Shown here piece by piece: positions 1 to 64,000 of a stretch of DNA of 64,000 nucleotides. This DNA comes from Candidatus Iainarchaeum sp. (lineage in GTDB: Archaea > Iainarchaeota > Iainarchaeia > Iainarchaeales > UBA10219), in contig JAGVWE010000006.1 in NCBI GenBank assembly GCA_018304425.1, positions 3,175 to 67,174 of the forward strand. The letters run 5' to 3'. The notes under the pieces are model-generated. The model worked only from the letters and a program-made list of their open reading frames with translations. It was not told where the DNA came from and ran no database searches. The position numbers and the translations under genes were made by a program. How positions within the stretch are numbered: the stretch's first letter is position 1; each line of letters starts with the position of its first letter.

Positions 1-962
1 TCAGTGAGAGCCGGGTACTGGTCACGGGAGTGAACGGCTTTGTCGGGGGATGGGTGGCCAGGCAGTTGCTCAACGAGGGCGCGGAAGTGACGGGGCTGGT
101 GAGGCACCCGACAAAAGACCGGGTGCTGCGGCTTCATTTAATCGAGGGCGAGGTCAGGCTACGCAAAGGCAATATAACCGACGCAAAAGGCGTTTTCGAG
201 GCGTTTAAAGCCGTACGGCCCGATGCGGTGGTGCACCTGGCGGCCCAGGCCTCGGCCCGCGTGCAAGGCAATGGCTTGGAGACCGAGCGCGTGAACGTCG
301 AGGGCACGGTGAACGTGTTGAACGCCTGCGTGGCCCTGGGCATTGAGAACGTGGTCGTGGCTTCCACGGGGAAAGCGTATGGCGAGCACGACCGGAAGCG
401 GGTCACGGAAGCAGGTGCCCTCCAAGCGCAGTCCGTGTACGGAGCCAGTAAGGCAGCCATGGACTTGTTGTCGCGGGCGTTCGCGGAGACGTATGGCTTG
501 AACCTTGCCGTGACGCGGTGTGGCAACGTGTATGGGCCCATGGACTTGTCCGCCGGCCGGTTGATTCCTTCCACGACGCTGAAGGCCTTGCGTGGAAGGA
601 AACCGGTCATCAACAACCGGGAGGCGAAGCGGGACTTCGTCTTCGTGAAGGACGTCGCGCGGGCCTATGCCCGCATCCTGGAAAGGATTGAACGGAGAAA
701 CGTGGCCGGGGAAGCGTTCAACCTCGCTTCCGGCAAGCAGCAACGCGTGGTGGACGTGGTGGAGCGCATTGGCGCGTTGACGGGGTGCCAGGCGAAACCG
801 GTTTTCAACCGGCTGGCAAGCGTCGAAGAACAGGAGCCGCTTTTCTCGGTGGAGAAGGCGGGGCGCGTGCTGGGCTGGAAGGCGGAAACGGGCTTCAGCG
901 AAGGGCTGGCAAGAACCGTTGAATGGATTAAGGAGAATAAATCGCTTTATCGGCCGAAATAA
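1..962 (+). CDS. NAD-dependent epimerase/dehydratase (extended SDR, nucleotide-sugar modifying); 5' end lies upstream of window
   Basis: Frame of ORF 30..962 stays open to nt 3 and encodes RVLVTGVNGFVGGW, a Rossmann GxxGxxG N-terminus, so the true start is upstream. Also has a YGASK catalytic-type motif and overall SDR epimerase architecture. Confidence 0.8.
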   Translation, partial: SESRVLVTGVNGFVGGWVARQLLNEGAEVTGLVRHPTKDRVLRLHLIEGEVRLRKGNITDAKGVFEAFKAVRPDAVVHLAAQASARVQGNGLETERVNVEGTVNVLNACVALGIENVVVASTGKAYGEHDRKRVTEAGALQAQSVYGASKAAMDLLSRAFAETYGLNLAVTRCGNVYGPMDLSAGRLIPSTTLKALRGRKPVINNREAKRDFVFVKDVARAYARILERIERRNVAGEAFNLASGKQQRVVDVVERIGALTGCQAKPVFNRLASVEEQEPLFSVEKAGRVLGWKAETGFSEGLARTVEWIKENKSLYRPK

Positions 963-979
963 GGCGTTTGCTGGGTTTG

Positions 980-987
980 TTTAAATA
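980..987 (+). promoter_or_regulatory. Candidate archaeal-type TATA box (tttaaata) upstream of hypothetical gene 1047..1490
   Basis: The octamer tttaaata sits in an AT-rich stretch of an otherwise GC-rich region. The same octamer recurs about 26-28 nt upstream of several other gene starts in this window. Confidence 0.3.
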
Positions 988-1046
988 ATTATTGCTGCAG
1001 TAATTGGTAACTTGCCCGCGGGAAGGGCAGGACTGTTTGAGGAGGC

Positions 1047-1490
1047 ATGGCATTGGTTGAGGGCGCAAGTCTGAAGCACATCCAGGTTGAAGGCGTTATC
1101 AGCGGAATGGACTTCGAGGACGGGGTCGTAATTGTCCAGGGCCCTGACGAGAAATACTTGAACAGCATCCTGGCCTTGTGCAAGCGCCGCTTCAACCAGT
1201 TCATGGTGGTTTCCAAGCAGAACCCCGCGGCAGCGGTGGAAGCGCTGCCCGTGCGCGAGATGACACACATCCTGACGGATGATGTGGAAGTAAAGGAGAA
1301 ATGCTCCATCCACTTCTCGGGTCCGGTGCACGCGGAATTCGAGTTCAGCGAGCAGGCCGGCATCCTGGCAGTCAACTTCACCAAGAAAGAGCTGGGTTCC
1401 TCCGGCAAGAAGGCAGGCGCGCCCCCCTCTGACTGGCTGGGCGGCCTCACGAAGAAGAAAGAGGAAAAGCCGGCCGCGCCCACGGCCTGA
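1047..1490 (+). CDS. Hypothetical protein (147 aa) with Lys/Glu-rich C-terminal tail
   Basis: Clean ORF with no recognisable motif. Preceded by a TATA-like element and followed by a T5 run. Confidence 0.45.
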   Translation: MALVEGASLKHIQVEGVISGMDFEDGVVIVQGPDEKYLNSILALCKRRFNQFMVVSKQNPAAAVEALPVREMTHILTDDVEVKEKCSIHFSGPVHAEFEFSEQAGILAVNFTKKELGSSGKKAGAPPSDWLGGLTKKKEEKPAAPTA

Positions 1491-1528
1491 GATTCTTTTT
1501 GCGTGGATAGTGAGGGTGAGTCAAGAAC

Positions 1529-2503
1529 ATGAGGCAAATCCTGGTCACGGGTGGCGCGGGCTTCATTGGCAGCAACTTCATCCGCTACTTGATGCAGGCA
1601 CAGCCCGGCATCCGCGTGGTGAACCTCGACAAGCTGACGTATGCGGGCAACAAGGACAACCTGCGGGACCTCGAACGAAACCCCCGCTACCGGTTCATCA
1701 AAGGCGATATATGCCTCCGGTACGCCGTAAAACAGGCGATTAAGGGGTGCGATGCGGTCATCAACTTCGCGGCGGAGAGCCACGTGGACCGGAGCATCCA
1801 CGACCCCATGCCCTTCGTGCGCACCGACATCCAGGGAACCCTGAACCTATTGGAGGAAGCCAGGACGCACAAGGTGGAACGATTCATTCAAATCTCGACC
1901 GACGAAGTGTATGGCTCCGTGGAAAAGGGTTCTTCCAGGGAAACCGATGCCTTGAAGCCGCGCAACCCCTACAGCGCGTCCAAGGCTGGCGCGGACTTGC
2001 TGGCCCTGAGTTATTTCACGACCTATGGCTTGCCGGTCCTGGTCACGCGGAGCTCCAACAACTTTGGCCCCTACCAATTTCCGGAAAAAATCGTGCCCCT
2101 GTTCCTCACCAACCTCTTGCGGGGCCGGAAGGTTCCCTTGTATGGGGATGGCAAAAACGTGCGCGACTGGCTGTACGTCTTGGACAACTGCACGGCCATT
2201 GAAAGGGTGTTGCTGGACGGCAAGCCCGGGGAAGTCTACAATGTGGGGGGCGGGAACGAAGTCAAGAACATCGATTTGGCGCGGCGACTGCTGAAGGGGC
2301 TGGGCCTGGACGAGGAAAGGATTGAGTGGGTGAAGGACCGGCCGGGCCACGACCGGCGCTACTCGTTGGACAGTTCGAAGATTAAGAAGCTCGGCTGGAA
2401 GCCCGCGCACAAGTTCGGGGACGCGTTAAAGGCCACCATGGACTGGTACAAGGCCCATAATGCCTGGTGGGAGCCATTGGTGCACAAGGGGAGAAACGCG
2501 TGA
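1529..2503 (+). CDS. rfbB: dTDP-glucose 4,6-dehydratase
   Basis: MRQILVTGGAGFIGSNF N-terminus and a YSASKAG catalytic motif. Length 324 aa and overall RmlB-family features. Confidence 0.9.
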   Translation: MRQILVTGGAGFIGSNFIRYLMQAQPGIRVVNLDKLTYAGNKDNLRDLERNPRYRFIKGDICLRYAVKQAIKGCDAVINFAAESHVDRSIHDPMPFVRTDIQGTLNLLEEARTHKVERFIQISTDEVYGSVEKGSSRETDALKPRNPYSASKAGADLLALSYFTTYGLPVLVTRSSNNFGPYQFPEKIVPLFLTNLLRGRKVPLYGDGKNVRDWLYVLDNCTAIERVLLDGKPGEVYNVGGGNEVKNIDLARRLLKGLGLDEERIEWVKDRPGHDRRYSLDSSKIKKLGWKPAHKFGDALKATMDWYKAHNAWWEPLVHKGRNA

Positions 2504-3234
2504 AGGGCGTGATTTTGGCGGGGGGCACCGGTTCGCGGCTGATGCCGCTGACGAAAGTAACCAACAAGCACCTGCTGCCGGTGTATGACCGGCCGATGAT
2601 TTTTTATCCCCTGCAGACCTTGAAGGACGCGGGCATCAAGGACATTTTGGTGGTAACGGGAATGCATCACGCCAGCGCGGTGTCCGCGCTGCTGGGTTCC
2701 GGGAAAGAGTATGGCGTGCGGTTTTCCTACAAGCTGCAGAAAGAGGCGGGCGGGCTCCCGCAGGCCATCGCCTTGGCCGAGGACTTCGTCGGCGGAGGCA
2801 AATTCGTGTCCATCAACGGCGACAACCTCTTGTTCGAGAACATCAAGCCCTTCGTCAAGAAATTCGCGAAAGGGCGGGAACAGGCCCGCATCCTGCTGGC
2901 GAAAACCACGCGCGAAGAGGCGAAGAAGGCCGGGGTGGCCGTGTTCAAGCGGGGAAAGATTGTCGACCTGGTCGAGAAGCCGAAGGACCCGCCCACGAAC
3001 TGGGTGAGCATTGGCGTGTATATGTATGGCCCCGATGTCTTTGACATTATCCGGACGCTGAAGCCGTCCAAGCGCGGGGAGCTGGAGATAACGGACGTGA
3101 ACCGCGCCTATTTGGCGCGCGGGACGCTGAAGTACGACCGGCTCCGCAAGGGCTGGATGGATGCCGGAACGATTGACGAGCTGTGGCGGGCGAACAGGGT
3201 CATGCGGGAATTGACGCGTAAAGCCCGCCAATAG
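2500..3234 (+). CDS. Sugar-1-phosphate nucleotidyltransferase (short-form glucose-1-phosphate thymidylyltransferase-like)
   Basis: GTG at 2500 overlaps the rfbB stop in a GTGA arrangement. VKGVILAGGTGSRLMPLT is the G-x-G-T-R-L nucleotidyltransferase signature. About 245 aa. The track ORF 2467..3234 is the same frame. Confidence 0.8.
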   Translation: MKGVILAGGTGSRLMPLTKVTNKHLLPVYDRPMIFYPLQTLKDAGIKDILVVTGMHHASAVSALLGSGKEYGVRFSYKLQKEAGGLPQAIALAEDFVGGGKFVSINGDNLLFENIKPFVKKFAKGREQARILLAKTTREEAKKAGVAVFKRGKIVDLVEKPKDPPTNWVSIGVYMYGPDVFDIIRTLKPSKRGELEITDVNRAYLARGTLKYDRLRKGWMDAGTIDELWRANRVMRELTRKARQ

Positions 3235-3333
3235 ACGCAATGAAAGGGTTTTACTGGTACAATGGTCGAAGAAAAATAATAAGTATATATAGGGGTAGGC
3301 CGTTATCTTAGTAGAACAAGGGGAGCTTGCAGG

Positions 3334-4785
3334 ATGAGACTCAAGGTTTTGACGCTTAATCCGCCGTTTTTTCCCAAGTACTCGCGGGAATCGCGCTCGC
3401 CTTCGGTGACCAAGGGCGGCACGACCTATTACCCGATGTGGCTCGCGTATGCCACGGGCGTGCTGATGAAGGAAGGCTTCAACACCCGGATGGTGGATGC
3501 CGCGGGGGCCTGCAAGACCAAGGAAGAGGTAACGGACATCATCCGGCACATGAAGCCCGATTACATCGTCACCTACACCTCGACGGGTTCGGTGGTGAAC
3601 GACGCGGAATACATCCAGAGCGTGAAGGATGAGGGCCTGGACTTTTACTCGGTGTTCGTGGGGCCGCACGCGACCGCGACCCCGGTGGAGACCCTGAAAC
3701 TCAATGACGCCATGGACGCGGTTGCGCGAAGCGAGTTCGACTACATCGTGCGCGACCTGGCGTTCGAGCTGGAAAAGGGCCAGCCGGACTTGTCAAAGGT
3801 CCGGGGCCTCAGCTTCAAGGGCTCGGACGGAAAAATCAGGCACAACGAGCCCATGGACCCCATCGAGAACCTGGATGAGATCCCCTTCGTGTCCAAGGTC
3901 TACAAGCGGTTCCTGAACATCTGGGATTACTTTTACTCGGCCAACCTGTATCCGGAAGTGCAGATTGTCACGGGCCGGGGCTGCCCGTATAGGTGCACGT
4001 TCTGCCACTGGCCGCAGACCATGACCGGGAGAAAGTTCCGGACGCGCTCCATCGAAAACGTGATGGACGAGTTCGACTACATCGAGAAGACCTTTCCGGG
4101 CCTGGGCGAGGTGTTTTTGGAGGATGACACGTTCACGCAGGACCGCAAGCGCGTCAAGGAATTCTGCGAGGCGAAGGCCAGGCACGGCAACGGGCTGGTG
4201 TGGAGTTGTAACGCGCGCGCGGACGTGGACTTGGAGACCTTGAAGGCCATGAAAACCGCGAACTGCCGGCTGGTCTGCGTGGGCATCGAGTCCGGCGTCC
4301 AGGAAGTCCTGAACAACGTCAAGAAGGGCACGACCGTGGAGGGCATCCGCAAGTTTTTCAAGAACACCAAGGAAGCCAATGTCCTGGTGCACGGCTGCTT
4401 CATGCTGGGCAACAAGGGCGACACCAAGGACACGATCAAGAAGACCATCGAGTTCGCGAAGGAGTTGAACCCGGACACGAGCCAGTTCTTTCCCTTGATG
4501 GTGTACCCGGGCACGGAAGCCTATGAGTGGGCCAAGGAACAGGGGCACCTGAAGACCAATGACTACGCGCAGTGGCTGAACGCGGAGGGAGGGCACAACA
4601 CCATCATCGATAGGCCGGGGTTGACGCACGAGGAACTCGTGCAGATGTGCAACGACGCGCGCACGGAATATTATTTCAGGCCCAACTACATGGCGACCAA
4701 GGTCAAGCAGGTGCTGACCCTGCCCATGGAAAGGCGCCGCATCCTCAAGGCGTTCCAGGTGTTCGTCAAGCAGTTGGGCAAGTAA
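3334..4785 (+). CDS. B12-binding (class B) radical SAM enzyme
   Basis: N-terminal Rossmann-like B12-binding region followed by VTGRGCPYRCTFCHWP (a CxxxCxxC motif) and a full radical-SAM core. 483 aa. Confidence 0.85.
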   Translation: MRLKVLTLNPPFFPKYSRESRSPSVTKGGTTYYPMWLAYATGVLMKEGFNTRMVDAAGACKTKEEVTDIIRHMKPDYIVTYTSTGSVVNDAEYIQSVKDEGLDFYSVFVGPHATATPVETLKLNDAMDAVARSEFDYIVRDLAFELEKGQPDLSKVRGLSFKGSDGKIRHNEPMDPIENLDEIPFVSKVYKRFLNIWDYFYSANLYPEVQIVTGRGCPYRCTFCHWPQTMTGRKFRTRSIENVMDEFDYIEKTFPGLGEVFLEDDTFTQDRKRVKEFCEAKARHGNGLVWSCNARADVDLETLKAMKTANCRLVCVGIESGVQEVLNNVKKGTTVEGIRKFFKNTKEANVLVHGCFMLGNKGDTKDTIKKTIEFAKELNPDTSQFFPLMVYPGTEAYEWAKEQGHLKTNDYAQWLNAEGGHNTIIDRPGLTHEELVQMCNDARTEYYFRPNYMATKVKQVLTLPMERRRILKAFQVFVKQLGK

Positions 4786-4840
4786 GCCGGTTTGAATCCT
4801 TCAACCCAAGCCTTTTATTCTCTTTTTCCCTAATGGGGGC

Positions 4841-6502
4841 GTGAAGCCCAAGCTCAAACCCATCCAAGCCGTTGCCCGCAAGGCCGGCCTCCCCCTTGCT
4901 TTTCTCGAGCCCTATGGCAGGGGCAAGGCCAAAATCGATTGGCGGGTGTTAAAGCGCTTGAAAGGCCGGAAGGACGGCAAGCTCATCCTGGTTTCCTCCA
5001 TGAACCCCACCCGCTTTGGAGAGGGAAAAACCGTGACCACTATCGGATTAGCGCAGGCGTTGGCGCGGCTGGGCAAGAAGGCCCTGATTTGCCTGCGGCA
5101 GCCCAGCATGGGCCCGGTGTTTGGCGTGAAGGGCGGGGCCACGGGTGGCGGGAAGTCGAAGGTCGAGCCCGCTGAAGACATTAATTTGATGTTCACGGGC
5201 GACATCGCCGCGGTCTCGGCAGCTGCGAACCTGTTGGCGGCCCTCATTGACAATCACTTGGCGCGCGGCAACAAACTGGGGCTGGACCCGGATCGGATTG
5301 CGTGGCCGCGCGCCCTGGACGTGAACGACCGCGCCTTGCGCGATATCACGGTGTGCCAGGGAACCAACGTGTGCGTGGAACACGAAAGCCATTTCGTGAT
5401 TTCCGCGGCCTCGGAGGTCATGGCGTGCCTGTGCCTGGCAAACGACTTGACGGAGTTGAAGGAGATGCTGGGAAGCATTGTGGTCGGTTACTCTCGGAAG
5501 GGAGGGACCGTGCGTGCGGTGCGCGCGCGGCAGTTGAAGGCGGCTGGGGCCATGGCGGCCATTCTCCGCGATGCCTTGAAGCCCAACCTCGTGCAGTCCA
5601 CGGAGGGCATACCTGCCTTCGTGCACGGAGGACCTTTCGCAAACATCGCGCACGGCACCAACTCGGTGCTCGCGACCCGGCTGGCGTTGAAGCTGGCCCA
5701 TGGAGGCCATGTGGTAACCGAGGCCGGCTTTGGCTCGGACCTGGGTCTGGAAAAGTTCATGGACATCGTTTCCAGGAAAGCCGGTTATAAGCCGGATTGC
5801 GTGGTTTTAGTGGCTTCGTTGAAGGCTTTGAAGCACCATGGCGGGGCTAGGGAACCGGAGAAACGGAATCAGGCGGCGCTGGAGCAGGGGTTTGCCAACC
5901 TCGAAAAGCATGTGGAGAACGCGGCCTTGTTCGGTTTGCCGTGTGTCGTGGCCATCAACCGCTTCCCGCTGGACTCCGCGCAGGAAACCGAGTGGGTCCG
6001 GGGAAAATGCGCCGCACTGGGCGTGGAAGCGGTTCCATCCAGGGTGTTCGCGGAGGGTGGAAGAGGTGGGGAGGAGTTGGCGCGCGCGGTGCTGAAGGCG
6101 GTGCAGCGACCAGGGCAGCGGCCTGGGAGGGCGCACGCCCTGTATTCCTTGCAGTGGCCGTTGAAGAAAAAAATCGAGGCCATTGCCACGCATGTGTATG
6201 GCGCTGGCAGGGTGACGTTTTCGGCGGAGGCACGCAGGGACTTGAAGCGGCTGGAGGCGCTCGGCTTTGGCCGGCTGCCCGTGTGCGTGTCCAAGACGCA
6301 GTACTCGTTGAGCGATGACCCTGAAAAACGGGGGAGGCCGCGCGGGTTTTCGCTGCGCGTGCGCGGGGCCCAGGTTTCGGCGGGAGCCGGCTTCGTCGTC
6401 GTGTACGTCGGTGACCTGATTTCCTTGCCGGGTCTGCCGGAAAAACCGGCCGCAGAAAGGATGGACGTCGACGAGAAAGGCGAGGTCACGGGCTTGTTTT
6501 AG
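4841..6502 (+). CDS. fhs: Formate--tetrahydrofolate ligase
   Basis: PTRFGEGKTVTTIGL P-loop, QPSMGPVFGVKGGATGGG and NLMFTGDI motifs are diagnostic of FTHFS. 553 aa with a GTG start. Confidence 0.9.
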   Translation: MKPKLKPIQAVARKAGLPLAFLEPYGRGKAKIDWRVLKRLKGRKDGKLILVSSMNPTRFGEGKTVTTIGLAQALARLGKKALICLRQPSMGPVFGVKGGATGGGKSKVEPAEDINLMFTGDIAAVSAAANLLAALIDNHLARGNKLGLDPDRIAWPRALDVNDRALRDITVCQGTNVCVEHESHFVISAASEVMACLCLANDLTELKEMLGSIVVGYSRKGGTVRAVRARQLKAAGAMAAILRDALKPNLVQSTEGIPAFVHGGPFANIAHGTNSVLATRLALKLAHGGHVVTEAGFGSDLGLEKFMDIVSRKAGYKPDCVVLVASLKALKHHGGAREPEKRNQAALEQGFANLEKHVENAALFGLPCVVAINRFPLDSAQETEWVRGKCAALGVEAVPSRVFAEGGRGGEELARAVLKAVQRPGQRPGRAHALYSLQWPLKKKIEAIATHVYGAGRVTFSAEARRDLKRLEALGFGRLPVCVSKTQYSLSDDPEKRGRPRGFSLRVRGAQVSAGAGFVVVYVGDLISLPGLPEKPAAERMDVDEKGEVTGLF

Positions 6503-6596
6503 GCGCACCGGAAATGCGGTTGGTTGCGACTTTTTAAAGGGGTGGTGGCATAGCCCATTGGCTGGCTCCGTTTCGCCTATGAGGAGGGAATAGGCT

Positions 6597-6973
6597 ATGC
6601 GGCGGATTTACCTGGACACGAACGTGTTCATCTCCTGGGTCCAAATAGAACTTGGAAAGGGATGGCGGGGGCTCTTTTCGGAAGCGGAATTATTCATGGA
6701 CAAAGTAAAGCCGGCGGAGATATTGTAGTGCTCTCAGACTGGTTTTTTGCCGAAGTTGAACGGGCGGGGTACTGGACCAGGCTGGAAGTATTGCACCATT
6801 TCGAGAAGAACGGCGTGAACGTAGAGATAGTTGAACCTAAAGCACAATTGAACGTAAGAGAATGGCAGAGGTTAGGCATTCCACGGTCTGATGCGGTACA
6901 CGCCGCAATTGCGGCGTATGCCCGATGCGATTGCCTCGTCACATTTAACGTCCGGGATTTCGAGCCAGCTTAA
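6597..6973 (+). pseudogene. PIN-domain (VapC-like) gene disrupted by a frameshift in a G-run
   Basis: ATG at 6597 encodes MRRIYLDTNVFISWV, a PIN N-terminus, and hits a stop after 44 codons. The remainder of the PIN domain (DIVVLSDWFFAEVER ... CLVTFNVRDF) continues in the +2 frame (track ORF 6662..6973). The frames switch at ggcggggg, positions 6664-6671. Confidence 0.5.
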
Positions 6974-7002
6974 AGCAGAATAAAGGTTTATGAGCCAAAA
7001 GA

Positions 7003-7305
7003 CTATTCGTAAACCCAACCCTTTTCCTTCATGTATTCCTTTGCCCATTTGTTGCGTTGGGCCTTGGTTGGTTTGCGGCCATTCCATCCCCTGGACCTTG
7101 CGATGGCTGCAAGCGCTTGAGCGGATTCATGGAGGGCTAACAGGCTGGGGTTATCCTTAATCAATTCAACATAGTTTTTCCGGATGGAATCCTTAATGAA
7201 CTCGCTGCGGGAAGAATACAATTTGGATCGTGCAATGAGGTCATCCAGCGTGCGCGCGTAATCGGCGTTCACGGCAACCGTCAGCATCTTCGTCTTCCCC
7301 GCCAT
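7003..7305 (-). CDS. Ribbon-helix-helix (CopG-family) DNA-binding protein
   Basis: KMLTVAVNADYARTLDDLIARSKLYSSRSEFIKDSIR has the beta-strand, helix, helix pattern of RHH antitoxins and regulators. 100 aa. Convergent with the PIN pseudogene. Confidence 0.5.
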   Translation of the reverse strand: MAGKTKMLTVAVNADYARTLDDLIARSKLYSSRSEFIKDSIRKNYVELIKDNPSLLALHESAQALAAIARSRGWNGRKPTKAQRNKWAKEYMKEKGWVYE

Positions 7306-7456
7306 GATAACCTGTTAATAACAGGCTATTAAAGCCCTTTCGGTCGGGTTTTAAGGCCGCGAACCGCCTGTTCTTCCAGGATTGTACCAAACCCTTATTA
7401 TTTAAGGCTTCGCCAAGGAGAGTATGAAAGGCGTTTAACGGGTTCTAGGTGCTTGA

Positions 7457-8434
7457 ATGGGCTTACAGGCGAGCGTCATCATCCCGGTCTACAACGGGGC
7501 GGAAACCATTGCGGCCTGCATCGACTCGGCGTTGAAGCAGGACTTCAAGAGCCGGTACGAGGTCATTGTCGTCGACGACGGCAGCACGGACCAGACCGGG
7601 GAAATCGTGGAAGGCTTTGGCCGAAAAGTCAAACTGATTTCCCAAAAGAACCGGGGGCCCGCGGCTGCGCGCAACGCGGGCGCGAGGGCGGCAAAAGGCG
7701 AGTTCATCGTCTTCATGGACGACGACTGCCAGGCCGACAAGCATTGGCTGGCGGAAATGCTGTGGCCCTTTGAGAGCCCGGAAGTCGTGGGCGTCCAGGG
7801 CCGGTACAAGAACCGGCAACGCGAAATCGTGGCACGGCTCATCCACTTGGAGATAGCGGAACGGTATGAGAAGCTGCGCCAGCAACGGTTTGTCGACCAC
7901 ATTGGAACTTATTCGGCTGCCTACCGGAGGGAAACCTTTTTGAAGTGCAAGGGCTTCGACGAAAAGTTTTCGATTGCCTCCGGCGAAGACATTGACCTGA
8001 GTTACCGCCTCGCGGAAAAGGGGTTCAAGCTGGTGTTCAACTGGAATGCCGTGGTGTGGCACCAACACCCTACCTCTGCCTGGCACTACTTTAAGGTCAA
8101 GTTTTGGCGGGCCTACTGGCGCGTGCGGATGTACAAGAAACACAAACGGAAAATCGTGCAGGATTCCTATACCTCGCAGAACGTTAAACTGCAGATTGGC
8201 CTCTTTTACGTGTTTTTAATCGGCCTGGCAGGGCTTTTTTTCACGCAAAAGGCCTTGATAGTCGTGGCCCTGACGGCTTTGGCCTGGTTCCTGTCCATTA
8301 CCAAGTTCTGGGCCTATGCCCTCGGAAAAGACCCCCTGGTTGGGCTTATAACCCCGGTATTCCTGGCCATTAGGACCCTGGTGTTTGGCGTGGGCTTCGC
8401 CTATGGCGTGCTCCGGGAAGGGGTTCTTGGATGA
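7457..8434 (+). CDS. Family 2 glycosyltransferase with C-terminal transmembrane segments
   Basis: SVIIPVYNGAETIAACIDS, VVDDGSTD and FMDDDC are GT-A/GT2 DxD-type motifs. The C-terminal third is hydrophobic. Confidence 0.85.
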   Translation: MGLQASVIIPVYNGAETIAACIDSALKQDFKSRYEVIVVDDGSTDQTGEIVEGFGRKVKLISQKNRGPAAARNAGARAAKGEFIVFMDDDCQADKHWLAEMLWPFESPEVVGVQGRYKNRQREIVARLIHLEIAERYEKLRQQRFVDHIGTYSAAYRRETFLKCKGFDEKFSIASGEDIDLSYRLAEKGFKLVFNWNAVVWHQHPTSAWHYFKVKFWRAYWRVRMYKKHKRKIVQDSYTSQNVKLQIGLFYVFLIGLAGLFFTQKALIVVALTALAWFLSITKFWAYALGKDPLVGLITPVFLAIRTLVFGVGFAYGVLREGVLG

Positions 8435-9534
8435 AAGTCCTGCACGCCGTGCACCACTTCGCTCCCTGCGTGGGCGGCCTGGAACGCGTGGCCCTGGACA
8501 GTTGCCTGGCCTTGAAGGCCCGCGGCCATGACTGCAGGGTCGTGTGCCTCGACAAGTGCTCGAAAGCCGAAACCCGGTTGCCGGCCAGGGAAACCGTGCA
8601 AGGCATTGAAGTCCAGCGCGTGCCCTTTTTCGACTTGAACTATTACAAGGTCGCGCCCCGCATCCTCGAAGCCGCGGAAGGCGTTGACTTGATTCACGTG
8701 CACGGCATTGGCTTCTTCTCGGACTGGTTCCTGTTGACCAAGTTCCTGCACCGCAAGCCGGTGGTTGTTTCCACGCATGGAGGCGTCTTCCACACCCGGA
8801 ACCTGGGCCTTGCCAAGGGACTCTACTTCCAGGTCGTGCAACGGCTGCTGCTGGGCCTCGCGGACGCCGTGCTCGCGGTGAGCAAAAACGACCTGGCCTT
8901 GTTCCAAGGCATTTGCCCGAAAACCGTGTTGCTGGAGAACGCGATTGACGCCGACAAGTTTTCGAAGGTCATTCCCGGCGCGAAGACCAATTGGCTGTTC
9001 GTGGGCCGGTTGGCGGGCAACAAGCGGTTGGACCGGCTCATTGAAACGGTCTGGCACCTGAAGAACGACGTGCCCGGCCTCAAATTGTTCCTCGTGGGAG
9101 ACGACTTCGGCGGCTTGACGCCGAGACTCCAGGCCCTGGCCCGGCAACTGAGCGTGCAGCGGAACGTGGAATTCTGCGGCCCGGCCTCCGACCGGGAATT
9201 GAAGGCGTATTTCGCGAAATGCGGGTTGTTCGTCTCCGCGTCCGAGTACGAGGGCTTTGGGTTGAGCGTGCTGGAAGCCATGTCCGCCGGCCTGGTTCCA
9301 GCCGTGCAAAAAAACGAGGCCTTCCGGCACGTGGTCCGGCACGGGGAAAACGGTTTCCTCTTGGACTACTCGAAGCCGGAACTCGCGGCCGAGGAACTCC
9401 ACGAAATCCTGAAGCTTCCCGCCAAGAAGCTCGCGGAAACCGGGAAGGCCGCGCGCGCCGCCGCACAGGGCTTTGACTGGGGCCAGCGCGTGAAGGAACT
9501 CGAAGCCGTGTACCAGCAAGCGGTAAAACGTTAA
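8431..9534 (+). CDS. Family 4 glycosyltransferase (GT-B)
   Basis: ATGA overlap with the upstream gene. Has a GT4 C-terminal EGFGLSVLEAMSAGLVP (E-x7-E-like) motif. 367 aa. Confidence 0.85.
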   Translation: MKVLHAVHHFAPCVGGLERVALDSCLALKARGHDCRVVCLDKCSKAETRLPARETVQGIEVQRVPFFDLNYYKVAPRILEAAEGVDLIHVHGIGFFSDWFLLTKFLHRKPVVVSTHGGVFHTRNLGLAKGLYFQVVQRLLLGLADAVLAVSKNDLALFQGICPKTVLLENAIDADKFSKVIPGAKTNWLFVGRLAGNKRLDRLIETVWHLKNDVPGLKLFLVGDDFGGLTPRLQALARQLSVQRNVEFCGPASDRELKAYFAKCGLFVSASEYEGFGLSVLEAMSAGLVPAVQKNEAFRHVVRHGENGFLLDYSKPELAAEELHEILKLPAKKLAETGKAARAAAQGFDWGQRVKELEAVYQQAVKR

Positions 9535-9545
9535 AGGGTTTCGGT

Positions 9546-10286
9546 GTGAAAGGGGATGGCATGAAAGGAAAAGCCTGCTTCATTTTGCCGACCTACAATG
9601 AACGGGAAAACGTTGGCAGCGTGGTGCGCGGCGTTTTCGGGGAATGCAAGGCATTGGGCGTCGAGGCCACTGTGCTGGTCGTGGACGACCACAGCCCGGA
9701 CGGCACGGCGGTTGAAGTCGTGAAGCTCCAGCGTTCGTTTCCCCAACTGAAGCTCCTGCAGCGGCCGGCCAAGGAAGGGCTGGGCAAAGCCTATGTTGCC
9801 GGCTTCAAATGGGCATTGGCGAACACGGACTGCGACGTGTTGTTCGAGATGGACGCGGACGGCTCGCACCACGCCGCTTACCTCAAGGACTTCTTCGCGA
9901 AACTGGCGGAAGGCAACGACGTCGTGGTGGGTTCGAGGTACATGCCGGGGGGAAGGCACGAGCAGAGCCCCCTGCACCGCACGCTCATCAGTTACGGCGC
10001 GAATTATCTCATCAAGGCTTTGCTGGCCCTGCCGCTGACGGACGTAACTTCAGGGTACCGCGCCATCCGCCGGGGCGCGCTGGAAAAGCTGGACTTGAAT
10101 GCGTTCAGGTCAAATGGGTATGAGTTCCAACTCGAGCTGCTGCACAAGCTCCATCATTCGGGCGCGCGCATCGGGAAAACCCCGATTGTGTTCACGCCGC
10201 GCGCCAGGGGAAGGTCGAAGATGACGTTCGGGGACATGGCCTCGTTTCTTTGGCTGGCCCTTCGGTTGTGGTTGAACCGCAACTGA
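9546..10286 (+). CDS. Polyprenol/dolichol-phosphate hexosyltransferase-like GT2 (DPM1 family)
   Basis: CFILPTYNERENV, VVDDHSPDGT and DADGSH match the DPM1/AglD-like GT2 signature. 246 aa soluble-type. An alternative ATG start lies at 9561. Confidence 0.85.
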   Translation: MKGDGMKGKACFILPTYNERENVGSVVRGVFGECKALGVEATVLVVDDHSPDGTAVEVVKLQRSFPQLKLLQRPAKEGLGKAYVAGFKWALANTDCDVLFEMDADGSHHAAYLKDFFAKLAEGNDVVVGSRYMPGGRHEQSPLHRTLISYGANYLIKALLALPLTDVTSGYRAIRRGALEKLDLNAFRSNGYEFQLELLHKLHHSGARIGKTPIVFTPRARGRSKMTFGDMASFLWLALRLWLNRN

Positions 10287-11426
10287 CTACTCCTTGGCGG
10301 CAGAAAGCACCGATGCCGCACGCAGGAACTTGGGAAGCACGGCCTCAAGCGCCTTCACCTCACGCCCAGGGAGGGCATCGGAAACAAACAGGCATTCCTC
10401 TTTCACGTCAAATGGATTGTAGCCGTGCATGCCTTTCACCGGCCCGTGGTCGAAGAAGTTGGGGGACAGCACGCGGCCCGGCGAGACGCAGAAGAACTCG
10501 TGGCCGGCCTCGGGCACGCGGTCGAGTTGGAGCGCATTTTTTTCGCGGGTGGACAGGAAGCGACCTCCCTCGACGCCGTTGAAAGCCTCGAAAAGGGCGT
10601 TCCGCTGCGCCTCATCGTTTACCCAAAACCGGGCCATGGTGGAGTCGAGGAAATGCTTGACGCCGTGTAGGCGTTGGAGCGGCTCCCCAATATCGGTTGG
10701 ACCGGTTACCGGGACCATGCCGTGGTCCGACCAGAGGAGGAAGGGCGCGCCTTCTTTTTGCGCGCGGGAAACCAGGCGTTCAATGAGGGCGTCCTGCGCG
10801 CGAAGGGTGGAAGCGAGGGCATCGGGGTCGGGGCCGAGGGCGTGGCCGGAGTGGTCCAGGTCCCAGAAGTGGAAGAAGTAAACATCCTTGTCCAGGGAGA
10901 GGAGCCGTTCGGCGGTGCGGGCGCGTGCGGCGTCGGTGGTGGCCGAGAATTCGAGGGAAACGCCCTGCTCGGTGCCGATGACCGGCCAGTTGTGGCAGAC
11001 GAAGGAGGTGCCTTGGACACGCAGGGAGTCGAAAACGGTGGGCACGGGGAGCGAGCCTGGCTCGGAAATGAATCTTTCCTGGCTGAGCGAGAAGCCGCGC
11101 GCTTTGTTGAGGCCGATGAAGGGCACGACGTTGGTGTGGCCTGCGTAGAAACGCTGGAGGCTGAAGTAGTAGGCGTCAAGCGGCCGCGGCAGGAAGGCGG
11201 AGACGATGCCGCGTATTTTTTCCGGGCCGTTGGCGTAGACGTTGAGTTGGCGGTGCTCGGCAAGCGTCTTACCCGAGTAAAAAGTGGCTGGCACGTTGGC
11301 GTAACCGAAGGGCTTGGGGACCGAGCCCAGGCCGTGCCCGTCGAGGAGGGATTGAAGGAACGGCATGCGCTGCCGCGAAAGGTAGGAAGCGTCAAGGGCA
11401 TCCATCCAGAGGATGAGGGCTTTCAT
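10287..11426 (-). CDS. Alkaline-phosphatase-superfamily enzyme (type I phosphodiesterase / nucleotide pyrophosphatase family)
   Basis: N-terminal WMDALDASYL...ATFYSGKTLAEHRQL and a WDLDHSGHALGPD metal-ligand motif. No sulfatase C/S-x-P-x-R motif. Last gene of a coupled minus-strand operon. Confidence 0.6.
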   Translation of the reverse strand: MKALILWMDALDASYLSRQRMPFLQSLLDGHGLGSVPKPFGYANVPATFYSGKTLAEHRQLNVYANGPEKIRGIVSAFLPRPLDAYYFSLQRFYAGHTNVVPFIGLNKARGFSLSQERFISEPGSLPVPTVFDSLRVQGTSFVCHNWPVIGTEQGVSLEFSATTDAARARTAERLLSLDKDVYFFHFWDLDHSGHALGPDPDALASTLRAQDALIERLVSRAQKEGAPFLLWSDHGMVPVTGPTDIGEPLQRLHGVKHFLDSTMARFWVNDEAQRNALFEAFNGVEGGRFLSTREKNALQLDRVPEAGHEFFCVSPGRVLSPNFFDHGPVKGMHGYNPFDVKEECLFVSDALPGREVKALEAVLPKFLRAASVLSAAKE

Positions 11427-12307
11427 GGGCGTTTCCTCCCAATTACGTAGAAGTGGTGGCTAAGCAGGTATTTGAGGGCGCGTGGCAGGGCCGCTTCAAA
11501 GGCCAAAAGCTGGTCCATGGGATGCCGGCGGGCAAGCAACGCCTCGTTGCCGGCGGGAAGCGCGTCCCACACCCAGGCCTTGGCCTGCTGCCGGCCGAAA
11601 AGGAACTTTATTTTCCCGCGGGTGTGCATGTCGAAGGTATCAAACCAGGGGCAGGTGTCAAAGAAACCGGAGTCAACGATTTCAAGGCCCGCCTGCTTGA
11701 AAGCACGCAGGAGGCCACCAGGCCGCATCCATTCAAAGTAGCCGTGATCCCATGCCTGGCCGTTGGCGGCGTGATAGAACCGGTGGATGAAGTAGCCGAT
11801 ATTCCAGGCATTCTGGTTGGCGACCAACACGTATTTTCGGGAAACACGCGCCATTTCGGTAAGGAGATCCGGGGCGTTGTGAAAGTGTTCGAACAGGCAG
11901 TAATTGAAAACCAGGTCAAACGAGTGGTCTTCGTAGGGAAGGTGGGTGAGGGGCGGCTGCAGGGCATCGAATTTTGCCTTTCTTTTGAGGCCCAGCTTGT
12001 TCCAGAACCTGGCGCTATAGTCCAGGAGTTTTCGGCTGGGGCTTGCCACGGTTACGTTGGCGCCATTGCGTGCAAACAAAACGCCGCTGGCGCCTGAAAC
12101 CCCCATGAGGCCGTCGGCTGGGGCCTCCAGAACGTTGTCAACGTCGTTGGCAATGGTTTTCCACAGGATGCGGTTGAAGGAAAGCCGCTCAAAGGCGATG
12201 CCAATGCCTTCGTCGAAGTCCTGGGGCAGGCTGGGCAGGTTACGGTCCAGGAAACCCTGCAGGAGTTTTTCGTCCCGATTCATAAGAGGTCTCTCTCCAT
12301 ATCCCAT
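11423..12307 (-). CDS. Class I SAM-dependent methyltransferase-like protein (paralog A)
   Basis: GVSGASGVLFA is a motif-I-like glycine loop. A YVLVANQNAWNIGYFIHRFYH block is shared with the gene at 14611..15384. ATGA-type 4-nt overlap with the downstream gene. Confidence 0.65.
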   Translation of the reverse strand: MGYGERPLMNRDEKLLQGFLDRNLPSLPQDFDEGIGIAFERLSFNRILWKTIANDVDNVLEAPADGLMGVSGASGVLFARNGANVTVASPSRKLLDYSARFWNKLGLKRKAKFDALQPPLTHLPYEDHSFDLVFNYCLFEHFHNAPDLLTEMARVSRKYVLVANQNAWNIGYFIHRFYHAANGQAWDHGYFEWMRPGGLLRAFKQAGLEIVDSGFFDTCPWFDTFDMHTRGKIKFLFGRQQAKAWVWDALPAGNEALLARRHPMDQLLAFEAALPRALKYLLSHHFYVIGRKRP

Positions 12308-13287
12308 CGGACGGTGTCATTTAGGGCCTGCTGGAAGGGTATAACGGGTTTATAGCCCAGGAGGCGCTCGGCTTTGGAGGAAGAGTAAACATGGGGGGTA
12401 GTAAAATAGCGCACCGTGTTCACGCCCATGCGGGGAAACCCGGGCAACAGTCGGGCGATAAAGCTCATGGGATACGCGAGGAGGTAGGCGACGAATACAG
12501 GCAGGAAAAGGAGCCTGGCTTTTTTGCCAAGGGCTACTGCAATGGCTTGGAGGTAGGACCGCAACGCGGGTTTTTCCTGGCCTGAAAGGATGAACGTCTG
12601 GTTGCACGCGGCGCGGTTGCCTGGAACGCTGGCCATGCCCCTGACGAGGTCGCGGACGTCAACCAAGTCGAATTTGTTTTTGCCGTTGCCGAAGACCACG
12701 AAGCCCCCCCGGCTAAGGGCCTTGAAAATATTTTTCCGGTTGGAGGAGTCGCGGGGGCCACACACAATGGAGGGACGGAGAATGCAATAACGCGTCTTCG
12801 TCGGCGCGCAAAGGGCTTTCACGAGTTTTTCGGCCTCGGCTTTGGTGCGCGCATACTTGGTTTCCGGTTGGTAGGGCGCGCGTTCGTCAAGCCCGTTGGC
12901 GGGCGTTGGGCCAAGGACGTCAACGGTGCTGCAGAAGACAAACAATTCGACCCCTGCCTTGATGGAGGCCAGTGAGAGGTTGCGCGTTCCCTCGACATTG
13001 GCTTGCCAGAATGCCTGCTCCGGGTAACGCCCTTCGTCGGACAAGGCCGCCAGGTGGAAGACTACTTGACAGCCGGCCACCAGCAGGGCCAGTGCATTCG
13101 CATCATCCAAGTCGCCGGCCACGGTTTGCACGCCGAGGGCTTCCAGGGCCTGCAAGCGGCTGGATGGCCTGGCGAGGCAAACCACGTCATGGCCGCGGCT
13201 ACGCAGTTCTTCGACCAGGTAACCGCCAATGAAGCCAGTTCCACCAGTTACTGCGACTTTCACGCCATCACGCAGTCCTTTAGCCAT
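12280..13287 (-). CDS. NAD-dependent epimerase/dehydratase with hydrophobic C-terminal segment
   Basis: The track ORF 12280..13404 was trimmed to internal Met-40. That gives an MAKGLRDGVKVAVTGGTGFIGGYLV Rossmann start at 13287. The upstream 39 codons overlap the neighbouring gene. Confidence 0.75.
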   Translation of the reverse strand: MAKGLRDGVKVAVTGGTGFIGGYLVEELRSRGHDVVCLARPSSRLQALEALGVQTVAGDLDDANALALLVAGCQVVFHLAALSDEGRYPEQAFWQANVEGTRNLSLASIKAGVELFVFCSTVDVLGPTPANGLDERAPYQPETKYARTKAEAEKLVKALCAPTKTRYCILRPSIVCGPRDSSNRKNIFKALSRGGFVVFGNGKNKFDLVDVRDLVRGMASVPGNRAACNQTFILSGQEKPALRSYLQAIAVALGKKARLLFLPVFVAYLLAYPMSFIARLLPGFPRMGVNTVRYFTTPHVYSSSKAERLLGYKPVIPFQQALNDTVRWDMERDLL

Positions 13288-13298
13288 CGAAACCCTTT

Positions 13299-14609
13299 TT
13301 AGACGAGTTTTTGGAAGAAGTAAAGCACGTAGGCATCGCAGAAGGCCTTGTCGGCTTCCAGCCAGTCTTCCCTGGCAGAGCCGTGGCCCGCGGGCAGGGG
13401 GCATACTTGGCTTATTTTTTTGCGGGCGAGGGAAAGCTGCCGGAGGTCAAGCCCGCCCTCGGCTTGGATGCAGGAAAGGAGGAGGGGTAGGGCCGAAAAC
13501 AACACAAGGTCAGGGGTCGCCGAATTCAGGAGCACACGCGGATGGAACACGCCATGGAACCGGAGGAGGCGCAGGAAGAACAGGCAATTCAGGTAGAAAC
13601 GCGCGAATGGCAGCAGCAGGCTGGCGGGCAGGGTGAAACCCAGACGATGGCGACAGGCAGCGGAAAGGTACGGTTCAAAGTAGGGGGCCTGAACGCGGCG
13701 GGCAATCGCATCCGATAGTTGTTCAGGCGAGGACATCGAGAGGCCCAGCCACTGGTTGGTGAAGCAAAGCGTTGCCTGCAGAATGCAGTCGCGGGCCTCG
13801 AAGAAGAAGGCTGGAGCGTCGAGTTTTTGCGTGAAGTCCGTGTTGTCCTTGAAGGCAACCACCTGGTTCACGCGTTTTGGCAGGTCAGGAAGCTTTTTGG
13901 CGAGTCCGGGAAATTCTTTGGCATAAGATGCGGCAAATGCCTTGGCGCGTGCGGCATGGGTGGACGCGTACGCGCCCTTCAGGAGCAGGAGGGCTTCCGA
14001 AGCCCCCAGAAAGGCCTTGGAACCCAGCAACAGCAGGCCACGTTTCTCGTTGGGGGTGGGGGGCCTCTCAAAGAATTCAATGGAAAAGTATTCGGCAAGC
14101 ATGGCCATGCGGTTGAGCAACAAGCGGAAGCCTTCGGCAAGCGGGAGGGCCCGCGCGGAAAAAGAGGGCAAGTGGTCGAGGAGGTTCACGCCCGCAATGA
14201 CCGTCGAGGCCTCTCTGAGGTCGTAGTACCTGACAAGGGGCAGCACACGCGGGAGGTCGGCTTCGGAGAGGGTTTTCACGTCCAGGTAAAACGTGTTCGC
14301 GTATTTTTCGCGGTCGAAGAAATAGAAGGGCACTCCGTGACTGGGCAGGCCGAGTTCGCTGACGAGCGCATTGGCGATGTGGTTGAGCTCGGGTTCGCTG
14401 ACGCGCGCGTTCGTCACCACGTACAAGTCGAAGTCGTTGAGGGGAAGGATTTTTCCGTTTTCGCGCGTCCAACCGCCTTCGCCGCGGCCGTAGCCCCCCG
14501 CAAGAATGACTGAAACCGCGCCAGGCACGCGTTGAAGGAGCCCTTTTCCGACTGCCTGAACCAGTCGCGCGATTTCCTTGTCGGCTTGGGGGTCTTTCAC
14601 GAACGGCAT
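13299..14609 (-). CDS. Pol-beta-superfamily nucleotidyltransferase-fold protein, about 436 aa, uncharacterised
   Basis: SVILAGGYGRGEGG ... LPLNDFDLYVVTN matches the [GS]-x(n)-DxD minimal NTase signature. A long helical C-terminal region follows. The start at Met-15 of the track ORF removes the overlap. Confidence 0.45.
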   Translation of the reverse strand: MPFVKDPQADKEIARLVQAVGKGLLQRVPGAVSVILAGGYGRGEGGWTRENGKILPLNDFDLYVVTNARVSEPELNHIANALVSELGLPSHGVPFYFFDREKYANTFYLDVKTLSEADLPRVLPLVRYYDLREASTVIAGVNLLDHLPSFSARALPLAEGFRLLLNRMAMLAEYFSIEFFERPPTPNEKRGLLLLGSKAFLGASEALLLLKGAYASTHAARAKAFAASYAKEFPGLAKKLPDLPKRVNQVVAFKDNTDFTQKLDAPAFFFEARDCILQATLCFTNQWLGLSMSSPEQLSDAIARRVQAPYFEPYLSAACRHRLGFTLPASLLLPFARFYLNCLFFLRLLRFHGVFHPRVLLNSATPDLVLFSALPLLLSCIQAEGGLDLRQLSLARKKISQVCPLPAGHGSAREDWLEADKAFCDAYVLYFFQKLV

Positions 14610-14610
14610 G

Positions 14611-15384
14611 CTATCCCTTTTCGGCGAAAACGTAGATGTGGTGTGCGGCAACCGATTTTATGCTGCCCGGCAACCAGGGGTTCTTCTCGACGAACCAGAG
14701 ACGCTCGAAGGTCTTCAGCCATTCGGCGTAGGATTTCGTGGCTGATGAGATGGGCTTGTCCTTGGGGGCGAGGCCGAACTCGCGCTTGGCTTCCTCAAGG
14801 GAAAAGCCGATGTCCGGGATGAGGGGCAGATCGACATAGCCTTGTTCCAGGATGCGGAGGCCGGCCTGGCGGACGAGTCGAGTGACGCCGGCCACGGTTC
14901 GAAGCCTTGCGGAGCCCCGTTCCGCATGCGTGCAAGCCGCCTGGGAAAAGCGATGGTAGAACCAGTGGATGAAGGTGCCGGGGTTCCAGTAGTTGGGAAC
15001 GCAGACGAGGACGTAGCGCTTGGAATGCGCCACCATCTCTTTCACGATGCCGGGCCGCATCTGGGCGAGCGCGAACGACCAGACGAAATCGTATGTGCCT
15101 GGCTTGTCGGTGAACGCGGGCCTTTTCGGCGCTTGCCACTCCTTGGCATAACGCTTGGCCTCGGCATCGTAAAGGGTCACGTCGCATTTGCCAAGCACGG
15201 GGAGGTTATCGTATCCTTTCGTTATTTCGCAGCCATACTCGCAGACTGACTTGAAACCGTATTTGGCGCGCAGGCGGTCGAGCAGTTCGACGACCATGTA
15301 CCGCTCGTAGAGCGTGCCCACTCCTTCGTGGGCGAGGTTCTCGCAAATCCATTTCCGGGCTGCTTCCAATTCCAGTGCATCCAC
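14611..15384 (-). CDS. Methyltransferase-like protein (paralog B of 11423..12307), motif I degenerate
   Basis: Shares a YVLVCVPNYWNPGTFIHWFYH block with paralog A. The glycine loop is degenerate (EYGCEITKG). The GTG start proposed at 15384 abuts the radical-SAM stop at 15387..15389. The track ORF runs to 15480. Confidence 0.5.
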   Translation of the reverse strand: MDALELEAARKWICENLAHEGVGTLYERYMVVELLDRLRAKYGFKSVCEYGCEITKGYDNLPVLGKCDVTLYDAEAKRYAKEWQAPKRPAFTDKPGTYDFVWSFALAQMRPGIVKEMVAHSKRYVLVCVPNYWNPGTFIHWFYHRFSQAACTHAERGSARLRTVAGVTRLVRQAGLRILEQGYVDLPLIPDIGFSLEEAKREFGLAPKDKPISSATKSYAEWLKTFERLWFVEKNPWLPGSIKSVAAHHIYVFAEKG

Positions 15385-15386
15385 CT

Positions 15387-16469
15387 TCAACCAATAACGA
15401 CTTCGGCGGCCACGCTGGCCAGGGTCTTCAAATCGCAGAGCATCGTGGTGTACGCGGCGTTGGCGAGCGGGCAAAAGCATTCCTTGTCCTTGATGCTCTT
15501 GCGGAGCTTGTCTGCCACGGCGTTGAACCAGATGCGTGGAAAATCGTATCCGTGGTCGCGGAGGTTTCCCATGGACTGGGCCCTGACGCAGCAGGTCCAG
15601 ACGTCGCCCTTCCAGTTGATTTGAGCGGAGGCAACCCCCGCCATGCAGGGAATGGCCTGGGTGCGCTTGCGGAGCACTTCCTTGACCATGGCGTAATAGC
15701 GCTTGCGGAAGGCCTGGGTGACCTTTGAGGTCGCCTTGAAGCTTCGGTCGGCGAGCCGGTCCAGCAAGTGGTCGATGGCCGCAGCATATTCCTCTGCGGA
15801 GGGCGTGAGGCCGAAGCCGACCGTGCCGAGTTCGGGGCGTTCCTCCGCGATTTCCGTGATGTAGGAATCCGGTTCGAGGGCCAGCAAGCCGTCACATATC
15901 CTTGGGAATTCCTTGACGTTGTGCTTGGAGATGACCGTGTGGATGCCGATTTCGAGGTTCTTGAATTCCTTTTTGAGTTCCTTGAGGCCGGCCAGGGTTT
16001 CCATGGACTTCTCCCAGTTCCCGGGCACGCCGCGGATGCGGTCGTGCTGCTCGCGCAAGCCATCCAGGGAGAGGTTGATGATTATTTTGGGGTCCGGGCA
16101 GGATTCCAGGATTTTCCGCGTCTTTTCGAGGATGGCCTTGGAGAGGATGCCATTGGTGGGGATGTTGATGATGCCGGGCCGGCAGTGCCTGCACACGCTC
16201 TGGCACATTTCGGGGAGGTCCTTGCGCATGAAGGGCTCCCCGCCGCTCATGGTGACCCAGAACAGGTTGTCGCCAATGGATTGAAAGGTTTTGTCCCATT
16301 CCTCCAGGGAGAGGTCCTGGGTGCCCTTGTTCTTCCAGATGTTGCAGGTCAAACACTTCGAGTTGCAGTAGCCCAGCGTGCTCACGGTCAGGTTAAGGGG
16401 CAGGGTCCTGGGCCAGCCAAGGGCGTGAAAGGCTTTCAAAGCCGGAATCCGCGAAACAGGTTCCTTCAT
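15387..16469 (-). CDS. Radical SAM enzyme with C-terminal SPASM/twitch-like Cys clusters
   Basis: CNSKCLTCN is a CxxxCxxC motif. C-terminal CMAGV...WTCCVRAQ...ECFCPLANAAY auxiliary cysteines follow. The start at Met-12 gives an ATGA overlap with the GT2 stop at 16466..16468. Confidence 0.8.
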   Translation of the reverse strand: MKEPVSRIPALKAFHALGWPRTLPLNLTVSTLGYCNSKCLTCNIWKNKGTQDLSLEEWDKTFQSIGDNLFWVTMSGGEPFMRKDLPEMCQSVCRHCRPGIINIPTNGILSKAILEKTRKILESCPDPKIIINLSLDGLREQHDRIRGVPGNWEKSMETLAGLKELKKEFKNLEIGIHTVISKHNVKEFPRICDGLLALEPDSYITEIAEERPELGTVGFGLTPSAEEYAAAIDHLLDRLADRSFKATSKVTQAFRKRYYAMVKEVLRKRTQAIPCMAGVASAQINWKGDVWTCCVRAQSMGNLRDHGYDFPRIWFNAVADKLRKSIKDKECFCPLANAAYTTMLCDLKTLASVAAEVVIG

Positions 16470-17344
16470 GGAAGTTCCTTGGTAGATTGTAGGGCTTGCC
16501 AATTAAAAGGGTTTTTATGGCCCAAACAAAGGCGTATGCGTGCAAGCAAGCGGGTGAGACCCTCCAAAAAAGCGCACCCCAAGAGCAAGGGGGCTTCCAA
16601 GGGTCTTTCGGCCAGCAAACCATGGACGGCCTGGAAAAGGGGCGCAAAGCGGGTGGTGGAAGGCTGGTATCCGCGCCTGGCCAGCCAGTAGTGGCCCAAA
16701 TGAATGCGAACGCGTTGAGCCAAAATCTCCGATAACGTGTCCGGCCCCTTGTTCCGGACAATGGCTTGCGGGGCATAGGCGACCTTCAAGCCCCTGGCCT
16801 GGAAAAAGGACTCCAGCCAGGCCTCGTCCACCGCCGTATCCGGGGGAAGCTGCTTGACTTGGTTTCGGAAGCAAATCAGTTCCCCTGCCTTGGGCTGCAG
16901 CAGGGAAACCCGGTGATGCATTTCCCACAGGAACCAGGCAAAGTAACCTGAAAGCGTCCGGCGGGGGTTGACCGGAACCGGATGCGCTCCCACCAGGCCC
17001 ACGGCCGGGTTCGCCAGGCAGTCCAGCATCCCGGCAATCGCTCCCGGTTCAAGGAGGAGGTCGGCGCCTGCCAGGCAAACGATGTCGCCGGCACACCGGG
17101 AGAGGCCGAGGTTGACCGCACTGGCTTTTCCGAGTTTCTCCGGCTGGACCACCAACCCGATTTTTGGGTTGGCGGCTTGCGCACGCCGGACTTCCTGCAC
17201 GGTGTTGTCCGTGCAGCCGCTGGCCACGACCACGATTTCTTTCAAGGCATGCGGGCCCAGCCGCTGGGCCGCCACGCTCGCAAGCAGTCGGTAAATGTTC
17301 TTGCCCTCATTGTAGGCGGGAACAACAATGGAGAGGGTAGTCAT
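16466..17344 (-). CDS. Family 2 glycosyltransferase
   Basis: LSIVVPAYNEGKNI and VVVASGCTDNT match the GT2 signature. First gene of the coupled operon. Confidence 0.85.
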   Translation of the reverse strand: MTTLSIVVPAYNEGKNIYRLLASVAAQRLGPHALKEIVVVASGCTDNTVQEVRRAQAANPKIGLVVQPEKLGKASAVNLGLSRCAGDIVCLAGADLLLEPGAIAGMLDCLANPAVGLVGAHPVPVNPRRTLSGYFAWFLWEMHHRVSLLQPKAGELICFRNQVKQLPPDTAVDEAWLESFFQARGLKVAYAPQAIVRNKGPDTLSEILAQRVRIHLGHYWLARRGYQPSTTRFAPLFQAVHGLLAERPLEAPLLLGCAFLEGLTRLLARIRLCLGHKNPFNWQALQSTKELP

Positions 17345-17371
17345 AGGTTCATCCCAGTAAGCATAAAAAAA

Positions 17372-18286
17372 CTAATACGGCCACTGCAAGTCATCCGACG
17401 ATATGACCCGGTAAAACCCGCTTTCCTCGGGCAACTGCCTGGGCCCCGTCCAGGCGTCCAAGAGGCTGCCGAACTGGCGCTGGGGGTAGAGCGGGCACAA
17501 CATCGTTTCGGGCAGGCTGGCCGCAATGCGGTCGGCATTGGGTTTGTCGAACACCACCTGCGCGCCCTCCCCCTTTGAACAGTAACTGAAGCCGTGACCG
17601 GGATACTGGCAACGCGCGCCCTCGCCCAGCCTTGGCACGCAGTCGCTGTCCGCGTAGCAGAGGAGCCGGGACTCGATGCGGAACAGGAAGGCCTGCCGGT
17701 CGTCCACGCACCAGCTGGTTACCTCCACGTCATGGGCCTTCATCTGCAGGGTGTAACCCTTGCCCTTCACGAGGTAGGGCACGAGACCACTCAGCTTGCC
17801 GGCTCCCACAAAGCCCTTGCCTGGGATTGCTTCCGCCATCAAGTCCCCGACTTCGTCGAAGAGCCTTGCCTCCAGCCGCTGGGGTTGCGGGACATACCGT
17901 GCCACGTCGTCCTTGATTCCGGGCCTGAGCTTTACGTGGAGGTCGCCGAGCCACCCGCTTTTCACGGCATTGAAGTTCACGGAATAGCCTTCAACGGGAA
18001 AGGACGCGGTGGTGCAGGCCTCTTCATACCGTTTCTCCATGCGGTAAGCCATGGGGGAAAGATCCAGGGGAACGGGCGCGCAACTACCCACCGCCAAACC
18101 GGACGAGGAACGCGCTGCGGGCAGGGTGGGCGGCAGGAAAAACAGGGAGAGCACGACGTATTCCAGCAGAAGCCCCGGCAACACGTATCCTAAGACCATC
18201 TTCTTCGCGCCTGCCTGGTTGCGCCCCCACCGGAAAACCGCATACGAGGCCGCGACAAAAAAAATGACTTCCAGGAGGATCATCAA
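17372..18286 (-). CDS. Two-TM-anchored extracytoplasmic Cys-rich protein (divergent paralog of 24038..24868 and 26540..27403)
   Basis: Two N-terminal hydrophobic helices and a TTG start. C-terminal DCVPRLGEGARCQYPGHGFSYCSKG resembles the C..P..TCHSYCK knot of the other two paralogs. Confidence 0.5.
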   Translation of the reverse strand: MMILLEVIFFVAASYAVFRWGRNQAGAKKMVLGYVLPGLLLEYVVLSLFFLPPTLPAARSSSGLAVGSCAPVPLDLSPMAYRMEKRYEEACTTASFPVEGYSVNFNAVKSGWLGDLHVKLRPGIKDDVARYVPQPQRLEARLFDEVGDLMAEAIPGKGFVGAGKLSGLVPYLVKGKGYTLQMKAHDVEVTSWCVDDRQAFLFRIESRLLCYADSDCVPRLGEGARCQYPGHGFSYCSKGEGAQVVFDKPNADRIAASLPETMLCPLYPQRQFGSLLDAWTGPRQLPEESGFYRVISSDDLQWPY

Positions 18287-18307
18287 CGAAACCTAGCATT
18301 AAAAACA

Positions 18308-18316
18308 TTTAAATTA
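18308..18316. promoter_or_regulatory. AT-rich tttaaatta element in 52-bp divergent intergenic region, candidate bidirectional TATA box
   Basis: Centred about 27 nt upstream of ATG 18339 and about 26 nt from the TTG start at 18286 on the other strand. Confidence 0.3.
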
Positions 18317-18338
18317 TGTTTCAGGGCCTCGGTTCTTC

Positions 18339-19619
18339 ATGTCCGCCTTCAACCGGAGGGAATGGCAAGCAATTACGGTAATCCTGGTGCTGGCGCTGAC
18401 TTTACGGGTTTTCACCGCCTGGCCGGACGCCCCCATCCCAAACCAGGCACAGATATTCCGCGGTTTTGACGAGACCTCCGTGTTCGAGTACATCGAGCAC
18501 TTCGTCCTTGAAAAAAGGCAGTTGCTCAACTACCCTTACCTCCAACAACCCCTGGGCCGGTATCACTGGTGGGCGGATGCCGGCCAGCCGCCCCTGTACT
18601 TTTTTCTGATGGCCTTGTTTGCGCAGGCCCTCTGCTGCATGGATGCCAACGGCTGGGTGCTGGCCCTGCACCTCCCAACCCTCGCTTTTTCGGTGCTGAC
18701 CGTATTCCTGGTCATGCACATCGCCAGACAGGTGTTCCCGAAACCCGGGTGGCTGGCGCTTGCGGCCGGCCTGTATGCGGCCCTGCAACCGACAAGGATA
18801 TTCTTGACCTCCAACCTCCACAACATTGGGCTGGCCTACTTCCTGGTAACGGTCTTCGTTTACTTCCTCGTCAAAAGACAAAAGCCCTTGACGCCCAGGG
18901 ACTTGTTCATCACCGGCCTCCTCATGGGCCTAGGAATCTGGACCCGCTACACGACGCTGGTAACGGTGCCATTTGCCGCCCTGTGGTTCTACCTCAACCG
19001 GCAAAGGCTGGGAAACTGGAAGAGAAACCTGGCACTGGCCTTGGGCGTGGCGTTGGTGGTGGCGTTGCCGCATTTCCTTTCCAACCTGGCGGTGTATGGC
19101 AAGCCGCTGTCCGCAGGCACGGCCGTTGCATTGACCGACTACCAGAAGCCTTCGCCTGGCTTGCCTACCTTGGAGGAATTTAAAACCATTCTCCCCGCCT
19201 TTTTCACGAGTTTCTGGTACCATAATCACCCCGCCACCGCCCTGTCCGAATACCCGGTGTATGCGGGGCTGCTGGTGTTTACCCTGCTTGCCCTTGCCGG
19301 CCTGGCCAAATACGTCCAGGAGCGGAAGGCCCTGGGGGCCCTGCCGTGGAACTTCTTCGTCAGCAGCCTGGCCATGTGCGGCGCCATCTTGTTGGTGTTG
19401 TTTCATGCGCTGATGACGACCTACTTCAACGCCGAAGGCCGGAGGCTGCTCAACGCCGTGCCCTCCGTAAGCATCTTCTTTCCCCTGGGGTTGTACTGGC
19501 TCGGCAAGGAGAAAAAGGTGGCTGGCTGGGACCTGGGGCTGCTGCTGGTGGCGGGATTGCTGCTGGTCATGGCCTACTTCAACTGGCAGACGTTTTTCGA
19601 CCCGGGCTTCGTCAAATAG
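18339..19619 (+). CDS. Polytopic membrane protein, probable GT-C-fold glycosyltransferase (ArnT/PMT-like)
   Basis: 10+ predicted TM helices. The first loop carries an FDETSVFEY acidic (DE) motif. Divergently paired with a Cys-rich protein gene. Confidence 0.5.
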   Translation: MSAFNRREWQAITVILVLALTLRVFTAWPDAPIPNQAQIFRGFDETSVFEYIEHFVLEKRQLLNYPYLQQPLGRYHWWADAGQPPLYFFLMALFAQALCCMDANGWVLALHLPTLAFSVLTVFLVMHIARQVFPKPGWLALAAGLYAALQPTRIFLTSNLHNIGLAYFLVTVFVYFLVKRQKPLTPRDLFITGLLMGLGIWTRYTTLVTVPFAALWFYLNRQRLGNWKRNLALALGVALVVALPHFLSNLAVYGKPLSAGTAVALTDYQKPSPGLPTLEEFKTILPAFFTSFWYHNHPATALSEYPVYAGLLVFTLLALAGLAKYVQERKALGALPWNFFVSSLAMCGAILLVLFHALMTTYFNAEGRRLLNAVPSVSIFFPLGLYWLGKEKKVAGWDLGLLLVAGLLLVMAYFNWQTFFDPGFVK

Positions 19620-19623
19620 GTTT

Positions 19624-19689
19624 GACGGGGGCCAGCGCGTGAAGGAACTGGTGGCGGTTTACGAGCAGGCTGCCCACCGCATTAGTTAG
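19624..19689 (+). pseudogene. Remnant of the 3' end of a GT4 gene (21 codons plus stop)
   Basis: A 22/22-nt identity (ggggccagcgcgtgaaggaact) and about 70% identity over 66 nt to the 3' end of GT4 gene 8431..9534 (9475..9534). Translates in frame as DGGQRVKELVAVYEQAAHRIS* versus DWGQRVKELEAVYQQAVKR*. Confidence 0.5.
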
Positions 19690-19704
19690 ACGGAAACGTA
19701 TAAC

Positions 19705-19712
19705 TTTAAATA
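19705..19712 (+). promoter_or_regulatory. Archaeal-type TATA box (tttaaata)
   Basis: Lies about 30 nt upstream of ATG 19742 and would give a near-leaderless transcript. Confidence 0.4.
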
Positions 19713-19741
19713 GGGCTTTGTGCATAGTATATAGGGCTTAC

Positions 19742-19948
19742 ATGGTATCCGTTGAAGTCACCGTGAAAAAGTGGGGGAACTCCCTTGGACTCATAATCCC
19801 CAGGGAAGCCTCTAAAAAGCTTGAATTGCGGGAAGGCAAGCGTGTGCGGGTCGAGTTGACGAGCGCTAAATTCGTGGATGCGTTCGGGTTATGCCGGGGA
19901 CTCAAGCCCTTCAAAAAAGAGGAATTGATAAGGGAACCCTATAGGTGA
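19742..19948 (+). CDS. AbrB/MazE (SpoVT-AbrB) family antitoxin-like protein
   Basis: MVSVEVTVKKWGNSLGLIIPRE is the swapped-hairpin signature. 68 aa from the ATG. The track ORF starts at TTG 19718. Confidence 0.7.
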   Translation: MVSVEVTVKKWGNSLGLIIPREASKKLELREGKRVRVELTSAKFVDAFGLCRGLKPFKKEELIREPYR

Positions 19949-19949
19949 G

Positions 19950-20336
19950 AAGCTGGATTACGTCATAGATACGAGCGCGTGGGTAGAATATCTGCTTGGT
20001 ACTTCGCGGGGGGGAAAAGTCAAGCACCTCTTGGAAACGCCAGGCAACCGATTTTTCACAATGGATTGCTGTGTGGCGGAAGTCTATGCATGGGCTAAAC
20101 GCCAAGGGGCTGATTTTGGAGAATTGCTGCGTGCCATTAAGTCGGATAGCTCAATCATTCAAGCAGATTTAAATGATTGGATTGAGGCAGCCGACCTCCG
20201 GGACGAGTTGCGGAAGGGAGGCGGAAAAACCAGCCTGATGGATGCAGTCCAAGTAATCATGGCAAGGCGATTAGGGGCCCGGAACCTCTCCGCCGACTAC
20301 GACTTCAAGCAAGTCAAGAAAGCCAAACTCATTTAA
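19950..20336 (+). CDS. PIN-domain VapC-like toxin; start codon uncertain or absent
   Basis: In-frame upstream of track ORF 20031..20336 lies KLDYVIDTSAWVEYL, the PIN N-terminal Asp motif, but with no canonical in-frame start. The only GTG (19945) is out of frame. The first in-frame start (TTG 20031) would delete the catalytic N-terminus. Confidence 0.5.
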   Translation, partial: KLDYVIDTSAWVEYLLGTSRGGKVKHLLETPGNRFFTMDCCVAEVYAWAKRQGADFGELLRAIKSDSSIIQADLNDWIEAADLRDELRKGGGKTSLMDAVQVIMARRLGARNLSADYDFKQVKKAKLI

Positions 20337-20401
20337 CCTCGATGTGGCACCGGAAATGAGGCCTCGAAGCGTTTTTATTGGGTTCCTGCCCAATTGATTG
20401 C

Positions 20402-21022
20402 ATGGAGTTCGAGTTCAAGGGCAACCGGTTGAAGTTCGACAAGGAACTGTCCAACCTTGACAAGCTGGTCTTAAAGTTCGTGAAGGTGCTGGACGCCCAG
20501 CACGTGGACTACGTCATCATCTCCGGCTACATCGCTATACTGTTCGGCCGCAGCCGCAACACGGAAGACGTGGACTTGTTCGTAGAGGAGATGCCCAAGG
20601 AACAATTCATCCTGTTGTGGAATGCCTTGGGCGAGGCCGGTTTCGAGTGCATCAACGCTGGGGCTGCTGAGAGCGCTTATGAGGAGTACCTAAAAGACCA
20701 GCTCGCCATCCGGTTCGCGGTCCTGGGGACGATCGAGCCTAATTTCGAACTTAAATTCCCGAAAACCAAGTATAACCGCTATTCGCTGAAAAACAAGCTT
20801 TTTGTCGAACTGAATGGTGAAGAATTGCGCACTTCGGAACTGGAGCTGCAAATCGCGTTCAAGCTCTATCTGGGAGCGGACAAGGATTTGGAGGATGCAC
20901 GGCATCTTTACAAGGTCTTTAAAGAACATCTAAACATAGGTTTAATGCAGGCCCACATCCAGGCGTTGGGCGTGGCAAAGCAAGCCGAGCGGATATTATG
21001 GAAAGACAAATACCAAAGCTGA
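20402..21022 (+). CDS. Minimal nucleotidyltransferase-fold protein (paralog of 23377..24018)
   Basis: YVIISGYIAILFGRSRNTEDVDLFV matches the GS...DxD NTase motif. About 206 aa from the internal Met. Confidence 0.5.
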   Translation: MEFEFKGNRLKFDKELSNLDKLVLKFVKVLDAQHVDYVIISGYIAILFGRSRNTEDVDLFVEEMPKEQFILLWNALGEAGFECINAGAAESAYEEYLKDQLAIRFAVLGTIEPNFELKFPKTKYNRYSLKNKLFVELNGEELRTSELELQIAFKLYLGADKDLEDARHLYKVFKEHLNIGLMQAHIQALGVAKQAERILWKDKYQS

Positions 21023-21219
21023 CCCCGAAGGACCGCCTGGAGATGGCGAAAGAGAAGCAGCGCAACATGCGACAGCGGATGGAATTCGTCGACCTGCACG
21101 CGGAATGGCTCCGGAAGACCCCCAACAAGGTGTGGAGCAAACAGCAGAAGGTCCTGCTGGACCCGTGAAAGCCGCTTTGCGAAGATTTTAAACGCTTTCC
21201 AAGGTAAATTCATTGCTGA

Positions 21220-22119
21220 TTGGAGGATTGGAACGTGAAGAAACCGTTGAAGGGAACCTGGAAGTTGAAGGAGGGCCTGGCCCAGATGCTGAAGGGCGGC
21301 ACCATCATGGACGTCGTGAACGCCGAGCAGGCGCGCATCGCCGAGAAGGCGGGAGCCTGCGCGGTCATGGCGCTTGAAAGGGTTCCGGCAGACATTCGCG
21401 CGGCCGGCGGGGTGGCGCGGATGGCCGACCCCAAGAAAATCAGGGAAATCATCCAGGCCGTGAGCATCCCAGTCATGGCCAAGTGCCGGATCGGGCATTT
21501 CGTCGAGGCCCAGGTGTTGCAGGAACTCGGCGTTGACTTCATCGACGAGTCGGAAGTGCTGACGCCGGCCGACGAGGCCCATCACGTGGACAAAAAGCGG
21601 TTTACCGTGCCCTTTGTCTGCGGGGCCCGAAATCTGGGGGAAGCCCTGCGGCGCATGAACGAGGGCGCGGCCATGATTCGAAGCAAGGGCGAGGCCGGCA
21701 CCGGCAACGTCGTGGAAGCGGTGCGGCACGTGCGCGCGATCAACGAGCAGGTTGACTTGTTGAAGCACATGGGCCTGCACCAGTTGGAAGAGCTGGCGCG
21801 GAATTACCGGGTGCCCCTGGAACTGGTGGAAAGGACGCGGGAAGCCGGGAGGCTGCTGGTCGTGAACTTTGCGGCCGGAGGCATCGCGACTCCCTCGGAT
21901 GCCGCGTTGATGATGCAACTGGGGTGCGACGGAGTTTTCGTGGGTTCGGGGATTTTCAAGGCCAAAAACCCCCAGAAGATGGCGAAGGCCATCGTGCTGG
22001 CAGTAACCCACTACAAGGACGCCAAGGTCTTGGCGAGGGTCTCCGAGGGCTTGGGCGAGGCCATGAAGGGCCAGGAGATTTCCAAGCTCGATGTGCGGCT
22101 GCAGGAACGAGGCTGGTAG
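21220..22119 (+). CDS. pdxS: Pyridoxal 5'-phosphate synthase, synthase subunit
   Basis: LKGGTIMDV and [23 protein letters not shown] are canonical PdxS/SNZ motifs. 299 aa. Confidence 0.95.
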
Positions 22120-22120
22120 C

Positions 22121-22711
22121 GTGAAGCGCGTCGGCGTGCTGGCGCTCCAGGGCGATTTCTTTGAGCACCTGCAAACCCTGAAGAAGCTGGGCGTCGAAGC
22201 CGCCGAGGTGCGGAACCAGGAGGACCTGGCGCAGGTGCAGGGCCTGGTCATTCCGGGCGGGGAGAGCACGACCATGTCCCAGTTGCTGGCCGAAACCGGG
22301 CTGGACCAGGCCATTCGCGCGCGCGCCAAGCAGGGCATGGCCGTGTACGGCACCTGTGCAGGCGCCATCTTGTTGGCGAAAAAGGTGTTGAACGACGGCG
22401 GGGTCAAGGGCCTGGGGCTCATGGACATTTCCGTGGAGCGGAACGCCTACGGCCGGCAAGTGGACTCCTTTGAAGCGGAACTGGAAGCCAACGGCCTGGG
22501 CAAGCTGAAGGGGGTTTTCATCCGCGCGCCGGTCATCCAGTCGGTGGGCAGGGGCGTGGAAGTGCTGGCCTCCCTGGACGGGAAGCCGGTGCTGGTGCGG
22601 CAGGGAAATTTGCTGGCGGGAACGTTCCACCCGGAAATTGAGGGCGAGGCCCGCGTGCACCAGTGGTTCGTTGAACGGTTAAAAGCTGAATCAACCAAAC
22701 ATAGGTTTTAA
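22121..22711 (+). CDS. pdxT: Pyridoxal 5'-phosphate synthase, glutaminase subunit
   Basis: GTG start immediately after the pdxS stop. VKRVGVLALQGDF ... GTCAG (catalytic Cys) ... FHPE matches class I glutamine amidotransferase. The track ORF starts at 22091. Confidence 0.9.
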   Translation: MKRVGVLALQGDFFEHLQTLKKLGVEAAEVRNQEDLAQVQGLVIPGGESTTMSQLLAETGLDQAIRARAKQGMAVYGTCAGAILLAKKVLNDGGVKGLGLMDISVERNAYGRQVDSFEAELEANGLGKLKGVFIRAPVIQSVGRGVEVLASLDGKPVLVRQGNLLAGTFHPEIEGEARVHQWFVERLKAESTKHRF

Positions 22712-22766
22712 CCTAATTGGGGGGAATCCACGCCCCCACGCAAGTTTCGAATTCTATCGAAACATA

Positions 22767-22774
22767 TTTAAATA
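22767..22774 (+). promoter_or_regulatory. Archaeal-type TATA box (tttaaata), about 26 nt upstream of ATG 22796 (leaderless)
   Basis: Seen directly in the sequence. Spacing to the ATG is typical of leaderless archaeal mRNAs. Confidence 0.4.
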
Positions 22775-22795
22775 TGGTGAGATACAAATAGAAAC

Positions 22796-23380
22796 ATGTT
22801 GGAGCGTGACTTGGTTTACCTGGAACTGCTTTCCCAGCCGAGGGGCACGAGACTGACTCAGTTGGGGCTCTCCAAGGCATTGGGGGTTTCGCTGAGCACG
22901 GTGAACAACGCCTTGAAGCCGTTGCGCAAGATGGGGGCCGTGACCATCCGGCCGCGCAGCCTGGAAGTCAGCGACTCCGAGCGCGTGCTCCTCCACTTCG
23001 GCTCCTGCAGGGACCCTGCCAAAGACCTCCGGTACCAGACCCGCGTAGAAGCAGGGCCCATGGAAACCGAACGCTCGATGCCTTCTGGCGTCGCATTCAC
23101 GGCTTACTCGGGTTACCGGCTGCGATTCAGGGAAGCGCCGGCCGACTATGGAGAGGTCCTGGTTTATGCAGACGAGAAAACGTTGGAGGAAATCAGGCGC
23201 CGGTTCCCGGAAAAGAGGGGGCCGCCAAATGTCTTCGCTTTCTTGGCAGACAAACGCCTCCTGGCACGGTGCACGGATAGCGTCGTGCCGGACGCGTTGC
23301 TGTTCGCGGACCTCTGGAACCAGCGGGAATGGTATGCCCGTGAATTCCTGAACGCGCTCAAAAAGAGGCTGGCACCGTGA
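22796..23380 (+). CDS. Winged-helix DNA-binding regulator-like protein
   Basis: LTQLGLSKALGVSLSTVNNALKPL is an HTH segment near the N-terminus. 194 aa. Its stop overlaps the start of the downstream NTase gene (ATGA-type). Confidence 0.6.
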   Translation: MLERDLVYLELLSQPRGTRLTQLGLSKALGVSLSTVNNALKPLRKMGAVTIRPRSLEVSDSERVLLHFGSCRDPAKDLRYQTRVEAGPMETERSMPSGVAFTAYSGYRLRFREAPADYGEVLVYADEKTLEEIRRRFPEKRGPPNVFAFLADKRLLARCTDSVVPDALLFADLWNQREWYAREFLNALKKRLAP

Positions 23381-24018
23381 AAGAGTTTTGGCCAGAAATC
23401 GTCACGAAGGCAAGCTGGGAGGAACTCCAGCGCCTGGCGAAGGAAATGGACTTCGTGCTCATTGGCGGCTGGGCTGCCTACTTGTGGACGGACCAACACA
23501 AGTCCAGGGACATCGACCTCATCGTAAGCCATGAAATGCTTGCCCGCCTCAAGGAGCGATATGAGTTGGTGAAAAACGCGCGCCTCAAGAAATACGAGAT
23601 AAAGCGCGGCGAATTCGATGTCGATGTGTACGTGCCCTTCTTCTCCCCCCTCGTGGTTCCCCCCGAAGACATTCTGGCGCGGCACCATACGCGCATCCGG
23701 GGCATCCAAGTCGTTTCCCTGGAAGCCCTCCTGGTCCTCAAGCAGGCCGCTTACCTCGACCGCCGGGGCAGCATCAAGGGAAAAAAGGACGAAATCGACC
23801 TCTTGACGCTCCTCTTATATGCTTCGCCTGATTGGACGCGTTACCTGGGCCTCCTCAAAGAATATGGCAAGCAGTCCTACGCGGAAAGCCTCCTCCAAAC
23901 CGTCAGGGAAGCCCATGCCGAGGACTTGGACTACTTGGGAATCCCGTTCAAGGACTTCAAGGCATGGCAGAAAAGGACGGTCAAGGAGTTGGCTGCCCGG
24001 TTCTCGCGACGCGGCTGA
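23377..24018 (+). CDS. Minimal nucleotidyltransferase-fold protein (paralog of 20402..21022)
   Basis: FVLIGGWAAYLWTDQHKSRDIDLIV is a GG...DxD NTase motif. 213 aa. Translationally coupled to the upstream wHTH gene. Confidence 0.5.
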   Translation: MKEFWPEIVTKASWEELQRLAKEMDFVLIGGWAAYLWTDQHKSRDIDLIVSHEMLARLKERYELVKNARLKKYEIKRGEFDVDVYVPFFSPLVVPPEDILARHHTRIRGIQVVSLEALLVLKQAAYLDRRGSIKGKKDEIDLLTLLLYASPDWTRYLGLLKEYGKQSYAESLLQTVREAHAEDLDYLGIPFKDFKAWQKRTVKELAARFSRRG

Positions 24019-24037
24019 TGCGTCCATTCTTTGCAGT

Positions 24038-24868
24038 TCACTTTGAGCAGGCCGCATAGCCCGGCAGTCTCGTCACTTCTTCCATGGCCTTGACGGGTTC
24101 CACCGTGAACGCCCCGCCGAAGTCGTGCTTGCAGTAGCTGTGACAGGTTTCCGGGAACTGGCAGGAGTCGGTGGAGGCTGGGAGGCCGTCCTCGCATGGC
24201 GCGTTCGAACGGCACCGCACGAAGCAGGTGAGTTGCCATTCCGGCACGCCCAGGGGGGTCTTGCAGGGCTTGAAACCGGCAGGCCGTTCCTTCATCCGTC
24301 CTTCGAGGTAGTAGGTTTTGCCGGCTTCGAGGGAAAGCGGTTGCCCGGCCGGGGTCTGGAAGTGGTTTTGGTCCTGGGCGTAGGAGCCGAGCAGGCGATG
24401 GGCTTCGTCCGCAAGGGAGAAGTCATACCAGCCGGCGAGGCTCCAGAAGCGGCTGGCCTGGCCTTTTTGGTAGACGCCTTTGACGAGGGGCTCGGAGGGG
24501 ATACCCGTTTTCCGGGGTTGGAAGCGGAGGGAGTACTCTTTTTCGAAGTTCATGGTTTCGTTGCAGGCTTCACCGGTTTCGATGGGAAGGGTTAAGGCGA
24601 GGGCTTGGAAGGAGGCATCGTTGAGGCCTGGGCAGGCGGGGTTGCCGGAGAGGCCTTGGAGGGAGTCAGAGAAGTGCAGGGGCTTGTCGAGGGAGTAGAG
24701 GAACCAGGCGTGGGAGGCCAGGGCGGCCAGCAAGAGGAGGGGAACCGCGAGGGCCAGGGCTTTGAGGAACCTTCGGCGGTTTTGGTGGATTAAGTCGAGG
24801 GGAATCGTGAGCACGGCGAACAGCAAGGCGTAGACGAGGAGGGTTTTGAGGAGTTCGGGGAGCGGCAT
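24038..24868 (-). CDS. Two-TM-anchored extracytoplasmic Cys-knot protein (paralog 1)
   Basis: Trimmed to Met-68 of track ORF 24038..25069, because the upstream part overlaps the GT-C gene out of frame. Two N-terminal TM helices. C-terminal LTCFVRCRSNAPCEDGLPASTDSCQFPETCHSYCKHD. Confidence 0.55.
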   Translation of the reverse strand: MPLPELLKTLLVYALLFAVLTIPLDLIHQNRRRFLKALALAVPLLLLAALASHAWFLYSLDKPLHFSDSLQGLSGNPACPGLNDASFQALALTLPIETGEACNETMNFEKEYSLRFQPRKTGIPSEPLVKGVYQKGQASRFWSLAGWYDFSLADEAHRLLGSYAQDQNHFQTPAGQPLSLEAGKTYYLEGRMKERPAGFKPCKTPLGVPEWQLTCFVRCRSNAPCEDGLPASTDSCQFPETCHSYCKHDFGGAFTVEPVKAMEEVTRLPGYAACSK

Positions 24869-24869
24869 G

Positions 24870-26552
24870 TCAGTTGCCTCCCGTTGGCTGGATGAATTCG
24901 TAGAGCGAGGCGTCCAAGCCCAAGTCCGTGTAGGACGCGCGCAGCTGGAACGACGCGGGGTTGGAGCGCGCATAGTCGCGGATGGCCGTGACCTCGTTCC
25001 AGGAACCATTGTAGGCGAGGACGTAGAGGGGCTTTCCCTCCAAGCGGTCCAAGTGCTTGACAAAGTCATCCAGGGGATAGGCCTTCACTTTTAGGGCGTG
25101 TTTCCGGTCGTAGGGCAGCAGGTAGGCGCCGAAGGAGGGCGCGTTGAAGTTGTCGCTGGTGGTGCCGAACACGATTTCGCTGCCGGGGGGGAGGTCGCGG
25201 GCGAGTTGCCGGGCAATGGAGTCCAGGGCCAGGTACTCCTTTTCATGGTCGATGAATGAACCCACCGTCCGGTTTTCGGGCCAGGGCAGGAACTGGAAGA
25301 CGTCAGGGAAAGCCGTGGAAAGCGTGAGCAACAGGACGAGGGCAAGCAGGAAGAGGTTCCGGTTCCCTGGATTCAGCCCCATTTTTTGGAGTCGCTTCAC
25401 GAGCCATTCGAACATCACGCCAGCCGAAATGGTGAGCAAGGCCAGGATGGAGAAAATGAACCGGATTTCCTTGTTGCGGACGAGCAGGAACGGAACGAAC
25501 AAGGCAAGCAACGCGAAGAGGAGGAACAGCCATCGCCGGGTCATCCTTTTCTCCCCTCCCATCAGATAGCGTCTGCGAATCAACAGCAGGCCCCCCAGGC
25601 TGAGCAGGAAAAGCGGGAGATTGAAGGAATTCAGGATGACGGAGGGATAGATTTCCCAGGCTTCCAGCCGGGTAATCGGCGGGTTGTAGTCCGTGTTGTA
25701 CGTGCCGCTTCGGAAGGTGAGCTGGTCCAGCACGGAATGCACGAGGAAGTCTCGTTGGGGCTCCGTGAGGGCGCCTGACGTGGCAAAGACGAGGAGGGCG
25801 GCAACGTACAAGAGGAAGGCGCAGAGGCCGGCCAGGGGCAAAAAGAATCTTTTGCGCTGGCGTCCGTCAAAGCCGCTGGACAGCAGGAGATAGCCGTATG
25901 CAACCGGAAAAAACAGCAACCCGATGTACTTGGTAGTGGAGGCGAGGAACGCGAGCACGGTGCAGGCCAGCAGGTTTTTGTCGAATTTCTTGCCGAACAG
26001 GGAAATGCGTTGATTGCATTTATGGGCTTTGAGGAAATAATAGAAGGCTGCCACCATGAAAAAGGCTACGGGCACATCCAATAGGGCTTTGCTGCCCACA
26101 ATCAAATAGGCTGGGACGAGGGACAAGAATACCGCGGCCGCAATTCCAACGGTTCGGTTGAAGAGCACCCAGCCCAGCTTGAAGACATAGTAGAGGAAGG
26201 CCACCGTGAAAAGGGCGGCCAACAACCGGACCGTGAAAAGGCTGGGGCCCAGTAACAAAAACGCGAGTGCGGAAATAAGGGGGTGCGCAAGGGGATAACT
26301 GAAGGCAGGCGCGATGTTTGGATAAGCGGCAAGGAATGCCGTGAAATAGTTGCCGAACCAGGAAGGCGAAAGGCTTTGCGGCAACTGGTGGAAGGCGTCC
26401 CGCGCGAGGTCGCTGAAGTAGAAGCCGGCCAGGGTGTGCGTGCCCTCATCCCAGGTCAGGGGAATGTTCAACCCCACGTACAACGAGAGCAGGGCGTAGC
26501 CGAGCAGGTAGAACTTGAACCAGTGCACGGGGTTTTTGGTCAAGGAAAGCAC
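24870..26552 (-). CDS. GT-C-fold membrane glycosyltransferase, PMT/ArnT (GT39/GT83-like) family
   Basis: TWDEGTHTLAGFYF is the DE motif in the first extracytoplasmic loop. About 11 TM helices plus a C-terminal soluble domain. Clearly homologous to 43018..44691. Confidence 0.7.
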   Translation of the reverse strand: MLSLTKNPVHWFKFYLLGYALLSLYVGLNIPLTWDEGTHTLAGFYFSDLARDAFHQLPQSLSPSWFGNYFTAFLAAYPNIAPAFSYPLAHPLISALAFLLLGPSLFTVRLLAALFTVAFLYYVFKLGWVLFNRTVGIAAAVFLSLVPAYLIVGSKALLDVPVAFFMVAAFYYFLKAHKCNQRISLFGKKFDKNLLACTVLAFLASTTKYIGLLFFPVAYGYLLLSSGFDGRQRKRFFLPLAGLCAFLLYVAALLVFATSGALTEPQRDFLVHSVLDQLTFRSGTYNTDYNPPITRLEAWEIYPSVILNSFNLPLFLLSLGGLLLIRRRYLMGGEKRMTRRWLFLLFALLALFVPFLLVRNKEIRFIFSILALLTISAGVMFEWLVKRLQKMGLNPGNRNLFLLALVLLLTLSTAFPDVFQFLPWPENRTVGSFIDHEKEYLALDSIARQLARDLPPGSEIVFGTTSDNFNAPSFGAYLLPYDRKHALKVKAYPLDDFVKHLDRLEGKPLYVLAYNGSWNEVTAIRDYARSNPASFQLRASYTDLGLDASLYEFIQPTGGN

Positions 26553-27403
26553 TCCCGGTATTCGGGTGAGGCTTTGACGAGGGCTTCGGCTTGGGCTGGT
26601 CTCGTGGTGAACTTCGTGCCGGTATCGTTTTTGCAGTAGGAGTGGCAGGTGCCAGGATAGATGCAGGTATCCGTGGTGTACGGGTTGTCGTCATAGCAGT
26701 CCGGGGCCTGGCCGCAGAAAACAGCGCAGCCCAGGACCATCACGGGCTGGTTGTCTTGTCGGGGGCAGACTTTTACGCCGGAAGGCCTTTCAAGCATTTG
26801 CAGGGCAAGGGTGTAGGTCTCGTCTTTGGAGAGGAACACCGCATCCAAATTCTTTGCAGGGGATTCAAAGTAGCCGAGGCCATGGTTGAAGGTGCCCAAG
26901 AGGGTGCCGCTTGAATCGTAGAGGCGCGCGTCATAGGCGTAGCGGAGGCCGAACGCTTTTGCTTCCTGTCCACGCTGATAGGCTGCGATGGTGGCTGGCT
27001 CGCCGGCAAAACCGCTTCGGGCGATGCGGAGGGCAAACGAATAGGTTTTTTCGAAGTGGGCCAGGGCATCACAGTCGGTGCCGGTGCTTAGGCCCTGGGT
27101 GAGACCAAGCTGACCCTGGGGCATGCCTTTGGGGGATGGTTCAAGGGAGGGACAAAAGCCGGGCAAACCGGCCAGCGTATACAGGGGGTCCGGGTACTGC
27201 CGGAGCTTGACCGCATTCGCGTACAACCCCAGCAGCATAACCACCACGAGGAGAACGGCTGGCAGCCCGTATAAGAGGAGTTTGGGGCGCAGCCTTCGAT
27301 GTCTTTGGGCGAGAAAAAACATCGGTAAAAGGACTGCCAGCAAGAGGGCCACGAAAAGCAGTAACTCGATCAAGCAACCACGTGAAACGACAAACTGCAG
27401 CAC
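26540..27403 (-). CDS. Two-TM-anchored extracytoplasmic Cys-knot protein (paralog 2)
   Basis: Collinear with paralog 1: HFEKTYSFALRI, YQRGQEAKAFGLRY and LGCAVFCGQAPDCYDDNPYTTDTCIYPGTCHSYCKND. Confidence 0.55.
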   Translation of the reverse strand: MLQFVVSRGCLIELLLFVALLLAVLLPMFFLAQRHRRLRPKLLLYGLPAVLLVVVMLLGLYANAVKLRQYPDPLYTLAGLPGFCPSLEPSPKGMPQGQLGLTQGLSTGTDCDALAHFEKTYSFALRIARSGFAGEPATIAAYQRGQEAKAFGLRYAYDARLYDSSGTLLGTFNHGLGYFESPAKNLDAVFLSKDETYTLALQMLERPSGVKVCPRQDNQPVMVLGCAVFCGQAPDCYDDNPYTTDTCIYPGTCHSYCKNDTGTKFTTRPAQAEALVKASPEYRECFP

Positions 27404-27629
27404 ATAAAGCCGGAAACTGTTTTAAAGGATTTGGTGGCTTTATCCGTCGTGAAAGCGCATCAGATCGTGTTGGTCTTGGCCGCCTTCCTCCTCTTGGCTT
27501 ATGCCCATTTCGTTTTGACGCCAACGGAGCCAGGAGCCTCCTACAAGGCGGTTTCCTTGAACCCCAAGAAAACCACGTTGGAGCGTTGCCAGGGCCCGGG
27601 CCCCGAGTGCAACCTCGTGGAAGTCGAAG

Positions 27630-28835
27630 TCAAAAAAAGTAGTAGTGGGCGAGAAAGGCCAGCAGGATGAGGTAAGCGGGGCCATACAGATAGTGCGGGC
27701 TCCGCTTGAATCGTTCAGCGAATTGTTTCAAGCCGAGCAGGAAGAAGGCGGGGGCGAAGGGAATGAAGTCCAGCCAGCGCCGACCGTATTGGGCGAAACC
27801 CACTGGCACTTCGTAGGTGAGTTGCCAGAACACCATGACGGCAAAGACCGTGAGGCCGCCCAGCAGGAACGCCCGCTGGATTTGGCTGTGCGCCCGGAAG
27901 CGTGCAAGGAACAACGCGAAGCCCAGCAGGGAAGCCAGGGCCAGCAGGAACAAGGCCGCATAGAGCGCCGGGGGCGCGCTGAGTTTGGGGTCGAATTGGT
28001 TGAAGAAGTAAACGAACAAGCTGCGCAAGTAAGCCCCAATAGCGGCAGGCGTTTTTGGCACGAGTTCCAGGAAAACCGCGGTGGGCAATAAGTTTCCCGT
28101 GGATTGCTTGAAAAAAAGCATTAAGGCAAGGCTGGGAACCGCCACCACGGAGAGAAACAGCAGTCCCTGCTTGATGCCGCGCCCCCAGGCATTGGATTGA
28201 ACCTTGTTCTTGTACGCGAACAGGCTTACCGCCAGCGGAATGCTGGTAAGGGTAGTCAAATGCGTTAGGGCCAGGAGAATGGAGAGCACTGCAATGGCCA
28301 TCACTTTAGCGGTGGTGAACGCTTTTTGCCAGTTCCTGAGAAGCAGGTAGACGAGGAGGGGGTAGAGGAAGTAGACCAGGGCATAGTTGTTGGCGGTCGT
28401 GGAAAAGTAGACGTGCGTGGGCCACACGGCGAGAAACAACGCGGTTAAAATGGCAAAGGAGTGGCTGAACACTTGCTTGAGGGCATGGTAGCTGAAGGCG
28501 ATTCCGGCCACGCCAAGCAAAATGGAGAATAGCTTGAGCACCAGGAGTTGCTGGGGAAGCGCCAACGCCGTGGTCCAGAGCAGCAGGCTGGCGCCGACAA
28601 CGTAGTAGAGCGGGGGATGGAAGGCCATGATGTAGTCGCCGCCCTTTGCATTGTCCAGCGTAAAGAGGGTTTTCTCCAGGGCCACGTGCGTCATGTACTG
28701 GAGGCTCGAACCCTCATCCTGGTTGCCCACCATTTGGCCGACCTGGCTGAAGGGAAAGGGCAAAAGCGCGACCCGTAAGAGAAAAGCGAAGAAGAGGACA
28801 AGTGCAAGGGTTTTTTGCTCCCGGGTCAAAGACAT
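27630..28835 (-). CDS. Polytopic membrane protein, GT-C-like (DE motif)
   Basis: QMVGNQDEGSSLQYMTHVALE is a DE motif in loop 1. 401 aa with more than 10 TM helices. Confidence 0.55.
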   Translation of the reverse strand: MSLTREQKTLALVLFFAFLLRVALLPFPFSQVGQMVGNQDEGSSLQYMTHVALEKTLFTLDNAKGGDYIMAFHPPLYYVVGASLLLWTTALALPQQLLVLKLFSILLGVAGIAFSYHALKQVFSHSFAILTALFLAVWPTHVYFSTTANNYALVYFLYPLLVYLLLRNWQKAFTTAKVMAIAVLSILLALTHLTTLTSIPLAVSLFAYKNKVQSNAWGRGIKQGLLFLSVVAVPSLALMLFFKQSTGNLLPTAVFLELVPKTPAAIGAYLRSLFVYFFNQFDPKLSAPPALYAALFLLALASLLGFALFLARFRAHSQIQRAFLLGGLTVFAVMVFWQLTYEVPVGFAQYGRRWLDFIPFAPAFFLLGLKQFAERFKRSPHYLYGPAYLILLAFLAHYYFF

Positions 28836-28890
28836 GCTGCATTATTGGGAGGTTTTACATTTAAAAAGCCAAGGGCACGAAAGCCACGCG

Positions 28891-30189
28891 TTATTTTTTG
28901 AGCAGGGAAACGATTTGCAATACCACGATGACTGCTCCTATCACTACTAGGACGAGGACTAATGGAGAGGACCAGAGGTCTTGGGTGGGGGGAGGGGTTG
29001 CTTGGCCGCCGACGACTTTGAGGCAGATGCCGCCCTGGCAGCTGGCGCCTTCCGCGCACTTGGTGCCGTCGATGGCGGCCGCGTACGCGCAGGCATTGTC
29101 TTTACAGAGGTCAATGGTGCAGGGGTTGTTGTCGTTGCAGGAAAGGCCGCCGCAGAGTGCTTGGCTGACGACTAGTTGCTTGCCAGGGAGCTCCGCGGTT
29201 TCCTTTTCCTCAACCGGGACGGTTTCCTTGGTCTCGGCAGGCTCCGGGGAAGCAGGTTCGCTTGCCGCTGCGCCTTCGCACGCGCCTTCCCTACATACAC
29301 CCACGCTGCAGGCGATGCCGTTCGGCAGGGGCCCAGTCACGCATTGGCCTTCAAAGCAGCCGTCGGCCGTGCACTCGTTGCCGTCGTCGCAAACGATGTT
29401 CTCACAGGAGGGCTTTGCGCCTGAGTCGTCGAACAAGGCGTAGGGGGTTTCGGCTGCGTTCACCGTGAAGGTCACCGAATTGGTTATATGGTTTAGAACG
29501 AAACCGCTGATTTCCTGCCAGGAATCGTTCTTGAATTTGAATGGCTTGATGGTTTTTTCGCTGACCTTGACCTGGCTCTCATCATAATTGAGTGTGATGG
29601 TGGGCTGCACGCTGCCTTGAATGGAAATTTCGTAGCCAGTCAGGAAATGCCACTCCGGGGCCATAGAATCCAGTTCCGGCAGGGCCGTGGTTATTTTTTC
29701 TATTTTTCCCAATTGTGCCTTGGTTTCCTTTTCGCTGGAAAGCGCAATCTGCAAATCCGAGCCGAAAATCAGGATTTGCGGCTTGGTGGGGCTCACCGAA
29801 ACTTCTTTTATGCCGGCTTCGATAGCCTGCTGGGCGGATATTTCCACAGGCACCGACAAATCAAGTTTCAGGCTGGCTCCATTGTCGAACTTGATGGTTT
29901 CATTCGCTTTAATGCCGTTTACAAAAAACTCTACCGTCGTATTCCGTCGCACACCATCTGGGTCACGGATGAAAAACAAGGCCGGGCTATAGCCATATTT
30001 GCTTTGGTACACGCCGCCATTGGCGACTTCCTGTCCATCGATGCGCGCCGAGACCAGCATACCGTCCAGGGCAGGGCCGTTCAAGAATTTGACTTCCCCG
30101 AAGTATTGGGCCGGCACGCCCGGAATGGCGTATGCGAGGCCAAAAAAGAATAATACCAACGCCAAGGGCAGGAGGTGCTTGATATTCAT
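28891..30189 (-). CDS. Secreted cell-surface protein with Cys-rich repeats and C-terminal membrane anchor
   Basis: N-terminal signal peptide. Two CxDxNxCTxDxC-type Cys-rich repeats, a Pro/Glu/Thr linker, then C-terminal TM LVLVLVVIGAVIVVLQIVSLLKK. Confidence 0.6.
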   Translation of the reverse strand: MNIKHLLPLALVLFFFGLAYAIPGVPAQYFGEVKFLNGPALDGMLVSARIDGQEVANGGVYQSKYGYSPALFFIRDPDGVRRNTTVEFFVNGIKANETIKFDNGASLKLDLSVPVEISAQQAIEAGIKEVSVSPTKPQILIFGSDLQIALSSEKETKAQLGKIEKITTALPELDSMAPEWHFLTGYEISIQGSVQPTITLNYDESQVKVSEKTIKPFKFKNDSWQEISGFVLNHITNSVTFTVNAAETPYALFDDSGAKPSCENIVCDDGNECTADGCFEGQCVTGPLPNGIACSVGVCREGACEGAAASEPASPEPAETKETVPVEEKETAELPGKQLVVSQALCGGLSCNDNNPCTIDLCKDNACAYAAAIDGTKCAEGASCQGGICLKVVGGQATPPPTQDLWSSPLVLVLVVIGAVIVVLQIVSLLKK

Positions 30190-30198
30190 ATGCGCACC

Positions 30199-32634
30199 TT
30201 AGACGGCAGGGCAGACCGAGGTTGGCACGGGTGCATAGATGTAGGCGTTGGCGACCAGTCCTGAAGTAAGTCCTGGGATGAGGAACCAGTAGCCCTTTCC
30301 GTCCTGTAGTTTGCTGCTGACTAAGTCGCCTACCGAGGTGAGAGTTGAACCAGTATAGGTCAGCAACTGCGTCCACGGGATGCGGAGGATGCCATCGCTG
30401 CCGTTGTTTACGATTCTGCCCAAAACGCATCTTACGGTCTGGTCAACTGAATTGTAGTGGCCGATGAGGTTCCACCCGAAGTTCAAGCGCCTGCTGGGGA
30501 ACGTGTTGGGGCCCTGCAGGAACAAGCTACCTGAACCGCTTAACGTGTTAGCGTCAGCCATGTTCACCCAGTAGCCGTAACCGGCCGTCATGGAACTGAG
30601 GCAACCGGCAGAAGCGGCACTGCACGGATTGGCTGGGTTGAAGGAACGCCAGCCGTCCACGGCATTGGAGTCAAAGGAGTCATAACTCCAAACCGATGTG
30701 ACGTCGCTTAAAATCGAGGCCAAGACCTTGGAGATGTTGGTGTCGGCTGGCACTTCAGGCAACGAGGCCAGGTTCCACCCAGCAGACAAACTGAGACTAT
30801 AGGCGTTTGCAGTCGTGAAATTCCATTCTTTTTGTTCCGCCAAAGCATTGCTGGCCGAATCCGTTACCGTGGTCTTCACTCGCACGGTGTAGGTGGTGCC
30901 AGTATTCAAATCGGGGCTTGGGTCAAAGGTGGCCACATTGTTGTTCGCGTTGAGCGTAATCGTGCCAGCTATGAGGCTCACGCCATTGTTCACGTCGATG
31001 CCGTTTTGGACGCTGCTCGCGTTCATGGCCTCGCTGAACGTAACCACGATGTTGGCCGTGGAAGCCACGCCCTGCTGACCTTCAAATGGGCTGACGGAGG
31101 TAATCGTTGGAGGCGTGGTGTCGCTCACGGTTTCAATCCATAGCTTTCCAATGGCGCTACCGTTTCCAGCCAGGTCAGAGGCATTGAAGTCATATTGGAT
31201 GTTTCCGTCAACCGTCTGGAAGATGTAATGTGTTCCGCCAGAAACCGTGTTGAAATCGCTTGTCGAATACCTATAATAGCTCGTCATGTTGACGCCGGAA
31301 GTGGCATCGGTGCACGTCAGCGTGACTTTCTGTGGCGGGGCCGCCCAAGAATAATCGCTACTGTCCTGCGCCGTACTGGAGCCATCGTTGACGTTTACGT
31401 CAATGAAATAATTGCCGTCAGTTACGTTTGGACTTACCGTATTCCACGCATAGTTCACGTCATATTGTCTAGACGTGTTGCCGTCAAAGTTAAATATAGT
31501 CACATTGTTTTTGTCTAGATTCGTGACCTGGAATGAATTCACGTAAGTGTCATAGCCTCCACCTTGCCTTGCAGTCGCTCCGAAAAATCCACGTGTGCCC
31601 CACTTAAGCGCAACATTCAAACTCCCCAAATAGTTCCAGTCCGTTCCTGTGTCCCCCCAGTAAAACTCAAGGTTGTTACCGTCATGGTAAGTCGACGAAT
31701 TATGCTCGTTCACGATTAGCTTCAAGTACACCGCTTTGTTGTAATCCCATCCACCGCCATTTGCAATAAAACCACCCGTGACCGATTTAATCACCGTATA
31801 AGTACTTTGGTTTCCACCGGACGCAGTCCAATCGAGTTTACGCAAAGCAAATTCAAGGGAGCCATACCCATTATAGGTGGTAGCTTGGAAGGCATATCCG
31901 TTTTTCTTGGCATCATCCTTTCCCCCAGCAAAGAAAATACCAGCACTATTGAGGGCGTGGTTTGAAAGCGAGGAACTGTCAGGCCTAACCTTCATCACAT
32001 ATTCTGCGCTGGCTATGTTGAAATCCTCTGTGAAGGGCGTGAAAACCACGATGGCGTGCCCACCATGCCCGGTGTTATTGCACGGTCCTGCGCTCACATT
32101 ACCATCATCACCACCGAGATAAAGCGCATTTCCCGAACCAGGCATTGAAACCCGGCGCGCATTTCCACAATCATATTGGTATGTTTTGTCAGAAAAGTTT
32201 GAGTTGGAGTCAACAGCATTAAAGTCTTGGAACCAAGTCTTGTTCAAGCCCACATTGAAGTCTTGTGAGATTAGGTTTTGCCGCGTGCCAGCAGTTGACG
32301 AATAATAGAGGCTTGCGCTTAACTCAGCACTTGGATTGCTACCTGCATCGAGCTTAAAATTGACTGGGTGCGTAGGATTTCTAGAAGCGATGTAAATGCC
32401 GGGTGTGTTGGGGGAACTGACGGTAACCGCTGCATAAACAAATCCGATGAATAAAATTGTGAATAGCGCAACCCCTAGGTCCCTTGAGACTTTGATTTTC
32501 CCCCACCTTAGTGCCAATGTGAACAGCAAAGCGAATAAAAGGGGATTGGTTGGTGCTGGAATATAAGACATGTGAAAGGCATAAGCAACTTGGGGCAAAG
32601 GCAGAATAGTCGATGGAAAGATAAGTGCGAGCAA
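30199..32634 (-). CDS. Large sequon-rich surface (S-layer-like) glycoprotein with Ig-like domain
   Basis: 811 aa with an N-terminal hydrophobic anchor/signal. I counted about 16 N-x-S/T sequons by hand. PPTITSVSPFEGQQGVASTANIVVTFSEAMNASSV resembles SbsA/Big-type Ig-like domains. Confidence 0.6.
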   Translation of the reverse strand: MLALIFPSTILPLPQVAYAFHMSYIPAPTNPLLFALLFTLALRWGKIKVSRDLGVALFTILFIGFVYAAVTVSSPNTPGIYIASRNPTHPVNFKLDAGSNPSAELSASLYYSSTAGTRQNLISQDFNVGLNKTWFQDFNAVDSNSNFSDKTYQYDCGNARRVSMPGSGNALYLGGDDGNVSAGPCNNTGHGGHAIVVFTPFTEDFNIASAEYVMKVRPDSSSLSNHALNSAGIFFAGGKDDAKKNGYAFQATTYNGYGSLEFALRKLDWTASGGNQSTYTVIKSVTGGFIANGGGWDYNKAVYLKLIVNEHNSSTYHDGNNLEFYWGDTGTDWNYLGSLNVALKWGTRGFFGATARQGGGYDTYVNSFQVTNLDKNNVTIFNFDGNTSRQYDVNYAWNTVSPNVTDGNYFIDVNVNDGSSTAQDSSDYSWAAPPQKVTLTCTDATSGVNMTSYYRYSTSDFNTVSGGTHYIFQTVDGNIQYDFNASDLAGNGSAIGKLWIETVSDTTPPTITSVSPFEGQQGVASTANIVVTFSEAMNASSVQNGIDVNNGVSLIAGTITLNANNNVATFDPSPDLNTGTTYTVRVKTTVTDSASNALAEQKEWNFTTANAYSLSLSAGWNLASLPEVPADTNISKVLASILSDVTSVWSYDSFDSNAVDGWRSFNPANPCSAASAGCLSSMTAGYGYWVNMADANTLSGSGSLFLQGPNTFPSRRLNFGWNLIGHYNSVDQTVRCVLGRIVNNGSDGILRIPWTQLLTYTGSTLTSVGDLVSSKLQDGKGYWFLIPGLTSGLVANAYIYAPVPTSVCPAV

Positions 32635-32638
32635 GTGG

Positions 32639-33385
32639 TTGCCGGCGTATTTTGACGTGCCAAATGACGACGCCTTGCTGAACCTGGGTTCGGGTTATGG
32701 TGCACAGAACGTGGTGTTCGGCCCGCTGGTCAAGCACATTGTGTGCGTGGACATCGCCAAGCACCGGCATCTGGAAGCGCGCACGAACGAGGCGCGGTTT
32801 GGGGTCAGGCACTGCGCGTACGTGGTGGCGGACGCCTGCCGTCTGCCATTGAAGAAAAATGCGTGCGCGAAAGCCATTGCCTGCGACGTTATCGAGCATG
32901 TGGATAACGTGCCGGCATTCTTGGCCGAAGCCCAGCGGGCGATGAAGCCGGGCGGCAAGCTGTTGTTGACGGTGCCAGCCTTGCACGAGTTCTATAAGGA
33001 CGTGTCCGGCTTCTTCGGCGACATCCTGCGTGCATTGAAGATTTTGAAACCAACTGAGACCACCCATGCAGACCTTCACAACCAGGTCCATTCGATGCAG
33101 GAATGGCTGCGGCTCGTTCGCGAAGCCGGATTCGAAGTCGAGGACGCACGAGCTTCCACGATGTTCCCGCCCCTTCACTGGTTTGGGGTGCCAAGGTTCT
33201 GGTCCTCGAACAAATGGGTGCGTGCAGTCGACGACTTCTTCTGCCGTCTGCCGGGGTTCAAATGGCTGGGCCAGGCGGCCGTGTTCGAGTTGAAAGCTGC
33301 TCAATCACAAGTGGGCAAGTTGGCTGGCGTTGTCGTGAACGCCAAGCCACAGAAGCCAAACGAATTTAAGGCGAACGCCCAATAA
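32639..33385 (+). CDS. Class I SAM-dependent methyltransferase
   Basis: LNLGSGYGAQN (motif I) ... VIEHVDN ... PGGKLLL matches the type-11 MTase pattern. Confidence 0.75.
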   Translation: MPAYFDVPNDDALLNLGSGYGAQNVVFGPLVKHIVCVDIAKHRHLEARTNEARFGVRHCAYVVADACRLPLKKNACAKAIACDVIEHVDNVPAFLAEAQRAMKPGGKLLLTVPALHEFYKDVSGFFGDILRALKILKPTETTHADLHNQVHSMQEWLRLVREAGFEVEDARASTMFPPLHWFGVPRFWSSNKWVRAVDDFFCRLPGFKWLGQAAVFELKAAQSQVGKLAGVVVNAKPQKPNEFKANAQ

Positions 33386-33395
33386 ATCCAGCAGT

Positions 33396-34859
33396 ATGCC
33401 CTATGAAAAAGTCTTGAAGGGGGCGTCACTGCTGACGCTCTCCAATTTTGTTGGCGGGATCCTGTCATTGGCTCAATTGATACTGGTTGCGAGGGTGCTT
33501 ACAATCACAGCGTTTGGAATATTTTCCCTTGTTACCGCCATTGCCCAGCTCGCTTCCGAACTTGTCCTTCCCGCCTTTTCACAGGCTGTCCTCACCCACT
33601 ATTCCAAATTCGCTTTACGGGGAAGGGGCGAGGTAAGCAAATTCATGGCCTCAACCATGCTTCTGACTATTGCCTGTTCCATAGTCGTAATGGGAACTCT
33701 TCTGCTTTTGTCTGGCTTTGTTGCGAACAATCTCTACAATGAACCGGCTATCTTGCCTTATCTGACTTTGGCGGCTTTCCTTGTTGTCCTTGTTCCTGCC
33801 AGCAACAATCTTGAAGCGTTTCTTCTGGCTATGGAACGCTTCAAAGCGTACTCCGCGCTCACGATTCTCCTGCCTCTAATGTCTCTTGTCCTGTCGGCTG
33901 CTGCCGCCATTGGAGGGCTTGGAATTACAGGGTTTGTTTTGGCCTTGGTAGTGTCCCAAGCAATCAACCTCGGCACCATCCTGCTGCTATTAAGGAACCA
34001 TTTCACGTTAAGGGGCCTTGAAATACCCCGGCAGACCATCAAGTTTTGGCTGCCCATTGGCGCCGGCGCCGTCGTTAAATCGGTGCAGGGAAGCCTGCCG
34101 GCGCTTATTATCGGAAAAATACTGGGCTTGGAGGCAGTGGCCTTCTATGGACTTGCCCGGAAGACGGCACAAATCGTCCCCTCCATTACAGACCCCTACA
34201 TTACCAGCATAACCGTTGTCTGCCTCAACGTTTACACCAGGGCGAGGAACAAATTTGATGACCTCCTTAACCTTGGAATAAAGCATTTGGCTGTTTTGGT
34301 TTTTTATTTGGCTGGCGCGTTTATTTTGTTGGCCGACAAAATCATTCTCCTCTTTTACGGCCAAAAATATGCTCCCATCATTTACGTGGCGATCTTCATT
34401 GCATTCGCTCTTGCGGTCATCCAGTCCGGCTTCTTTCTTAGAATCGTCTTGTTCCCAAGAAATGCATCAAAAGATTATCTAATGGCATCCATCCTCAGCC
34501 TCGTGGCCCAAGTTGCATTATTGTCAACCATGCCGCTTTACTTTGGTTTAAACGGTATAGGCTACAGCGAGCTGCTGCGTGGTGTAACCCTGTTCATGAT
34601 TGCCATGGCATTCGCGAAAAAACACGGCCAGCAGATTAAGGTCAGCAATATCTTAATTCCAATGGGGTTGTGCCTGGCATTGCTCGGACTGGTGGGTCTG
34701 CTGCCAGTCAACGAAATATTGGCAGCCGCCTCCTTTACCGCCCTATATTCGCTGTTCCTCATTGGCACGGGCTTCATCAGCTATGCGGAGTTGAAGAAAA
34801 CCCTCGCAACGGCCTTCCGGAAACTTACAGGGAATGGTTTCCCTCCCACACCCTATTAA
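33396..34859 (+). CDS. Wzx-like oligosaccharide flippase (MOP/polysaccharide biosynthesis protein family)
   Basis: 487 aa with about 12-14 TM helices. N-terminal LLTLSNFVGGILSLAQLILVARVL is typical of Wzx/PST flippases. Confidence 0.75.
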   Translation: MPYEKVLKGASLLTLSNFVGGILSLAQLILVARVLTITAFGIFSLVTAIAQLASELVLPAFSQAVLTHYSKFALRGRGEVSKFMASTMLLTIACSIVVMGTLLLLSGFVANNLYNEPAILPYLTLAAFLVVLVPASNNLEAFLLAMERFKAYSALTILLPLMSLVLSAAAAIGGLGITGFVLALVVSQAINLGTILLLLRNHFTLRGLEIPRQTIKFWLPIGAGAVVKSVQGSLPALIIGKILGLEAVAFYGLARKTAQIVPSITDPYITSITVVCLNVYTRARNKFDDLLNLGIKHLAVLVFYLAGAFILLADKIILLFYGQKYAPIIYVAIFIAFALAVIQSGFFLRIVLFPRNASKDYLMASILSLVAQVALLSTMPLYFGLNGIGYSELLRGVTLFMIAMAFAKKHGQQIKVSNILIPMGLCLALLGLVGLLPVNEILAAASFTALYSLFLIGTGFISYAELKKTLATAFRKLTGNGFPPTPY

Positions 34860-34862
34860 GCC

Positions 34863-36002
34863 TCACATCACGGATTCGTATACTTCCAGCGTCTTCTTGG
34901 CAATGACCCCCCAATCATGGTTTTTGACCACGTATTCCCTTGCCGCCCTTCCCAGCCTCGATTTCCTGGCATCATCGCCCAGCAGGCCAGCAATGGCCTC
35001 GGAAAGGGCATTAATTTTTTCAACCGGCAAAGAAGCCGGCGGCAGATAATTGGATGCATGGGAGTCAAACAAATCCACCAGCATGCCACGCTCGTCGTCG
35101 CCCAGCAAGCCAGGGAAAGCACCCACCGCACTTGCAACCACTGCCTTCTGCATGGACATGGCCTCCAAACAACTTAGGCTCGTGGACTCCGCGCTTGAAG
35201 GAAACACCACGACATCGGCTTGAGCAAAAAACGGGGTCAGGTCTTCGTTTTGGATTGCGCCCCTGAAAGAAACATGCTCGTTCACACCCAACTCAAGGAC
35301 TCTTTGCTTGAGGCTTGCCGCAAGCGGGCCATCCCCGATAATCACGAAACGGGTTTCCGGGGCTTCCCGCAAAATCCCGGGAATAGCTTCCACGAGGAAC
35401 TGGATACCCGTTTTCGGCACCAGCCTCCGCACAGCCAAAACAATTCTTTCAGAAGAAGCCTTCCGAGCCTGGTTCCGTGGAGGGGCAAAGAGGGCAGTGT
35501 CCACTCCATTGGGGATGTCGAACACCTTTTCCTTTGGTGCGAACCTTTGAGCCACCCCGGTTAATTCCGGGCTGGTGGAGATAATGGCGTCAGCGGCTTC
35601 CAATGAATAACGCCGGAAAAATTTGTACGTCAGGCGATTGAAGAATGGATAATACTCACGGTCAAGGGTTCCCAAGCCATGAAGCGTCAGGACCAGGGGC
35701 AGGCGAAGTTTTTTGCACACGGGCACGGCCATTGCGCTGAGCCGATGCGAGTAATGGGAGTGGACGAGGTTGGCTTCCGAGCAGAAACCTGTGAGTTTTT
35801 GGTGGTGGTTGAGCAGGCCCTGTAGGCTTGGCTTCCACGGCACTCGAGTAACCGGAAAATCGGAGGGACAGTCTTCGATGGTGTTGGTGAAAAGTCGAAT
35901 GTCATGGTTGAGCTTCAATAACTCGCGGGTGAGATAGTAAATGTGCAGCTCTGCTCCGCCAATGAGGGGCAAATAGCTTTCCGCCAGCATGGAAACCTTC
36001 AT
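34863..36002 (-). CDS. Family 4 glycosyltransferase
   Basis: LIGGAELH N-terminus and a C-terminal E-x7-E-like GT-B motif. Confidence 0.85.
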   Translation of the reverse strand: MKVSMLAESYLPLIGGAELHIYYLTRELLKLNHDIRLFTNTIEDCPSDFPVTRVPWKPSLQGLLNHHQKLTGFCSEANLVHSHYSHRLSAMAVPVCKKLRLPLVLTLHGLGTLDREYYPFFNRLTYKFFRRYSLEAADAIISTSPELTGVAQRFAPKEKVFDIPNGVDTALFAPPRNQARKASSERIVLAVRRLVPKTGIQFLVEAIPGILREAPETRFVIIGDGPLAASLKQRVLELGVNEHVSFRGAIQNEDLTPFFAQADVVVFPSSAESTSLSCLEAMSMQKAVVASAVGAFPGLLGDDERGMLVDLFDSHASNYLPPASLPVEKINALSEAIAGLLGDDARKSRLGRAAREYVVKNHDWGVIAKKTLEVYESVM

Positions 36003-36958
36003 TTTCCCACTCCTGCCACGCGATTCTGTTTTTTCAGGACGAGGTGCATGATATACCCGTCAGCTGGAAACAACAAGGAAAATAGGGAAGCAAAAAGCCT
36101 AAGCAGGCCCTGGCTGTCGTCCGCCTTGCAAAAAAAATTCTTGGTCAACTGATACTCCACAATGCATTCATTATTCAAGCCAGACACAAGGTTTTCGACC
36201 AAGAATCCTCTGCCCTTGTCCAGCTTTCCAGCGGCTGTGGGGGAATGAATATCCACCAATGCTTGAATTTCGGCATCGGTAAGCGTTTTTGGCAGGGAAA
36301 GCCTGGTTTGAATCGCGGCACGAAACCTATCGTAAATGCTGCGACCCTTTTTCCCCTGCCTGGGCCTAACCTCGGCTGCCAGCCCCCGGGCATAGCCTAC
36401 AAGCCTTGAAAAGGCCACCAGCAACCCATTTTGGGAAAAGCGCTTGTTGGGCTCATGTAGGATAAACAGTCTGCCTCCCTCTTTTAAGACCCGGCTGGCT
36501 TCTTGCAGAGACCGCCCATAGTCAGGCAAATGATGCAACACCGAAAATAAAATGATGGCATCAAAAGACCGGGAGGCAAAAGGCAAATAATCCGCGTCCA
36601 GTTTTACGAACGAAATACCTGTGGAAAAACCTTTGACCTGTTTTTCCCTGCTTTTTTTCAGCATTTGCAGGGAAATATCCCCGCAGATTAAGGCAGACCC
36701 CGTCGGGCGGCAGGCGTTGAGGGTGCTTGGCACAAAACCAGTGCCACTGCCAATGTCGAGTATAACCTGCTTGGCGGCGCCGGCAAAGAACCTCGAAAAA
36801 ATGTCTTGTGCGGTTTTCTTTTCCCCGACAAAAATCTCGTCATGGCTGCAATCATACGCATCTGCTTCGATGTCGTGAAACACCTCGTTAATCACCTTTA
36901 TTTCCGCGTCACTAAAATCCAAAACCATCCCCTCAATCCTGCCTAACCGAATCCACAA
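35999..36958 (-). CDS. Class I SAM-dependent methyltransferase
   Basis: ILDIGSGTGFV (motif I) ... ILFSVLHHL ... EGGRLFI. ATGA overlap with the downstream GT4 gene. Confidence 0.75.
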   Translation of the reverse strand: MWIRLGRIEGMVLDFSDAEIKVINEVFHDIEADAYDCSHDEIFVGEKKTAQDIFSRFFAGAAKQVILDIGSGTGFVPSTLNACRPTGSALICGDISLQMLKKSREKQVKGFSTGISFVKLDADYLPFASRSFDAIILFSVLHHLPDYGRSLQEASRVLKEGGRLFILHEPNKRFSQNGLLVAFSRLVGYARGLAAEVRPRQGKKGRSIYDRFRAAIQTRLSLPKTLTDAEIQALVDIHSPTAAGKLDKGRGFLVENLVSGLNNECIVEYQLTKNFFCKADDSQGLLRLFASLFSLLFPADGYIMHLVLKKQNRVAGVGK

Positions 36959-38039
36959 AACAGTTAATTCTCTCCACTATTCTATGACCCGCTTTCCCGT
37001 CCCCGAACGGGCTGGAACCCGCAAAAGGCTTCCCGCCACCAGAACGGTTGAACTGCTTATACGCTTCAAGTATTTTTTTGACTGAATAACCTGCCAATAC
37101 CCCGTGACGGCCCAGCACTTCGGGGCGCTCGGTGTTGTTCCGCACAATGATAACCGGCTTTTTGTAAATGGTGGCCTCTTCTTGAATGCCGCCGGAGTCA
37201 GTTACCATTAACTTGCTGTGGCTGCATAAGTTCAGGAAATCGAGGTATCCAAGCGGTTCAATGAAGGAGAGGTTGGAGTGGTTCTTGAATTTATTGAACA
37301 ACCCAAATCGCTTGAGCATTTTGAGGGAGCGGGGATGAACCGGATAGATTACGGGCTCCTTGAATTTTGCCACGGCTGAAAGCACGGCTTTCAGTCTCGG
37401 CTTGACATCCACGGTTTCCTGGCGGTGGGCCGTGAGCACCACATAAGCGCCTTCCTCCAGTGAAAGACGCTCTAGAATCCGTGATTTTTTGGCCTTGTGC
37501 AGGTTTTTGGTGGTGGCTTCCACAATGGGGTTGCCGGTGAGGAAAATAGTCTTCCTATCCACGCCCTCTGCCTGCAGGTTCCCCACGGCAGTCTTGGTCG
37601 GCGCAAAGTTCAGCAAAGCCAGATGGTCGGCCATGATGCGGTTTACCTCTTCGGGCATGTTCAGGTCAAAGCTCCGCAAACCGGCTTCCACGTGCGCGAA
37701 CGGAACGCCCATCTTAGCTGAAACAAGGGCTGCGGCAAGAACGGAGTTTGTGTCTCCTTCGGCCACCACCAGAGCGGGTTCCTTGCCCTTGAACGCCCGC
37801 GCCAATGCCGAAACCATTTTGTCGACTTGCCTTCCATTGCTTTCCTCTACAACGCCCAGATTGAGATCCGGAGAGGGGAGGGCCAACTCATTCAAAAAAA
37901 CCGAGCTTAGGGAAGGGCTGTAATGCTGCCCTGTGTGAACAAGCAACAAATTTTTCCGATAACGTTTCTTGAGTGACTTCACGATGGGGGAAAGCTTTAT
38001 TATTTCGGGCCTGGTTCCAAACACGATAGCAATACGCAT
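36933..38039 (-). CDS. wecB: UDP-N-acetylglucosamine 2-epimerase (non-hydrolysing)
   Basis: MRIAIVFGTRPEIIKLSPIV, VHTGQHY and HVEAGLRS match WecB/MnaA family motifs. 368 aa. Confidence 0.9.
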   Translation of the reverse strand: MRIAIVFGTRPEIIKLSPIVKSLKKRYRKNLLLVHTGQHYSPSLSSVFLNELALPSPDLNLGVVEESNGRQVDKMVSALARAFKGKEPALVVAEGDTNSVLAAALVSAKMGVPFAHVEAGLRSFDLNMPEEVNRIMADHLALLNFAPTKTAVGNLQAEGVDRKTIFLTGNPIVEATTKNLHKAKKSRILERLSLEEGAYVVLTAHRQETVDVKPRLKAVLSAVAKFKEPVIYPVHPRSLKMLKRFGLFNKFKNHSNLSFIEPLGYLDFLNLCSHSKLMVTDSGGIQEEATIYKKPVIIVRNNTERPEVLGRHGVLAGYSVKKILEAYKQFNRSGGGKPFAGSSPFGDGKAGHRIVERINCFVDSVRQD

Positions 38040-38047
38040 AGCATCCC

Positions 38048-38857
38048 TTACTTCAGCGCCACGGCCGTTGTGCCATACCCAAAATAATTGAGGGGAAAGG
38101 TCTTTCTTAGTTTGTCAATCAAACGCTGGAATGGGAGGGTAAAAGGCAGGTAAGCGCAAAGATATGGAATACAAAGGGTGGAGGCCTCTAAGGCTCGAAC
38201 CTGGAACTTGGCTTGCCTCAGCCGGTGCAAGAAAACCCAGGGGTATTGCCATAAGTGGGGGAACTCTTCCTTGCAGGCATATTTTTCATAGACTCCCTGA
38301 CCAAGCAAGTTAACGAGCACCAGAAAAACCCCTTTGAGCAGCGCAACAGGCGCATTTAATGTGAGCTCCCAGAACCTTCCGCCCCCAATCATTGTCATGC
38401 TGCAAAGGTTTAAACAGGTTGGCACTGCAATGACCGCTCGGGAGTTGGTTACCCGCCATATCTCTCTTAGGCCCTTGTCAAAGTCAGGCAAGTGCTCCAA
38501 TACATGGGACGAGACGACGCAGTCAAAGCCATTATCCTTGAAGGGTAGGTTTTCAGCGTCTGCCACGACAAAGTAAACGTTTTGCACGTCTTTCTCTGAA
38601 AGGATGCGTCGTGCGGTCTGAATGTTGGGACAGGAGAGGTCAACCGCTACGAGGGCGCGGCAGTTGTGCGCGAGAAGGAAGGCCAATACGCCTTCCCCGC
38701 AGCCGGTGTCCAAGACGAAAGCATGAGGTGGAACATGCTCGACAATGGAGGCATACTGCTGGCGGTGGGCATACCGGCGGAGGGGGTTAGGAGACTCGAA
38801 GCGCTTGGCCCAAATCGCGTCCGCGTGAGCGAAATAGCCCTCCTTTGTCTTGTCCAT
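38048..38857 (-). CDS. Class I SAM-dependent methyltransferase
   Basis: VLDTGCGEGVLAFLL (motif I) ... VVSSHVLEHL matches the type-11 MTase pattern. Confidence 0.75.
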   Translation of the reverse strand: MDKTKEGYFAHADAIWAKRFESPNPLRRYAHRQQYASIVEHVPPHAFVLDTGCGEGVLAFLLAHNCRALVAVDLSCPNIQTARRILSEKDVQNVYFVVADAENLPFKDNGFDCVVSSHVLEHLPDFDKGLREIWRVTNSRAVIAVPTCLNLCSMTMIGGGRFWELTLNAPVALLKGVFLVLVNLLGQGVYEKYACKEEFPHLWQYPWVFLHRLRQAKFQVRALEASTLCIPYLCAYLPFTLPFQRLIDKLRKTFPLNYFGYGTTAVALK

Positions 38858-40068
38858 TAAGCATCTCCCTCGATGAAGCCAAGGACTGCCCTTGCCCTCT
38901 TTTCCCAGGTATATTTTTGCATTACTTCTTTTTTCGCGTTTTCGCCGATTTTTTTCGCAAGCGCCTCATCAGTCAGAACCCGTAAAATACCGTTGGCAAG
39001 GGATTCCGAGTCAGATGGCCTGACAAGAACGGCGCTTGTCCCATCCTGCAGTATTTCCCGTATCGATGGAAGACCAGTGGCCACAATGGGTTTTCCGGCG
39101 GCCATGTACTCGAATAATTTTAGAGGGGATGCGTAATACGCGAAATGCTCGGTCCATGGGAAGGGGATGACACAGACGTCAAAGGAATTAATGAATTGCT
39201 TGACTTCAGCCGGCACAACATAGTCGAATACCAACAGTTTTTCGTTCATGCCAAGCTTGGCCGCCAAAGTCGTATACCCTGGAATCATCTCCTTGGGCCC
39301 TCCGACCAGGCACAGCATTGTTTCAGGAAATTTCCGCAAAACAATCTGCATGGCTTGAATCAGCGTCTCGAGCCCTTTTTCCATGCCAAGCGTGTGGAAC
39401 CGGCCAATGTAGCCGATTATTTTTTTGTCCGGCAAGCCAAGCCGTTCCTTTGTGGTTACCGAAGGCTCAGAAAACGAAAGCACGCGTTCGTCAACAGCGT
39501 CATGGGCCACAAGGATCCTTTCAGGTCGTATGCCGGCAAGCTTTGAAAGCCTCTCCCTGGTTGCATGGGTCAGAACAACGTAGGAAAAGCGCTTGGAGAG
39601 CGCCAGCAAAAAGAAAATGGAGTGGGGATGCAGGGAGTGAAGTTCAAAAACCACCCTTATTTTCTTGAACAAGGCGATTAACCTGAGAAGGCTCGCGGTA
39701 GGGTAATCCCTTACATAATAAATGTCGGCTGTGTCACGCAAGAGAAGGAAAAAAAACAAGGCGAAGAGAAAACTCGCACAATATAGTGGAAACGCCAGCA
39801 ACCGTTGCACGATGTAGGGGGTAACCTCAAGCAGGTCAATGCAGGGCAGTTGCCTGAAGTTAAATGGGTTTACGCCATAATAAGAAAAAATATTTGGGCT
39901 GTGTTGGGCCCTCATTTCCTTTGACTGGTGCCATCGTTTTGGAACAATCAAGGTGACTTCAAGCCCTTTGGAGACAAGGGCGCTGCAGAACTTCATAATC
40001 TGATTGCTTTGGGCCTTTTCCGAGGGAATTCGGGCAAGCGACAGGTAAACCAACTTCATGCAAGGCAA
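38857..40068 (-). CDS. Family 4 glycosyltransferase
   Basis: GT-B C-terminal domain GYIGRFHTLGMEKGLETLIQAM...GGPKE plus an E-x7-E region. Confidence 0.8.
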   Translation of the reverse strand: MPCMKLVYLSLARIPSEKAQSNQIMKFCSALVSKGLEVTLIVPKRWHQSKEMRAQHSPNIFSYYGVNPFNFRQLPCIDLLEVTPYIVQRLLAFPLYCASFLFALFFFLLLRDTADIYYVRDYPTASLLRLIALFKKIRVVFELHSLHPHSIFFLLALSKRFSYVVLTHATRERLSKLAGIRPERILVAHDAVDERVLSFSEPSVTTKERLGLPDKKIIGYIGRFHTLGMEKGLETLIQAMQIVLRKFPETMLCLVGGPKEMIPGYTTLAAKLGMNEKLLVFDYVVPAEVKQFINSFDVCVIPFPWTEHFAYYASPLKLFEYMAAGKPIVATGLPSIREILQDGTSAVLVRPSDSESLANGILRVLTDEALAKKIGENAKKEVMQKYTWEKRARAVLGFIEGDA

Positions 40069-41168
40069 CCCCTAAACACGTTAACCAGGTTATTGGCCAG
40101 GTTTTTTATAGAGTGCTTTTCCACTACCCTCCTTCGAAGCCCTTTGGAAAGGCGGGCCCGCTGTTTTTGGTCAAGGCTTAAAACAAACTCTATTTTCTTG
40201 GCAAGGCTTGTTGAGTCACCCTCAGCAAAGAAAAGAGGTTCACCAAACGCACCCAACAGTTTTTTCAGGGCTATATTCGAAGTCAACAGAAGGAGCCCGG
40301 TTGACATCGCTTCAAGTGCTGCCTTGTCAATGCTTCCCGTTCTGCTTGCGTGAAGAAACACCCCATAGCCACGCAAGCGGGTGGGCAACGCAGAGAAAGC
40401 CACGCCGCCCAAAAAGCACACGGTTTTTTCCAACCAGCATGCCAAGACTTTTTGCTTGAGCGAAGCAAGATAAGCAATACCTTGAGGCATTAGGGGTTCA
40501 CCGATGACGTCAAGCATGAGGTCTTGGAATCCCCGAGTTCTAAGCCGGGACATCGCCGCAACCAGGGTTTCATAGTCTTTGATAGGGCTTATTCTGCCCA
40601 CCGAGACAAATTTTCTTGCGTCTGGAATAAATCCAGGCAAGGGCTTAAAAAAATCGGTGTCAATGCCCTGGCCTACCACGACTTTCTTTGGGCTGGGAAG
40701 GCGAAAGCCTTCCGCAGAGGAGGTTACAATTTTCGTGGCAAACGCCTCTGCTACCCGAAGCAGCAGGCTAACGTTTTTATGGGCGTACCACATCACAATT
40801 GGTTTCCCATACAGCGCAGCAAATGGGGCCATCAAGAGCGTGAATTCAGGAAACATGTGGCAGAAGATGACGTCCACCCGGTGCCGGGAAAAAATCATGG
40901 AAACGGTTTTCAGGAAGCGGGGCAACAAAAACAGGGGGTGAGGCACGCGCGATTTGTTTAGTGAATAGATGGTGATGTTCGGCGGCAGGTTTGTTTCGCA
41001 GGCATCCAAAGTCAACACCACAAGTGAATCCACTTGGGTTGCCAGTGCCCTAATCCAGCCACAGGCAAAACCCAGGAAGGGGTCGGATGGATCCACTTTG
41101 GGGGTGAACATCAGGACGTTCATGGTTTTCCCCTGTGGCTGCCCCCCAGAATGAACAACCGGTGCCAT
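40056..41168 (-). CDS. Family 4 glycosyltransferase
   Basis: GT-B architecture. C-terminal region has an ...EAMSTGLLLL... E-x7-E-like motif. Confidence 0.8.
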   Translation of the reverse strand: MAPVVHSGGQPQGKTMNVLMFTPKVDPSDPFLGFACGWIRALATQVDSLVVLTLDACETNLPPNITIYSLNKSRVPHPLFLLPRFLKTVSMIFSRHRVDVIFCHMFPEFTLLMAPFAALYGKPIVMWYAHKNVSLLLRVAEAFATKIVTSSAEGFRLPSPKKVVVGQGIDTDFFKPLPGFIPDARKFVSVGRISPIKDYETLVAAMSRLRTRGFQDLMLDVIGEPLMPQGIAYLASLKQKVLACWLEKTVCFLGGVAFSALPTRLRGYGVFLHASRTGSIDKAALEAMSTGLLLLTSNIALKKLLGAFGEPLFFAEGDSTSLAKKIEFVLSLDQKQRARLSKGLRRRVVEKHSIKNLANNLVNVFRGCLA

Positions 41169-43012
41169 TCGGAGAAGGCCAAGAGCGTCATAAGCTTGGA
41201 TATCTGACGGCTACGCCATTTCTTCTGTGCCGCGATCCGCTCGACGAGGGCATGCACGGCGCGGTCGTCGAAAAGGTTGCAATGAGCCTTTAATTCTCCA
41301 AACCGTTGTTCGGCGTATTCCCGCAGTTCCGCGTCAAACCAAAGTTTCAACGGCAGCTGGAAGCCCTGCTTGGCACGCGCCAAAATAGGCGGTGGCAGCT
41401 TGTCTTTGACGCTCTTCAAATAAAGGTAGCGCAATCCCCCTTTTCCAAACCCTTTCACCAATAGGTTGAGCGGGAGGGTAAATGAAAACTCGACCAGTTT
41501 GTGGCTGGCCAGGGGAACCCTTCCCTCCAATGAATGCGCCATCGTTATTTTGTCGAAATTTTGCAGAACGTAGTACTGGAACCAGTTCGCATAATCTGCG
41601 TAGCGCAGTTGATTGAGGTAATCGAATTTCCGGGCCGCCGAAAAATATTGGGCTGCAAGCCTTTTCGGCGTATCTGCCAGCACTTGACTTTTGACTTCCT
41701 CCGAGACCACCAGCCGCTTCTCGTCCTCATCCATCACGGCATTGACGGCCAAATAGTTCTCTTCGAGGGTCTTCTCAGCGAAGCGGAGGGGGCTTTGAAG
41801 CGAGGGCGCAAATTCGAAGGGAGCGTGTCGACCCGCCATGGAGGCTAGGAGGCGCCGGACAGGGGATGGCAGGCATTCGAAAGCCCTTTGTGTTTTGGCG
41901 AGGAGATACTTTTCATAGGTGGCAAAAGCTTCGTCGCCTCCGCTACCTGTGAGAACAACTTTCACGTGCTTTCTCGCCAATTCCGCCAGGTAATATTCTG
42001 CGATATAGTGTTCTGGGGCCGTCGGCTGCTCGAGGTGCCACAGGATTTTTGATAAATCGCGGAGGACACGCGGTTTGACGATGAACTCATGGTGGTCGGT
42101 GTCATAGAGACGTGCTATTTCAGCGGCGTACGGCAGCTCGTTGTAGCAACCTTCACTCTCAAACCCTATGGTGAAACTGGCAAGGGGCACCTCGCTTGAC
42201 TCGCGCAAAAAGCCGAGCACGGCGCTGGAATCGATGCCGCCAGACAGATAAATCCCGATGGGCACGTCGCTTATTAGGCGTTCCTGCACGGCTTGTCGGA
42301 TTACTTCGCGCGTGCGGGCAATGAAATAAGCCTCAGTGCCGGTAGAAATGTTTTCTTTCAGTTGCCAATAGCGCCAGCAACGGATGCCAGCAGCATCCAC
42401 CGTCATGGCATGGGCGGCAGGCAGGCTAAAGACGCCTTTGAACATGGTTTCGGGGGTGGGCACGAATCTGAAGGTGAGATAGCCGTCCAATGCTTGGAAG
42501 TTCACTTCCGGTTCCACTGCAGGGAATGCAAGCAGGGCCTTTATTTCCGAAGCAAAAAGGAATACCCCTTCATTCTGCCAATAGTAAAGGGGTTTCTTAC
42601 CTGTTCGATCGCGTGCCAAAAACAATTGTTTTTTGTTTGCATCCCAGATCGCGAAGGCAAACATGCCGTTCAAGCGTTGAAGGCAATCAAAACCGTATTC
42701 CTCGTAGGCATGGATGACGGATTCCGTATCGGCATTCGTGGCGAATCTGTGGCCTTTTGCCTCTAGTTCCTGCCGTAATTCCCTGTAGTTCCAGATTTCA
42801 CCATTGAAAACAATCCACACGCTGCCGTCCTCGTTGGACATCGGCTGGTGCCCGCCTGCGAGGTCAATAATGCTTAAGCGACGGAATCCCAATTCGAGGT
42901 TTTTGTCAGAGTAATAGCCTTCGTCGTCGGGGCCGCGGTGTTCCATGATTCGAGTCATGGACTTAATCAATTGCTTGTCATTGAATCCATACACGCCACA
43001 AATGCCGCACAC
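41120..43012 (-). CDS. asnB: Asparagine synthase (glutamine-hydrolysing)-like amidotransferase
   Basis: Ntn Cys at the N-terminus (CGICGVYGF), SGGIDSS PP-loop, and about 630 aa. The start was moved to the GTG preceding Cys so that Cys becomes residue 2. The track ORF begins 3 codons upstream. Confidence 0.85.
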   Translation of the reverse strand: MCGICGVYGFNDKQLIKSMTRIMEHRGPDDEGYYSDKNLELGFRRLSIIDLAGGHQPMSNEDGSVWIVFNGEIWNYRELRQELEAKGHRFATNADTESVIHAYEEYGFDCLQRLNGMFAFAIWDANKKQLFLARDRTGKKPLYYWQNEGVFLFASEIKALLAFPAVEPEVNFQALDGYLTFRFVPTPETMFKGVFSLPAAHAMTVDAAGIRCWRYWQLKENISTGTEAYFIARTREVIRQAVQERLISDVPIGIYLSGGIDSSAVLGFLRESSEVPLASFTIGFESEGCYNELPYAAEIARLYDTDHHEFIVKPRVLRDLSKILWHLEQPTAPEHYIAEYYLAELARKHVKVVLTGSGGDEAFATYEKYLLAKTQRAFECLPSPVRRLLASMAGRHAPFEFAPSLQSPLRFAEKTLEENYLAVNAVMDEDEKRLVVSEEVKSQVLADTPKRLAAQYFSAARKFDYLNQLRYADYANWFQYYVLQNFDKITMAHSLEGRVPLASHKLVEFSFTLPLNLLVKGFGKGGLRYLYLKSVKDKLPPPILARAKQGFQLPLKLWFDAELREYAEQRFGELKAHCNLFDDRAVHALVERIAAQKKWRSRQISKLMTLLAFSEWHRLFILGGSHRGKP

Positions 43013-43017
43013 GAAAA

Positions 43018-44691
43018 TCACTTGACCCCATACAGCTCTATTGTTTCACCGTTTCTTTGACTAAACGCCTTAACTAATTCAAAACCTTGGCTTCCCTTAA
43101 CCTTTTGCCATAAATGCCCTTGATTTCCATCGTATAAAACAATGTATACCGGCAACCCTTTTCCTTTTAATCCCTGTACTCTGCGGTCGAATTCGTTAAC
43201 TGGGAATTCCGTTACCTTTCGTGAATGTCGCCTGTCATACTTAAGCGTGTAAAAAGAGAAATTAACCCAGTTCACCCGAATGTCATGCGAGGCAAGAATC
43301 ACCGCTGAATTGTCCGGAAAACTGTCAACAACGTATTTTGCTATATTGTCCAGATCTATCGTTGAGTAGCTGTTAGCATACGTGAAGATTGTCTCCTGCT
43401 TGTTCCCGACCAGCACAAAAGAGGGCAAGGCCACTGAAAGAATTAACAGAAACAGAATCTTCCGTTCATGGCCAACGAAAAACGTTTTCGCCAGCGAATT
43501 CGCTTCATTGAAGGCAACCAAGAAAAAAGCGGCAATCATCGGAAAGACAAACCTTGGCTCCTTGTTCGGAATAAGCGTAAAAACAACGAAGTAAACGGCG
43601 GTTAGTACAAGCAAAACCCGGGCAGCCGGATTTTTGTTTCTAAAAGCCCCATACAAACCAACCAAGCCAATCAAGAAAAGAGGCCAGTTTGCCACTTCAA
43701 GCAGAGCAACGAGGTAAAAAGCGATAACCCTTGCACCCATCGAAGAGATAGCGGATGAAGCGGAAAGTTTTTCGCTGCCTGGCAAAAGCCAGCCAAGAGT
43801 ATTTCCAATCAATGTTCCCCTCTCGGTTGAGTCCTCGGGAAAAAAGCCTGCAAACACGAGAACAAGTGCCAAGTAAAGCAAAAAACCGAGAAAGGCGCAG
43901 CCAAGAATTCTAACATTCTTCTGCCTCAAAAACACAAACGACCGGTGCTTGAGTAATAAGTAGAAGAATATTATTGGGAAAACCAGGGCAGCCGGAAACT
44001 TGATCATTGAACCAAGAAAGGCAGAGGCCGCTGCAAGAAAAGCGGGCCTGTTCAAACCTGATTGCTCGCTTTTCAGGAAATAATAAAGTGTTGCGAGAAC
44101 TGCAAAAGTCGAAGGGACATCCCGCATAATTAAAACAGAATGCTGCAGGAAAATAAAGCTCAGAGAAAAAGCCACGGTCGAAGCAATGGCGGCCGCCCTG
44201 CCAAATACTTGTCTGCCAAGCTTGTAAACAAAAACCAAGGCCAAAAACGAAAAAACCGTTGAAACGATTCTTGCAGCAAAGTCATTAACCCCAAACGCAG
44301 CAAACGAAGCAGCCATAACAAGTGCATACGCTGGCGGATAATTGAAGCCAGAGGAAAAGATTGCAAAGTAATTGGAAATATAACCGTAAACATATGTATA
44401 CAGCCAAGTGCCTGAAAGGCTTGTTGGCAGAGAATTCAAGAAATCTTTTGCAAGGTCATACACGAATATGCCCGCAATGGTGTGGCTACCTTCATCCCAC
44501 GTCAAAGAAAGATTGGATGCAAGTAAGAAAGTGAACACAGAGTAAGCAAAAAGATAGCCTATAAGAGCAGTCTCCGCCTTATGTACAATGCCATGGTTGC
44601 TGGCAATGGCGCCAAAATAGGCTCGTACCCTTTCAATAGAATTCATAGTTTCCCTGCCCCACCGTTGCCAAGAGTGAATGGTAATGGTCAT
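43018..44691 (-). CDS. GT-C-fold membrane glycosyltransferase, PMT/ArnT-like (paralog of 24870..26552)
   Basis: LTWDEGSHTIAGIFVYDL is the DE motif. More than 11 TM helices plus a C-terminal soluble domain. Lower-GC sequence. Confidence 0.7.
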   Translation of the reverse strand: MTITIHSWQRWGRETMNSIERVRAYFGAIASNHGIVHKAETALIGYLFAYSVFTFLLASNLSLTWDEGSHTIAGIFVYDLAKDFLNSLPTSLSGTWLYTYVYGYISNYFAIFSSGFNYPPAYALVMAASFAAFGVNDFAARIVSTVFSFLALVFVYKLGRQVFGRAAAIASTVAFSLSFIFLQHSVLIMRDVPSTFAVLATLYYFLKSEQSGLNRPAFLAAASAFLGSMIKFPAALVFPIIFFYLLLKHRSFVFLRQKNVRILGCAFLGFLLYLALVLVFAGFFPEDSTERGTLIGNTLGWLLPGSEKLSASSAISSMGARVIAFYLVALLEVANWPLFLIGLVGLYGAFRNKNPAARVLLVLTAVYFVVFTLIPNKEPRFVFPMIAAFFLVAFNEANSLAKTFFVGHERKILFLLILSVALPSFVLVGNKQETIFTYANSYSTIDLDNIAKYVVDSFPDNSAVILASHDIRVNWVNFSFYTLKYDRRHSRKVTEFPVNEFDRRVQGLKGKGLPVYIVLYDGNQGHLWQKVKGSQGFELVKAFSQRNGETIELYGVK

Positions 44692-45835
44692 AAAAGGATT
44701 GCTCCGAATACCGTCGGCGCACCAGTTCCCTGCCTTTTAAGCCTATTGAGGCTGCCTTGTCGGGGTGGTCAAATAAGTAAATCATTTTCTCGGCAAGTGC
44801 TTTGGGGTTCCTTGGCTTTACGAGGAAGCCGTTGACCCCATCGGTTACCAACTCAGGTATGGGCCCAATGGCAGTGGTTATTACGGGTTTGCCACAGGCA
44901 TTTGCTTCAACGATAACCCTACCAAAACCCTCGGAGAGGGTGGGAAAAACCAAAAGAGTGGAAGCAGCATACTCTTTTGCTAACTCCGCCAAGGACAGAA
45001 AGCCTTGAAATGCGACATTCTGTGTTAATCCCAGCTTGCCTACAAGTTCCTCCAACTCTTTCTTCCTTGGTCCTCCACCCCTAATCACTAGCCTAGCAGC
45101 TGGATGGCATTTAACAACTTCCGCCATTGCCAAGATAGTATCTTCGGGGGCTTTTCTCTTTCCAAGCGTTCCAACAAATAAAGCAATTTTTTCCTTGTTT
45201 TTGTTTTGTTGGGCTAAAAAAGGCTTCAAATCCATGTATCCCGGAAAAATGATAATGGGCTTTCCTGGCACCAACTGCTCGATTTTTTGCTTCATGTAGG
45301 CGGTTACGGCCCTAATCCAGTCTGCATGCGAAAAAGAATTTTTCACTACATAATGCAAGGCGCCTTTAGCCAGCCACTGAAAGGGCCCGCTCATCTCATG
45401 CAAATATGTTTCCTCCCACTCCCCGTGACAGTGAACAAGCAATTTTACCTCTCTCCCAAGAAGCCTTAGGAGTGAAGTAAGCCCTGAAGAGACAAATCCT
45501 GACACCACTGGATCCTCAGCATCTATGATGCGGACATTTCTTCGTAAGGCCAGCCATAATCCAAGAAAGCCGGTTACCAGAGTGTACCATAGGATATCCA
45601 AAAATGCTATTGGAAGCACGGGCACTAAGTGAAAATCTGCTCCACAACGGAATTTCAAAAATCTTGGCTGGTTTGTCCGCGCAATCACCGTTAACTGGTG
45701 TCCCTGAGAAAGATTCAACCACTTTGCCCGAATGCTATTATCAAATGGAACCACGTTGGCGCTCCATTTAACCCTCTTTTCAGTGCATTTGTTCGACTGA
45801 ACATAAATTGTTCGGCCGATAAACAACACGTTCAT
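44633..45835 (-). CDS. Family 4 glycosyltransferase
   Basis: C-terminal EGFGRVIVEANACGKPVITT (E-x7-E). Confidence 0.8.
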   Translation of the reverse strand: MNVLFIGRTIYVQSNKCTEKRVKWSANVVPFDNSIRAKWLNLSQGHQLTVIARTNQPRFLKFRCGADFHLVPVLPIAFLDILWYTLVTGFLGLWLALRRNVRIIDAEDPVVSGFVSSGLTSLLRLLGREVKLLVHCHGEWEETYLHEMSGPFQWLAKGALHYVVKNSFSHADWIRAVTAYMKQKIEQLVPGKPIIIFPGYMDLKPFLAQQNKNKEKIALFVGTLGKRKAPEDTILAMAEVVKCHPAARLVIRGGGPRKKELEELVGKLGLTQNVAFQGFLSLAELAKEYAASTLLVFPTLSEGFGRVIVEANACGKPVITTAIGPIPELVTDGVNGFLVKPRNPKALAEKMIYLFDHPDKAASIGLKGRELVRRRYSEQSFYDHYHSLLATVGQGNYEFY

Positions 45836-46971
45836 TGCTTCATCCCCTGTGCTTCCTCGAACACGGCCAGCGTGGCGTCGGCAAGCTTTCCCCAGGAATA
45901 ACCTTTAACCTTTTGCTTCGCGTTTTTGACGAGTTCCCGCGCAAAAGCCTGGTTGGAGAGCACTTGCTTGAGCCTGTCTGCCAGTTGGTTTAAGTCATGG
46001 GAATCAACGAGCAAGCCGTTCACGCCGTCTTCAATGAGTTCCCGGTTAGGTTCAAGGTCAGAGGCAAGAACGGGTGCACCAGCAGCCATGGCTTCCAAGA
46101 GCAAGTGGCTTTGGCCTTCGTATGAGCTGTACAAGACAAAGGCATCGCAAACGGAAAGGAACTGGAGGACTTTTTCGTGGGGTTGCCGCCCCAAAAACAA
46201 GGCATCCACCTTCAGTCGCTGCGCCAGTTCCTTGAGGTTCCGCTCCTGGTCCCCTTCCCCAATCACAACCAGCAGGGCATTGATTTTGTGGGCAGCCATG
46301 CATTCAATGATTTTGTCCACGCGCTTGAAGGGATAGAGGCGGCCAATCGTTAACACGATTGTTTGGTTGGACGGCAAACCCAGCGAGTCTCTTGTTAGTT
46401 CCGTGGTTGGAGGCTCCACCGCGTTTGAGACCAGGCGAAACTTGTTTTCCGGAATGCCCCACCCAGCCCACAACCGTTTATTGTAATTGCTCGGGACAAT
46501 GACAAAGTCAGCTCTATGGGCAACAAATTCCTGAATGAAACGAAGCAATTCAACTCGCAAGCCGAAGCGTTTTTGCTGGAATTCCTCAATATCCACTGCG
46601 CTACCAAGCCATCCTACGCGGACAGCATGCTCCCATGCAAAATTGCCTACAAGCCGAAGAATAAACGGCTTGTTCATAAGTTTGGCGGCGATTAAGGCAG
46701 GAACTCCTGCAATGACAGGATCAGTGGCAAGGATTACGTCACATTTTCTGGCATGAATTAACGCTTTCCAGGTCGCTAAAGGGATTTTAACCAATGGATG
46801 AAGGGTTCCATTAACCCAGAAAATGCTTTCCCTTGATGAACTCGGTTCACCATAAGTAATTACCTCCACTGAATGGCCTTTGGCTTTAAGCCGTTGAGAA
46901 AATTGCTTGCAATACGTTGCAGGACCGCCAATCTGGGGCGGGAATATACCTGAAAGAATGCATGCCTTCAT
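45832..46971 (-). CDS. Family 4 glycosyltransferase
   Basis: GIFPPQIGGPATY N-terminus and C-terminal EGQSHLLLEAMAAGAPVL. ATGA overlaps on both sides. Confidence 0.8.
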   Translation of the reverse strand: MKACILSGIFPPQIGGPATYCKQFSQRLKAKGHSVEVITYGEPSSSRESIFWVNGTLHPLVKIPLATWKALIHARKCDVILATDPVIAGVPALIAAKLMNKPFILRLVGNFAWEHAVRVGWLGSAVDIEEFQQKRFGLRVELLRFIQEFVAHRADFVIVPSNYNKRLWAGWGIPENKFRLVSNAVEPPTTELTRDSLGLPSNQTIVLTIGRLYPFKRVDKIIECMAAHKINALLVVIGEGDQERNLKELAQRLKVDALFLGRQPHEKVLQFLSVCDAFVLYSSYEGQSHLLLEAMAAGAPVLASDLEPNRELIEDGVNGLLVDSHDLNQLADRLKQVLSNQAFARELVKNAKQKVKGYSWGKLADATLAVFEEAQGMKQ

Positions 46972-48701
46972 TGAATCACGATTTCCACAAATGGTTGAAG
47001 GGTGTTGTCGTCAGCGTAATAATTTTTGCCATCAAAATCCAGTTTATAAACGGTTACCGGTCCCGCGTCAAATACTTTGTCAAAGTTGGGGTTGCGCAGA
47101 TGTGAGTATTTTCGTTTAATCCAGTCAGTCGTTTGCCCAAAGTTTATAATATTTGCATTCTCTTCGCCTGCAACAATAACATGCCGTATGTCAAATGACT
47201 TGAGGTACGATATCGCTTCCTTGATGTTGCCCTTCCACACGCCGGTAAGTCTCCTAAAATTCTCGCCGTGGGGCGGATACAGGGAGGTTATTTCATCGGT
47301 TGCGACGGCATTGAAATCCTTTAAATAGCCAGAGGAGTCACTTTCCAAAATGGTTTTGTACTCGGTCATTTTCGCTAAATCACTTGAATCCGAGACTTTA
47401 AAACCAATTATGTAAAGGTTTGAGGCAAAGACTGTTAAAAGGAAGACTGACACGATTAATTTTAAACCGAGCGAAAAATTAATGCCTTTAAACCATTCAA
47501 CAATCGGCAACGAAAGCCTTCCTAGCCTGTAATCCCCTGAAAATTCTTTAAAGCCAAAGATAGCCAGAATGACGAGGGGCAAAATCAATTCGCTTTCAAA
47601 GCGATACATGAAAAAATCCAGGCCCAGAACGGCGTTCCTTGAAAGAAATGAAGCCGAGACAAACAAGGCGATGACAAAGAGCTCTGCGCTGGATGGCTTC
47701 CTTGACAATAATCCATGGAAATAGTAAAAAACAAAATAAAACCCGATTAAATAAACGATTCCGGGGAAGGTCCAGCTAACGGGGAAAACAAGCAGCAGTA
47801 GAGAGATACAGCCCAGCCAAAAAACGAGTTTTTGCTGAAAAGAACTTGTCCTCCCACTATGCAAATAAGCGTAAATGGCGTAAGTCAGTATTATGCTCGA
47901 AACAAAAACAATTAAACCGAGTTTTGATGGATACATGGTCAGCGAAAGATTGTAGAGGCCGTAAATGGTAGTCGAATAATTAAAATAAGCGGGTAAAACC
48001 AAATCCATCAGGGTGCGAAAAGCATTAATTCCAACGAAGGCAAGCCCTAGCATGGCCGCCAAAAAAGTGAGTGGTCGCCTTTCAACCGCATGATGAGCTG
48101 CAAACACAACTAACAGAAAAATGAACAGCGCAACAGTTGCAACAAGGAAAGTTATTTCGTGTGAAAACGCAATTAGGCCAAACAAGAACGAAGCAAAAAG
48201 CAAATACTTGAATTTAGGCTTAAGCTTTCTAATATCAGACGTGTCCAACGCGCCAAGAAATTTTGTGCACGCAAAAGTAAATCCTGCCATGAAAATACCT
48301 GCAAACATTTGCCTTAGTGCCACGGTTATGAGATTGAATTGGTATGCATTGAAAACGAATACGAAACTGGCGAGAACCGATAAAGCCACGCTCTTTGTTA
48401 GAAACCTTGCAAGGAAAAAGAATACAACCAATCCAAAAATAAAGACCAGCTTGCTTGCTCGTATAGTGTTTAATGAATCAAGTCCAGTGATTTTCTGTAA
48501 AAAATTTGTGAACGCATTAAAGCCCATTTGCAGCGAAGAATTTGGCTGAGCGCGCAATTGGTAAACATAATACGCTACGTCGTTAAGGGCGTATTCCTGC
48601 AAGGGCGTTGGTGCCGCCCTATAAACAAAGGCACCTATAACTAAGGCCAGCAAGACCATGGCGAGAAAAGACCTTTTAAGCAATTTAACCCCTTCAATCA
48701 A
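46968..48701 (-). CDS. Large polytopic membrane protein with C-terminal soluble domain (candidate oligosaccharide polymerase / GT-C-like)
   Basis: 577 aa with about 14 hydrophobic helices followed by an approximately 170-aa hydrophilic C-terminal domain. No WWDYG (AglB) motif. Confidence 0.45.
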   Translation of the reverse strand: MIEGVKLLKRSFLAMVLLALVIGAFVYRAAPTPLQEYALNDVAYYVYQLRAQPNSSLQMGFNAFTNFLQKITGLDSLNTIRASKLVFIFGLVVFFFLARFLTKSVALSVLASFVFVFNAYQFNLITVALRQMFAGIFMAGFTFACTKFLGALDTSDIRKLKPKFKYLLFASFLFGLIAFSHEITFLVATVALFIFLLVVFAAHHAVERRPLTFLAAMLGLAFVGINAFRTLMDLVLPAYFNYSTTIYGLYNLSLTMYPSKLGLIVFVSSIILTYAIYAYLHSGRTSSFQQKLVFWLGCISLLLLVFPVSWTFPGIVYLIGFYFVFYYFHGLLSRKPSSAELFVIALFVSASFLSRNAVLGLDFFMYRFESELILPLVILAIFGFKEFSGDYRLGRLSLPIVEWFKGINFSLGLKLIVSVFLLTVFASNLYIIGFKVSDSSDLAKMTEYKTILESDSSGYLKDFNAVATDEITSLYPPHGENFRRLTGVWKGNIKEAISYLKSFDIRHVIVAGEENANIINFGQTTDWIKRKYSHLRNPNFDKVFDAGPVTVYKLDFDGKNYYADDNTLQPFVEIVIQ

Positions 48702-48811
48702 TTAGAATGCAGTGAATTTATTAATTGCTTTTCGACGGGAAGCCGTGCGATTTTAAACTTTGTTGCTCAAGGGCATTAAAAAGGCTAACGCCCAAGTCAT
48801 TCAATGATAGC

Positions 48812-49924
48812 ATGAAGTTCGTGCTCGTAATTCCAAATTATTTTCCTGCCGTATTCGGGGCAGAAAAGGCACTGCAAGAAACCTGCGAGTATTTGGCAAA
48901 AAAACACGAGGTTCACGTCATTACGCGGCAATTCGATGGAACGCCTGCGGAAGCCGAAATGAATGGCGTGAAAATCCATCGCGTGTTTCCCTGCATCGGT
49001 TTCCAAACAATCAACCACCGATTTTATGCTGCGTTGTTTTTTCCAAGTGCTTGGCTGAAATTGTTTAAATTGGGAAAAGATGCAATGATACTGAGCCAGG
49101 GATTCAGCGCCAACTTGGCGGGGTCCGTTTACTCACGAGTGAGTGGCCAGCCACTCATTATTTTTTTCCAAGGTGGCGACATGGGAGATTATACCGAGCA
49201 CGCCATTCCGTTCAGCGATATTTTGATGGGGTTCATTGTGCGTTCCGCAAGGAAGGCAGTTTGCGTAAGCAATTATGTGGCAAAAAGGGTTTCGATTTTC
49301 CGGCCAAGGGCTTGCGTCATTGTGCCAAACGGCGTGGATCTACACAAATTCACGCCAACCAAGCAGAAGGACGGCAAGCCACGGGTGCTTTTGAGTGTCT
49401 CGAGGCTCACCCCCAAAAATGGCTTGGACTTGGTCATCCAGGCATTGCCCCTTGTTAGGGACATCGATTTTTGGGTGGTGGGCGAAGGAGATCAAAGAGG
49501 AGCACTTGAAGGCTTGGCAAAAAAACTGGGAGTCGCTGAGCGAGTACGGTTTCTTGGCTATGTCCCGCATGACCGGCTAAATGAGTATCTACATAAAGCC
49601 CATGCCTTTATTAGAGTGTCTAGGGACGAAGGATTCGGGATTGCTTATTTGGAGGCAATGGCGGCTGGGATTCCCATCATTTCAACTGGAGTCGGTGGGA
49701 TAGCGGAGTTTGCGGTGTACGAGAAATGCGCGTTTGAGCCGGAAAGCATTGCAAACGCAATCCAGCAAGTTGTTGGTAATACAACCGTTTCAGAAAGGTT
49801 GGCAAGAGAAGGGCTGCAGAAAGCCAAAGAATTCGCGCAAGAAGAGATCTGCAAAAAAATTGAAGCAGAACTACTCGAGGTGAGGGATTGGGGGAAAGAA
49901 AGGCAAATTCTGTTGAGCCATTAA
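48812..49924 (+). CDS. Family 4 glycosyltransferase
   Basis: The track ORF was trimmed to Met-30 (MKFVLVIPNYFPAVFGAEK). C-terminal DEGFGIAYLEAMAAGIPIIS is the E-x7-E motif. Confidence 0.8.
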   Translation: MKFVLVIPNYFPAVFGAEKALQETCEYLAKKHEVHVITRQFDGTPAEAEMNGVKIHRVFPCIGFQTINHRFYAALFFPSAWLKLFKLGKDAMILSQGFSANLAGSVYSRVSGQPLIIFFQGGDMGDYTEHAIPFSDILMGFIVRSARKAVCVSNYVAKRVSIFRPRACVIVPNGVDLHKFTPTKQKDGKPRVLLSVSRLTPKNGLDLVIQALPLVRDIDFWVVGEGDQRGALEGLAKKLGVAERVRFLGYVPHDRLNEYLHKAHAFIRVSRDEGFGIAYLEAMAAGIPIISTGVGGIAEFAVYEKCAFEPESIANAIQQVVGNTTVSERLAREGLQKAKEFAQEEICKKIEAELLEVRDWGKERQILLSH

Positions 49925-49962
49925 CCACTGGAAACTTGGCAAAATTGTATTGCTTAAATTGG

Positions 49963-50640
49963 ATGGAACAATACATCCGCAAAAACGGGGGAAAAGCAAC
50001 GATTCTAGACTTAGGCTGTGGGGAAGCCCTCAACTTTGCCCGGTTGTTGAGCACCTGTCCTCGGATTAGGTACGTTGGAATTGAACCATCAGAAGAGTCG
50101 TGCCGCAAAGCACGACACAACCTGCAAGGCCTCCCTACAACCATAATCCACGCAAACGCGTATACTGCTTATGAACAACTGAAGGAAAAATTTGATTTGG
50201 TGGTGTCTTTCAGCACCTTTGAACACGTGTATCGACGCCTCAGTTACCTTGAAGCCGCCAAACACTGCCTAAAGGAAGATGGCTATTTCCTGATAAACTA
50301 TGATGCAGGTCATTTCCTGCAAGGCAAGGAATGGCTCAAAAACATGGTGGGCCCTCTGCTTGCTAACCTTGGCATCGAACGTTATTTCCAAGCCTTCATC
50401 AGGGAGGAGGAGTTCCTTGCACTAGTCAAAAAAGCAGGGTTTGAAGTGATGGAAGCAAAATCCTTTAACACGCGGTTGAAGGAGGTCTATAAAATCATTC
50501 CGGCTTCCAAACAACCCGCTTTCATGGAAAAGTGGCTCGAATTCGAGGTATGGCTGAACAGCCTAGGAATCGGCTATAATGACGGTATGGCTCCGGTTTT
50601 TGGGACACGTAACTTTATACTCAAACACAAAAGCCGCTAA
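49963..50640 (+). CDS. Class I SAM-dependent methyltransferase
   Basis: ILDLGCGEALNF (motif I) ... VVSFSTFEHV ... EDGYFLI. Start taken at the ATG after the upstream gene's stop. The track ORF starts at 49888. Confidence 0.7.
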   Translation: MEQYIRKNGGKATILDLGCGEALNFARLLSTCPRIRYVGIEPSEESCRKARHNLQGLPTTIIHANAYTAYEQLKEKFDLVVSFSTFEHVYRRLSYLEAAKHCLKEDGYFLINYDAGHFLQGKEWLKNMVGPLLANLGIERYFQAFIREEEFLALVKKAGFEVMEAKSFNTRLKEVYKIIPASKQPAFMEKWLEFEVWLNSLGIGYNDGMAPVFGTRNFILKHKSR

Positions 50641-50741
50641 TGCATACACTTATGTAACCCCTCTGCGTGTTTGCCGCCCCATCATGGCCAGAATGTAAGG
50701 GGGGTAAAGTCGAATAGGTCTCTAAGCCGGGGCATAGGGCG

Positions 50742-52229
50742 TCAATGAGCCACCCGCTTATTTTTCTTGAGACTCGTAGACAAGAAGAAACCAGCAACAA
50801 ACCCGGCGAGCCCAAGATAGTTATAAATGATTTGATTGGGAGCATGGACAGGGGAAACTTCCACTCGTTTCGCTATTTCCTCGGTTGTCGCCGCGTTGTT
50901 TGCCTCGAATTGGGAAAATTGCGAAACGCGGGTATCATGCGAAAGGAAGGCATCTAGGTTTGCTGATTGGGTGTAGGCATAAAGCATCTTGTCCGCATGA
51001 AAGGCTCCCACTAGGGCAAACCAACCGACAAGGAGGAATAAGGAAAGGGAAATGGCTGGCCCTGAAATAAAAGACGGAGCCTTTACAACTAAGGCAAAGG
51101 CAACGTACAGCAAGAGGAGCAAAGAGTTAAACAATAAATATTTCGGAAAAAGCTGGTAGAGAGCAAAATCAAGAAGCACTGCAAACAGCAATAAAAACAG
51201 CCATTTATGGCGGCTATTGTTTGCCAGGTTATAGAAGGTGTTAACGCCGCTGCCAAGCATTAAAACAAATAATGGGATAGTAGGGGTAATATAGCGAACT
51301 AAGTCGAAATGGTCTATCGAAAATTTAGAAACAATAACCCAATACAGGGTGACCAGCACGATTGACAATGAAAACATAGGAGACTTTCTTGATTGCCCCC
51401 ACCCCAAGAGCGCGAGCAAAAACAGGAAAGAGGAATTGAACAAAAAAACGGCCAGAAACCCGACAAATGCAAAAGCGTTGTAAAAAATATCACGGTGGGT
51501 GTAGATGGGGTGTGCATCCGTCAGGTAAACGTCTGAACGGTTCGGCACGATGAATTGGCTCCAATAAAAATGGATAAACACAGCGATGAGCACGAAAATA
51601 ACAAGGTAACCAAGGAGGGCATGTATGCTAAAGGGAAATCCGCTGTTCCTTTTGCGCAGTTCAATTACGGAGTAGAGAAGCAGAATGCCTCCAATTAGGA
51701 GGTTCTCTGGACGGGTGAACATGAAAGCGCCGACCAATACGGCAAAAATGGGGAATTGGCGGGGGCTCTCAAGAACCTTTTGATGAAACAACAGAACGGC
51801 AACAAAAAGGCTTAAATTCACTGCCAAGGACAGCGGTGCATTGAGCCAGGGAGGAACGAGCAACAAAAGGACGACCACTGAAAAAAAGGCAAACAAATCA
51901 TCTTTTAAGAAGCGCAAGGCAAGCGCGAAAAAGGCAAAAAATAACAGGATAGCTGAGAAAATAATAGGCACATGCAGGGAAAGAATGGTATCGCCAAAAA
52001 AGACTGTTGACATGGCAATGAGAATGGGGTAGAGGGGTGAATCCCATTGGTACGCAAGCCCTCTTTGAACAGGTGCATATTCACCCTGCAAAAAACCAAC
52101 CGCGGCCGATCTATAACGAAAGGAATCATCCAACATTATAGGCCTGTCAAGCCAAATACGCCCCAGCACGAGCAGACCCAGAATAATCAAGTAGAATAGC
52201 CTGTGCTGACCCCCCTCACCAAGCCCCAT
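50742..52229 (-). CDS. Polytopic membrane protein (Wzy/O-antigen-polymerase-like or GT-C-like)
   Basis: 495 aa with about 12-14 TM helices and no soluble domains. Lower-GC sequence. Confidence 0.45.
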   Translation of the reverse strand: MGLGEGGQHRLFYLIILGLLVLGRIWLDRPIMLDDSFRYRSAAVGFLQGEYAPVQRGLAYQWDSPLYPILIAMSTVFFGDTILSLHVPIIFSAILLFFAFFALALRFLKDDLFAFFSVVVLLLLVPPWLNAPLSLAVNLSLFVAVLLFHQKVLESPRQFPIFAVLVGAFMFTRPENLLIGGILLLYSVIELRKRNSGFPFSIHALLGYLVIFVLIAVFIHFYWSQFIVPNRSDVYLTDAHPIYTHRDIFYNAFAFVGFLAVFLFNSSFLFLLALLGWGQSRKSPMFSLSIVLVTLYWVIVSKFSIDHFDLVRYITPTIPLFVLMLGSGVNTFYNLANNSRHKWLFLLLFAVLLDFALYQLFPKYLLFNSLLLLLYVAFALVVKAPSFISGPAISLSLFLLVGWFALVGAFHADKMLYAYTQSANLDAFLSHDTRVSQFSQFEANNAATTEEIAKRVEVSPVHAPNQIIYNYLGLAGFVAGFFLSTSLKKNKRVAH

Positions 52230-52327
52230 TATAGTATTGCGGGCTGAACGCTTAAAATGCTATCCGTAAGTCAGTTTATAGCTTTATAACCCCCTATAAA
52301 AATTTAAAATGGTGGCTGCGGAGTAGT

Positions 52328-53494
52328 ATGCTAATGAACCGAGAACTGAAAATAGGCCTCATGATTTCCATTGCAACAATCTTGCTTTTCTTCTTGGCAT
52401 TGGAAATCGTTCTCCGAATCGTTTATCCGGATAACCCGGAAATGTTATGGCAACCAGACCAGGAATTATGGATCGTGCATGCCCCCAATTTTACAACAAC
52501 GATTAAAGCTCCCTATGGAGAAACAAGAGTTACCACGAATTCATTTGGCATGCGGGACAAGGAAATCATGCCCAAACAGCTTGGGCAGTATAGAATCCTG
52601 GTGGTGGGGGATAGTATAACGTTTGGGCTTGGAATAGCGTTGGATGAAACCTATCCAAGGGTGTTGGAAAGGAAACTCAAGGCGGCCCTTCCGACGAAAA
52701 ACATCGAGGTGTTGAATTTTGGCATACCTGCCTACGGCACGGACAGGGAACTTATCTACCTAAAATACCACATTGACAGAATACAGCCCGATTTGATTGT
52801 GCTTGGATTTTACGTGGCTAATGATATATCCGACAATCTTGCCGGGCAGCGGTTCCGCGTGGAGGGGGGCAGACTCATCAAAAACACTGAATACCTTGAC
52901 AACAAAATCGAATTGAGAAGGGCGAGCTATCAACTGAAGAAAACCTTCTATTCGTACGCATGGCTCTCTGATAGGCTGTATTTCCTAATCCGAGTCATTA
53001 ACGAGTGGATTAACCTGCATGTTCCGGTGCGGCTGGACGAGAGCATATTCAGATACGAACTGCTGCTAAAGGACACCCCACCTCGAATCTTGGAGGGGTG
53101 GAAGCTCACTGCTGCGTTGGTCGGTGAAATGGCTTCCACAGCCAAGGCCCATGGCGCTGAATTCATGATGCTGATTATCCCGGACGATATACAATACGAT
53201 CGAAGAAAGTGGGAGCAGATGAAGGCGGTGGCCAACCTCCGCGATGCGGATGTTGATTTGAATAAATCGGTTGAAGAGGCATTAGCTATGTGCACCCGAT
53301 TGGAGGTGAATTGTATCAATCTGCTTCCAAGGTTTAAGGAGGAACGCGAGCCTCTTACGTGGGAGAATGATCCACATGCAAACGTCAGAGGCCATGAAGT
53401 TATGGCAGACGGGCTTGCCAAACATTTAATTGAATTGGGAATACTGGAAATCAGCATAGCTCCTTCAACGACCGAACAACAGTACAAATCGTAA
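52328..53494 (+). CDS. Membrane-anchored SGNH/GDSL-family hydrolase (candidate glycan O-acyl esterase/transferase)
   Basis: N-terminal TM helix. ILVVGDSITFGLG is SGNH block I with the Ser nucleophile. A later FYVANDISDN block is also present. Confidence 0.55.
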   Translation: MLMNRELKIGLMISIATILLFFLALEIVLRIVYPDNPEMLWQPDQELWIVHAPNFTTTIKAPYGETRVTTNSFGMRDKEIMPKQLGQYRILVVGDSITFGLGIALDETYPRVLERKLKAALPTKNIEVLNFGIPAYGTDRELIYLKYHIDRIQPDLIVLGFYVANDISDNLAGQRFRVEGGRLIKNTEYLDNKIELRRASYQLKKTFYSYAWLSDRLYFLIRVINEWINLHVPVRLDESIFRYELLLKDTPPRILEGWKLTAALVGEMASTAKAHGAEFMMLIIPDDIQYDRRKWEQMKAVANLRDADVDLNKSVEEALAMCTRLEVNCINLLPRFKEEREPLTWENDPHANVRGHEVMADGLAKHLIELGILEISIAPSTTEQQYKS

Positions 53495-54148
53495 ACTTCT
53501 CCAACCATCCCTGATGGTTCGCAGCTTGGAAGGAGCTCGGCGTGGATAATAAGGGGTTGGAATCTCTGTCTCTTTTAGGCCGAGCCTTGCAGCCCGAATG
53601 CAAAGTTCCAAGGCAAACTCCATACCTTTGGCCCTTGGATTCATCCTCTCAAAGGCATCCCTTGTAAAAGCCCTTAAACCACAGTAACTATCGTTTGCCT
53701 TTGAACCGGACATCAACTTTACCATCAGGGACAGCAAGGGGTTTCCGATGGCCTGGTGGAGGAAGGGCATTGCGTTCGGCTTAATGCCCCCCTTGAAACG
53801 ATTACCGACTACATAGTCATAGCCGCTCTCAAGGGCTCTCACAAACTTCGGCAAATCGTTTACCTCATAGGTTCCATCACTGTCAACCATGACAATGAAT
53901 CTGCCAGAGGAGGCCTGTATGGCTGAAAGGTAGGCATTGCCATAGCCGAGACCGTCAACCCCAACAACCCTTGCCCCAAGCTTCCCGGCAATTTCTGGGG
54001 AACCATCGGTCGAGCCGCAGTCACCCACAACAACCTCGCCTTTAAGATGGTGGCTCCGAAATACCTTCCAAGCAGTCTCAATACATTTACCAATCGTTGC
54101 CGCCTCATTGAGGCAGGGAAGGATTAGGGAGACCGTAGGCGTGGGCAT
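53465..54148 (-). CDS. Polyprenol/dolichol-phosphate hexosyltransferase-like GT2 (DPM1 family)
   Basis: VSLILPCLNEAATIGKCIE, VVGDCGSTDGS and VDSDGTY. 227 aa. Confidence 0.85.
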   Translation of the reverse strand: MPTPTVSLILPCLNEAATIGKCIETAWKVFRSHHLKGEVVVGDCGSTDGSPEIAGKLGARVVGVDGLGYGNAYLSAIQASSGRFIVMVDSDGTYEVNDLPKFVRALESGYDYVVGNRFKGGIKPNAMPFLHQAIGNPLLSLMVKLMSGSKANDSYCGLRAFTRDAFERMNPRAKGMEFALELCIRAARLGLKETEIPTPYYPRRAPSKLRTIRDGWRSLRFVLLFGR

Positions 54149-54228
54149 ACCTGTATTTGGATGACTAAACCTTAAAAGATGGGGTGTCAGAATCCAGTAT
54201 CCATTACATGGTGAGTGGCAAAGGCGAA

Positions 54229-55362
54229 TTAGCCATTCACCATTTCAATCATCTGCTGAATGTGGTGTAACCAATCCAATTTTCCTTCGATACATTTTCT
54301 TGCATTCAAGGAAAGCCGCGATAGCAGAGGCCTGTCGGCCTGCAGCAACCGCGCTTTTTCAACAATAGCTTGAACATCTGGTTTAACGAGGAAACCGTTC
54401 ACTTCATTCTGAATTATTTCTCTTTGGCCACCGGCATCCGTGGCAATGACTGGCAACCCGCTTGACAAGGCCTCAAGAACCGCCAAGGGAAACCCTTCCC
54501 CGCTCCGCGAAGGCAAGACAAACAAGTCCGCTGCCTGATAATGGGCTGGCAATTGCTCGTCGGAAACAAACCCCAGCACACGAAAGTTCGGCAAACCACT
54601 GGCGGCTGCAAGGATTTTGGCTTTGTCGGGGCCGTTTCCCGCCACCAAGAAAAGCAAGTCCTCCCTGTCTTTCAGTTGCCTGGCGGCCCCCAAAAGAAAG
54701 TCAATTCCGTTCTTGAAGGAAAGCGTGCGCACGGTGAAAACAACGAACTTGTCCAATGGAATGCCCAGGGTTTTCCGCACTGTCGCCTTGTCTTTGGCGG
54801 GAGCGAATTTCTGCAGGTCCACGCCATTGTAAAGAACGACTGTACGCGCCGCCGGACACACGGTTTTCACATAGGTCTCGGTTGCCTTGCTCACACACAC
54901 CACTTTCTTGGCGGCCGAAAGGCTGTAACGGCCAACCAGCCAGTCGTTCAGGCGTTCCAGCCAGTTGAGTGGAAAAGGATACTCAATGAAGGTGTTGTGC
55001 TGCACGAGGAAGAAAGGCTTTCCGGCTTTTCTTGCGGCACGGGCGGCAAGAAAGGAGGAAAGATAGGGGTGTCCATGCGCCAAGACCACGTCGGCCCACC
55101 GGGTTTTCTCGGCGAGAATGTATGGGAGGCGGGGATGGAAGAAAATGTAGGCCGGTCCAAAACCCCACAATGGATTGAAGCAGGGCACGCGCGTAACGTG
55201 AAAGCTCTCCATTCCTTCCTCAGGAAGGACATTGTCGCGGTTGGAAGTTACCACGCACACCCCGTGGCCTTGCCCAGCAAGGCCCTTGGCTTGCTCATAG
55301 GCCACTCGTTCAATGCCACCGGGATGGGGCGGAAACGAATGCGTGACGATGAGTATGTTCAT
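54229..55362 (-). CDS. Family 4 glycosyltransferase
   Basis: HSFPPHPGGIERV N-terminus and C-terminal GEGFPLAVLEALSSGLPVIAT (E-x7-E). Confidence 0.85.
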   Translation of the reverse strand: MNILIVTHSFPPHPGGIERVAYEQAKGLAGQGHGVCVVTSNRDNVLPEEGMESFHVTRVPCFNPLWGFGPAYIFFHPRLPYILAEKTRWADVVLAHGHPYLSSFLAARAARKAGKPFFLVQHNTFIEYPFPLNWLERLNDWLVGRYSLSAAKKVVCVSKATETYVKTVCPAARTVVLYNGVDLQKFAPAKDKATVRKTLGIPLDKFVVFTVRTLSFKNGIDFLLGAARQLKDREDLLFLVAGNGPDKAKILAAASGLPNFRVLGFVSDEQLPAHYQAADLFVLPSRSGEGFPLAVLEALSSGLPVIATDAGGQREIIQNEVNGFLVKPDVQAIVEKARLLQADRPLLSRLSLNARKCIEGKLDWLHHIQQMIEMVNG

Positions 55363-55368
55363 GCCAAT

Positions 55369-56517
55369 CTACTTCTTGATTCCGACGATGCTCAGGAAAA
55401 AAGCATTGAAAACGACTTGAACGCCCAGTATGGCCGCAATGGAAAGCACCACAGCGCTCTTGAGTTCGTTGACTGAAATGATGCCATATTGCAGCCAGTC
55501 CACGAGCTTCCAAAAGCCAAAGGAAAGGGATACCAATAAGAGTAAGAAGCCCAGGAAAGCCGTTTTTTCGAGGTTAAAAAACTTGTTGACAAAGGCATAA
55601 AGGGCATCCTTTTGCTCATAACCTTCCACCACGGCATAGGACTTGGCCGAGATGCCAAAGGAAATTATTTGAAAACCAAGGAGAAACAAGAAGCCACCAA
55701 ACATCAACTGCAACACTTGAAAGAGGGGGTCCGCAGACCAAAAAACGGATAGTCCAAGCGAGTTAACTCCAAACGCCACAAACACCAACCCGGCAACCGC
55801 TAACAAGGTGCCGGGCAACACAAACAAATAATCAGGGCTAAACAATAACAGGAAGCGGATGTTCCTCCAACCGGCGCCAAACGTGCTGAGTTTCGAGGGC
55901 ACTTTCCTCGGCAAATAATGAACGGGAATCTCACAGGTCTTGAGACCTAGCTTGGCTGCTTTTATCCCCATTTCGGTTGCGAATTCCCATCCCCTTGCCT
56001 TCAAGTTCATGCGGTTGAATGCTTTCCTTGTAAAAGCACGAAAACCGCAGTGCGCGTCCCCCAAGGATGTCTTGAACATCGTGTTTTGCATAAAGGTCAG
56101 CAAAGGATTCCCAATGAACTGGTGCAGGAACGGCATGGCTCCCAGTGCAATGCCTCCCTTGAACCGGTTGCCGACTACATATTCATAGCCGCTTGCCAAC
56201 GCCTCCACAAATTTTGGGAGGTCAGCCAAGTCATAGGTGCCATCGCTGTCTGCCTTGACAATCCACTGGCCTTTCGCGGCTTCGACTCCGATTTTGTGGG
56301 CCAAGCCATAGCCACGATGCTTGTCCCGTATCACGCGGGCGCCCAGTTTTTCCGCGATTTTGTCAGAACCATCGGTTGAGCAACCATCCACCACAATGAT
56401 TTCGCCCTCGATTTTGTTTGCCTGGAACGCTTCTTTCGCCCTCTGAATACAATCACCAATGGTGAGGGCCTCGTTCAGGCAGGGCAGGATGAGTGAAACC
56501 TTTGGCATAACCGTCAT
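55369..56517 (-). CDS. DPM1-like GT2 fused to a C-terminal multi-TM domain
   Basis: The track ORF 55369..57150 was trimmed to internal MTVMPKVSLILPCLNEALTIG, 382 aa. ATGA overlap with the upstream epimerase stop at 56514..56516. VVDGCSTDGS and KADSDGTYD motifs. The last approximately 150 aa form 4 TM helices. Confidence 0.8.
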   Translation of the reverse strand: MTVMPKVSLILPCLNEALTIGDCIQRAKEAFQANKIEGEIIVVDGCSTDGSDKIAEKLGARVIRDKHRGYGLAHKIGVEAAKGQWIVKADSDGTYDLADLPKFVEALASGYEYVVGNRFKGGIALGAMPFLHQFIGNPLLTFMQNTMFKTSLGDAHCGFRAFTRKAFNRMNLKARGWEFATEMGIKAAKLGLKTCEIPVHYLPRKVPSKLSTFGAGWRNIRFLLLFSPDYLFVLPGTLLAVAGLVFVAFGVNSLGLSVFWSADPLFQVLQLMFGGFLFLLGFQIISFGISAKSYAVVEGYEQKDALYAFVNKFFNLEKTAFLGFLLLLVSLSFGFWKLVDWLQYGIISVNELKSAVVLSIAAILGVQVVFNAFFLSIVGIKK

Positions 56518-57449
56518 CCGCTCAAGTTCTCCTTTACAGCCAGCCTCACAGCCTGCTCGCTGTTGTATTTGGGCGTGAAGCCGAGTTTGCGGAGAGCCGA
56601 AATGTCTAACATGTATTTTGGCACGTCTCCTGGCCAGCCGCTTCTGCCGCCGGTGTAGCGGAGCTTGACGTTTTCGAGCTTCATTTCCTCGCAAACGATT
56701 TCCGCGAGTTTCTTGATGACCAGCCAGTCCATGGAGCCAAGGTTGTAAACCGAGATAGGGGCTTTTTCGTGCCGGGCAATGTAAAGCATGGCGTTCACGC
56801 AGTCCGAGACATGCAGGAAGGGCTTGGACTGGTGGCCATCGCCCAGGATTTCGAGTTCGCGCGGGTTCTTGTGGAGCTTGGCCAGGAAGTCCGGGATGAC
56901 GCCATGCGTGGAGTTCTTTCCCACGATGTTGGCAAAGCGGAACAACCAGGCCTGCAAGCCGAACAGGTTCGCGTACGCGGAAACAAAGGCCTCGGCCCCC
57001 ACCTTGCTGGCGCCATACACCGACCAAGGAAAGACCGGCGCATAGCTCTCCGGAATCGGCAGCTGCCGGGCCTCGCCATAGACCGCGGAAGTCGAAGCAA
57101 AGGCCAGCTTCTTCACACCCGCCAAGCGCATGGCCTCCAAGACGTTCCAAGTGGCCAAGACGTTCTGCTCAAGGTCAACGTGGGTACGCGTGAAACCACC
57201 CCGCACATCCGCATTGGCCGCGAGGTGCCACACCAGGTCCTGACCCTTGACGGCCTTTTTTACGGCCGCCAAATTGAGTAGGTCGGCTTTCACGAGCTTA
57301 AAGGACTTGTTTTTCTCGAAGGGCTTGAGATAGGCCTTTCGGCCCGTACTAAAGTTGTCAAAGCAGGTGACTTCGTGGCCTTGCTGCAGCAACGCGGCGA
57401 CGAGGTGCGAACCGATGAACCCCGCGCCCCCGGTTACCAGTGCCTTCAT
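56514..57449 (-). CDS. NAD-dependent epimerase/dehydratase (UDP-hexose 4-epimerase-like)
   Basis: Trimmed to Met-53 of the track ORF. MKALVTGGAGFIGSHLV Rossmann N-terminus, YGASKVGAE catalytic motif. 311 aa. Confidence 0.8.
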   Translation of the reverse strand: MKALVTGGAGFIGSHLVAALLQQGHEVTCFDNFSTGRKAYLKPFEKNKSFKLVKADLLNLAAVKKAVKGQDLVWHLAANADVRGGFTRTHVDLEQNVLATWNVLEAMRLAGVKKLAFASTSAVYGEARQLPIPESYAPVFPWSVYGASKVGAEAFVSAYANLFGLQAWLFRFANIVGKNSTHGVIPDFLAKLHKNPRELEILGDGHQSKPFLHVSDCVNAMLYIARHEKAPISVYNLGSMDWLVIKKLAEIVCEEMKLENVKLRYTGGRSGWPGDVPKYMLDISALRKLGFTPKYNSEQAVRLAVKENLSG

Positions 57450-57501
57450 GGCATAATTCCATGGAAAACCCTTTAAAAGGCTTTTTAGGCAAGGGAATGG
57501 A

Positions 57502-57915
57502 GTGATGGAGGAAAAAGAATTCGAGCAATTCGTGGCCAACCTGGTCATTGCCCTCGCTTTGCTTGCCATCGTGGGGTTGGTGGCCACGGCCAAGCCCAAG
57601 ACCACGCCAGACTATTACTCGGCGCTTTACCTGGTGCCCGGCAGCTATGAAAACACGGCCGCCAACGGCTTGACTGGCTTCACCTACGCGATTGAAAACC
57701 ATGAAGCCGGAGACCAAGAGTATGCCGTGGCCCTGGGCGTGGACGGAAGAGTCGTCGAAACCCGGAAAGTGAGGGCAGCCAAGGAAGGAAAAGTCGAAGA
57801 ACGCGTGGAGCTTCCAATCCCCCAGGCAGGCTATTCGAAGCCGGCGAAAGTCACGATAACGACTGCTGCGGCAGGCAGGCAATACGAGGTATACTATTGG
57901 CTGCTGCCCCCGTGA
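57502..57915 (+). CDS. Small membrane-anchored hypothetical protein
   Basis: 137 aa with one N-terminal TM helix (LVIALALLAIVGLVA). The remainder is predicted extracytoplasmic. Confidence 0.4.
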   Translation: MMEEKEFEQFVANLVIALALLAIVGLVATAKPKTTPDYYSALYLVPGSYENTAANGLTGFTYAIENHEAGDQEYAVALGVDGRVVETRKVRAAKEGKVEERVELPIPQAGYSKPAKVTITTAAAGRQYEVYYWLLPP

Positions 57916-57937
57916 AAAAACTTAAGAGGCGAACGAC

Positions 57938-58708
57938 ATGGATTTCCTGCAAACCATCAACCAAGCCGTTTTCGGCCGGACCTTTTTGCCGCACTCGCTG
58001 GCGCGGGCCCGGAAACTCAACGACTTCCTGCGCGGCGAGCGGGGCCTGTTCCTCGACTTTGGTTCGGCGGACTGCAAGGTCGAGACCTTCATCGACAACC
58101 CGGACATTACATTCATCGCCTTCGACTTCGAAGAAAGAGAGGTGGCCAGGGCGCGGAAGCGGAACGCCAACGCGCTCCTCGCCGACGGCCGCAGGCTCCC
58201 CTTCAAAGACCAGGCCTTCGACGGCTGCGTCGCGGCAGAAGTCCTCGAACACATCGACCGGGACCTCGACGCGGCCAAAGAAATCCACCGCGTCCTCAAA
58301 CCCGGTGCCAAACTCTTCACCCTCGTACCCAACGGAGCGGCCCGAAAAAAATGGGGCCCCAAAGCCGACGCCTACTACTACATCCCCTCCATCCCCCACG
58401 GCGGCTCGCACGTCCGCGAAGGCTATACCCCCGAGACCCTGAACCGGTTGCTCACCCAAGCCGGCTTCCAAACCCGGCAAAGCGGGTACAGCGGAAAGGG
58501 CCTCATCGCCTGGCTCGGCCTCACCTACTACAACTTCCGCTTCCGAGAAGAAACCCGGAAATCCCTGGCCTGGAAGCTCTTGCGAATGACCCTCGTCCGG
58601 TTGATGCTCTTCCTGTCCCTCCTCGGCCTCGTGCCAGGACTGGACGCCCAATTCCAGGGCGAAGGCATGGACGTCTACGGGGTTCACCAAAAGCCAAACA
58701 ACAATTAA
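57938..58708 (+). CDS. Class I SAM-dependent methyltransferase with C-terminal hydrophobic segment
   Basis: FLDFGSADC (degenerate motif I) ... VAAEVLEHI ... PGAKLF type-11 pattern. The last approximately 40 aa are hydrophobic. Confidence 0.7.
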   Translation: MDFLQTINQAVFGRTFLPHSLARARKLNDFLRGERGLFLDFGSADCKVETFIDNPDITFIAFDFEEREVARARKRNANALLADGRRLPFKDQAFDGCVAAEVLEHIDRDLDAAKEIHRVLKPGAKLFTLVPNGAARKKWGPKADAYYYIPSIPHGGSHVREGYTPETLNRLLTQAGFQTRQSGYSGKGLIAWLGLTYYNFRFREETRKSLAWKLLRMTLVRLMLFLSLLGLVPGLDAQFQGEGMDVYGVHQKPNNN

Positions 58709-58800
58709 TTATCGTTTTTGAAAATCCCCCCATAGCCCTATTTTCGTTTACGATAATTAATTGCGGATTCCAAAGCAAAAAGTATAACTCAATTAATAGG

Positions 58801-58808
58801 TTTAAATA
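58801..58808 (+). promoter_or_regulatory. Archaeal-type TATA box (tttaaata), about 28 nt upstream of ATG 58833
   Basis: Lies in a 124-bp AT-rich intergenic region. Spacing implies a leaderless mRNA. Confidence 0.4.
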
Positions 58809-58832
58809 GATTATTGATTTTATTATACTTTT

Positions 58833-59177
58833 ATGGTTAGTGTGACCCAGGCCGGGCTGTTACAGCGGTTGTTGGCAGGCGACCGAACAACGGAGAAACG
58901 GGTAGCCAGGGAATTGGGGCTGACCCAGGGCACGGTTTCCCAGGCCCTGAAAGGGCTTAAAAAGCAGGGATTCCTCAAAGACAACCAGGCATGGGCCGGC
59001 ACCCCCCACGCGCTGGCCCTCAAAAACTGTTTGGCGAAAAACCGGGTCGGGCTCCCGAAAAACCGGGAAATCGAGGGCGGGCTGGCAGGCAAGGAAGTCG
59101 AAGACTGGCCAAGACTGCAGGACTTGACCAACATGGCTGAAACCAATGACGTGAAACTGCCTCGGGCAGGAAAGTGA
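58833..59177 (+). CDS. Winged-helix (MarR/ArsR-like) transcriptional regulator
   Basis: RVARELGLTQGTVSQALKGLKKQGFL is an HTH segment. 114 aa. Confidence 0.6.
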   Translation: MVSVTQAGLLQRLLAGDRTTEKRVARELGLTQGTVSQALKGLKKQGFLKDNQAWAGTPHALALKNCLAKNRVGLPKNREIEGGLAGKEVEDWPRLQDLTNMAETNDVKLPRAGK

Positions 59178-59395
59178 AACCGTGTTCCAAAACTTCACGG
59201 CAGAACAACTCCGGGAAATCGTCGAGGAAATCGCCCGGGTCCTGGAAACGTGTTTGACGGTGTACGCGTTTGGCGGCGCCGTCATGGTCTTCGACGCCCT
59301 CAAAAACGGCTCAAAACCGCAAAAAAGACGCCGTTAAAACCAGGATTGCACCAAAAGGTTTAATGGGGCCCACACACTAAAAGGATGGGATTGAC

Positions 59396-60343
59396 ATGGT
59401 TTCCATCGGCGTAATCGGAATGGGCAAATGGGGGTACAACCACGTGAACACCCTGGCAAACCTGGGCCACAAACCAGCCGCCATCGCAGACCCCGCGCCC
59501 CACGCCCAAGCCAAGGCAGCGTCGCTGAACGTTGAACACTTCTCCGACTACCGGAAAATGCTGCCAACCGTGGAAGCCGTGGTCATCGCCGCGCCCACCA
59601 ACCTCCACTACCGGATTGCCTTGGACTGTTTGCAGGCAGGCAAGCACGTGCTCGTCGAAAAACCCATCGCGGAAACGGTTGTGGAGGGAAAGAAACTGCA
59701 GGCCCTGGCCGCGAAGAAAAAACGGGTGCTGGCGGTAGGCCAATTATTCCGCTTCAACCCCGCGCTCGCCGAATTGAAGCGGCAGCTGAAGGAAGCCGGC
59801 CGGCCTCACTACCTCACGGCGCGGTTCATCCACTCCAGCAACCCCCCGCGCACGGACAGCGGCGCGATAGACAATTTTGGCACGCACGCCTTTGACTGGC
59901 TCAACTATTTGCTGGACGCGAAGCCCAAAAAGGTTTTCGCGTTGAAGCACCACTTCCTGTCCCGGGAACGCGAGGACGCGGCCGTGTGCCTCCTCGACTA
60001 CGGCAAGTTCTTCGCCTCCGTGGAACTGGGCTGGCTGCATCCCCTCAAGCGACGGGATGTCTGGCTGATTGCGGAGAAAAACAAGGTGCACGCGGACCTG
60101 CTGGAACAACGGGTTGAGGTAACGCCGATAATGGTGGGCTATGAAGGCAACCAGGTGGGCGCGAAAACCGAGGCCCGCGTGCAAAAAACGGAGCCCCTGG
60201 AAGCAGAGTTAATCCACTTCCTGGACTGCATCGAGACCGGAAAGCGGCCGCTCAACGACGCGCAGGCCGGCCTGGACGCCCTCGAGGTATGCCTTGCCTG
60301 CCACAGGGCCGCGGAAACCGGGAAGCCGGTAGACTTAAAATAA
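59396..60343 (+). CDS. Gfo/Idh/MocA-family NAD(P)-dependent sugar oxidoreductase (WbpB/WlbA-like)
   Basis: VSIGVIGMGKWGYNH Rossmann N-terminus and HVLVEKPIAETVVEGKKL (the EKP motif). 315 aa. Followed by a DegT aminotransferase gene. Confidence 0.85.
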   Translation: MVSIGVIGMGKWGYNHVNTLANLGHKPAAIADPAPHAQAKAASLNVEHFSDYRKMLPTVEAVVIAAPTNLHYRIALDCLQAGKHVLVEKPIAETVVEGKKLQALAAKKKRVLAVGQLFRFNPALAELKRQLKEAGRPHYLTARFIHSSNPPRTDSGAIDNFGTHAFDWLNYLLDAKPKKVFALKHHFLSREREDAAVCLLDYGKFFASVELGWLHPLKRRDVWLIAEKNKVHADLLEQRVEVTPIMVGYEGNQVGAKTEARVQKTEPLEAELIHFLDCIETGKRPLNDAQAGLDALEVCLACHRAAETGKPVDLK

Positions 60344-60364
60344 GTGCCAACGAGGTGTAATGCC

Positions 60365-61450
60365 ATGCAAGTGCCATCCGGTAGACCCGCCATGACGCCT
60401 GAAATGATTGAGGCCGCGGTGCAGGTCCTGAAGAGCGGCCGTTACGTCAAGGGCCCCAAGAACGAGGAATTCGAGCAAGGCTTTGCCGCCTACTGCGGGG
60501 CCAGCCGGGGAATCTCCGTCAGCAACGGCACGATAGCCCTTTACCTGGCCCTCCAGGCCCTGGACGTGAAAAAAGGCGACGAAGTGCTGGTGCCAGCCAA
60601 CACCTTCATTGCCACGGCCGAGCCCATCAAGCTGTTGGGCGCCAAACCCGTCTTCGTGGACTGCAACGAGGCCTACCTGATTGACTTGAAGGACGCCGAG
60701 AAAAAGGTGACGAAAAAGACGAAGGGCCTCATCCCCGTGCACTTGTACGGGCAGCCCTGCGACATGAAGGAAGTGAGCGACTTCAAGAAACGCCACGGCT
60801 GCTGGGTGCTGGAGGACTGCGCGCAAGCCCATGGCGCGGAATACGGCGGGCGACGCGTGGGCTCGTTCGGGGAAATGGCTTGCTTCTCGTTTTTCCCCTC
60901 CAAGAACATGACGGTGGCAGGCGACGGCGGCATGGTGCTGAGCAGCGACGAAGGGCTGGCGAAGACCGTGGAAATGCTGCGCGACCACGGAAGGGACTTC
61001 CACGCGCCCAATGGGGCCAACGTGCACCCCCTGCTGTCCCTCAACTACCGCTTGTCCGAAGTGCTGGCCGCCATCGGCAACGAGCAACTCAAGCTGCTGC
61101 CTGAATTCGTGAAGGCCCGGCAACGGATTGCCAGACGCTATGACAAGGAGCTGAGGAACGACGTGGTGAAGCCCGTGGTGCTGCCGAACCGCTCCCACGC
61201 CTACCACTTGTACGTCCTCCGCACCAGGAAGAGGGACGAGTTGATGGCCTGGCTCAAGAAAGAAGGCGTTGCCACCGGCATCCACTACCCCATACCCGTG
61301 CACAAGCAGCCGTCCATGGACTGCCAAGGACAACGCGTGCCCAACGTCGAAAAATACGCGGACGAAATCCTGTCCATCCCCATGTACCCCTCGCTGACCG
61401 AAGAAGAACAGGGCTTCGTCGTCGAGAAAATCAACGCCTTCAGGTTTTGA
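60365..61450 (+). CDS. DegT/DnrJ/EryC1/StrS-family PLP-dependent sugar aminotransferase (WbpE-like)
   Basis: GRDFHAPNGANVH... with the PLP-Lys region FSFFPSKNMTVAGDGG. About 360 aa. Start ambiguous (GTG 60344, ATG 60365 or ATG 60392). Confidence 0.85.
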   Translation: MQVPSGRPAMTPEMIEAAVQVLKSGRYVKGPKNEEFEQGFAAYCGASRGISVSNGTIALYLALQALDVKKGDEVLVPANTFIATAEPIKLLGAKPVFVDCNEAYLIDLKDAEKKVTKKTKGLIPVHLYGQPCDMKEVSDFKKRHGCWVLEDCAQAHGAEYGGRRVGSFGEMACFSFFPSKNMTVAGDGGMVLSSDEGLAKTVEMLRDHGRDFHAPNGANVHPLLSLNYRLSEVLAAIGNEQLKLLPEFVKARQRIARRYDKELRNDVVKPVVLPNRSHAYHLYVLRTRKRDELMAWLKKEGVATGIHYPIPVHKQPSMDCQGQRVPNVEKYADEILSIPMYPSLTEEEQGFVVEKINAFRF

Positions 61451-61467
61451 ACGGAAAAGGAACCCCC

Positions 61468-62097
61468 ATGGCTGCTGCCGGAAAAGCCGAGTACTTTCAG
61501 CGGGAACTGTCCTTCGAAGAAAAATTCTTCCACCCCGGCCCGGCCGGGAAAAGCCTGGAAGCCGGCTGCGGCAACGGGGTCTTCCAGCAGCGGCTGGGCC
61601 TGGACTCCTATGGCCTTGACTTGGACCTGGGCTACCTCCAGGCAAACCCCTGCAGGCACCTGGTGTGCGCGTACATGGAGCGCATGCCATTCAAGGACGC
61701 CTGCTTCGACCACGCGTACGCCATCACCTCCCTGCAGTACACGGACTTCGGGAAGGCCTTCGCGGAACTCCTGCGCGTGACCCGAAAGGGGGGCCGCATC
61801 GGCTTCACGCTGCCCAACGCCTTCTCGCTGGCCGGCCTGCACCGCGCCCTCCTCCTGCTGCTGAACCACTACCGCTTCCAAGGCAAACCACTGCCAAGGC
61901 CGAAAATGGAGGCAACGCCGTGGCTGACCGCCCGGGTCCTCGGCGATGCCCGGGTGAAAGCCGTGAAGGCCAGCGGCTCGGAAGTGGCGTTCTATCCCTG
62001 GGGAAAGGGACACTGGCCTTGGCTGGAGGCCCGGCTGCCCTGCTTCCTTAAAGTATTGTTCGGCCGGGAAGTATTCTATTTACTGGAGAAAAGGTAG
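61468..62097 (+). CDS. Class I SAM-dependent methyltransferase
   Basis: LEAGCGNGVF (motif I) ... ITSLQYTD ... KGGRIGF. Start taken at Met-8 of the track ORF. Confidence 0.65.
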   Translation: MAAAGKAEYFQRELSFEEKFFHPGPAGKSLEAGCGNGVFQQRLGLDSYGLDLDLGYLQANPCRHLVCAYMERMPFKDACFDHAYAITSLQYTDFGKAFAELLRVTRKGGRIGFTLPNAFSLAGLHRALLLLLNHYRFQGKPLPRPKMEATPWLTARVLGDARVKAVKASGSEVAFYPWGKGHWPWLEARLPCFLKVLFGREVFYLLEKR

Positions 62098-62106
62098 GGG
62101 CCAAAG

Positions 62107-63279
62107 ATGCGAGTCTGCATTGTCTCCAAGACCTCGAAAGTTGACCGCCTGACACCCGTCAGCAACTACAAGTACGTGGGCGGCGGCGGCATTTCCACGC
62201 ACACCCTGGCCTTGGCCCTCGAAGGACTGGGCCACGAAGTCCTGATTGCCGGGCACCCCGACGAAATCGGGAAAGGATTTGACGTGGTCCTGCACCAGAA
62301 CACCAAGCTGTTGCCGGAGACCCAGCGGAAGGCCGAGGAGCTGGGCCTGCCCTTCGCCGTGACCGTGAACGGCATGATTTCCTGCCCCAAGGCCACGCAC
62401 GTGAAAAGCCGGGACTACTTCGGCTACGAATGCCGGAAGTGCTCGTTGCCCGGCCTCCTGCACTGCTTTGCCACGGACAAGGACATGGGTTACAGCTGGT
62501 TCAGGGCGGATGAAAACAACCGCGCGGCCCTGTTGTTGACGGCCCTGCCAAGGTACCAGTTGCTGCGCGCGCGGATGCAGGCGTTGGCGAAAGCCGGCCA
62601 GGTAATCCCCATCGACCAAATCCTGCGCTCGACGCTCGTCGAGGCAGGAGTGCCGGCGGAAAGGATTGAGGTCTGCCCGCAGCCGGTCAGCGAGGACTTC
62701 TTGCGGGATTCCGGGGAACGGGTGTTCGCGGAAAAGACCTTCGTGTTTTCGGGGGGCACGCAGTGGATCAAGGGCTTCGAGGCCAGTGTGTGGGCCGTTG
62801 AACGGGTGCCAAAAGCCCGGCTCGCCGTGTTGGGCCACCAGGTGCCGGAAAGGGTGCAGTGGGCGAAGAAGGTGCTGGGTAATCGCGTCACGTTCCCGGG
62901 CAACATCGACAACCGGGAAATCGGCAAGTATTTTTACTCGGCGTATGGCGCCCTTTTCTCAAGCGTCTGGTTCGAGGGCTATGCCCGCGCGTTCTCCGAG
63001 CCCATGATGTGCGGGACCCCGGTCATTGCCTTTCCCGACCGGGGAGGCGGCGATTACATGGAGCACGAGCGAACCGCGTTGGTGGCGCGCGAGCGCTCGG
63101 TGGAGGCGTACGCCGAGCAAATCAAGCGATTGGTGGAAGACGAGGGGCTGCGGAACCGGCTGGGCAGGAACGCGCGGGAATACGCGGTGGAAAACTTTTC
63201 CGCGGACAAGGTGGCCGGGCGGTACGAGAAGATGCTGAAAGCCGTTGCCAGGCAGGGGAGCGGGAAAAAATGTCGTTGA
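62107..63279 (+). CDS. GT-B glycosyltransferase (GT4-like) with inserted Cys4 cluster
   Basis: N-terminal domain GGGGISTHTLALAL. C-terminal EGYARAFSEPMMCGTPVIAF (E-x7-E-like). Insertion CPKATHVKSRDYFGYECRKCSLPGLLHC between the Rossmann halves. Confidence 0.7.
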   Translation: MRVCIVSKTSKVDRLTPVSNYKYVGGGGISTHTLALALEGLGHEVLIAGHPDEIGKGFDVVLHQNTKLLPETQRKAEELGLPFAVTVNGMISCPKATHVKSRDYFGYECRKCSLPGLLHCFATDKDMGYSWFRADENNRAALLLTALPRYQLLRARMQALAKAGQVIPIDQILRSTLVEAGVPAERIEVCPQPVSEDFLRDSGERVFAEKTFVFSGGTQWIKGFEASVWAVERVPKARLAVLGHQVPERVQWAKKVLGNRVTFPGNIDNREIGKYFYSAYGALFSSVWFEGYARAFSEPMMCGTPVIAFPDRGGGDYMEHERTALVARERSVEAYAEQIKRLVEDEGLRNRLGRNAREYAVENFSADKVAGRYEKMLKAVARQGSGKKCR

Positions 63280-64000
63280 AGCTCATGGTTTACCGGAGAC
63301 TGTGTTCCATAATTTATTACAGCGGGTTGCTTTCGGTGTTCAAGGCGTTGAACCGGAGGAAGGTGCGCGTGCTGACCTATCACCGCATCGACGAAGTGGA
63401 CGCGGACTTCGTGGCAAGAAACATCTTGAACATCGCGGTGCCAAGGCCCTTGTTCGAACGGCAACTGGATTATTTGAGGAAACGCTATGACGTGATTCCG
63501 ATGGCGCGGTTCGTGGCGGCCCTGGAGGGGAAGGCCGCGTGGCCGGAAAACGCCGTGGTGCTCACCCTGGACGATGGCACGAAAGACAATTACCGGAACG
63601 CGTTTCCCGCGCTGAAGGAAAGGGGGTTGCCGGCCACCTTCTTTGTGGTCACGAATGCCGCGGGCGGGGAACTGCCGGACTACTACACGTATTATTTCGT
63701 GTTCGACCGGCTGGGGGCGGAAAAAATGTTGGCGGCCTTGAACCAGGCCCTGGGCAAAGAACACAGGGAAATGTTTGAGGCCAGGCTCGAGTTCCTGTCC
63801 CTGGGAAAGGCGCGGCGGCAGGAAATCCTGGCCGGCCTTTGCCGCGAGCACGGCTTAAAGCTGCCGGGAGGCTTGTGTGGCAAGCATTTCATGGACTGGA
63901 ACGAGCTCTCCGTGCTACATAAGAGCGGCTTGGATGTGGAGCCCCACTCCGCCTCGCATGCCTTGCTCAGCCGCGTGCCCGCCGAAGAGGCGCGAACCGA
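63270..64000 (+). CDS. Polysaccharide deacetylase (NodB homology domain); 3' end beyond window
   Basis: ATG at 63270 overlaps the GT4 stop. Open to the window end (absent from the track because it has no stop). VLTLDDGTKDNY (NodB motif 1) and HSASHALLS (His motif). Confidence 0.7.
   Translation, partial: MSLKLMVYRRLCSIIYYSGLLSVFKALNRRKVRVLTYHRIDEVDADFVARNILNIAVPRPLFERQLDYLRKRYDVIPMARFVAALEGKAAWPENAVVLTLDDGTKDNYRNAFPALKERGLPATFFVVTNAAGGELPDYYTYYFVFDRLGAEKMLAALNQALGKEHREMFEARLEFLSLGKARRQEILAGLCREHGLKLPGGLCGKHFMDWNELSVLHKSGLDVEPHSASHALLSRVPAEEART

Follow-up and report, generated by a model that had tools for sequence, protein, structure and literature searches.

The DNA analysed here, a stretch of 64,000 nucleotides referred to as the window, comes from a metagenome-assembled genome of the DPANN archaeon Candidatus Iainarchaeum sp. 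(the assembly with protein records MBS3063562–MBS3063598), and all 64 kb of it is given over to glycan biosynthesis. Near its 5′ end, a gene for a radical SAM enzyme with a B12-binding domain (rSAM) and the gene for formate–tetrahydrofolate ligase (fhs) are placed between RmlB and RmlA-like genes on the 5′ side and GT2 and GT4 glycosyltransferase genes on the 3′ side. Profile matches confirm these identities and their order, both of which had been proposed in an earlier reading made from the sequence alone (the sequence-only reading). The features of the 5′ end are listed here, with positions counted from the first nucleotide of the window.

1–962, plus strand: SDR-family NDP-sugar epimerase/dehydratase (PF01370, 169 bits; PF16363), beginning about 6 nt outside the window on the 5′ side
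1047–1490, plus strand: conserved, lineage-specific protein of 147 aa, with no Pfam or NCBIfam match
1529–2503, plus strand: dTDP-glucose 4,6-dehydratase RmlB (TIGR01181, 451 bits, cutoff 365)
2467–3234, plus strand: short RmlA-like sugar-1-phosphate nucleotidylyltransferase (PF00483, 197 bits; the gene callers' start is 2500)
3272–3292, plus strand: A/T-rich TATA-like element, aaaaataataagtatatatag, read directly, about 40 nt 5′ of the rSAM start
3334–4785, plus strand: B12-domain radical SAM enzyme of the HpnJ sister clade (rSAM; 483 aa; MBS3063564.1)
3982–4005, plus strand: codons of the rSAM cluster motif C217-x3-C221-x2-C224, invariant in 116 sequences
4813–4819, plus strand: TATA-like TTTTATT, read directly, 22–28 nt 5′ of the fhs start codon
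4841–6502, plus strand: formate–tetrahydrofolate ligase Fhs, canonical (553 aa; MBS3063565.1)
6597–6973, plus strand: PIN/VapC-like gene remnant, broken by a frameshift; the joined reading aligns to the whole PF01850 profile (21.3 bits, just under the cutoff)
7003–7305, minus strand: ribbon-helix-helix (CopG-type) small protein (PF01402, 24.8 bits)
7457–8434, plus strand: membrane-anchored GT2 (GT2a; PF00535, 135 bits)
8431–9534, plus strand: GT4 glycosyltransferase (PF00534 and PF13439), the usual gene after GT2, conserved in position
9546–10286, plus strand: AglJ/PpgS-like GT2 of the polyprenyl-phosphate hexosyltransferase type (NCBIfam AglJ 63 bits and PpgS 62 bits, both below cutoff)

The SDR gene at the window edge is complete, at 322 aa, in locus L001. 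The 147-aa protein is found at 80% identity in the sister lineage L094 and is missing from the other 80 loci, and RmlB homologues of 53–67% identity (mostly 59–67%) lie 5′ of rSAM in many archaeal loci. The nucleotidylyltransferase scores 217 bits against RmlA models, under their cutoffs of 320–360. Within the PIN/VapC-like remnant, a stop follows after 43 codons in frame 1 and the reading resumes in another frame. Hydrophobic stretches in residues 243–319 of GT2a are consistent with two or three C-terminal transmembrane helices, and the AglJ/PpgS-like GT2 is the best ArnC-like match of the window. TATA-like elements stand 5′ of rSAM, fhs and GT2a, the one at 3272–3292 being a candidate promoter element. 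In addition, at least seven SAM methyltransferases and two radical SAM enzymes are encoded in the window, and Rfam and tRNA scans found no THF riboswitch, cobalamin riboswitch or RNA gene in it. The rSAM–fhs arrangement is recovered in at least four independent metagenome assemblies; an assembly chimera as the origin of the fhs placement is ruled out, because 14 contigs from several assemblies agree on it.

The rSAM protein matches both PF02310 (B12-binding, 40.3 bits, cutoff 32.1) and PF04055 (Radical_SAM, 77.6 bits, cutoff 29.5), and by its B12-binding domain it is a putative cobalamin enzyme of the class-B type. Cys217, Cys221 and Cys224, which constitute the [4Fe-4S]-binding motif CxxxCxxC, are invariant across 116 homologues. 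The AF2 model (pLDDT 93.5) has an alpha/beta N-terminal domain, and its fold matches include TsrM, OxsB, TokK and CysS, the closest solved fold being that of AprD4 (PDB 6FD2), which aligns over the full length with TM scores of 0.74–0.78. Two further family-invariant cysteines that HpnJ lacks, Cys315 and Cys355, are predicted by the model to sit on strands of the barrel.

The HpnJ model TIGR03471 aligns to rSAM over its full length with 421.5 bits, a score that stays under the equivalog cutoff of 577.6 bits, and the runner-up family, BchE, reaches 157 bits. Annotated HpnJ proteins share 36–37% identity with rSAM over 478 aa (98% of the protein; 306 bits, E = 1e-103), and a neighbour-joining tree places the rSAM clade as the sister of HpnJ. 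Sixty-five of the 105 family-invariant residues (62%) are also present in three HpnJ sequences, whereas the other 40 differ; HpnJ departs from the rSAM family at the invariant Cys315, Cys355 and Cys439, and Cys311 is conserved at 90% or more. By these sequence comparisons, HpnJ is the nearest characterised relative of rSAM, and the clade is a large, widespread, uncharacterised sister group of HpnJ, with members in numerous DPANN archaea and in bacteria of several phyla. A homologue of 43% identity is encoded on the 27-kb plasmid of Lawsonia intracellularis. HpnJ does not methylate; its proposed activity, a contraction of the ring of a lipid-linked sugar, rests on genetics only.

The C-methylases compared with rSAM were a MoeK5-like enzyme, TsrM, TokK, CysS and MgmA; relative to this set, rSAM is nearer to the non-methylase HpnJ. 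The MoeK5-like sugar C-methylase, from a moenomycin-type cluster of pSCL4, gives 127 bits at 25% identity. The models of TsrM, HpnR, KedN5 and PhpK give 31–124 bits (TsrM 31, HpnR 69 and KedN5 73), and the TsrM, TokK, CysS, MgmA and OxsB sequences of solved structures give 24–55 bits, so that TsrM, a clade to which the sequence-only reading had pointed for comparison, is not a close relative. A sequence search of the solved structures with rSAM found none close, the top match being AprD4 with 89 bits at 21–22% identity.

The setting of rSAM was compared across 80 species-level genomes that carry it, besides the window lineage. A conserved module emerges, in the order [RmlB – NTP-transferase] – rSAM – [class I methyltransferase] – membrane GT2 – GT4, where brackets mark the genes not always present. 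A GT2 of the GT2a cluster (59 homologues in total) is the first or second gene 3′ of rSAM in 57 of 76 loci, and another membrane GT2 (cluster c13) follows rSAM immediately in nine further loci. GT4 is the second gene 3′ of rSAM in 20 loci, the NTP-transferase lies at most two genes 5′ of it in 33 of 77, and a 196-aa class I methyltransferase stands beside it in about 26, the two being fused in one protein, P0104. In Desulfobacterota the unit is minimal, namely rSAM–GT2–phosphoglycosyltransferase. The window contains only distant class I methyltransferases (at most 29% identity) in place of an orthologue of the 196-aa partner, and there fhs and the decayed toxin–antitoxin remnant fill the slot that a methyltransferase often holds in relatives.

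The gene hpnJ likewise adjoins a GT2 gene, hpnI, and annotated hpnJ genes lie beside hpnI and hpnK. Neither the window nor the 80 related loci contain hopanoid genes (hpnI, hpnK, shc or others), and an orthologous HpnI–HpnJ pair is rejected because GT2a has no specific similarity to HpnI. The synteny with RmlB, NTP-transferase, GT2 and GT4 genes in dozens of species supports a role of rSAM as a sugar- or glycan-tailoring enzyme, and most likely it tailors the sugar handled by the adjacent GT2. This part of the earlier C-methyltransferase proposal therefore stands, whereas C-methylation itself is not favoured by the scores (306 bits for HpnJ against 127 bits for the MoeK5-like enzyme). A literature search returned no B12 radical SAM enzymes in archaeal N-glycosylation.

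The neighbouring Fhs is canonical by its profile matches (PF01268, 754 bits; NCBIfam NF010030, 734.5 bits, cutoff 652); its P-loop GEGKT is intact at residues 60–64, about 200 columns are invariant with bacterial Fhs, and the Pfam profile extends some 10 residues further at the N terminus. The gene lies on the rSAM strand, 55 bp 3′ of rSAM, and the TATA-like TTTTATT within this gap suggests that fhs may have a promoter of its own. The closest Fhs homologues share 55–59% identity, the named ones are nearly all from Bacillota, and none outside the lineage itself exceeds 59%. The Fhs protein groups with housekeeping enzymes, and the two nearest homologues on long contigs have neighbourhoods unrelated to glycans; these are two of the three findings that the sequence-only reading had named as speaking against its proposal. 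The Fhs relatives on JGI metagenome contigs reach at most 53% identity, and neither glycan genes nor rSAM lie next to any of them. Recent horizontal transfer of fhs is rejected, since its GC3 and codon use match those of the neighbouring genes. GC content drops to 50% in the stretch 3′ of fhs (6503–7456), which contains the broken PIN gene, from about 60% on either side. In sum, fhs looks like a lineage-specific insertion of an ordinary bacterial-type C1-metabolism gene into a glycan locus. A literature search yielded no work on folate metabolism in Diapherotrites.

Taken together, these observations are best explained by an HpnJ-sister radical SAM enzyme that works in a glycan module, with fhs as a passenger, in a window that is a piece of a DPANN surface/N-glycan super-locus; we put the probability of this explanation as a whole at about 0.62. 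In the proposed pathway, an NDP-(6-deoxy)hexose would come from the nucleotidyltransferase and the dehydratase, a sugar would be put onto a lipid-linked intermediate by the membrane GT2, and the 5′-deoxyadenosyl radical of rSAM would take a hydrogen from that sugar, which would thereby be remodelled; in many relatives the product may then be O-methylated by the adjacent or fused methyltransferase. In an ancestor of the lineage, fhs and the decayed PIN/RHH remnant would have been inserted between rSAM and its GT2 partner, and fhs would serve general C1 metabolism rather than the glycan pathway, probably from its own promoter. Substrate, order of steps, reaction type and promoter are conjectural in this scheme. 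For the chemistry of rSAM, an HpnJ-type, non-methylating rearrangement of the carbon skeleton by ring contraction is the single likeliest reaction, at somewhat short of even odds. Against it stand the score under the equivalog cutoff, the 40 of 105 family-invariant positions that are changed in HpnJ, a GT2 partner that is not HpnI-like by sequence, and the lack of an HpnK-type deacetylase; the frequent pairing with a class I methyltransferase fits a methylation-type rSAM equally well. A ring-contracted sugar cannot serve as a glycosyl donor, which limits the points of the pathway at which ring contraction could take place. Against the passenger status of fhs are its composition and codon use, which match those of its neighbours, and the retention of the adjacency in two lineages.

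Two other kinds of chemistry compete with ring contraction. If rSAM were a cobalamin-dependent C-methyltransferase and put a methyl branch on a dTDP-deoxysugar or glycan sugar, in the manner of GenK, GenD1 and MoeK5, this would agree with the fact that the majority of characterised class-B enzymes are methylases, with a published similarity network in which HpnJ is placed near Fom3 and MoeK5, and with the position of the rSAM gene directly after RmlB and the NTP-transferase. The tight association of class I methyltransferases with rSAM, one of them fused to it, suggests that the glycan is methyl-rich, and the abundance of methyltransferases in the window is of the same kind. We nevertheless hold C-methylation to be less likely than ring contraction, because HpnJ scores far above the MoeK5-like enzyme, the methylase models and the solved TokK, TsrM, CysS and MgmA lie lower still or in the same low range, and the top solved fold belongs to a sugar diol-dehydratase. 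That fold, seen in the complex of AprD4 with the sugar paromamine, its substrate, speaks in turn for other radical sugar chemistry, such as an AprD4-like dehydration or deoxygenation, an epimerisation, or an O-methyl extension following the CysQ/CysS logic, perhaps without cobalamin. The AprD4 family model gives 103 bits, Cys315 and Cys355 could act as hydrogen-atom donors if they are placed as modelled, and pairs of a methyltransferase and a B12 radical SAM enzyme recur; but the identity to AprD4 is low, the B12-binding domain is above the Pfam threshold, and the reactions are proposed by analogy, which makes this group of reactions less likely again than C-methylation.

The remaining alternative concerns Fhs, which might be tied to the locus by providing 10-formyl-THF for an N-formyl sugar, a C1 pool from which SAM is regenerated for the many methyltransferases and radical SAM enzymes of the locus, or dTTP for dTDP-sugars. 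The sequence-only reading had called fhs inside a surface-glycan locus unusual, and this is borne out, as none of the 80 other species has fhs within 10 kb of rSAM; the adjacency is confined to the window's own contigs and the sister lineage L094, whose rSAM is 91% identical. The two lineages are close relatives, so common descent suffices to explain the shared arrangement, and a functional pairing of rSAM with Fhs is not supported. The remark that the window contains no formyltransferase was correct: a Pfam scan of plausible ORFs of at least 200 aa found no PF00551 gene, a six-frame tblastn search with the formyltransferase domain of ArnA had no match at E up to 0.1, and no formyltransferase was found in the 6.7 kb 5′ of the window either. 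One related locus of about 80, L013, carries a PF00551 formyltransferase 2.3 kb from rSAM. Same-strand placement so close behind rSAM, retention in L094, fully host-adapted codon use, occupation of the methyltransferase slot and the many SAM-dependent enzymes of the window would all suit a tie between Fhs and the glycan pathway; against it are the absence of fhs near rSAM elsewhere, the unrelated contexts of its nearest homologues, its own TATA-like element and the low-GC flank with its disrupted PIN gene, as is commonly seen where DNA has been inserted. We regard such a tie as improbable, and the N-formyl deoxy-sugars suggested earlier are not supported, since the window has no formyltransferase and the relatives of Fhs are housekeeping enzymes. 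The case of fhs is a caution that adjacency within a single lineage gives weak evidence of a pathway link.

Among known systems, the window Fhs is a full member of its family, with the curated cutoff passed and the P-loop intact, and differs from it in residing in a DPANN archaeon inside a glycan locus; N-formylation of the ArnA, WbkC and VioF type (PF00551) would use its product. AprD4, a radical SAM 1,2-diol dehydratase of apramycin biosynthesis, resembles rSAM in acting on a sugar ring and in being its best structural match, but belongs to an actinomycete natural-product pathway. AprD4 has the B12-type domain but is not known to use cobalamin. MoeK5, GenK, GenD1 and Fom3 share the B12-domain plus radical SAM architecture and act on sugars or nucleotide-linked small molecules, and the rSAM gene here lies beside a nucleotidyltransferase; the MoeK5-like enzyme is set apart by its low identity to rSAM.

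HpnJ has the same domain architecture and length as rSAM and is encoded beside a membrane GT2, as rSAM is, whereas rSAM belongs to an archaeal host, where NDP-sugar and methyltransferase genes accompany it in a locus for N-glycans or surface glycans. A functional analogue within the archaea, likened by function only, is the calditol synthase Cds (Saci_1489) of Sulfolobus acidocaldarius, a radical SAM enzyme for which the conversion of a lipid-linked hexose to a five-membered carbocycle has been proposed, and which differs in acting on the membrane tetraether lipids of acidophiles. That the HpnJ-sister clade as a whole carries out an HpnJ/Cds-like ring contraction on a sugar of a glycan pathway is a tentative idea, which we consider doubtful. 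If it is true, ether-linked carbocyclic (cyclitol) units, often O-methylated, would decorate the protein-linked or surface glycans of many DPANN archaea and of bacteria from several phyla. We know of no report of ether-linked carbocyclic units in N-glycans. Soluble, well-predicted orthologues (pLDDT 93.5) would then be at hand for the first biochemistry on HpnJ-type enzymes, and the conversion of sugars to cyclitols would be extended from two lipid head-group pathways, those of the hopanoid cyclitol ether and of calditol, to glycan assembly in a large and mainly uncultured section of the archaeal tree and in bacteria of several phyla, among them the pig pathogen Lawsonia intracellularis, which has such a gene on a plasmid.

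The radical SAM protein with a B12-binding domain (rSAM) belongs to a large uncharacterised clade, sister to the hopanoid-pathway enzyme HpnJ, that is tied to glycan assembly. The gene calls of the sequence-only reading, namely rSAM, the formate–THF ligase gene fhs, and the flanking sugar and glycosyltransferase genes, are borne out by Pfam and NCBIfam matches and by intact motifs.

3334–4785, plus strand: rSAM, 483 aa, with B12-binding (PF02310, 40.3 bits) and radical SAM core (PF04055, 77.6 bits) domains
4841–6502, plus strand: fhs, canonical formate–THF ligase (PF01268, 754 bits; NF010030, 734.5 bits against a cutoff of 652)
6597–6973: PIN/VapC-like gene, split by a frameshift
7003–7305, minus strand: RHH/CopG gene, convergent

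The C217-x3-C221-x2-C224 motif of rSAM is invariant among the 116 homologues compared, and the P-loop of Fhs (GEGKT) is intact. Preceding rSAM are genes for an SDR epimerase, an unknown protein of 147 aa, an RmlB that scores above the equivalog cutoff, and a short nucleotidyltransferase resembling RmlA; the rSAM–fhs pair is followed, in order, by a GT2, a GT4 and a GT2. The DNA matches exactly a MAG of Candidatus Diapherotrites archaeon/Candidatus Iainarchaeum sp. (proteins MBS3063562–MBS3063598), where the annotation of rSAM reads simply 'radical SAM protein'. An identical gene order recurs on 14 contigs that belong to several groundwater assemblies.

The neighbourhood of the clade was defined by clustering 1,199 ORFs of related loci. 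A membrane GT2 of the type at 7457–8434 is the first or second gene 3′ of rSAM in 57 of 76 loci, and another kind of membrane GT2 follows rSAM immediately in 9 further loci. The window GT2 itself combines a GT-A domain with hydrophobic stretches that fit two or three C-terminal transmembrane helices. A GT4 is the second downstream gene in 20 loci, and an RmlA-like transferase, usually preceded by RmlB, lies within two genes 5′ of rSAM in 33/77. In about 26 loci a 196-aa class I methyltransferase adjoins rSAM, and elsewhere the same slot is taken by further proteins that resemble class I methyltransferases (judged by eye). In a Chloroflexota MAG rSAM and a methyltransferase are fused into one protein of 792 aa (P0104, locus L040), and another Iainarchaeal locus (L089:14783–16863) has a separate pair of a methyltransferase and a B12-rSAM paralogue; the pairing is recurrent. 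The minimal unit, rSAM–GT2–phosphoglycosyltransferase, is found in Desulfobacterota. On a 719-kb Iainarchaeal contig the neighbours of the module include AglB, Alg13/14 homologues and a GlcNAc-1-P transferase, the signature of an N-glycosylation locus. The 27-kb plasmid 1 of the pig pathogen Lawsonia intracellularis (NC_008012.1) carries a 43% identical homologue, surrounded by five class I methyltransferases, another radical SAM gene, GT2s and apparent heptose-pathway genes (SIS domain, GHMP kinase and HAD-IIIA); this bacterium could offer a tractable organism for study of the clade.

The position of fhs is exceptional. Among 80 species-level genomes with an rSAM 48–59% identical to that of the window (mostly Iainarchaeia, including the complete AR10 genome, together with Desulfobacterota, Chloroflexota, Fibrobacterota/Chitinispirillia, WOR-3 and Planctomycetota), a search with the window proteins of 10 kb on each side of rSAM found fhs adjoining it in none, which leaves the functional link between the two genes unsupported. 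Only the window's own population and one sister lineage (L094; rSAM 91% and RmlB 82% identical) have fhs directly after rSAM, the N-terminus of Fhs in the latter beginning 31 bp past the rSAM end. Beyond these, the best Fhs matches reach only 55–59% identity, and those with names are nearly all from Bacillota, with one from Atribacteria. Fhs groups with housekeeping enzymes and its contexts elsewhere are unrelated to glycans, two of the three points that the sequence-only reading had itself named as counting against it: the two nearest homologues on long contigs have unrelated housekeeping genes as neighbours, and a metagenome scan for Fhs relatives gave no match above 53% and showed no glycan genes nearby. 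In GC3 and codon usage fhs matches the adjacent genes, which makes it an old acquisition. Within the 55-bp gap, 22–28 nt 5′ of the fhs start codon, there is a TTTTATT element. The ~950 bp of low GC (50%) between fhs and the GT2 (6503–7456), with the split PIN/VapC-like and RHH/CopG genes, look like a decayed toxin–antitoxin or mobile remnant that arrived together with fhs. We read fhs as a passenger, brought in by insertion between rSAM and its usual downstream partner. Fhs may instead provide metabolic support, as a source of C1 units for SAM or dTTP, but the comparative data lend this role no support.

N-formyl sugars, suggested from the presence of fhs, likewise find no support: as the sequence-only reading had observed, the window contains no formyltransferase, in any scanned ORF or any frame. 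Among roughly 80 related loci, the sole formyltransferase (PF00551, 49 bits) near rSAM lies ~2.3 kb downstream of the homologue in an archaeal MAG (L013:12200–12900). The remainder of the window is almost entirely glycan genes (many GT2, GT4 and PMT_2 enzymes and a flippase), also including an aminotransferase, a second radical SAM enzyme and class I methyltransferases, of which there are at least seven, implying a heavily methylated glycan.

11423–12307; 32639–33385; 35999–36958; 38048–38857; 49888–50640; 57938–58708 (plus strand); 61447–62097: class I SAM methyltransferases
12280–13404, minus strand: SDR, top NCBIfam match the hopanoid-associated sugar epimerase HpnA, at a sub-cutoff 177 bits
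15387–16502, minus strand: radical SAM enzyme with SPASM domain, 371 aa, inside the glycan locus
30199–32634: Big_5-domain protein, 811 aa
33396–34859: flippase, in the low-GC glycan cluster with several GT4s
41120–43021: AsnB-like amidotransferase, same cluster
43018–44691: PMT_2 protein, same cluster
59396–62097: GFO/IDH-type oxidoreductase and DegT aminotransferase (WbpB/WbpE-like amino-sugar pair), then a class I methyltransferase

What follows the amino-sugar pair is this methyltransferase instead of an N-acyl or N-formyl transferase. At 57938–58708 an overlapping minus-strand ORF was rejected and the plus-strand methyltransferase ORF is the real gene. The SPASM enzyme overlaps the end of a GT2 gene (16466–17344) and has weak best family matches (AhbC/NirJ-like, at most 68 bits), and the HpnA-like SDR is a second hopanoid-associated-like protein sharing the locus with rSAM. 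From 30000 to 55000, a second glycan cluster, the GC content falls from about 60% to 45–52%, a pattern that could reflect a variable glycan region or one gained horizontally. Long ORFs (287–577 aa) at 20908–22428, 24038–25069, 26540–30189, 46968–48701 and 50742–52229 have no Pfam match; these and the Big_5 protein lying amid them may be surface proteins or polymerases.

The single likeliest chemistry of rSAM, with a probability of about 0.4–0.45, is an HpnJ-type rearrangement that acts on a lipid-linked sugar and adds no methyl group, judged so because of the sister relationship to HpnJ and the pairing with a membrane GT2. In the NCBIfam search the HpnJ model was best by far (421 bits over the full length, below the cutoff of 577.6), with BchE the runner-up (157 bits); annotated HpnJ proteins of Paraburkholderia and Mycetohabitans are 36–37% identical over 478 residues (E 1e-103), and a neighbour-joining tree places the rSAM family, with the Lawsonia protein, as sister to HpnJ. 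The C-methylated deoxy-sugars first proposed would require rSAM to be a C-methylase, which is possible but not favoured, as the methylase models score only 31–124 bits against 421 for HpnJ. A MoeK5-like C-methylase of pSCL4, picked from its moenomycin-type cluster via Asn-synthase/rSAM synteny, gives only 127 bits and 25% identity, and the solved methylases TsrM, TokK, CysS and MgmA give 24–55 bits; we regard C-methylation as the second likeliest, if rather unlikely, activity. What probability remains falls to other radical chemistry, such as dehydration, epimerisation or extension of an O-methyl group. The confident AF2 model (pLDDT 93.5) finds its best solved-structure match in AprD4 (TM 0.74–0.78), a diol dehydratase that acts on sugars and whose fold it resembles.

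For HpnJ and the archaeal calditol synthase, reviews propose, with genetics as the sole basis, abstraction of a sugar hydrogen that contracts the ring of a lipid-linked hexose to a cyclitol, and rSAM would perform a rearrangement of this type. Like rSAM, hpnJ adjoins a GT2 gene, hpnI, although hpnI has no specific relationship to the window GT2. HpnJ shares 65 of the 105 residues invariant in the rSAM family, but has Leu or Thr in place of the invariant C315, C355 and C439 and of C311 (conserved in at least 90%). C311/C315 and C355 are on predicted barrel strands, and the codons from C311 to C439 span approximately 4264–4650 of the window. These four cysteines, by which the family differs from HpnJ, could be hydrogen-atom donors or form an extra metal site.

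What the first reader, a model, noticed from the sequence alone, without database searches (positions are those of the whole stretch)
10287..17344. Seven-gene translationally coupled operon mixing GT2, radical-SAM/SPASM, two paralogous methyltransferase-like proteins, a Pol-beta-fold nucleotidyltransferase, an epimerase and an AP-superfamily enzyme
All seven minus-strand genes abut or overlap. There are ATGA overlaps at 16466-16469 and 11423-11426, a 0-2 nt gap at 15384/15387, and a 1-nt gap at 14609/14611. Gene order in the transcription direction is: GT2, rSAM with SPASM-type auxiliary cysteines, MTase-like B, a 436-aa NTase-fold protein (GGYGRGEGG...DFDLYV), extended-SDR epimerase, MTase-like A, then a type-I phosphodiesterase/NPP-family metalloenzyme. 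The two MTase-like proteins are paralogs sharing a YVLV..N.WN.G.FIH.FYH block, and one has a degenerate SAM loop. I know of no characterised pathway with this combination. It could install a phospho-linked or nucleotidylated, radical-modified sugar or head group on a glycan or lipid carrier.
Basis: partly seen in the sequence, partly recalled or inferred. Interest (0 to 1): 0.7.

Follow-up and report, generated by a model that had tools for sequence, protein, structure and literature searches.

The report
Archaeal glycan-tailoring operon, uncharacterised enzyme pair
A tightly packed seven-gene operon in a tiny DPANN archaeon joins two conserved but uncharacterised enzyme sets for decorating cell-surface sugars, and one set (a nucleotide-transferring enzyme paired with a phosphodiesterase-like enzyme) recurs, sometimes fused, in polysaccharide loci across many bacterial and archaeal phyla with no known function.

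Summary
Seven minus-strand genes (10287-17344) are separated by at most 11 nt, with three ATGA overlaps. The source is a Candidatus Diapherotrites/Iainarchaeum (DPANN) genome.

All domain calls hold. The 436-aa protein has no HMM match but models confidently as an aminoglycoside-nucleotidyltransferase-like NTase. MT-like B has no HMM match but a class I methyltransferase fold. The "epimerase" is closest to lipid-associated HpnA/OleD-type SDRs.

The operon interleaves two separable conserved modules:
- **Module A:** GT2, rSAM/SPASM, the MT-like pair and the SDR, with a GT-C transferase nearby. It also occurs without module B.
- **Module B:** NTase plus NPP-like metalloenzyme. They are adjacent or fused in 39 of 87 loci across many phyla. 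All three pairwise fusions exist among NTase, NPP-like enzyme and a GT2 whose homologue lies at 7457-8434.

The window's NPP-like protein keeps all six metal ligands but has Ala at the canonical Thr nucleophile.

No characterised pathway matches. My best guess, at about 0.35, is cytoplasmic sugar tailoring through O-nucleotidylylation followed by phosphodiester processing, then export by GT-C. The main rival is a regulatory writer/eraser pair, suggested by STAS proteins in bacterial loci. I rate it a new variant of a known kind, of moderately high interest.

The parts
16466..17344 (-). GT2a: family-2 glycosyltransferase, first gene of the operon and part of module A
   Evidence: Pfam Glycos_transf_2, 88.5 bits. 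Homologues lie next to the rSAM and MT-B genes in L092, L096, L100, L101, L105 and L110-L114. Only weak similarity to polyprenyl-phosphate GT2s (ArnC 31 bits, AglJ 20 bits).
15387..16469 (-). Radical SAM enzyme with a SPASM auxiliary-cluster domain (module A)
   Evidence: Pfam Radical_SAM 52.9 bits and SPASM 26.3 bits, both above their cut-offs. The CNSKCLTC motif (CX3CX2C) is present. No NCBIfam equivalog is reached; the best is AhbC at 68.6 bits against a cut-off of 650. ATGA overlap with GT2a.
14611..15384 (-). MT-like B: class I methyltransferase fold with a degenerate SAM loop and a conserved His/Cys cluster (module A). An alternative TTG start lies at 15390.
13299..14609 (-). NT436: ANT/MNT-HEPN-like nucleotidyltransferase with an extra ~200-aa helical C-terminal domain (module B)
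12280..13287 (-). Extended SDR of the HpnA/OleD/3-beta-HSD-like kind, with a hydrophobic segment
   Evidence: Pfam Epimerase 152 bits and 3Beta_HSD 99 bits. NCBIfam HpnA 177.6, OleD 137.9 and SdmB 105.5 bits, against GalE 71 bits, all below cut-off. TGGTGFIGG and YARTK motifs are present. Hydrophobic stretch at residues 248-278.
11423..12283 (-). MT-like A: class I SAM-methyltransferase family protein and paralogue of MT-B (module A)
   Evidence: Pfam Methyltransf_11, 42.6 bits against a cut-off of 21.2. The family's motif I is LEAPxDGLMGIPG. BLASTP against MT-B gives E=2e-14. ATGA overlaps on both sides.
10287..11426 (-). AP/NPP-like binuclear metalloenzyme lacking the canonical Thr/Ser nucleophile (module B)
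   Evidence: Pfam Phosphodiest, 55.2 bits. The family profile matches ENPP7 (1.3e-21), ENPP4 and bacterial NPP. D9, D191, H195, D234, H235 and H334 are conserved. The nucleophile column is Ala43 here. The motif DSTxARFW (261-268) is nearly invariant. No TM segment.
17363..17371 (-). T7-A-T run between the stop of the upstream gene and the GT2a start; possible archaeal terminator and/or TATA-like element
   Evidence: Read directly from the sequence. No tool here tests archaeal promoters.
17372..18286 (-). Upstream same-strand gene for a 303-aa protein with two N-terminal TM helices and a Cys-containing C-terminal domain. Lineage-specific.
   Evidence: ORF and gene call. TM segments at residues 1-21 and 30-57. 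No Pfam family. No homologue in the other loci.
18339..19619 (+). Divergently transcribed GT-C glycosyltransferase (PMT_2), the likely extracytoplasmic transferase of the system
   Evidence: PF13231 is on record for this product. At least 7 hydrophobic segments. PMT_2 or YfhO GT-C genes accompany module A in L007, L008, L009, L096, L100 and L105.
9546..10286 (+). GT2c: DPM1/AglJ/PpgS-like polyprenyl-phosphate sugar synthase candidate. Convergent, ending back-to-back with the AP gene.
   Evidence: NCBIfam AglJ 63.4, PpgS 62 and Dol-P hexose transferase 42 bits, all below cut-off. The same convergent AP/GT2c arrangement is seen in L008, L011/L097 and L100.
7457..8434 (+). GT2b: membrane-anchored GT2 whose homologues are adjacent or fused to NT and AP homologues elsewhere. 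Third member of the module B triad.
   Evidence: NCBIfam MftF 148 and EpsD 140 bits, below cut-off. C-terminal TM helices. Fusions: AP-GT2b in L040 and L054, GT2b-NT in L073.

Best explanation
This is a cell-surface glycan (or lipid-linked sugar) tailoring operon of a DPANN archaeon, assembled from two conserved modules.

**Module A** comprises GT2a, the rSAM/SPASM enzyme, the MT-B/MT-A pair and the HpnA-like SDR. I infer that it builds and modifies a sugar by radical, redox and methyl chemistry, probably on or near a membrane carrier. The divergently encoded GT-C (PMT_2), fed by a DPM/AglJ-like GT2, then delivers the sugar to an extracytoplasmic acceptor.

**Module B** comprises NT436 and the NPP-like enzyme, working with a GT2.
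- NT436 uses an NTP to O-nucleotidylylate a hydroxyl of the sugar, as aminoglycoside nucleotidyltransferases do.
- The binuclear NPP-like enzyme then acts on the resulting NMP-phosphodiester. Because it lacks the usual Thr nucleophile, it may work without a covalent enzyme intermediate.
- The outcome would be a phosphate or phosphodiester substituent left on the sugar.
- This is a two-step logic like GlcNAc-1-phosphotransferase plus uncovering enzyme in mannose-6-phosphate formation.

**Shown:** gene structure, folds, catalytic-residue conservation, synteny, fusions, and separability of the modules.

**Inferred:** the acceptor, the order of steps, the nucleotide used, the product, and the link to the GT-C.
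For: - **Operon structure:**
- **Folds and families:**
- **NT436 catalytic set:** it keeps the GG loop, D59-x-D/E61 and D110, plus E159, R162, R167 and K198 in the helical domain. Its best structural match, ANT(3'')(9), nucleotidylylates sugar hydroxyls.
- **NT and AP are coupled:** over 87 non-redundant loci they are fused in 4 and directly adjacent in 35. This holds from DPANN, Bathyarchaeota and Nitrososphaerota to WWE3, Chloroflexota, PVC, Cloacimonadota and others.
- **All three pairwise fusions exist:** AP-NT, AP-GT2b and GT2b-NT.
- **Glycan context everywhere:** Wzx/Wzy/Wza/Wzc EPS loci in bacteria; AglB/AglH-type neighbours in DPANN loci; the window itself is a large glycan island.
- **AP active site:** the family keeps all six NPP metal ligands, but the nucleophile column is Ala in the window. 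Across 52 family members it is S/T in 27, C in 9 and another residue in 16.
- **Nucleoside release:** a genuine uridine kinase overlaps the NT start in 15 loci. That fits a pathway releasing free nucleoside.
- **Module A and GT-C:** module A travels with GT-C genes (PMT_2 or YfhO) and B12-rSAMs.
- **Membrane-associated substrate:** the SDR is closest to lipid-acting SDRs and has a hydrophobic segment.
Against: - No biochemical datum exists for any of the seven families.
- Neither the acceptor nor the product can be derived from sequence.
- GT2a is not clearly a polyprenyl-phosphate GT2.
- The window has no recognisable flippase. LPG_synthase_TM proteins occur only in the related loci.
- Most uridine-kinase-linked loci lack an AP gene nearby, so the nucleoside-salvage argument is incomplete.
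- In 22 bacterial loci a STAS switch protein accompanies or abuts the NT, AP and GT2 genes. That favours a regulatory role there.
- The structural neighbours of NT436 also include protein AMPylators: MNT, DrrA and GlnE.
- An AP-fold enzyme without a nucleophile could be a binding protein rather than a catalyst.
Confidence: 0.35

Rival explanations
1. NT436 and the NPP-like enzyme are a regulatory writer/eraser pair. The NTase attaches AMP or UMP to a protein (a STAS switch protein in bacteria; the partner GT2 or another protein in archaea), or it makes a nucleotide signal. The NPP-type phosphodiesterase removes or degrades it, switching glycan synthesis on and off. The parallels are GlnD/GlnE, DrrA/SidD, and GGDEF/EAL control of GT2 synthases.
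For: - STAS proteins that keep the DS[ST]GLG phospho-serine motif are in 22 of 87 loci. They directly abut the AP, NT or GT2b genes in L065, L073, L076, L081, L049, L078 and L091.
- In Cloacimonadota and Victivallales the NT gene sits in the conserved core (PGT, Wzz, Wza, Wzy), not among the variable GTs.
- The AP-NT fusion resembles bifunctional writer/erasers.
- Hydrolysis of NMP-O-R diesters is canonical NPP chemistry (established knowledge).
Against: - There is no STAS gene in the window or in any DPANN/CPR locus.
- In the window the two genes are translationally coupled between an SDR and methyltransferase-like tailoring genes.
- Reduced DPANN/CPR genomes rarely keep elaborate regulators (inference).
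- The hydrolytic nucleophile is missing in the window's protein and in about a third of the family.
- Larger response-regulator-like ORFs in some of the same bacterial loci could carry the conventional partner-switch kinase or phosphatase. This was not checked.
Confidence: 0.25
2. Module B supplies an unusual activated donor for the partner GT2. The AP-like enzyme makes or frees the precursor, acting as a phosphatase, phosphomutase or phosphodiesterase. The NTase then links it to a nucleotide, giving an NMP- or NDP-linked sugar or alcohol. This resembles KdsC-KdsB-WaaA or LicA-LicC-LicD logic.
For: - Three-way fusions of AP, NT and GT2 fit consecutive steps ending in a transferase.
- In 15 loci a kinase (Udk) occupies the position next to NT.
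- A GlmU-like protein is adjacent in 21 loci.
- O-nucleotidylylation of a sugar hydroxyl is also how CMP-sugars are made (established knowledge).
Against: - No Pol-beta-fold NTase is known to make nucleotide sugars (my knowledge).
- GT2 enzymes use NDP-sugars with a metal-bound diphosphate, not NMP-sugars (established knowledge).
- Phosphomutase or phosphatase chemistry in the AP superfamily needs the nucleophile that the window's protein lacks.
- The kinase scores above the uridine-kinase equivalog cut-off, so it is not a sugar kinase.
- The window already encodes conventional RmlA/RmlB-type donor enzymes.
Confidence: 0.12
3. The cluster remodels head groups of membrane lipids that these lipid-auxotrophic DPANN/CPR organisms scavenge. 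An ENPP7/ENPP6-like enzyme removes a phospho-head group, GT2 enzymes glycosylate the lipid, the SDR, rSAM and MTs tailor it, and an MprF-type flippase domain (LPG_synthase_TM) exposes it.
For: - The best PDB match of the AP family is ENPP7, a phospholipase-C-type NPP.
- The SDR is closest to lipid-acting HpnA, OleD and SdmB.
- GT2b hits Glyco_transf_21.
- LPG_synthase_TM lies beside NT/AP in L007, L008 and L009.
- An HpnJ-like B12-rSAM lies at 3334-4785 (421 bits).
- The complete cluster is shared between DPANN and CPR.
Against: - Bacterial NT/AP/GT2 triads sit in classical Wzx/Wzy polysaccharide loci.
- The ENPP7 score barely exceeds those of ENPP4 and bacterial NPP.
- All Hpn-family scores are below their cut-offs.
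- GT-C enzymes and AglB/AglH neighbours point to protein or glycan acceptors.
Confidence: 0.1

Closest known systems
Aminoglycoside O-nucleotidyltransferases ANT(3'')(9)/AadA, ANT(4') and the MNT-HEPN pair
   Different: Only 13% identity and no HMM-level relationship. There is an extra ~200-aa helical C-terminal domain with no match. It is encoded in glycan biosynthesis loci and is obligately linked or fused to an NPP-like enzyme and a GT2. It is not a resistance or toxin-antitoxin gene.
Nucleotide pyrophosphatase/phosphodiesterases (ENPP7, ENPP4, ENPP5, ENPP6, Xanthomonas NPP)
   Same: PF01663 membership. Profile E-values of 1e-21 to 1e-17 to solved NPPs, and all six binuclear-metal ligands are kept.
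   Different: It is cytoplasmic, with no signal peptide or TM segment. The Thr nucleophile is Ala in the window and variable across the family. A family-specific, nearly invariant DSTxARFW motif is present. It always travels with an NTase.
Three-component polyprenyl-phosphate-sugar glycosylation systems (ArnC/ArnEF/ArnT, GtrB/GtrA/GtrV, CsbB/YfhO, AglJ/AglR/AglS)
   Same: A DPM/AglJ-like GT2 (9546-10286) plus a GT-C (PMT_2 here, YfhO in L096). Related loci carry a candidate flippase-type membrane protein, LPG_synthase_TM.
   Different: No flippase is recognised in the window. The system additionally carries rSAM/SPASM, B12-rSAM, an MT-like pair, an SDR, an NTase and an NPP-like enzyme. GT2c scores are below the equivalog cut-offs.
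Hopanoid side-chain tailoring genes (HpnA, HpnI, HpnJ, HpnK) and calditol synthase logic
   Same: The same kinds of enzymes occur together: an HpnA-like SDR (177.6 bits), GT2s, and an HpnJ-like B12-rSAM 5.5 kb away (421.5 bits). In hopanoids and in Sulfolobus lipids, a GT-installed hexose is proposed to be ring-contracted by a radical SAM enzyme (PMC13459092).
   Different: All scores are below the curated cut-offs. The operon's own rSAM is a SPASM type, not HpnJ-like. No hopanoid or GDGT core genes are evident. NT/AP have no counterpart in those pathways.
GlcNAc-1-phosphotransferase plus uncovering enzyme (mannose-6-phosphate tagging). Mechanistic analogy only.
   Same: Two-step installation of a phosphate on a sugar through a covered phosphodiester intermediate that a second enzyme trims (established knowledge).
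   Different: The protein families are unrelated. Here the covering group would be a nucleoside, and nothing has been shown experimentally.
Bifunctional nucleotidylyl writer/erasers GlnD and GlnE
   Different: The eraser here is an AP/NPP fold, not an HD or second NTase domain. The context is glycan loci. No PII or glutamine synthetase link exists.

Membership tests
Pol-beta superfamily nucleotidyltransferase (ANT/MNT-like) | alpha/beta NTase core fold | tested here: met
Pol-beta superfamily nucleotidyltransferase (ANT/MNT-like) | G-[GS] loop, hDh[DE]h pair and a third carboxylate | tested here: met
   G38 invariant and G39 nearly invariant; D59 nearly invariant; position 61 is Asp or Glu in the listed sequences; D110 invariant across 21 sequences.
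Pol-beta superfamily nucleotidyltransferase (ANT/MNT-like) | match to a curated NTase HMM (for example PF01909) | tested here: not met
   The window protein has no Pfam or NCBIfam hit even at E<=10. Homologue P0018 gives PF01909 at E=0.26.
Pol-beta superfamily nucleotidyltransferase (ANT/MNT-like) | nucleotidyl transfer activity | not testable with these tools
   Needs an enzyme assay.
Radical SAM / SPASM | CX3CX2C cluster motif and Radical_SAM domain | tested here: met
   CNSKCLTC is present. PF04055 scores 52.9 bits against a cut-off of 29.5.
Radical SAM / SPASM | C-terminal SPASM auxiliary-cluster domain | tested here: met
   PF13186 scores 26.3 bits against a cut-off of 21.5, over residues 275-331.
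NPP / alkaline-phosphatase superfamily hydrolase | PF01663 domain and six binuclear-metal ligands | tested here: met
   55.2 bits against a cut-off of 23. D9, D191, H195, D234, H235 and H334 are conserved.
NPP / alkaline-phosphatase superfamily hydrolase | Thr/Ser (or formylglycine) nucleophile after the second strand | tested here: not met
   The profile alignment to ENPP7 places its TSPCH Thr opposite Ala43 of the window protein. Across 52 family members the column is S/T in 27, C in 9 and another residue in 16. No C/SxPxR sulfatase motif is present.
Class I SAM-dependent methyltransferase | Rossmann-like methyltransferase fold | tested here: met
Class I SAM-dependent methyltransferase | canonical motif I (E/DxGxGxG) SAM loop | tested here: not met
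   MT-B has VLEYGc..tKGYDN. MT-A has LEAPxDGLMGIPG. SAM binding is therefore unproven, especially for MT-B.
Extended SDR; HpnA equivalog | TGxxGxxG and YxxxK motifs; score above the HpnA cut-off | tested here: inconclusive
   Both motifs are present and PF01370 scores 152 bits, so it is an extended SDR. HpnA scores 177.6 bits against a cut-off of 367.65, so it is not an HpnA equivalog.
Three-component polyprenyl-phosphate sugar glycosylation system | Pren-P sugar synthase GT2, flippase and GT-C encoded together | tested here: inconclusive
   The GT-C is present (PMT_2). The DPM/AglJ-like GT2c is present but below cut-offs. No flippase is identified in the window; LPG_synthase_TM occurs only in related loci.
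Hopanoid Hpn tailoring pathway | HpnA/HpnH/HpnI/HpnJ equivalogs with hopanoid core genes | tested here: not met
   Every Hpn model scores below its cut-off: HpnA 177.6/367.65, HpnH 42.6/225.05, HpnI 30.6/310, HpnJ 421.5/577.6. The organism is an archaeon.
Mycofactocin-like rSAM/GT2/MT cofactor or RiPP cluster | MftA precursor peptide, MftB chaperone, and MftC/MftF/MftM equivalogs | tested here: not met
   MftC 35.4/265, MftF 62.9 (GT2a) or 148 (GT2b)/280, MftM 17.5/200. The operon has no intergenic room for a peptide gene. The module travels with GT-C membrane transferases.

The most novel reading that the evidence does not exclude
The NTase/NPP-like pair is a previously unrecognised, widely distributed two-enzyme route for putting phosphate or phosphodiester groups on glycans. 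An ANT-like enzyme first nucleotidylylates a sugar hydroxyl. A nucleophile-less NPP-fold enzyme then cleaves or exchanges on the nucleoside side without a covalent enzyme intermediate, releasing free nucleoside. In some phyla a co-encoded uridine kinase salvages that nucleoside.
Probability: 0.2. Interest if true: 0.85.

Novelty: new variant of a known kind. Interest (0 to 1): 0.6.

Why it matters
**Understudied organisms.** DPANN archaea and CPR bacteria live attached to hosts, and their surface glycans are almost unstudied. This operon is shared between the two groups at 30-40% identity, so it marks a surface-decoration pathway that has moved across domains.

**An unannotated enzyme set.** The NTase/NPP-like/GT2 triad has about 3400 NTase clusters at 50% identity, no Pfam model, and all pairwise fusions. 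It is a recurrent, unannotated component of polysaccharide loci in PVC, Cloacimonadota, Chloroflexota, Nitrososphaerota and others.

**Possible pay-offs.** Working it out would give one of two things:
- a new enzymatic way to phosphorylate or phospho-link sugars, including an AP-superfamily enzyme that works without its hallmark nucleophile; or
- a new nucleotidylylation switch for polysaccharide synthesis.

Either result would improve annotation of thousands of loci.

Tried and rejected
- **HMM and sequence searches.** Pfam and NCBIfam found nothing for NT436, MT-B or the 303-aa membrane protein, even at E<=10. PDB sequence searches with family profiles for NT436 and MT-B found only noise.
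- **Literature.** Seven full-text searches found no paper describing this gene combination or the NT/AP pair. A Nitrososphaerota N-glycoproteomics paper mentions no phospho-glycans or these genes.
- **Hopanoid-pathway membership.** Rejected; all scores are below cut-off.
- **Mycofactocin/RiPP reading.** Rejected; there is no precursor or chaperone, scores are low, and the module associates with GT-C genes.
- **rSAM/SPASM as an anSME-type maturase of the AP nucleophile.** Rejected. The rSAM travels with GT2a and MT-B independently of AP, most AP loci have no rSAM, and AP lacks a C/SxPxR motif.
- **B12-rSAMs in L008 and L009 as HpnJ orthologues.** Not supported, at only 126-189 bits.
- **Membrane tethering of the fusion proteins.** No TM segments were found, apart from one borderline hydrophobic stretch in L047.
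- **tRNA and Rfam scans of the window.** Both empty.
- **Active-site geometry of the models.** Could not be inspected, because model coordinates are not returned.

Full report
**1. Observation**

The seven minus-strand ORFs exist exactly as described:

| Gene | Coordinates | Length |
|---|---|---|
| GT2a | 16466-17344 | 292 aa |
| rSAM | 15387-16469 | 360 aa |
| MT-like B | 14611-15384 (GTG) or -15390 (TTG) | 257 or 259 aa |
| NTase-like (NT436) | 13299-14609 | 436 aa |
| SDR | 12280-13287 | 335 aa |
| MT-like A | 11423-12283 | 286 aa |
| AP-family | 10287-11426 | 379 aa |

- ATGA overlaps join GT2a/rSAM, SDR/MT-A and MT-A/AP.
- The other junctions are a 2-nt gap or 4-nt overlap, a 1-nt gap and an 11-nt gap.
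- Independent public gene calls on identical contigs agree on these genes.
- A T7-A-T run lies between the stop of the upstream membrane-protein gene (17372-18286) and the GT2a start. It could be both an archaeal terminator signal and a TATA-like element. The seven genes are therefore plausibly their own transcription unit.
- A GT-C gene (PMT_2, 18339-19619) is transcribed divergently across a 52-nt AT-rich spacer.
- A DPM/AglJ-like GT2 (9546-10286) converges on the AP gene with no spacer at all.
- Exact-sequence look-ups place the window in Candidatus Diapherotrites / Iainarchaeum sp., a DPANN archaeon from groundwater metagenomes.

**2. What each protein is**

- **Confirmed by Pfam:** GT2 (88.5 bits), Radical_SAM plus SPASM (52.9 and 26.3 bits), extended SDR (152 bits), Methyltransf_11 for MT-A (42.6 bits), and Phosphodiest/PF01663 for the last gene (55.2 bits).
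- **NT436:** it matches no Pfam or NCBIfam model, even at E<=10, and its family profile finds nothing in PDB sequences.
  - With a 21-sequence alignment it models at pLDDT 92.
  - The glycine loop (G38, G39, G41, R42, G43, E44, G45), D59-x-D/E61 and D110 are conserved. So are E159, R162, N166, R167 and K198 in the helical domain.
  - About 200 C-terminal residues, all helical and partly hydrophobic, have no structural match.
- **MT-B:** it also matches no HMM or PDB sequence.
  - It is a paralogue of MT-A, BLASTP E=2e-14.
- **Motif I:** both MT families have a non-canonical motif I. MT-B additionally has an invariant His/Cys/Glu cluster. It may bind a metal or be a non-catalytic partner of MT-A (inference).
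- **SDR:** it scores best against HpnA (177.6), OleD (137.9) and SdmB (105.5), with GalE at 71. It also carries a hydrophobic segment. It looks like a membrane- or lipid-associated SDR rather than a soluble sugar-nucleotide epimerase.

**3. The AP-family protein**

- A profile of 21 family members matches ENPP7 (1.3e-21), ENPP4, bacterial NPP, ENPP5 and ENPP6.
- All six metal ligands are conserved: D9, D191, H195, D234, H235 and H334.
- The profile alignment places the Thr of ENPP7's TSPCH motif, which I take from memory to be the nucleophile, opposite Ala43 of the window protein.
- Across 52 family members that column is Ser or Thr in 27, Cys in 9 and another residue in 16.
- In the nearest relatives, which sit in the same type of operon, it is Lys, Gly or Ser.
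- A family-specific motif, DSTxARFW, is nearly invariant.
- The protein has no signal peptide or TM segment.
- It is thus an NPP-fold binuclear metalloprotein that probably cannot use the textbook covalent mechanism.

**4. Conservation and modular structure**

*Distribution of NT436 relatives*
- A scan of one genome per species found NT436 relatives in DPANN (Pace-, Woese- and Nanoarchaeota), Bathyarchaeota, Nitrososphaerota, WWE3 and Dehalococcoidia.
- Homologues matching mainly the N-terminal ~230 residues occur in many bacterial phyla.
- A full HMMER scan of 1.84 billion representatives gives 3449 clusters at E<=1e-3 and 944 at E<=1e-30.

*NT and AP*
- I searched the six-frame ORFs of all fetched loci with the window's proteins.
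- Over 87 non-redundant loci, an AP homologue is fused to the NT homologue in 4, directly adjacent on the same strand in 35, and elsewhere in the locus in 15.
- All three pairwise fusions exist:
  - AP-NT: L025, L031, L044, L047
  - AP-GT2b: L040, L054
  - GT2b-NT: L073
- GT2b is the homologue of the window's GT2 at 7457-8434.
- NT, AP and this GT2 therefore form a functional triad, which I call module B.

*Module A*
- A metagenome scan seeded with MT-B shows that GT2a, rSAM/SPASM, MT-B and MT-A, often with the SDR, form a second module.
- Module A occurs without NT/AP in L092, L096, L105 and L109.
- It occurs with NT/AP in L097, L100 and L101.
- It is accompanied by GT-C genes (PMT_2 in L105, YfhO in L096) and by B12-rSAMs.

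*Complete set*
- GT2a, rSAM, MT-B, the SDR, NT and AP all recur, in varying order, in WWE3 (L007/L010), Pacearchaeota (L011/L097) and L100. They also recur in L008, where MT-B is represented by a 241-aa gene recovered only by alignment.
- L101 shows the same order up to a truncated NT at the contig end.
- MT-A itself was detected only in the window and in loci that lack NT/AP.
- In the DPANN loci L008 and L009 the set sits beside AglB (STT3), an AglH-type GT and LPG_synthase_TM proteins.
- The window's operon is thus an interleaving of two separable modules.

**5. Bacterial context of module B**

- The triad lies in classical Wzx/Wzy loci, with Wza, Wzc/Wzz, Wzy_C, Bac_transf and GT4s.
- Cloacimonadota, Victivallales and relatives share a regular core. 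Its gene order is:
  1. PGT (Bac_transf)
  2. STAS protein
  3. GlmU-like protein
  4. uridine kinase
  5. NT
  6. AP, in some loci
  7. Wzz
  8. Wza
  9. Wzy
- The kinase scores above the curated uridine-kinase cut-off (223 against 180 in L058). Its gene overlaps the NT start in 15 loci.
- STAS proteins keeping the DS[ST]GLG serine occur in 22 loci. In several they abut the AP, NT or GT2b genes.
- Neither STAS nor Udk occurs in the DPANN/CPR operons.

**6. Mechanism**

*Shown*
- The operon structure.
- The folds.
- The conserved catalytic residues of an ANT-like NTase.
- An NPP metal site without the nucleophile.
- The tight evolutionary and physical coupling of NT, AP and a GT2.
- The coupling of module A to GT-C transferases.
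- The glycan context.

*Inferred (confidence about 0.35)*
- NT436 O-nucleotidylylates a hydroxyl of a sugar on a nascent or carrier-linked glycan.
- The NPP-like enzyme processes that NMP-diester, leaving a phosphate or phosphodiester substituent.
- Module A supplies radical, redox and methyl tailoring.
- The product is transferred outside by PMT_2 using a polyprenyl-phosphate-linked donor.
- The uridine kinase in bacterial loci fits a pathway that liberates free nucleoside. However, most such loci lack a nearby AP gene.

*Rivals*
- **Regulatory writer/eraser or nucleotide-signal pair (0.25).** Supported by STAS co-occurrence, by AMPylator-like structural neighbours, and by the core position of NT in some EPS loci.
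- **Synthesis of an unusual activated donor (0.12).** Weakened by GT2 donor requirements and by the missing nucleophile.
- **Head-group remodelling of scavenged lipids (0.10).** Suggested by ENPP7 similarity, the lipid-type SDR, LPG_synthase_TM and an HpnJ-like rSAM nearby. Contradicted by the bacterial EPS context.

**7. Comparison with known systems**

- NT436 works like an ANT or MNT enzyme, but it is not a member of any curated NTase family.
- The last gene is a PF01663 member but fails the nucleophile criterion.
- The GT2c/PMT_2 pair resembles three-component Pren-P-sugar systems. The window lacks an identified flippase.
- Hopanoid (Hpn) and mycofactocin memberships were tested and not met.
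- PMC13459092 summarises the proposal that HpnJ and calditol synthase ring-contract GT-installed hexoses. This is the nearest precedent for radical SAM tailoring of a lipid-linked sugar, but the operon's rSAM is of a different (SPASM) type.

**8. Verdict**

- Its claim of an uncharacterised combination stands after family, structure and literature checks.
- The main additions are four:
  - the two-module architecture;
  - the wide distribution and fusions of the NT/AP/GT2 triad;
  - the missing nucleophile;
  - the regulatory alternative raised by STAS.
- In kind it is a glycan-tailoring cluster, which is known. It is built on enzyme families with no characterised member, so I classify it as a new variant of a known kind, with interest 0.6.

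Noticed in passing
window 3334-4785 (+), with 1529-2503 and 2467-3234: A B12-binding radical SAM protein scores 421.5 bits, full length, against the HpnJ model (cut-off 577.6). HpnJ is the enzyme proposed to ring-contract a hopanoid-linked glucosamine. This one is in an archaeon. It sits directly after an RmlB equivalog (451 bits, above the 365.1 cut-off) and an RmlA-like gene.
   Followed up: partly
L048-L091, e.g. L058:9334-9957 and L058:7591-7941: In bacterial loci carrying the NTase homologue, a genuine uridine kinase overlaps the NTase start in 15 loci. A STAS-domain protein with an intact phospho-serine motif lies in the same locus in 22 loci. Neither is an expected component of an EPS locus.
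   Followed up: partly
window 42000-54000: GC content falls from about 0.60 to 0.45-0.48. This stretch includes two long ORFs with no Pfam match (46968-48701, 577 aa; 50742-52229, 495 aa). Next to it are a second PMT_2 GT-C (43018-44691) and an AsnB-type amidotransferase (41120-43021). It looks like a variable or acquired part of the glycan island.
   Followed up: no
window 10284-10289: The stop codons of the convergent AP gene (TAG, minus strand) and GT2c gene (TGA, plus strand) are directly back-to-back, with no spacer and no room for a terminator. The same convergent pair recurs in L008, L011/L097 and L100.
   Followed up: partly
window 14611-15384 (MT-like B family): This methyltransferase-fold family has lost the GxGxG loop but has invariant H140, H144, C151, H153, E155, H248 and H249. 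That suggests a metal site or a non-methyltransferase function.
   Followed up: partly
L007/L010 (candidate division WWE3) versus the window and L011 (Pacearchaeota): The whole cluster is shared between CPR bacteria and DPANN archaea at roughly 30-40% protein identity. This indicates inter-domain transfer of a surface-glycan pathway between two groups of ultra-small episymbionts.
   Followed up: partly
window 30199-32634 (-): An 811-aa protein with a Big_5 Ig-like domain lies next to a Wzx-type flippase gene (33396-34859). It may be a surface or S-layer-type glycoprotein that serves as a substrate of the island.
   Followed up: no
L105:475-3026: In one module-A locus, a FrhB/FdhB-like F420-type iron-sulfur protein and a polysaccharide pyruvyl transferase lie upstream of the B12-rSAM, rSAM, GT2a, SDR, MT-B and MT-A genes.
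   Followed up: no

Follow-up and report, generated by a model that had tools for sequence, protein, structure and literature searches.

Organisation of the locus

The window analysed here, a stretch of 64,000 nucleotides from a metagenome-assembled genome of a Candidatus Diapherotrites archaeon (DPANN), carries three genes for small cysteine-rich membrane proteins, CysA, CysB and CysC, that lie next to genes for large GT-C membrane glycosyltransferases. A sequence-only reading had described six open reading frames arranged as three pairs, and all six were recovered exactly where it had placed them. CysA (17372..18286, reverse strand, 304 aa) and GT1 (18339..19619, forward strand, 426 aa), a PMT_2-type GT-C, are divergent and separated by 52 nt. 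The other four genes are read from the reverse strand: GT3 (27630..28835, 401 aa), a GT-C paralog of GT1, stands upstream of CysC (26540..27403, 287 aa, or 277 aa in the NCBI annotation) with a gap of 226 nt, followed by GT2 (24870..26552, 560 aa), a PMT_2/PMT-type GT-C, and by CysB (24038..24868, 276 aa).

The tightest unit is CysC-GT2-CysB, in which codons overlap or abut. CysB lies directly downstream of GT2, beginning 1 nt past the GT2 stop as had been proposed, and a GGAGG precedes its ATG by 8 nt. GT2 itself begins before the CysC stop, the two genes sharing 13 nt, or 4 nt if the TTG at 26543 is taken as the start, a feature that had previously been missed. The adjacency of the three pairs stands, but they are not simple independent pairs, since CysC-GT2-CysB forms one codon-overlapping unit with conserved positional orthology. 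For about 58 genes in random order, the probability that all three Cys genes would adjoin one of the four GT-C genes is P=0.002. The fourth of these enzymes, GT4 (43018..44691, reverse strand), is a paralog of GT2 (tblastn E=8e-52) that lies outside the module and is flanked by an AsnB-like gene and a GT4-family gene, with no Cys-protein neighbour.

Architecture and kinship of the Cys-proteins

The Cys-proteins begin with two transmembrane (TM) helices joined by a basic loop, an anchor that had been proposed and is confirmed by both hydropathy and AF2. In CysC, this hairpin spans 27200..27382 (reverse strand; AF2 helices 8-34 and 36-68), and its basic loop, QRHRRLRPK, presumably faces the cytoplasm. 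The AF2 model of CysC has a pLDDT of 75 over its full length and 85 over the ectodomain, which is modelled confidently as a beta-sandwich and a Cys unit. In this model, the extracellular ectodomain is composed of a flexible linker of ~40 residues, a beta-sandwich of ~100 residues (26768..27073, reverse strand, residues ~111-212 of CysC), one six-Cys unit and a short helical tail. Fold searches with the ectodomain model returned no significant match. Within the family, the hairpin (32%) is conserved to the same degree as the sandwich (36%); a proline in TM2 is invariant, as are F265, T266 and P269 in an F-T-(T)-x-P stretch that follows the Cys module. In CysA, a two-TM hairpin is followed by a sandwich that contains an insertion and by a degenerate Cys unit, and the C-terminus is extended by 40 aa.

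Two other assignments were considered for these proteins and rejected. The N-R-R-R-F-L-K motif of CysB scores 15.8 against the cutoff of 16.7 for the Tat signal peptide model TIGR01409 and is placed after the first TM helix, and the RR is absent from CysA and from the external homologs P0003 and P0004. A Wzz/PCP co-polymerase, whose two TM helices flank a large periplasmic domain, is contradicted by the position of both TM helices here, which are N-terminal and adjacent with the ectodomain after them, and no Wzz Pfam match was found.

CysB and CysC align over 259 aa with 33% identity (BLASTP E=1e-38), whereas CysA matches CysC over its C-terminal 131 aa only (E=1e-6) and CysB at no better than E=0.07. 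A four-member family HMM matches CysA collinearly (hmm 30-273, 35.8 bits, E=1.6e-10 among 515 window ORFs, the next best scoring 5.9 bits), and hhalign gives a probability of 95.9% (E=5.8e-9, 235 columns). In a library-wide search CysA did not reach E<=1e-3, and the one relative present in the database is a copy with 98% identity. By these comparisons, CysA is a paralog of CysB and CysC that has diverged but remains collinear with them. The suspected kinship of the three proteins is thus upheld by the agreement of BLASTP, family HMM and hhalign, with CysA much the more divergent. The family had been described as unrecognised, and indeed no Pfam or NCBIfam model covers the three; for CysB and CysC, relaxing the limit to E<=1 or 0.1 yields no match either. 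The full-length family amounts to four members, together with fragments, in a set of 1.84 billion representatives.

The cysteine pattern C-x3-C-x5-C-x10-C-x5-C-x3-C is exact in CysB (CFVRCRSNAPCEDGLPASTDSCQFPETCHSYC, 24131..24226, reverse strand) and CysC (CAVFCGQAPDCYDDNPYTTDTCIYPGTCHSYC, 26633..26728, reverse strand), as had been noted, but the unit of CysA (SRLLCYADSDCVPRLGEGARCQYPGHGFSYC, 17579..17671, reverse strand) is degenerate and without Cys1 and Cys5. The view of this pattern as a novel 'Cys-knot' fold signature has to be given up, since it corresponds to one unit of a six-Cys repeat of ~36 aa that is widespread, with 2-27 tandem copies in about 97 large non-polytopic proteins (median 900 aa; CARDB or PKD domains in some), which probably are secreted or lie on the cell surface. 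The CysB unit (profile positions ~164-200) is the part that matches the repeat proteins, the CysC unit is identified by its sequence pattern and by the same match, and the core motif D-C-x-D-x-N-x-x-T-x-D-x-C is common to unit and repeats. The six-Cys unit of the Cys-proteins is borrowed from a common surface-protein repeat. The repeat proteins have no NCBIfam match, and the Dicty_CTDC (PF00526) cutoff of 27 bits was reached neither by the repeat protein P0037 (20.1 bits) nor by a 432-aa Cys-rich protein encoded near the module (21.5 bits).

The GT-C enzymes

With a gathering cutoff of 26.1 bits, the Pfam model PMT_2 (PF13231) is passed by GT1 (38.5 bits), GT2 (43.4) and GT4 (64.4). GT2, the only one to pass PMT (PF02366, 34.3 bits), also matches Glyco_transf_22 (32.1 bits). 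The description of the partners as PMT-like GT-Cs is therefore sound for GT1 and GT2 but has to be loosened for GT3, which at 19.7 bits stays below the PMT_2 threshold, though tblastn shows its homology to GT1 (E=3e-16) and it aligns with the GT2-type profile (94% in hhalign). The loop-1 DE motif that had been pointed out is present in all three enzymes (18468-18473 in GT1, 28713-28718 in GT3 and, as WDEG, 26445-26450 in GT2); D-E is invariant across these and P0107, a GT3 ortholog from another contig, and W-D-E-G-x-H-T is invariant in four GT2-type sequences. Simple hydropathy scans show GT1-GT3 and P0107 to be polytopic, with ~6-11 or more hydrophobic segments. GT1 and GT3 are minimal enzymes (~400 aa) without a soluble domain, and GT2 has a C-terminal extracytoplasmic domain of ~140 aa. 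Phmmer and profile searches of PDB sequences found no solved GT-C relative at E<=1. Membership of GT39 PMT proper was rejected, as no enzyme has a MIR domain match at E<=1.

PMT_2 enzymes are generally solitary, and GT4, a GT2 paralog, has no Cys neighbour; a Cys partner is thus not a general requirement, and the suggestion of an 'obligate' accessory subunit finds no support.

Recurrence and glycosylation context

Both full-length homologs found outside the window abut a GT2 ortholog with overlapping codons, and the linkage between Cys-proteins and GT-C enzymes is, as had been supposed, non-random. In locus L001, P0003 precedes a GT2 ortholog (48% identity, E=1e-92) with a 1-nt overlap, and in locus L002 a GT2 ortholog (39% identity, E=6e-112) precedes P0004 with a 4-nt overlap. 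CysC and P0003, both upstream of a GT2-type gene, are reciprocal best matches, as are CysB and P0004, both downstream of one, so that gene position is retained between Cys-protein orthologs only 33-39% identical. In locus L007, P0107 (44% identity to GT3) has a two-TM fragment after it that scores higher with the Cys HMM than any other sequence outside the family (12.2 bits, E=0.006); this is weak evidence. The three external loci are short metagenomic contigs from one assembly series and may represent closely related populations. Overlapping or abutting codons put the Cys-protein genes into one transcript with a GT-C gene and probably couple their translation, an arrangement seen, with gene position conserved, in no fewer than three organisms.

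In the survey of archaeal and CPR genomes that had been suggested, the family proved to be essentially confined to this lineage. Two outcomes that would have spoken against the original proposal, a likeness limited to cysteine spacing and homologs never linked to GT-C genes, were looked for and neither was found: the similarity is real and the homologs are GT-C-linked. The pairing is seen again in the small number of related genomes on record and is thus a real, though very rare and uncharacterised, gene partnership.

The enzymes are accompanied by other glycosylation genes. An AglJ/Dol-P-hexose-transferase-like GT2-family gene divergently adjoins the L002 enzyme, and a Wzx-like flippase gene adjoins the L007 enzyme. 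The window holds both synthase-like (53465-54148) and flippase-like genes 5-25 kb away, and the GT2-family gene beside CysA is of another type.

Possible functions of the Cys-proteins

It is tempting to regard the Cys-proteins as a small lineage-restricted family of non-catalytic, type-specific membrane partners of Dol-P-sugar-dependent GT-Cs in Diapherotrites-like archaea, which would supply a binding domain in trans; the chances of this reading may be put at somewhat less than even. The two-TM hairpin would dock on the polytopic enzyme within the membrane, and the beta-sandwich and Cys unit would act in trans, like the acceptor- or carbohydrate-binding domains that other GT-Cs carry in cis, either stabilising the enzyme or keeping its acceptor, a surface glycan or glycoprotein, at the active site. 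The donor, in turn, may be a Dol-P-sugar that an AglJ/AglD-like GT2-family synthase makes and a Wzx/AglR-like transporter flips, and from which the enzymes would transfer a single sugar outside the membrane. The target may be a protein, as in O/N-glycosylation, or else a glycan or lipid. The two sides appear to have diversified in parallel, GT1 and GT3 being paralogs and CysC the best match of CysA. Counted against such a partnership are the C-terminal soluble domain that GT2 already possesses, the unpaired GT4 and the lack of any Rosetta-stone fusion of a Cys ectodomain to a GT-C among 102 matches.

In pilin/TfpO-type pairs, the gene for an enzyme accompanies that for its target, and tight linkage is expected equally for an enzyme and its substrate. 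Each Cys-protein could then be a membrane-anchored surface glycoprotein and the dedicated acceptor of the adjacent GT-C, glycosylated for example at the F-T-(T)-x-P stretch or in the linker. The Cys unit, which is characteristic of large Cys-rich repeat proteins (non-polytopic, and probably exposed on the cell surface or secreted), would suit such a role, as would the invariant residues of that stretch, the flexible 40-aa linker and the match of GT2 to the protein O-mannosyltransferase models PMT and PMT_2. However, the Cys-proteins have no positionally conserved N-glycosylation sequon and an ordinary S+T content of 11-12% with no Ser/Thr-rich region, which argues against a dedicated acceptor. 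Moreover, three or four polytopic enzymes for three small paralogs would be uneconomical, a mere substrate needs no conserved hairpin with an invariant proline, and GT2 is flanked by two different Cys-proteins. This idea, one of the two that the sequence-only reading had offered, has gained little support and now seems rather doubtful.

The surroundings allow for other possibilities. The window is dense in glycan biosynthesis genes on both sides of the module, and GT3 is immediately preceded on its strand by genes for two larger surface proteins; the Cys-proteins could thus be independent small surface or adhesion proteins in a glycan gene island, their adjacency elsewhere reflecting recent common ancestry. 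The origin of the external loci in a single assembly series fits this, as does the finding that distant multi-unit repeat relatives, where checked, have no GT-C linkage. Yet codons overlap in three organisms despite the low identity of the GT2 orthologs (39-48%) and of the Cys orthologs, the neighbourhoods are not the same (a different gene stands upstream of the L002 enzyme, and L007 shows a rearrangement compared with the window), and the three in-window adjacencies are improbable by chance, so that independence is unlikely. A membrane-tethered chaperone or quality-control factor for nearby large Cys-repeat proteins (e.g. 28891-30189), working alongside their glycosylation and not with the GT-C as such, is more improbable still. 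The Cys-protein genes do fall within a same-strand gene run (32634→24038), and a core, C-[DN]-D-x-N-x-x-T-x-D-x-C, is common to the Cys-proteins and the neighbouring 432-aa Cys-rich protein; against this, the CysC model has no thioredoxin or DsbA-type fold and no CxxC redox motif, fold searches gave no such matches, and the linkage in L001 and L002 is to a GT-C, not to a large Cys-repeat protein.

Comparison with known systems

The enzymes of the window resemble PMT/ArnT/AglS-type GT-Cs in their PMT_2 match (GT1, GT2 and GT4), polytopic build and loop-1 D-E, and differ from PMT-type enzymes in the absence of MIR and, for GT1 and GT3, of any soluble domain. To our knowledge, no prokaryotic PMT_2/GT-C member has been described with a dedicated two-TM partner protein, and a literature search for such a partner of a prokaryotic GT-C found nothing. 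The CysB and CysC units align to the ~36-aa tandem units of Dicty_CTDC-type Cys-rich repeats, but they are single units, not arrays, and neither protein attains the threshold of any Pfam or NCBIfam repeat model. The genomic context, with AglJ-like synthase and Wzx/AglR-like flippase genes, recalls the AglD/AglR/AglS logic of the mannosylation step on the outer face of the membrane in Haloferax (PMC3871713). A similar likeness may hold for GtrA/B/C and GT136 ORF12 systems, in which a polyprenyl-P-sugar synthase, a flippase and a GT-C modify a surface glycan outside the membrane (PMC11127046). The beta-strand-rich CBM that ORF12, EmbA/B/C and AftD carry in cis and that binds the acceptor (PMC11127046) is the closest functional analogy to the beta-sandwich ectodomain. 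Unlike these three-component systems, the sandwich here is on a separate, hairpin-anchored polypeptide with a disulfide-rich unit, and the synthase and flippase genes are not consistently adjacent.

The proposed role as a non-catalytic partner has parallels in eukaryotes. In OST, the catalytic GT-C Stt3 works with the non-catalytic membrane subunits Ost1, Wbp1 and Swp1. PIG-M/PIG-X (Gpi14/Pbn1) is a eukaryotic GT-C with an essential accessory membrane subunit (PMC9306709). The arrangement in common is that of a catalytic GT-C and a small membrane-anchored protein, required in the eukaryotic cases for stability or function, that has a lumenal or extracytoplasmic domain. The Cys-proteins showed neither sequence similarity nor significant structural similarity to PIG-X/Pbn1 or Ost1/Wbp1/Swp1; those subunits are single-pass whereas the Cys-proteins have an N-terminal hairpin.

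Organisation of the Cys-protein and GT-C genes

Central to this locus is a lineage-restricted family of ectodomain proteins, anchored by a membrane hairpin, that is coupled genetically and positionally to genes for PMT_2-type GT-C enzymes and has co-diversified with them. The six open reading frames that the sequence-only reading had singled out are all present in the window: CysA (17372-18286, minus strand), GT1 (18339-19619, plus), CysB (24038-24868, minus), GT2 (24870-26552, minus), CysC (26540-27403, minus; 100% identical to the NCBI protein J4203_07040, from a Candidatus Diapherotrites MAG of the DPANN archaea) and GT3 (27630-28835, minus). That reading had arranged them as three pairs of a Cys-protein and a GT-C; the adjacency holds, whereas the grouping does not, the tightest gene unit in the window being CysC-GT2-CysB, with GT3 standing 226 nt upstream of CysC. 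The coupling is probably also translational. The GT2 start is overlapped by the CysC stop, the CysB ATG lies 1 nt beyond the GT2 stop, and a GGAGG is found 8 nt 5' of that ATG. In the gap between GT3 and CysC (27404-27629), the sequence TTTAAAA at about 27420-27426, some 20 nt upstream of the CysC GTG, is a candidate archaeal TATA box that may give CysC-GT2-CysB a promoter of its own. The CysC start annotated by NCBI is 10 codons downstream of the GTG used here.

A fourth PMT_2-type GT-C gene, GT4 (43018-44691, minus; 557 aa), had been missed earlier. It is paralogous to GT2 (E=8e-52) and lies amid an AsnB-like (asparagine-synthase-like) gene and GT4-family glycosyltransferase genes; no Cys-protein gene adjoins it. 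Between CysA/GT1 and the GT3-CysC-GT2-CysB run lie PdxS/PdxT (21220-22711) and two probable toxin-antitoxin-like pairs (20031-21022 and 22796-24018, plus), namely PIN with a DUF2204 nucleotidyltransferase and HTH with an AbiEii-like nucleotidyltransferase.

Homology and predicted structure of the Cys-proteins

The relatedness claimed earlier for the three Cys-proteins is borne out. CysB and CysC are full-length homologs (BLASTP E=1e-38, 33% identity), while CysA matches CysC at E=1e-6 across its last 131 residues and CysB at E=0.07. Against a profile of four family members, CysA is collinear from TM2 to the last cysteine, scoring 35.8 bits by hmmsearch (E=1.6e-10 among 515 window ORFs; runner-up ORF 5.9 bits) and reaching 95.9% probability by hhalign (E=5.8e-9, 235 columns). 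Judged by these alignments, CysA is a far more divergent paralog than CysB or CysC.

The two N-terminal helices read from the sequence are borne out by both hydropathy and an AF2 model, with a short basic loop between them. The loops of the three paralogs are QNRRRFLK, QRHRRLRPK and RWGRNQAGAKK, and by the positive-inside rule they place the Cys-rich C-terminal part outside the cell. CysB residues 30-36 (N-R-R-R-F-L-K; about 24760-24780, minus) form a near-perfect twin-arginine motif after the first TM helix. A Tat signal was rejected here, TIGR01409 giving 15.8 bits against a cutoff of 16.7 and the motif not being conserved across the family.

In the full-length model of CysC (pLDDT 75), the hairpin is followed by a linker of low confidence (residues 66-99) and an ectodomain that is modelled well. 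Modelled by itself (pLDDT 85, pTM 0.81), the ectodomain forms a beta-sandwich of eight strands (residues ~111-212), after which come the ~36-aa, six-cysteine Cys unit and a short C-terminal helix. The predicted fold is a generic sandwich without a significant relative, and its similarity to CBMs is likewise not significant. Readings of the Cys-protein as a Wzz-like co-polymerase or a thioredoxin-like oxidoreductase were rejected for reasons of topology and fold. Conservation among the four full-length members rises from 22% in the linker through 32% in the hairpin, 36% in the sandwich and 43% in the tail to 49% in the Cys unit. Invariant features are a Pro in TM2 of the hairpin and an F-T-x-x-P in the tail.

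The Cys unit as a widespread repeat module

When 1.84 billion cluster representatives were searched exhaustively by HMMER with a two-ectodomain profile, only four full-length family members emerged, namely CysC, CysB and the database proteins P0003 (E=1e-57) and P0004 (E=9e-51), together with the fragment P0006. The other ~97 hits match profile positions ~164-200 only; these proteins have a median length of ~900 aa, and each contains the match 2-27 times. Here 36-aa units run head-to-tail with the exact spacing C-x3-C-x5-C-x10-C-x5-C-x3-C, for example CQVNCNSNNDCSDGNPSTTDTCLDAGNCNSRCSNTN in the repeat protein P0010, and some of these proteins also contain CARDB or PKD domains. They are non-polytopic and probably surface-exposed. 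Since the matches are confined to the repeated units, the "Cys-knot" earlier taken as a signature of the family is one copy of a widespread Cys-rich repeat module. The Cys unit of CysA (17579-17671, minus) lacks both Cys1 and Cys5 and keeps the other four, a joint loss that suggests a C1-C5 disulfide in the repeat unit.

No Pfam or NCBIfam model passes its threshold on the repeat module, Dicty_CTDC reaching just 20-21 bits. Word-indexed searches with full-length CysC and the CysA ectodomain returned self matches only, probably owing to TM-helix words and divergence; P0103 is a 98%-identical variant of CysA. Family patterns run against GTDB genomes and JGI metagenomes brought up only multi-unit repeat proteins (on three external contigs, L004-L006) and zero family members; with CysA included, no stretch is conserved enough for a pattern. 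On another contig (L003, 2-643), an in-frame stop divides a CysC-like family gene into two ORFs of 102 aa each, so that the gene is either a pseudogene or the product of an error in assembly or sequencing. The Cys-proteins are an undescribed small family built in part from a common repeat unit.

GT-C enzymes and their linkage in other genomes

GT1 and GT2 both score above the Pfam PMT_2 threshold; GT2, which carries a soluble domain of its own, passes PMT and Glyco_transf_22 as well. GT3 falls under the PMT_2 threshold, yet it is paralogous to GT1 (tblastn E=3e-16), and the GT1/GT3 type is related to the GT2 type at the profile level (hhalign 94%, E=1.3e-7). The PMT/ArnT-like assignment proposed earlier thus stands by PMT_2 for GT1 and GT2, with GT3 sub-threshold, and the acidic D-E pair of loop 1 that came with it is invariant, shortly past TM1, in all GT-C enzymes compared. 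No PDB relatives were found, profile searches included. The enzymes are best described as very divergent members of the PMT_2/GT-C kind.

Although the external evidence consists of a few short contigs, the GT-C link is present in every family case with visible neighbours. On L001 (2.2 kb), P0003 precedes a truncated GT2 ortholog (48% identity, E=1e-92) with a 1-nt overlap; on L002 (4.2 kb), a 562-aa GT2 ortholog (39% identity, E=6e-112) precedes P0004 with a 4-nt overlap. The latter ortholog has a divergent upstream neighbour, a GT2-family enzyme of 286 aa that carries TM helices at its C-terminus and finds its best full-length match in AglJ/dolichyl-phosphate hexose transferase. P0003 and CysC, both upstream of the enzyme, are reciprocal best hits, as are P0004 and CysB, both downstream, which argues that the arrangement is older than the divergence of these organisms.

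For the GT1/GT3 type, the sole non-self relative is P0107 (44% identity to GT3). Its contig, L007, belongs to a relative whose glycan island is rearranged and includes a methyltransferase 72% identical to that of the window; contig L008 is the window's own organism. P0107 adjoins a Wzx-like flippase and is followed, ~260 nt downstream, by a gene that runs off the contig. The 57 residues left of this gene make up a two-TM hairpin with the family's Y-x-x-P...YLN pattern and are the top non-family scorer against the Cys-protein profile (12.2 bits, E=0.006 among ~1,200 ORFs); a Cys-protein next to a GT3 ortholog is suggested at most. A search for DNA overlap joined the cut gene to neither L003 nor other contigs.

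The distant multi-unit relatives P0027, P0045 and P0042 have a different neighbourhood, conserved across several metagenomes (L009-L013, e.g., L010 2497-10061): phosphoglucomutase/phosphomannomutase, two to three large overlapping Cys-repeat genes, a ~405-aa protein and KaiC-like ATPases (DUF7504). There is no GT-C among these neighbours, and the unlabelled 403-409-aa proteins, considered as hidden GT-Cs, were rejected for their few TM segments and lack of profile hits. Linkage to a GT-C is thus a specific trait of the narrow two-TM family. Fusions of a Cys ectodomain with a GT-C were found in 0/102 hits.

Glycan context

The window is mostly occupied by genes for cell-envelope glycan biosynthesis. 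Those at 7-19 kb encode GT2-family enzymes, one GT4-family enzyme, a phosphodiesterase, a methyltransferase, an SDR epimerase, two unknowns and a radical-SAM/SPASM enzyme, and those at 33-57 kb a Wzx-like flippase, many GT4- and GT2-family enzymes, methyltransferases, UDP-GlcNAc 2-epimerase, AsnB and an AglJ-like GT2-family protein. GC falls to 0.45-0.48 at 42000-54000 in the glycan island, against ~0.60 in the flanks, which suggests a surface-glycan cassette that is horizontally acquired or fast-evolving. CysA heads a same-strand, partly overlapping run (13299-17344, minus) with a GT2-family glycosyltransferase (16466-17344), the radical-SAM/SPASM enzyme (15387-16502) and two ORFs without a family match (14611-15480 and 13299-14651); a SPASM maturase beside a Cys-rich protein is a curious combination.

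Directly upstream of GT3, with gaps of 55 and 9 nt, are genes for two putative surface proteins (28891-30189 and 30199-32634, both minus). The 432-aa one is Cys-rich, with C-D-D-x-N-x-C-T-x-D-x-C motifs, a C-terminal TM anchor and a sub-threshold Dicty_CTDC match; the 811-aa one combines a Big_5 Ig-like domain with numerous N-x-S/T sequons. Either could be a target of glycosylation. Overall, the gene context fits glycosylation at the outer face that depends on a Dol-P-monosaccharide, be it like that by AglD/AglR/AglS (PMC3871713) or like that by the three-component systems of bacteria (PMC11127046).

Possible roles of the Cys-proteins

Genomic evidence shows the link between GT-C and Cys-protein genes to be both real and conserved. 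An accessory subunit for a prokaryotic GT-C is an attractive idea. We tentatively favour the Cys-protein as a non-catalytic partner of the GT-C, at somewhat short of an even chance: the hairpin would dock on the enzyme, and the role of the sandwich and Cys unit would be either to bind the acceptor or to lend the enzyme stability. Several observations weaken this reading: GT4 has no Cys partner, GT2 has a soluble domain of its own, fusions are lacking and the CBM similarity is not significant. That the Cys-protein is instead a dedicated acceptor substrate is unlikely; the conserved F-T-T-x-P and the flexible linker offer candidate sites, but the family has neither a conserved sequon (no N-glycosylation sequon keeps its position) nor an S/T-rich tract (S+T content 11-12%, an ordinary level). 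Distinctly unlikely, too, is a co-located yet independent envelope protein; in the window, each of the three Cys genes adjoins one of the four GT-C genes, for which random gene order gives P of about 0.002. A helper for disulfide-rich surface proteins would be very improbable.

Prokaryotic GT-Cs (AglB, PglB, ArnT, PMT, GtrC-type) are usually regarded as single-subunit machines, non-catalytic partners being a hallmark of the eukaryotic enzymes, and multi-subunit organisation is so far known, to our knowledge, from eukaryotic OST and GPI-mannosyltransferase I. The literature searched contained no account of a conserved arrangement of a GT-C with a two-TM partner. It is rather doubtful, yet conceivable from the sequences, that some archaeal GT-Cs are hetero-oligomers with a dedicated, type-specific non-catalytic subunit supplying acceptor binding in trans. 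If so, this would be a prokaryotic case of multi-subunit GT-C organisation, and a co-diversifying membrane partner in a DPANN archaeon would provide a simple system for delegated acceptor recognition or stabilisation. Should the Cys-proteins be substrates, they would offer a compact, defined acceptor for studying archaeal O-/N-glycosylation by PMT_2-type enzymes, the acceptors of which are, as far as we know, almost entirely unknown. This importance is tempered by the extreme rarity of the family and by evidence that is all genomic.

As a partner, the Cys-protein would be functionally analogous to PIG-X, which accompanies PIG-M. EmbA/B/C, AftD and the GT136 ORF12 carry their CBMs in cis (PMC11127046); in contrast, the Cys-protein domain would be the equivalent in trans, the GT-C having "outsourced" its CBM to a separate polypeptide.
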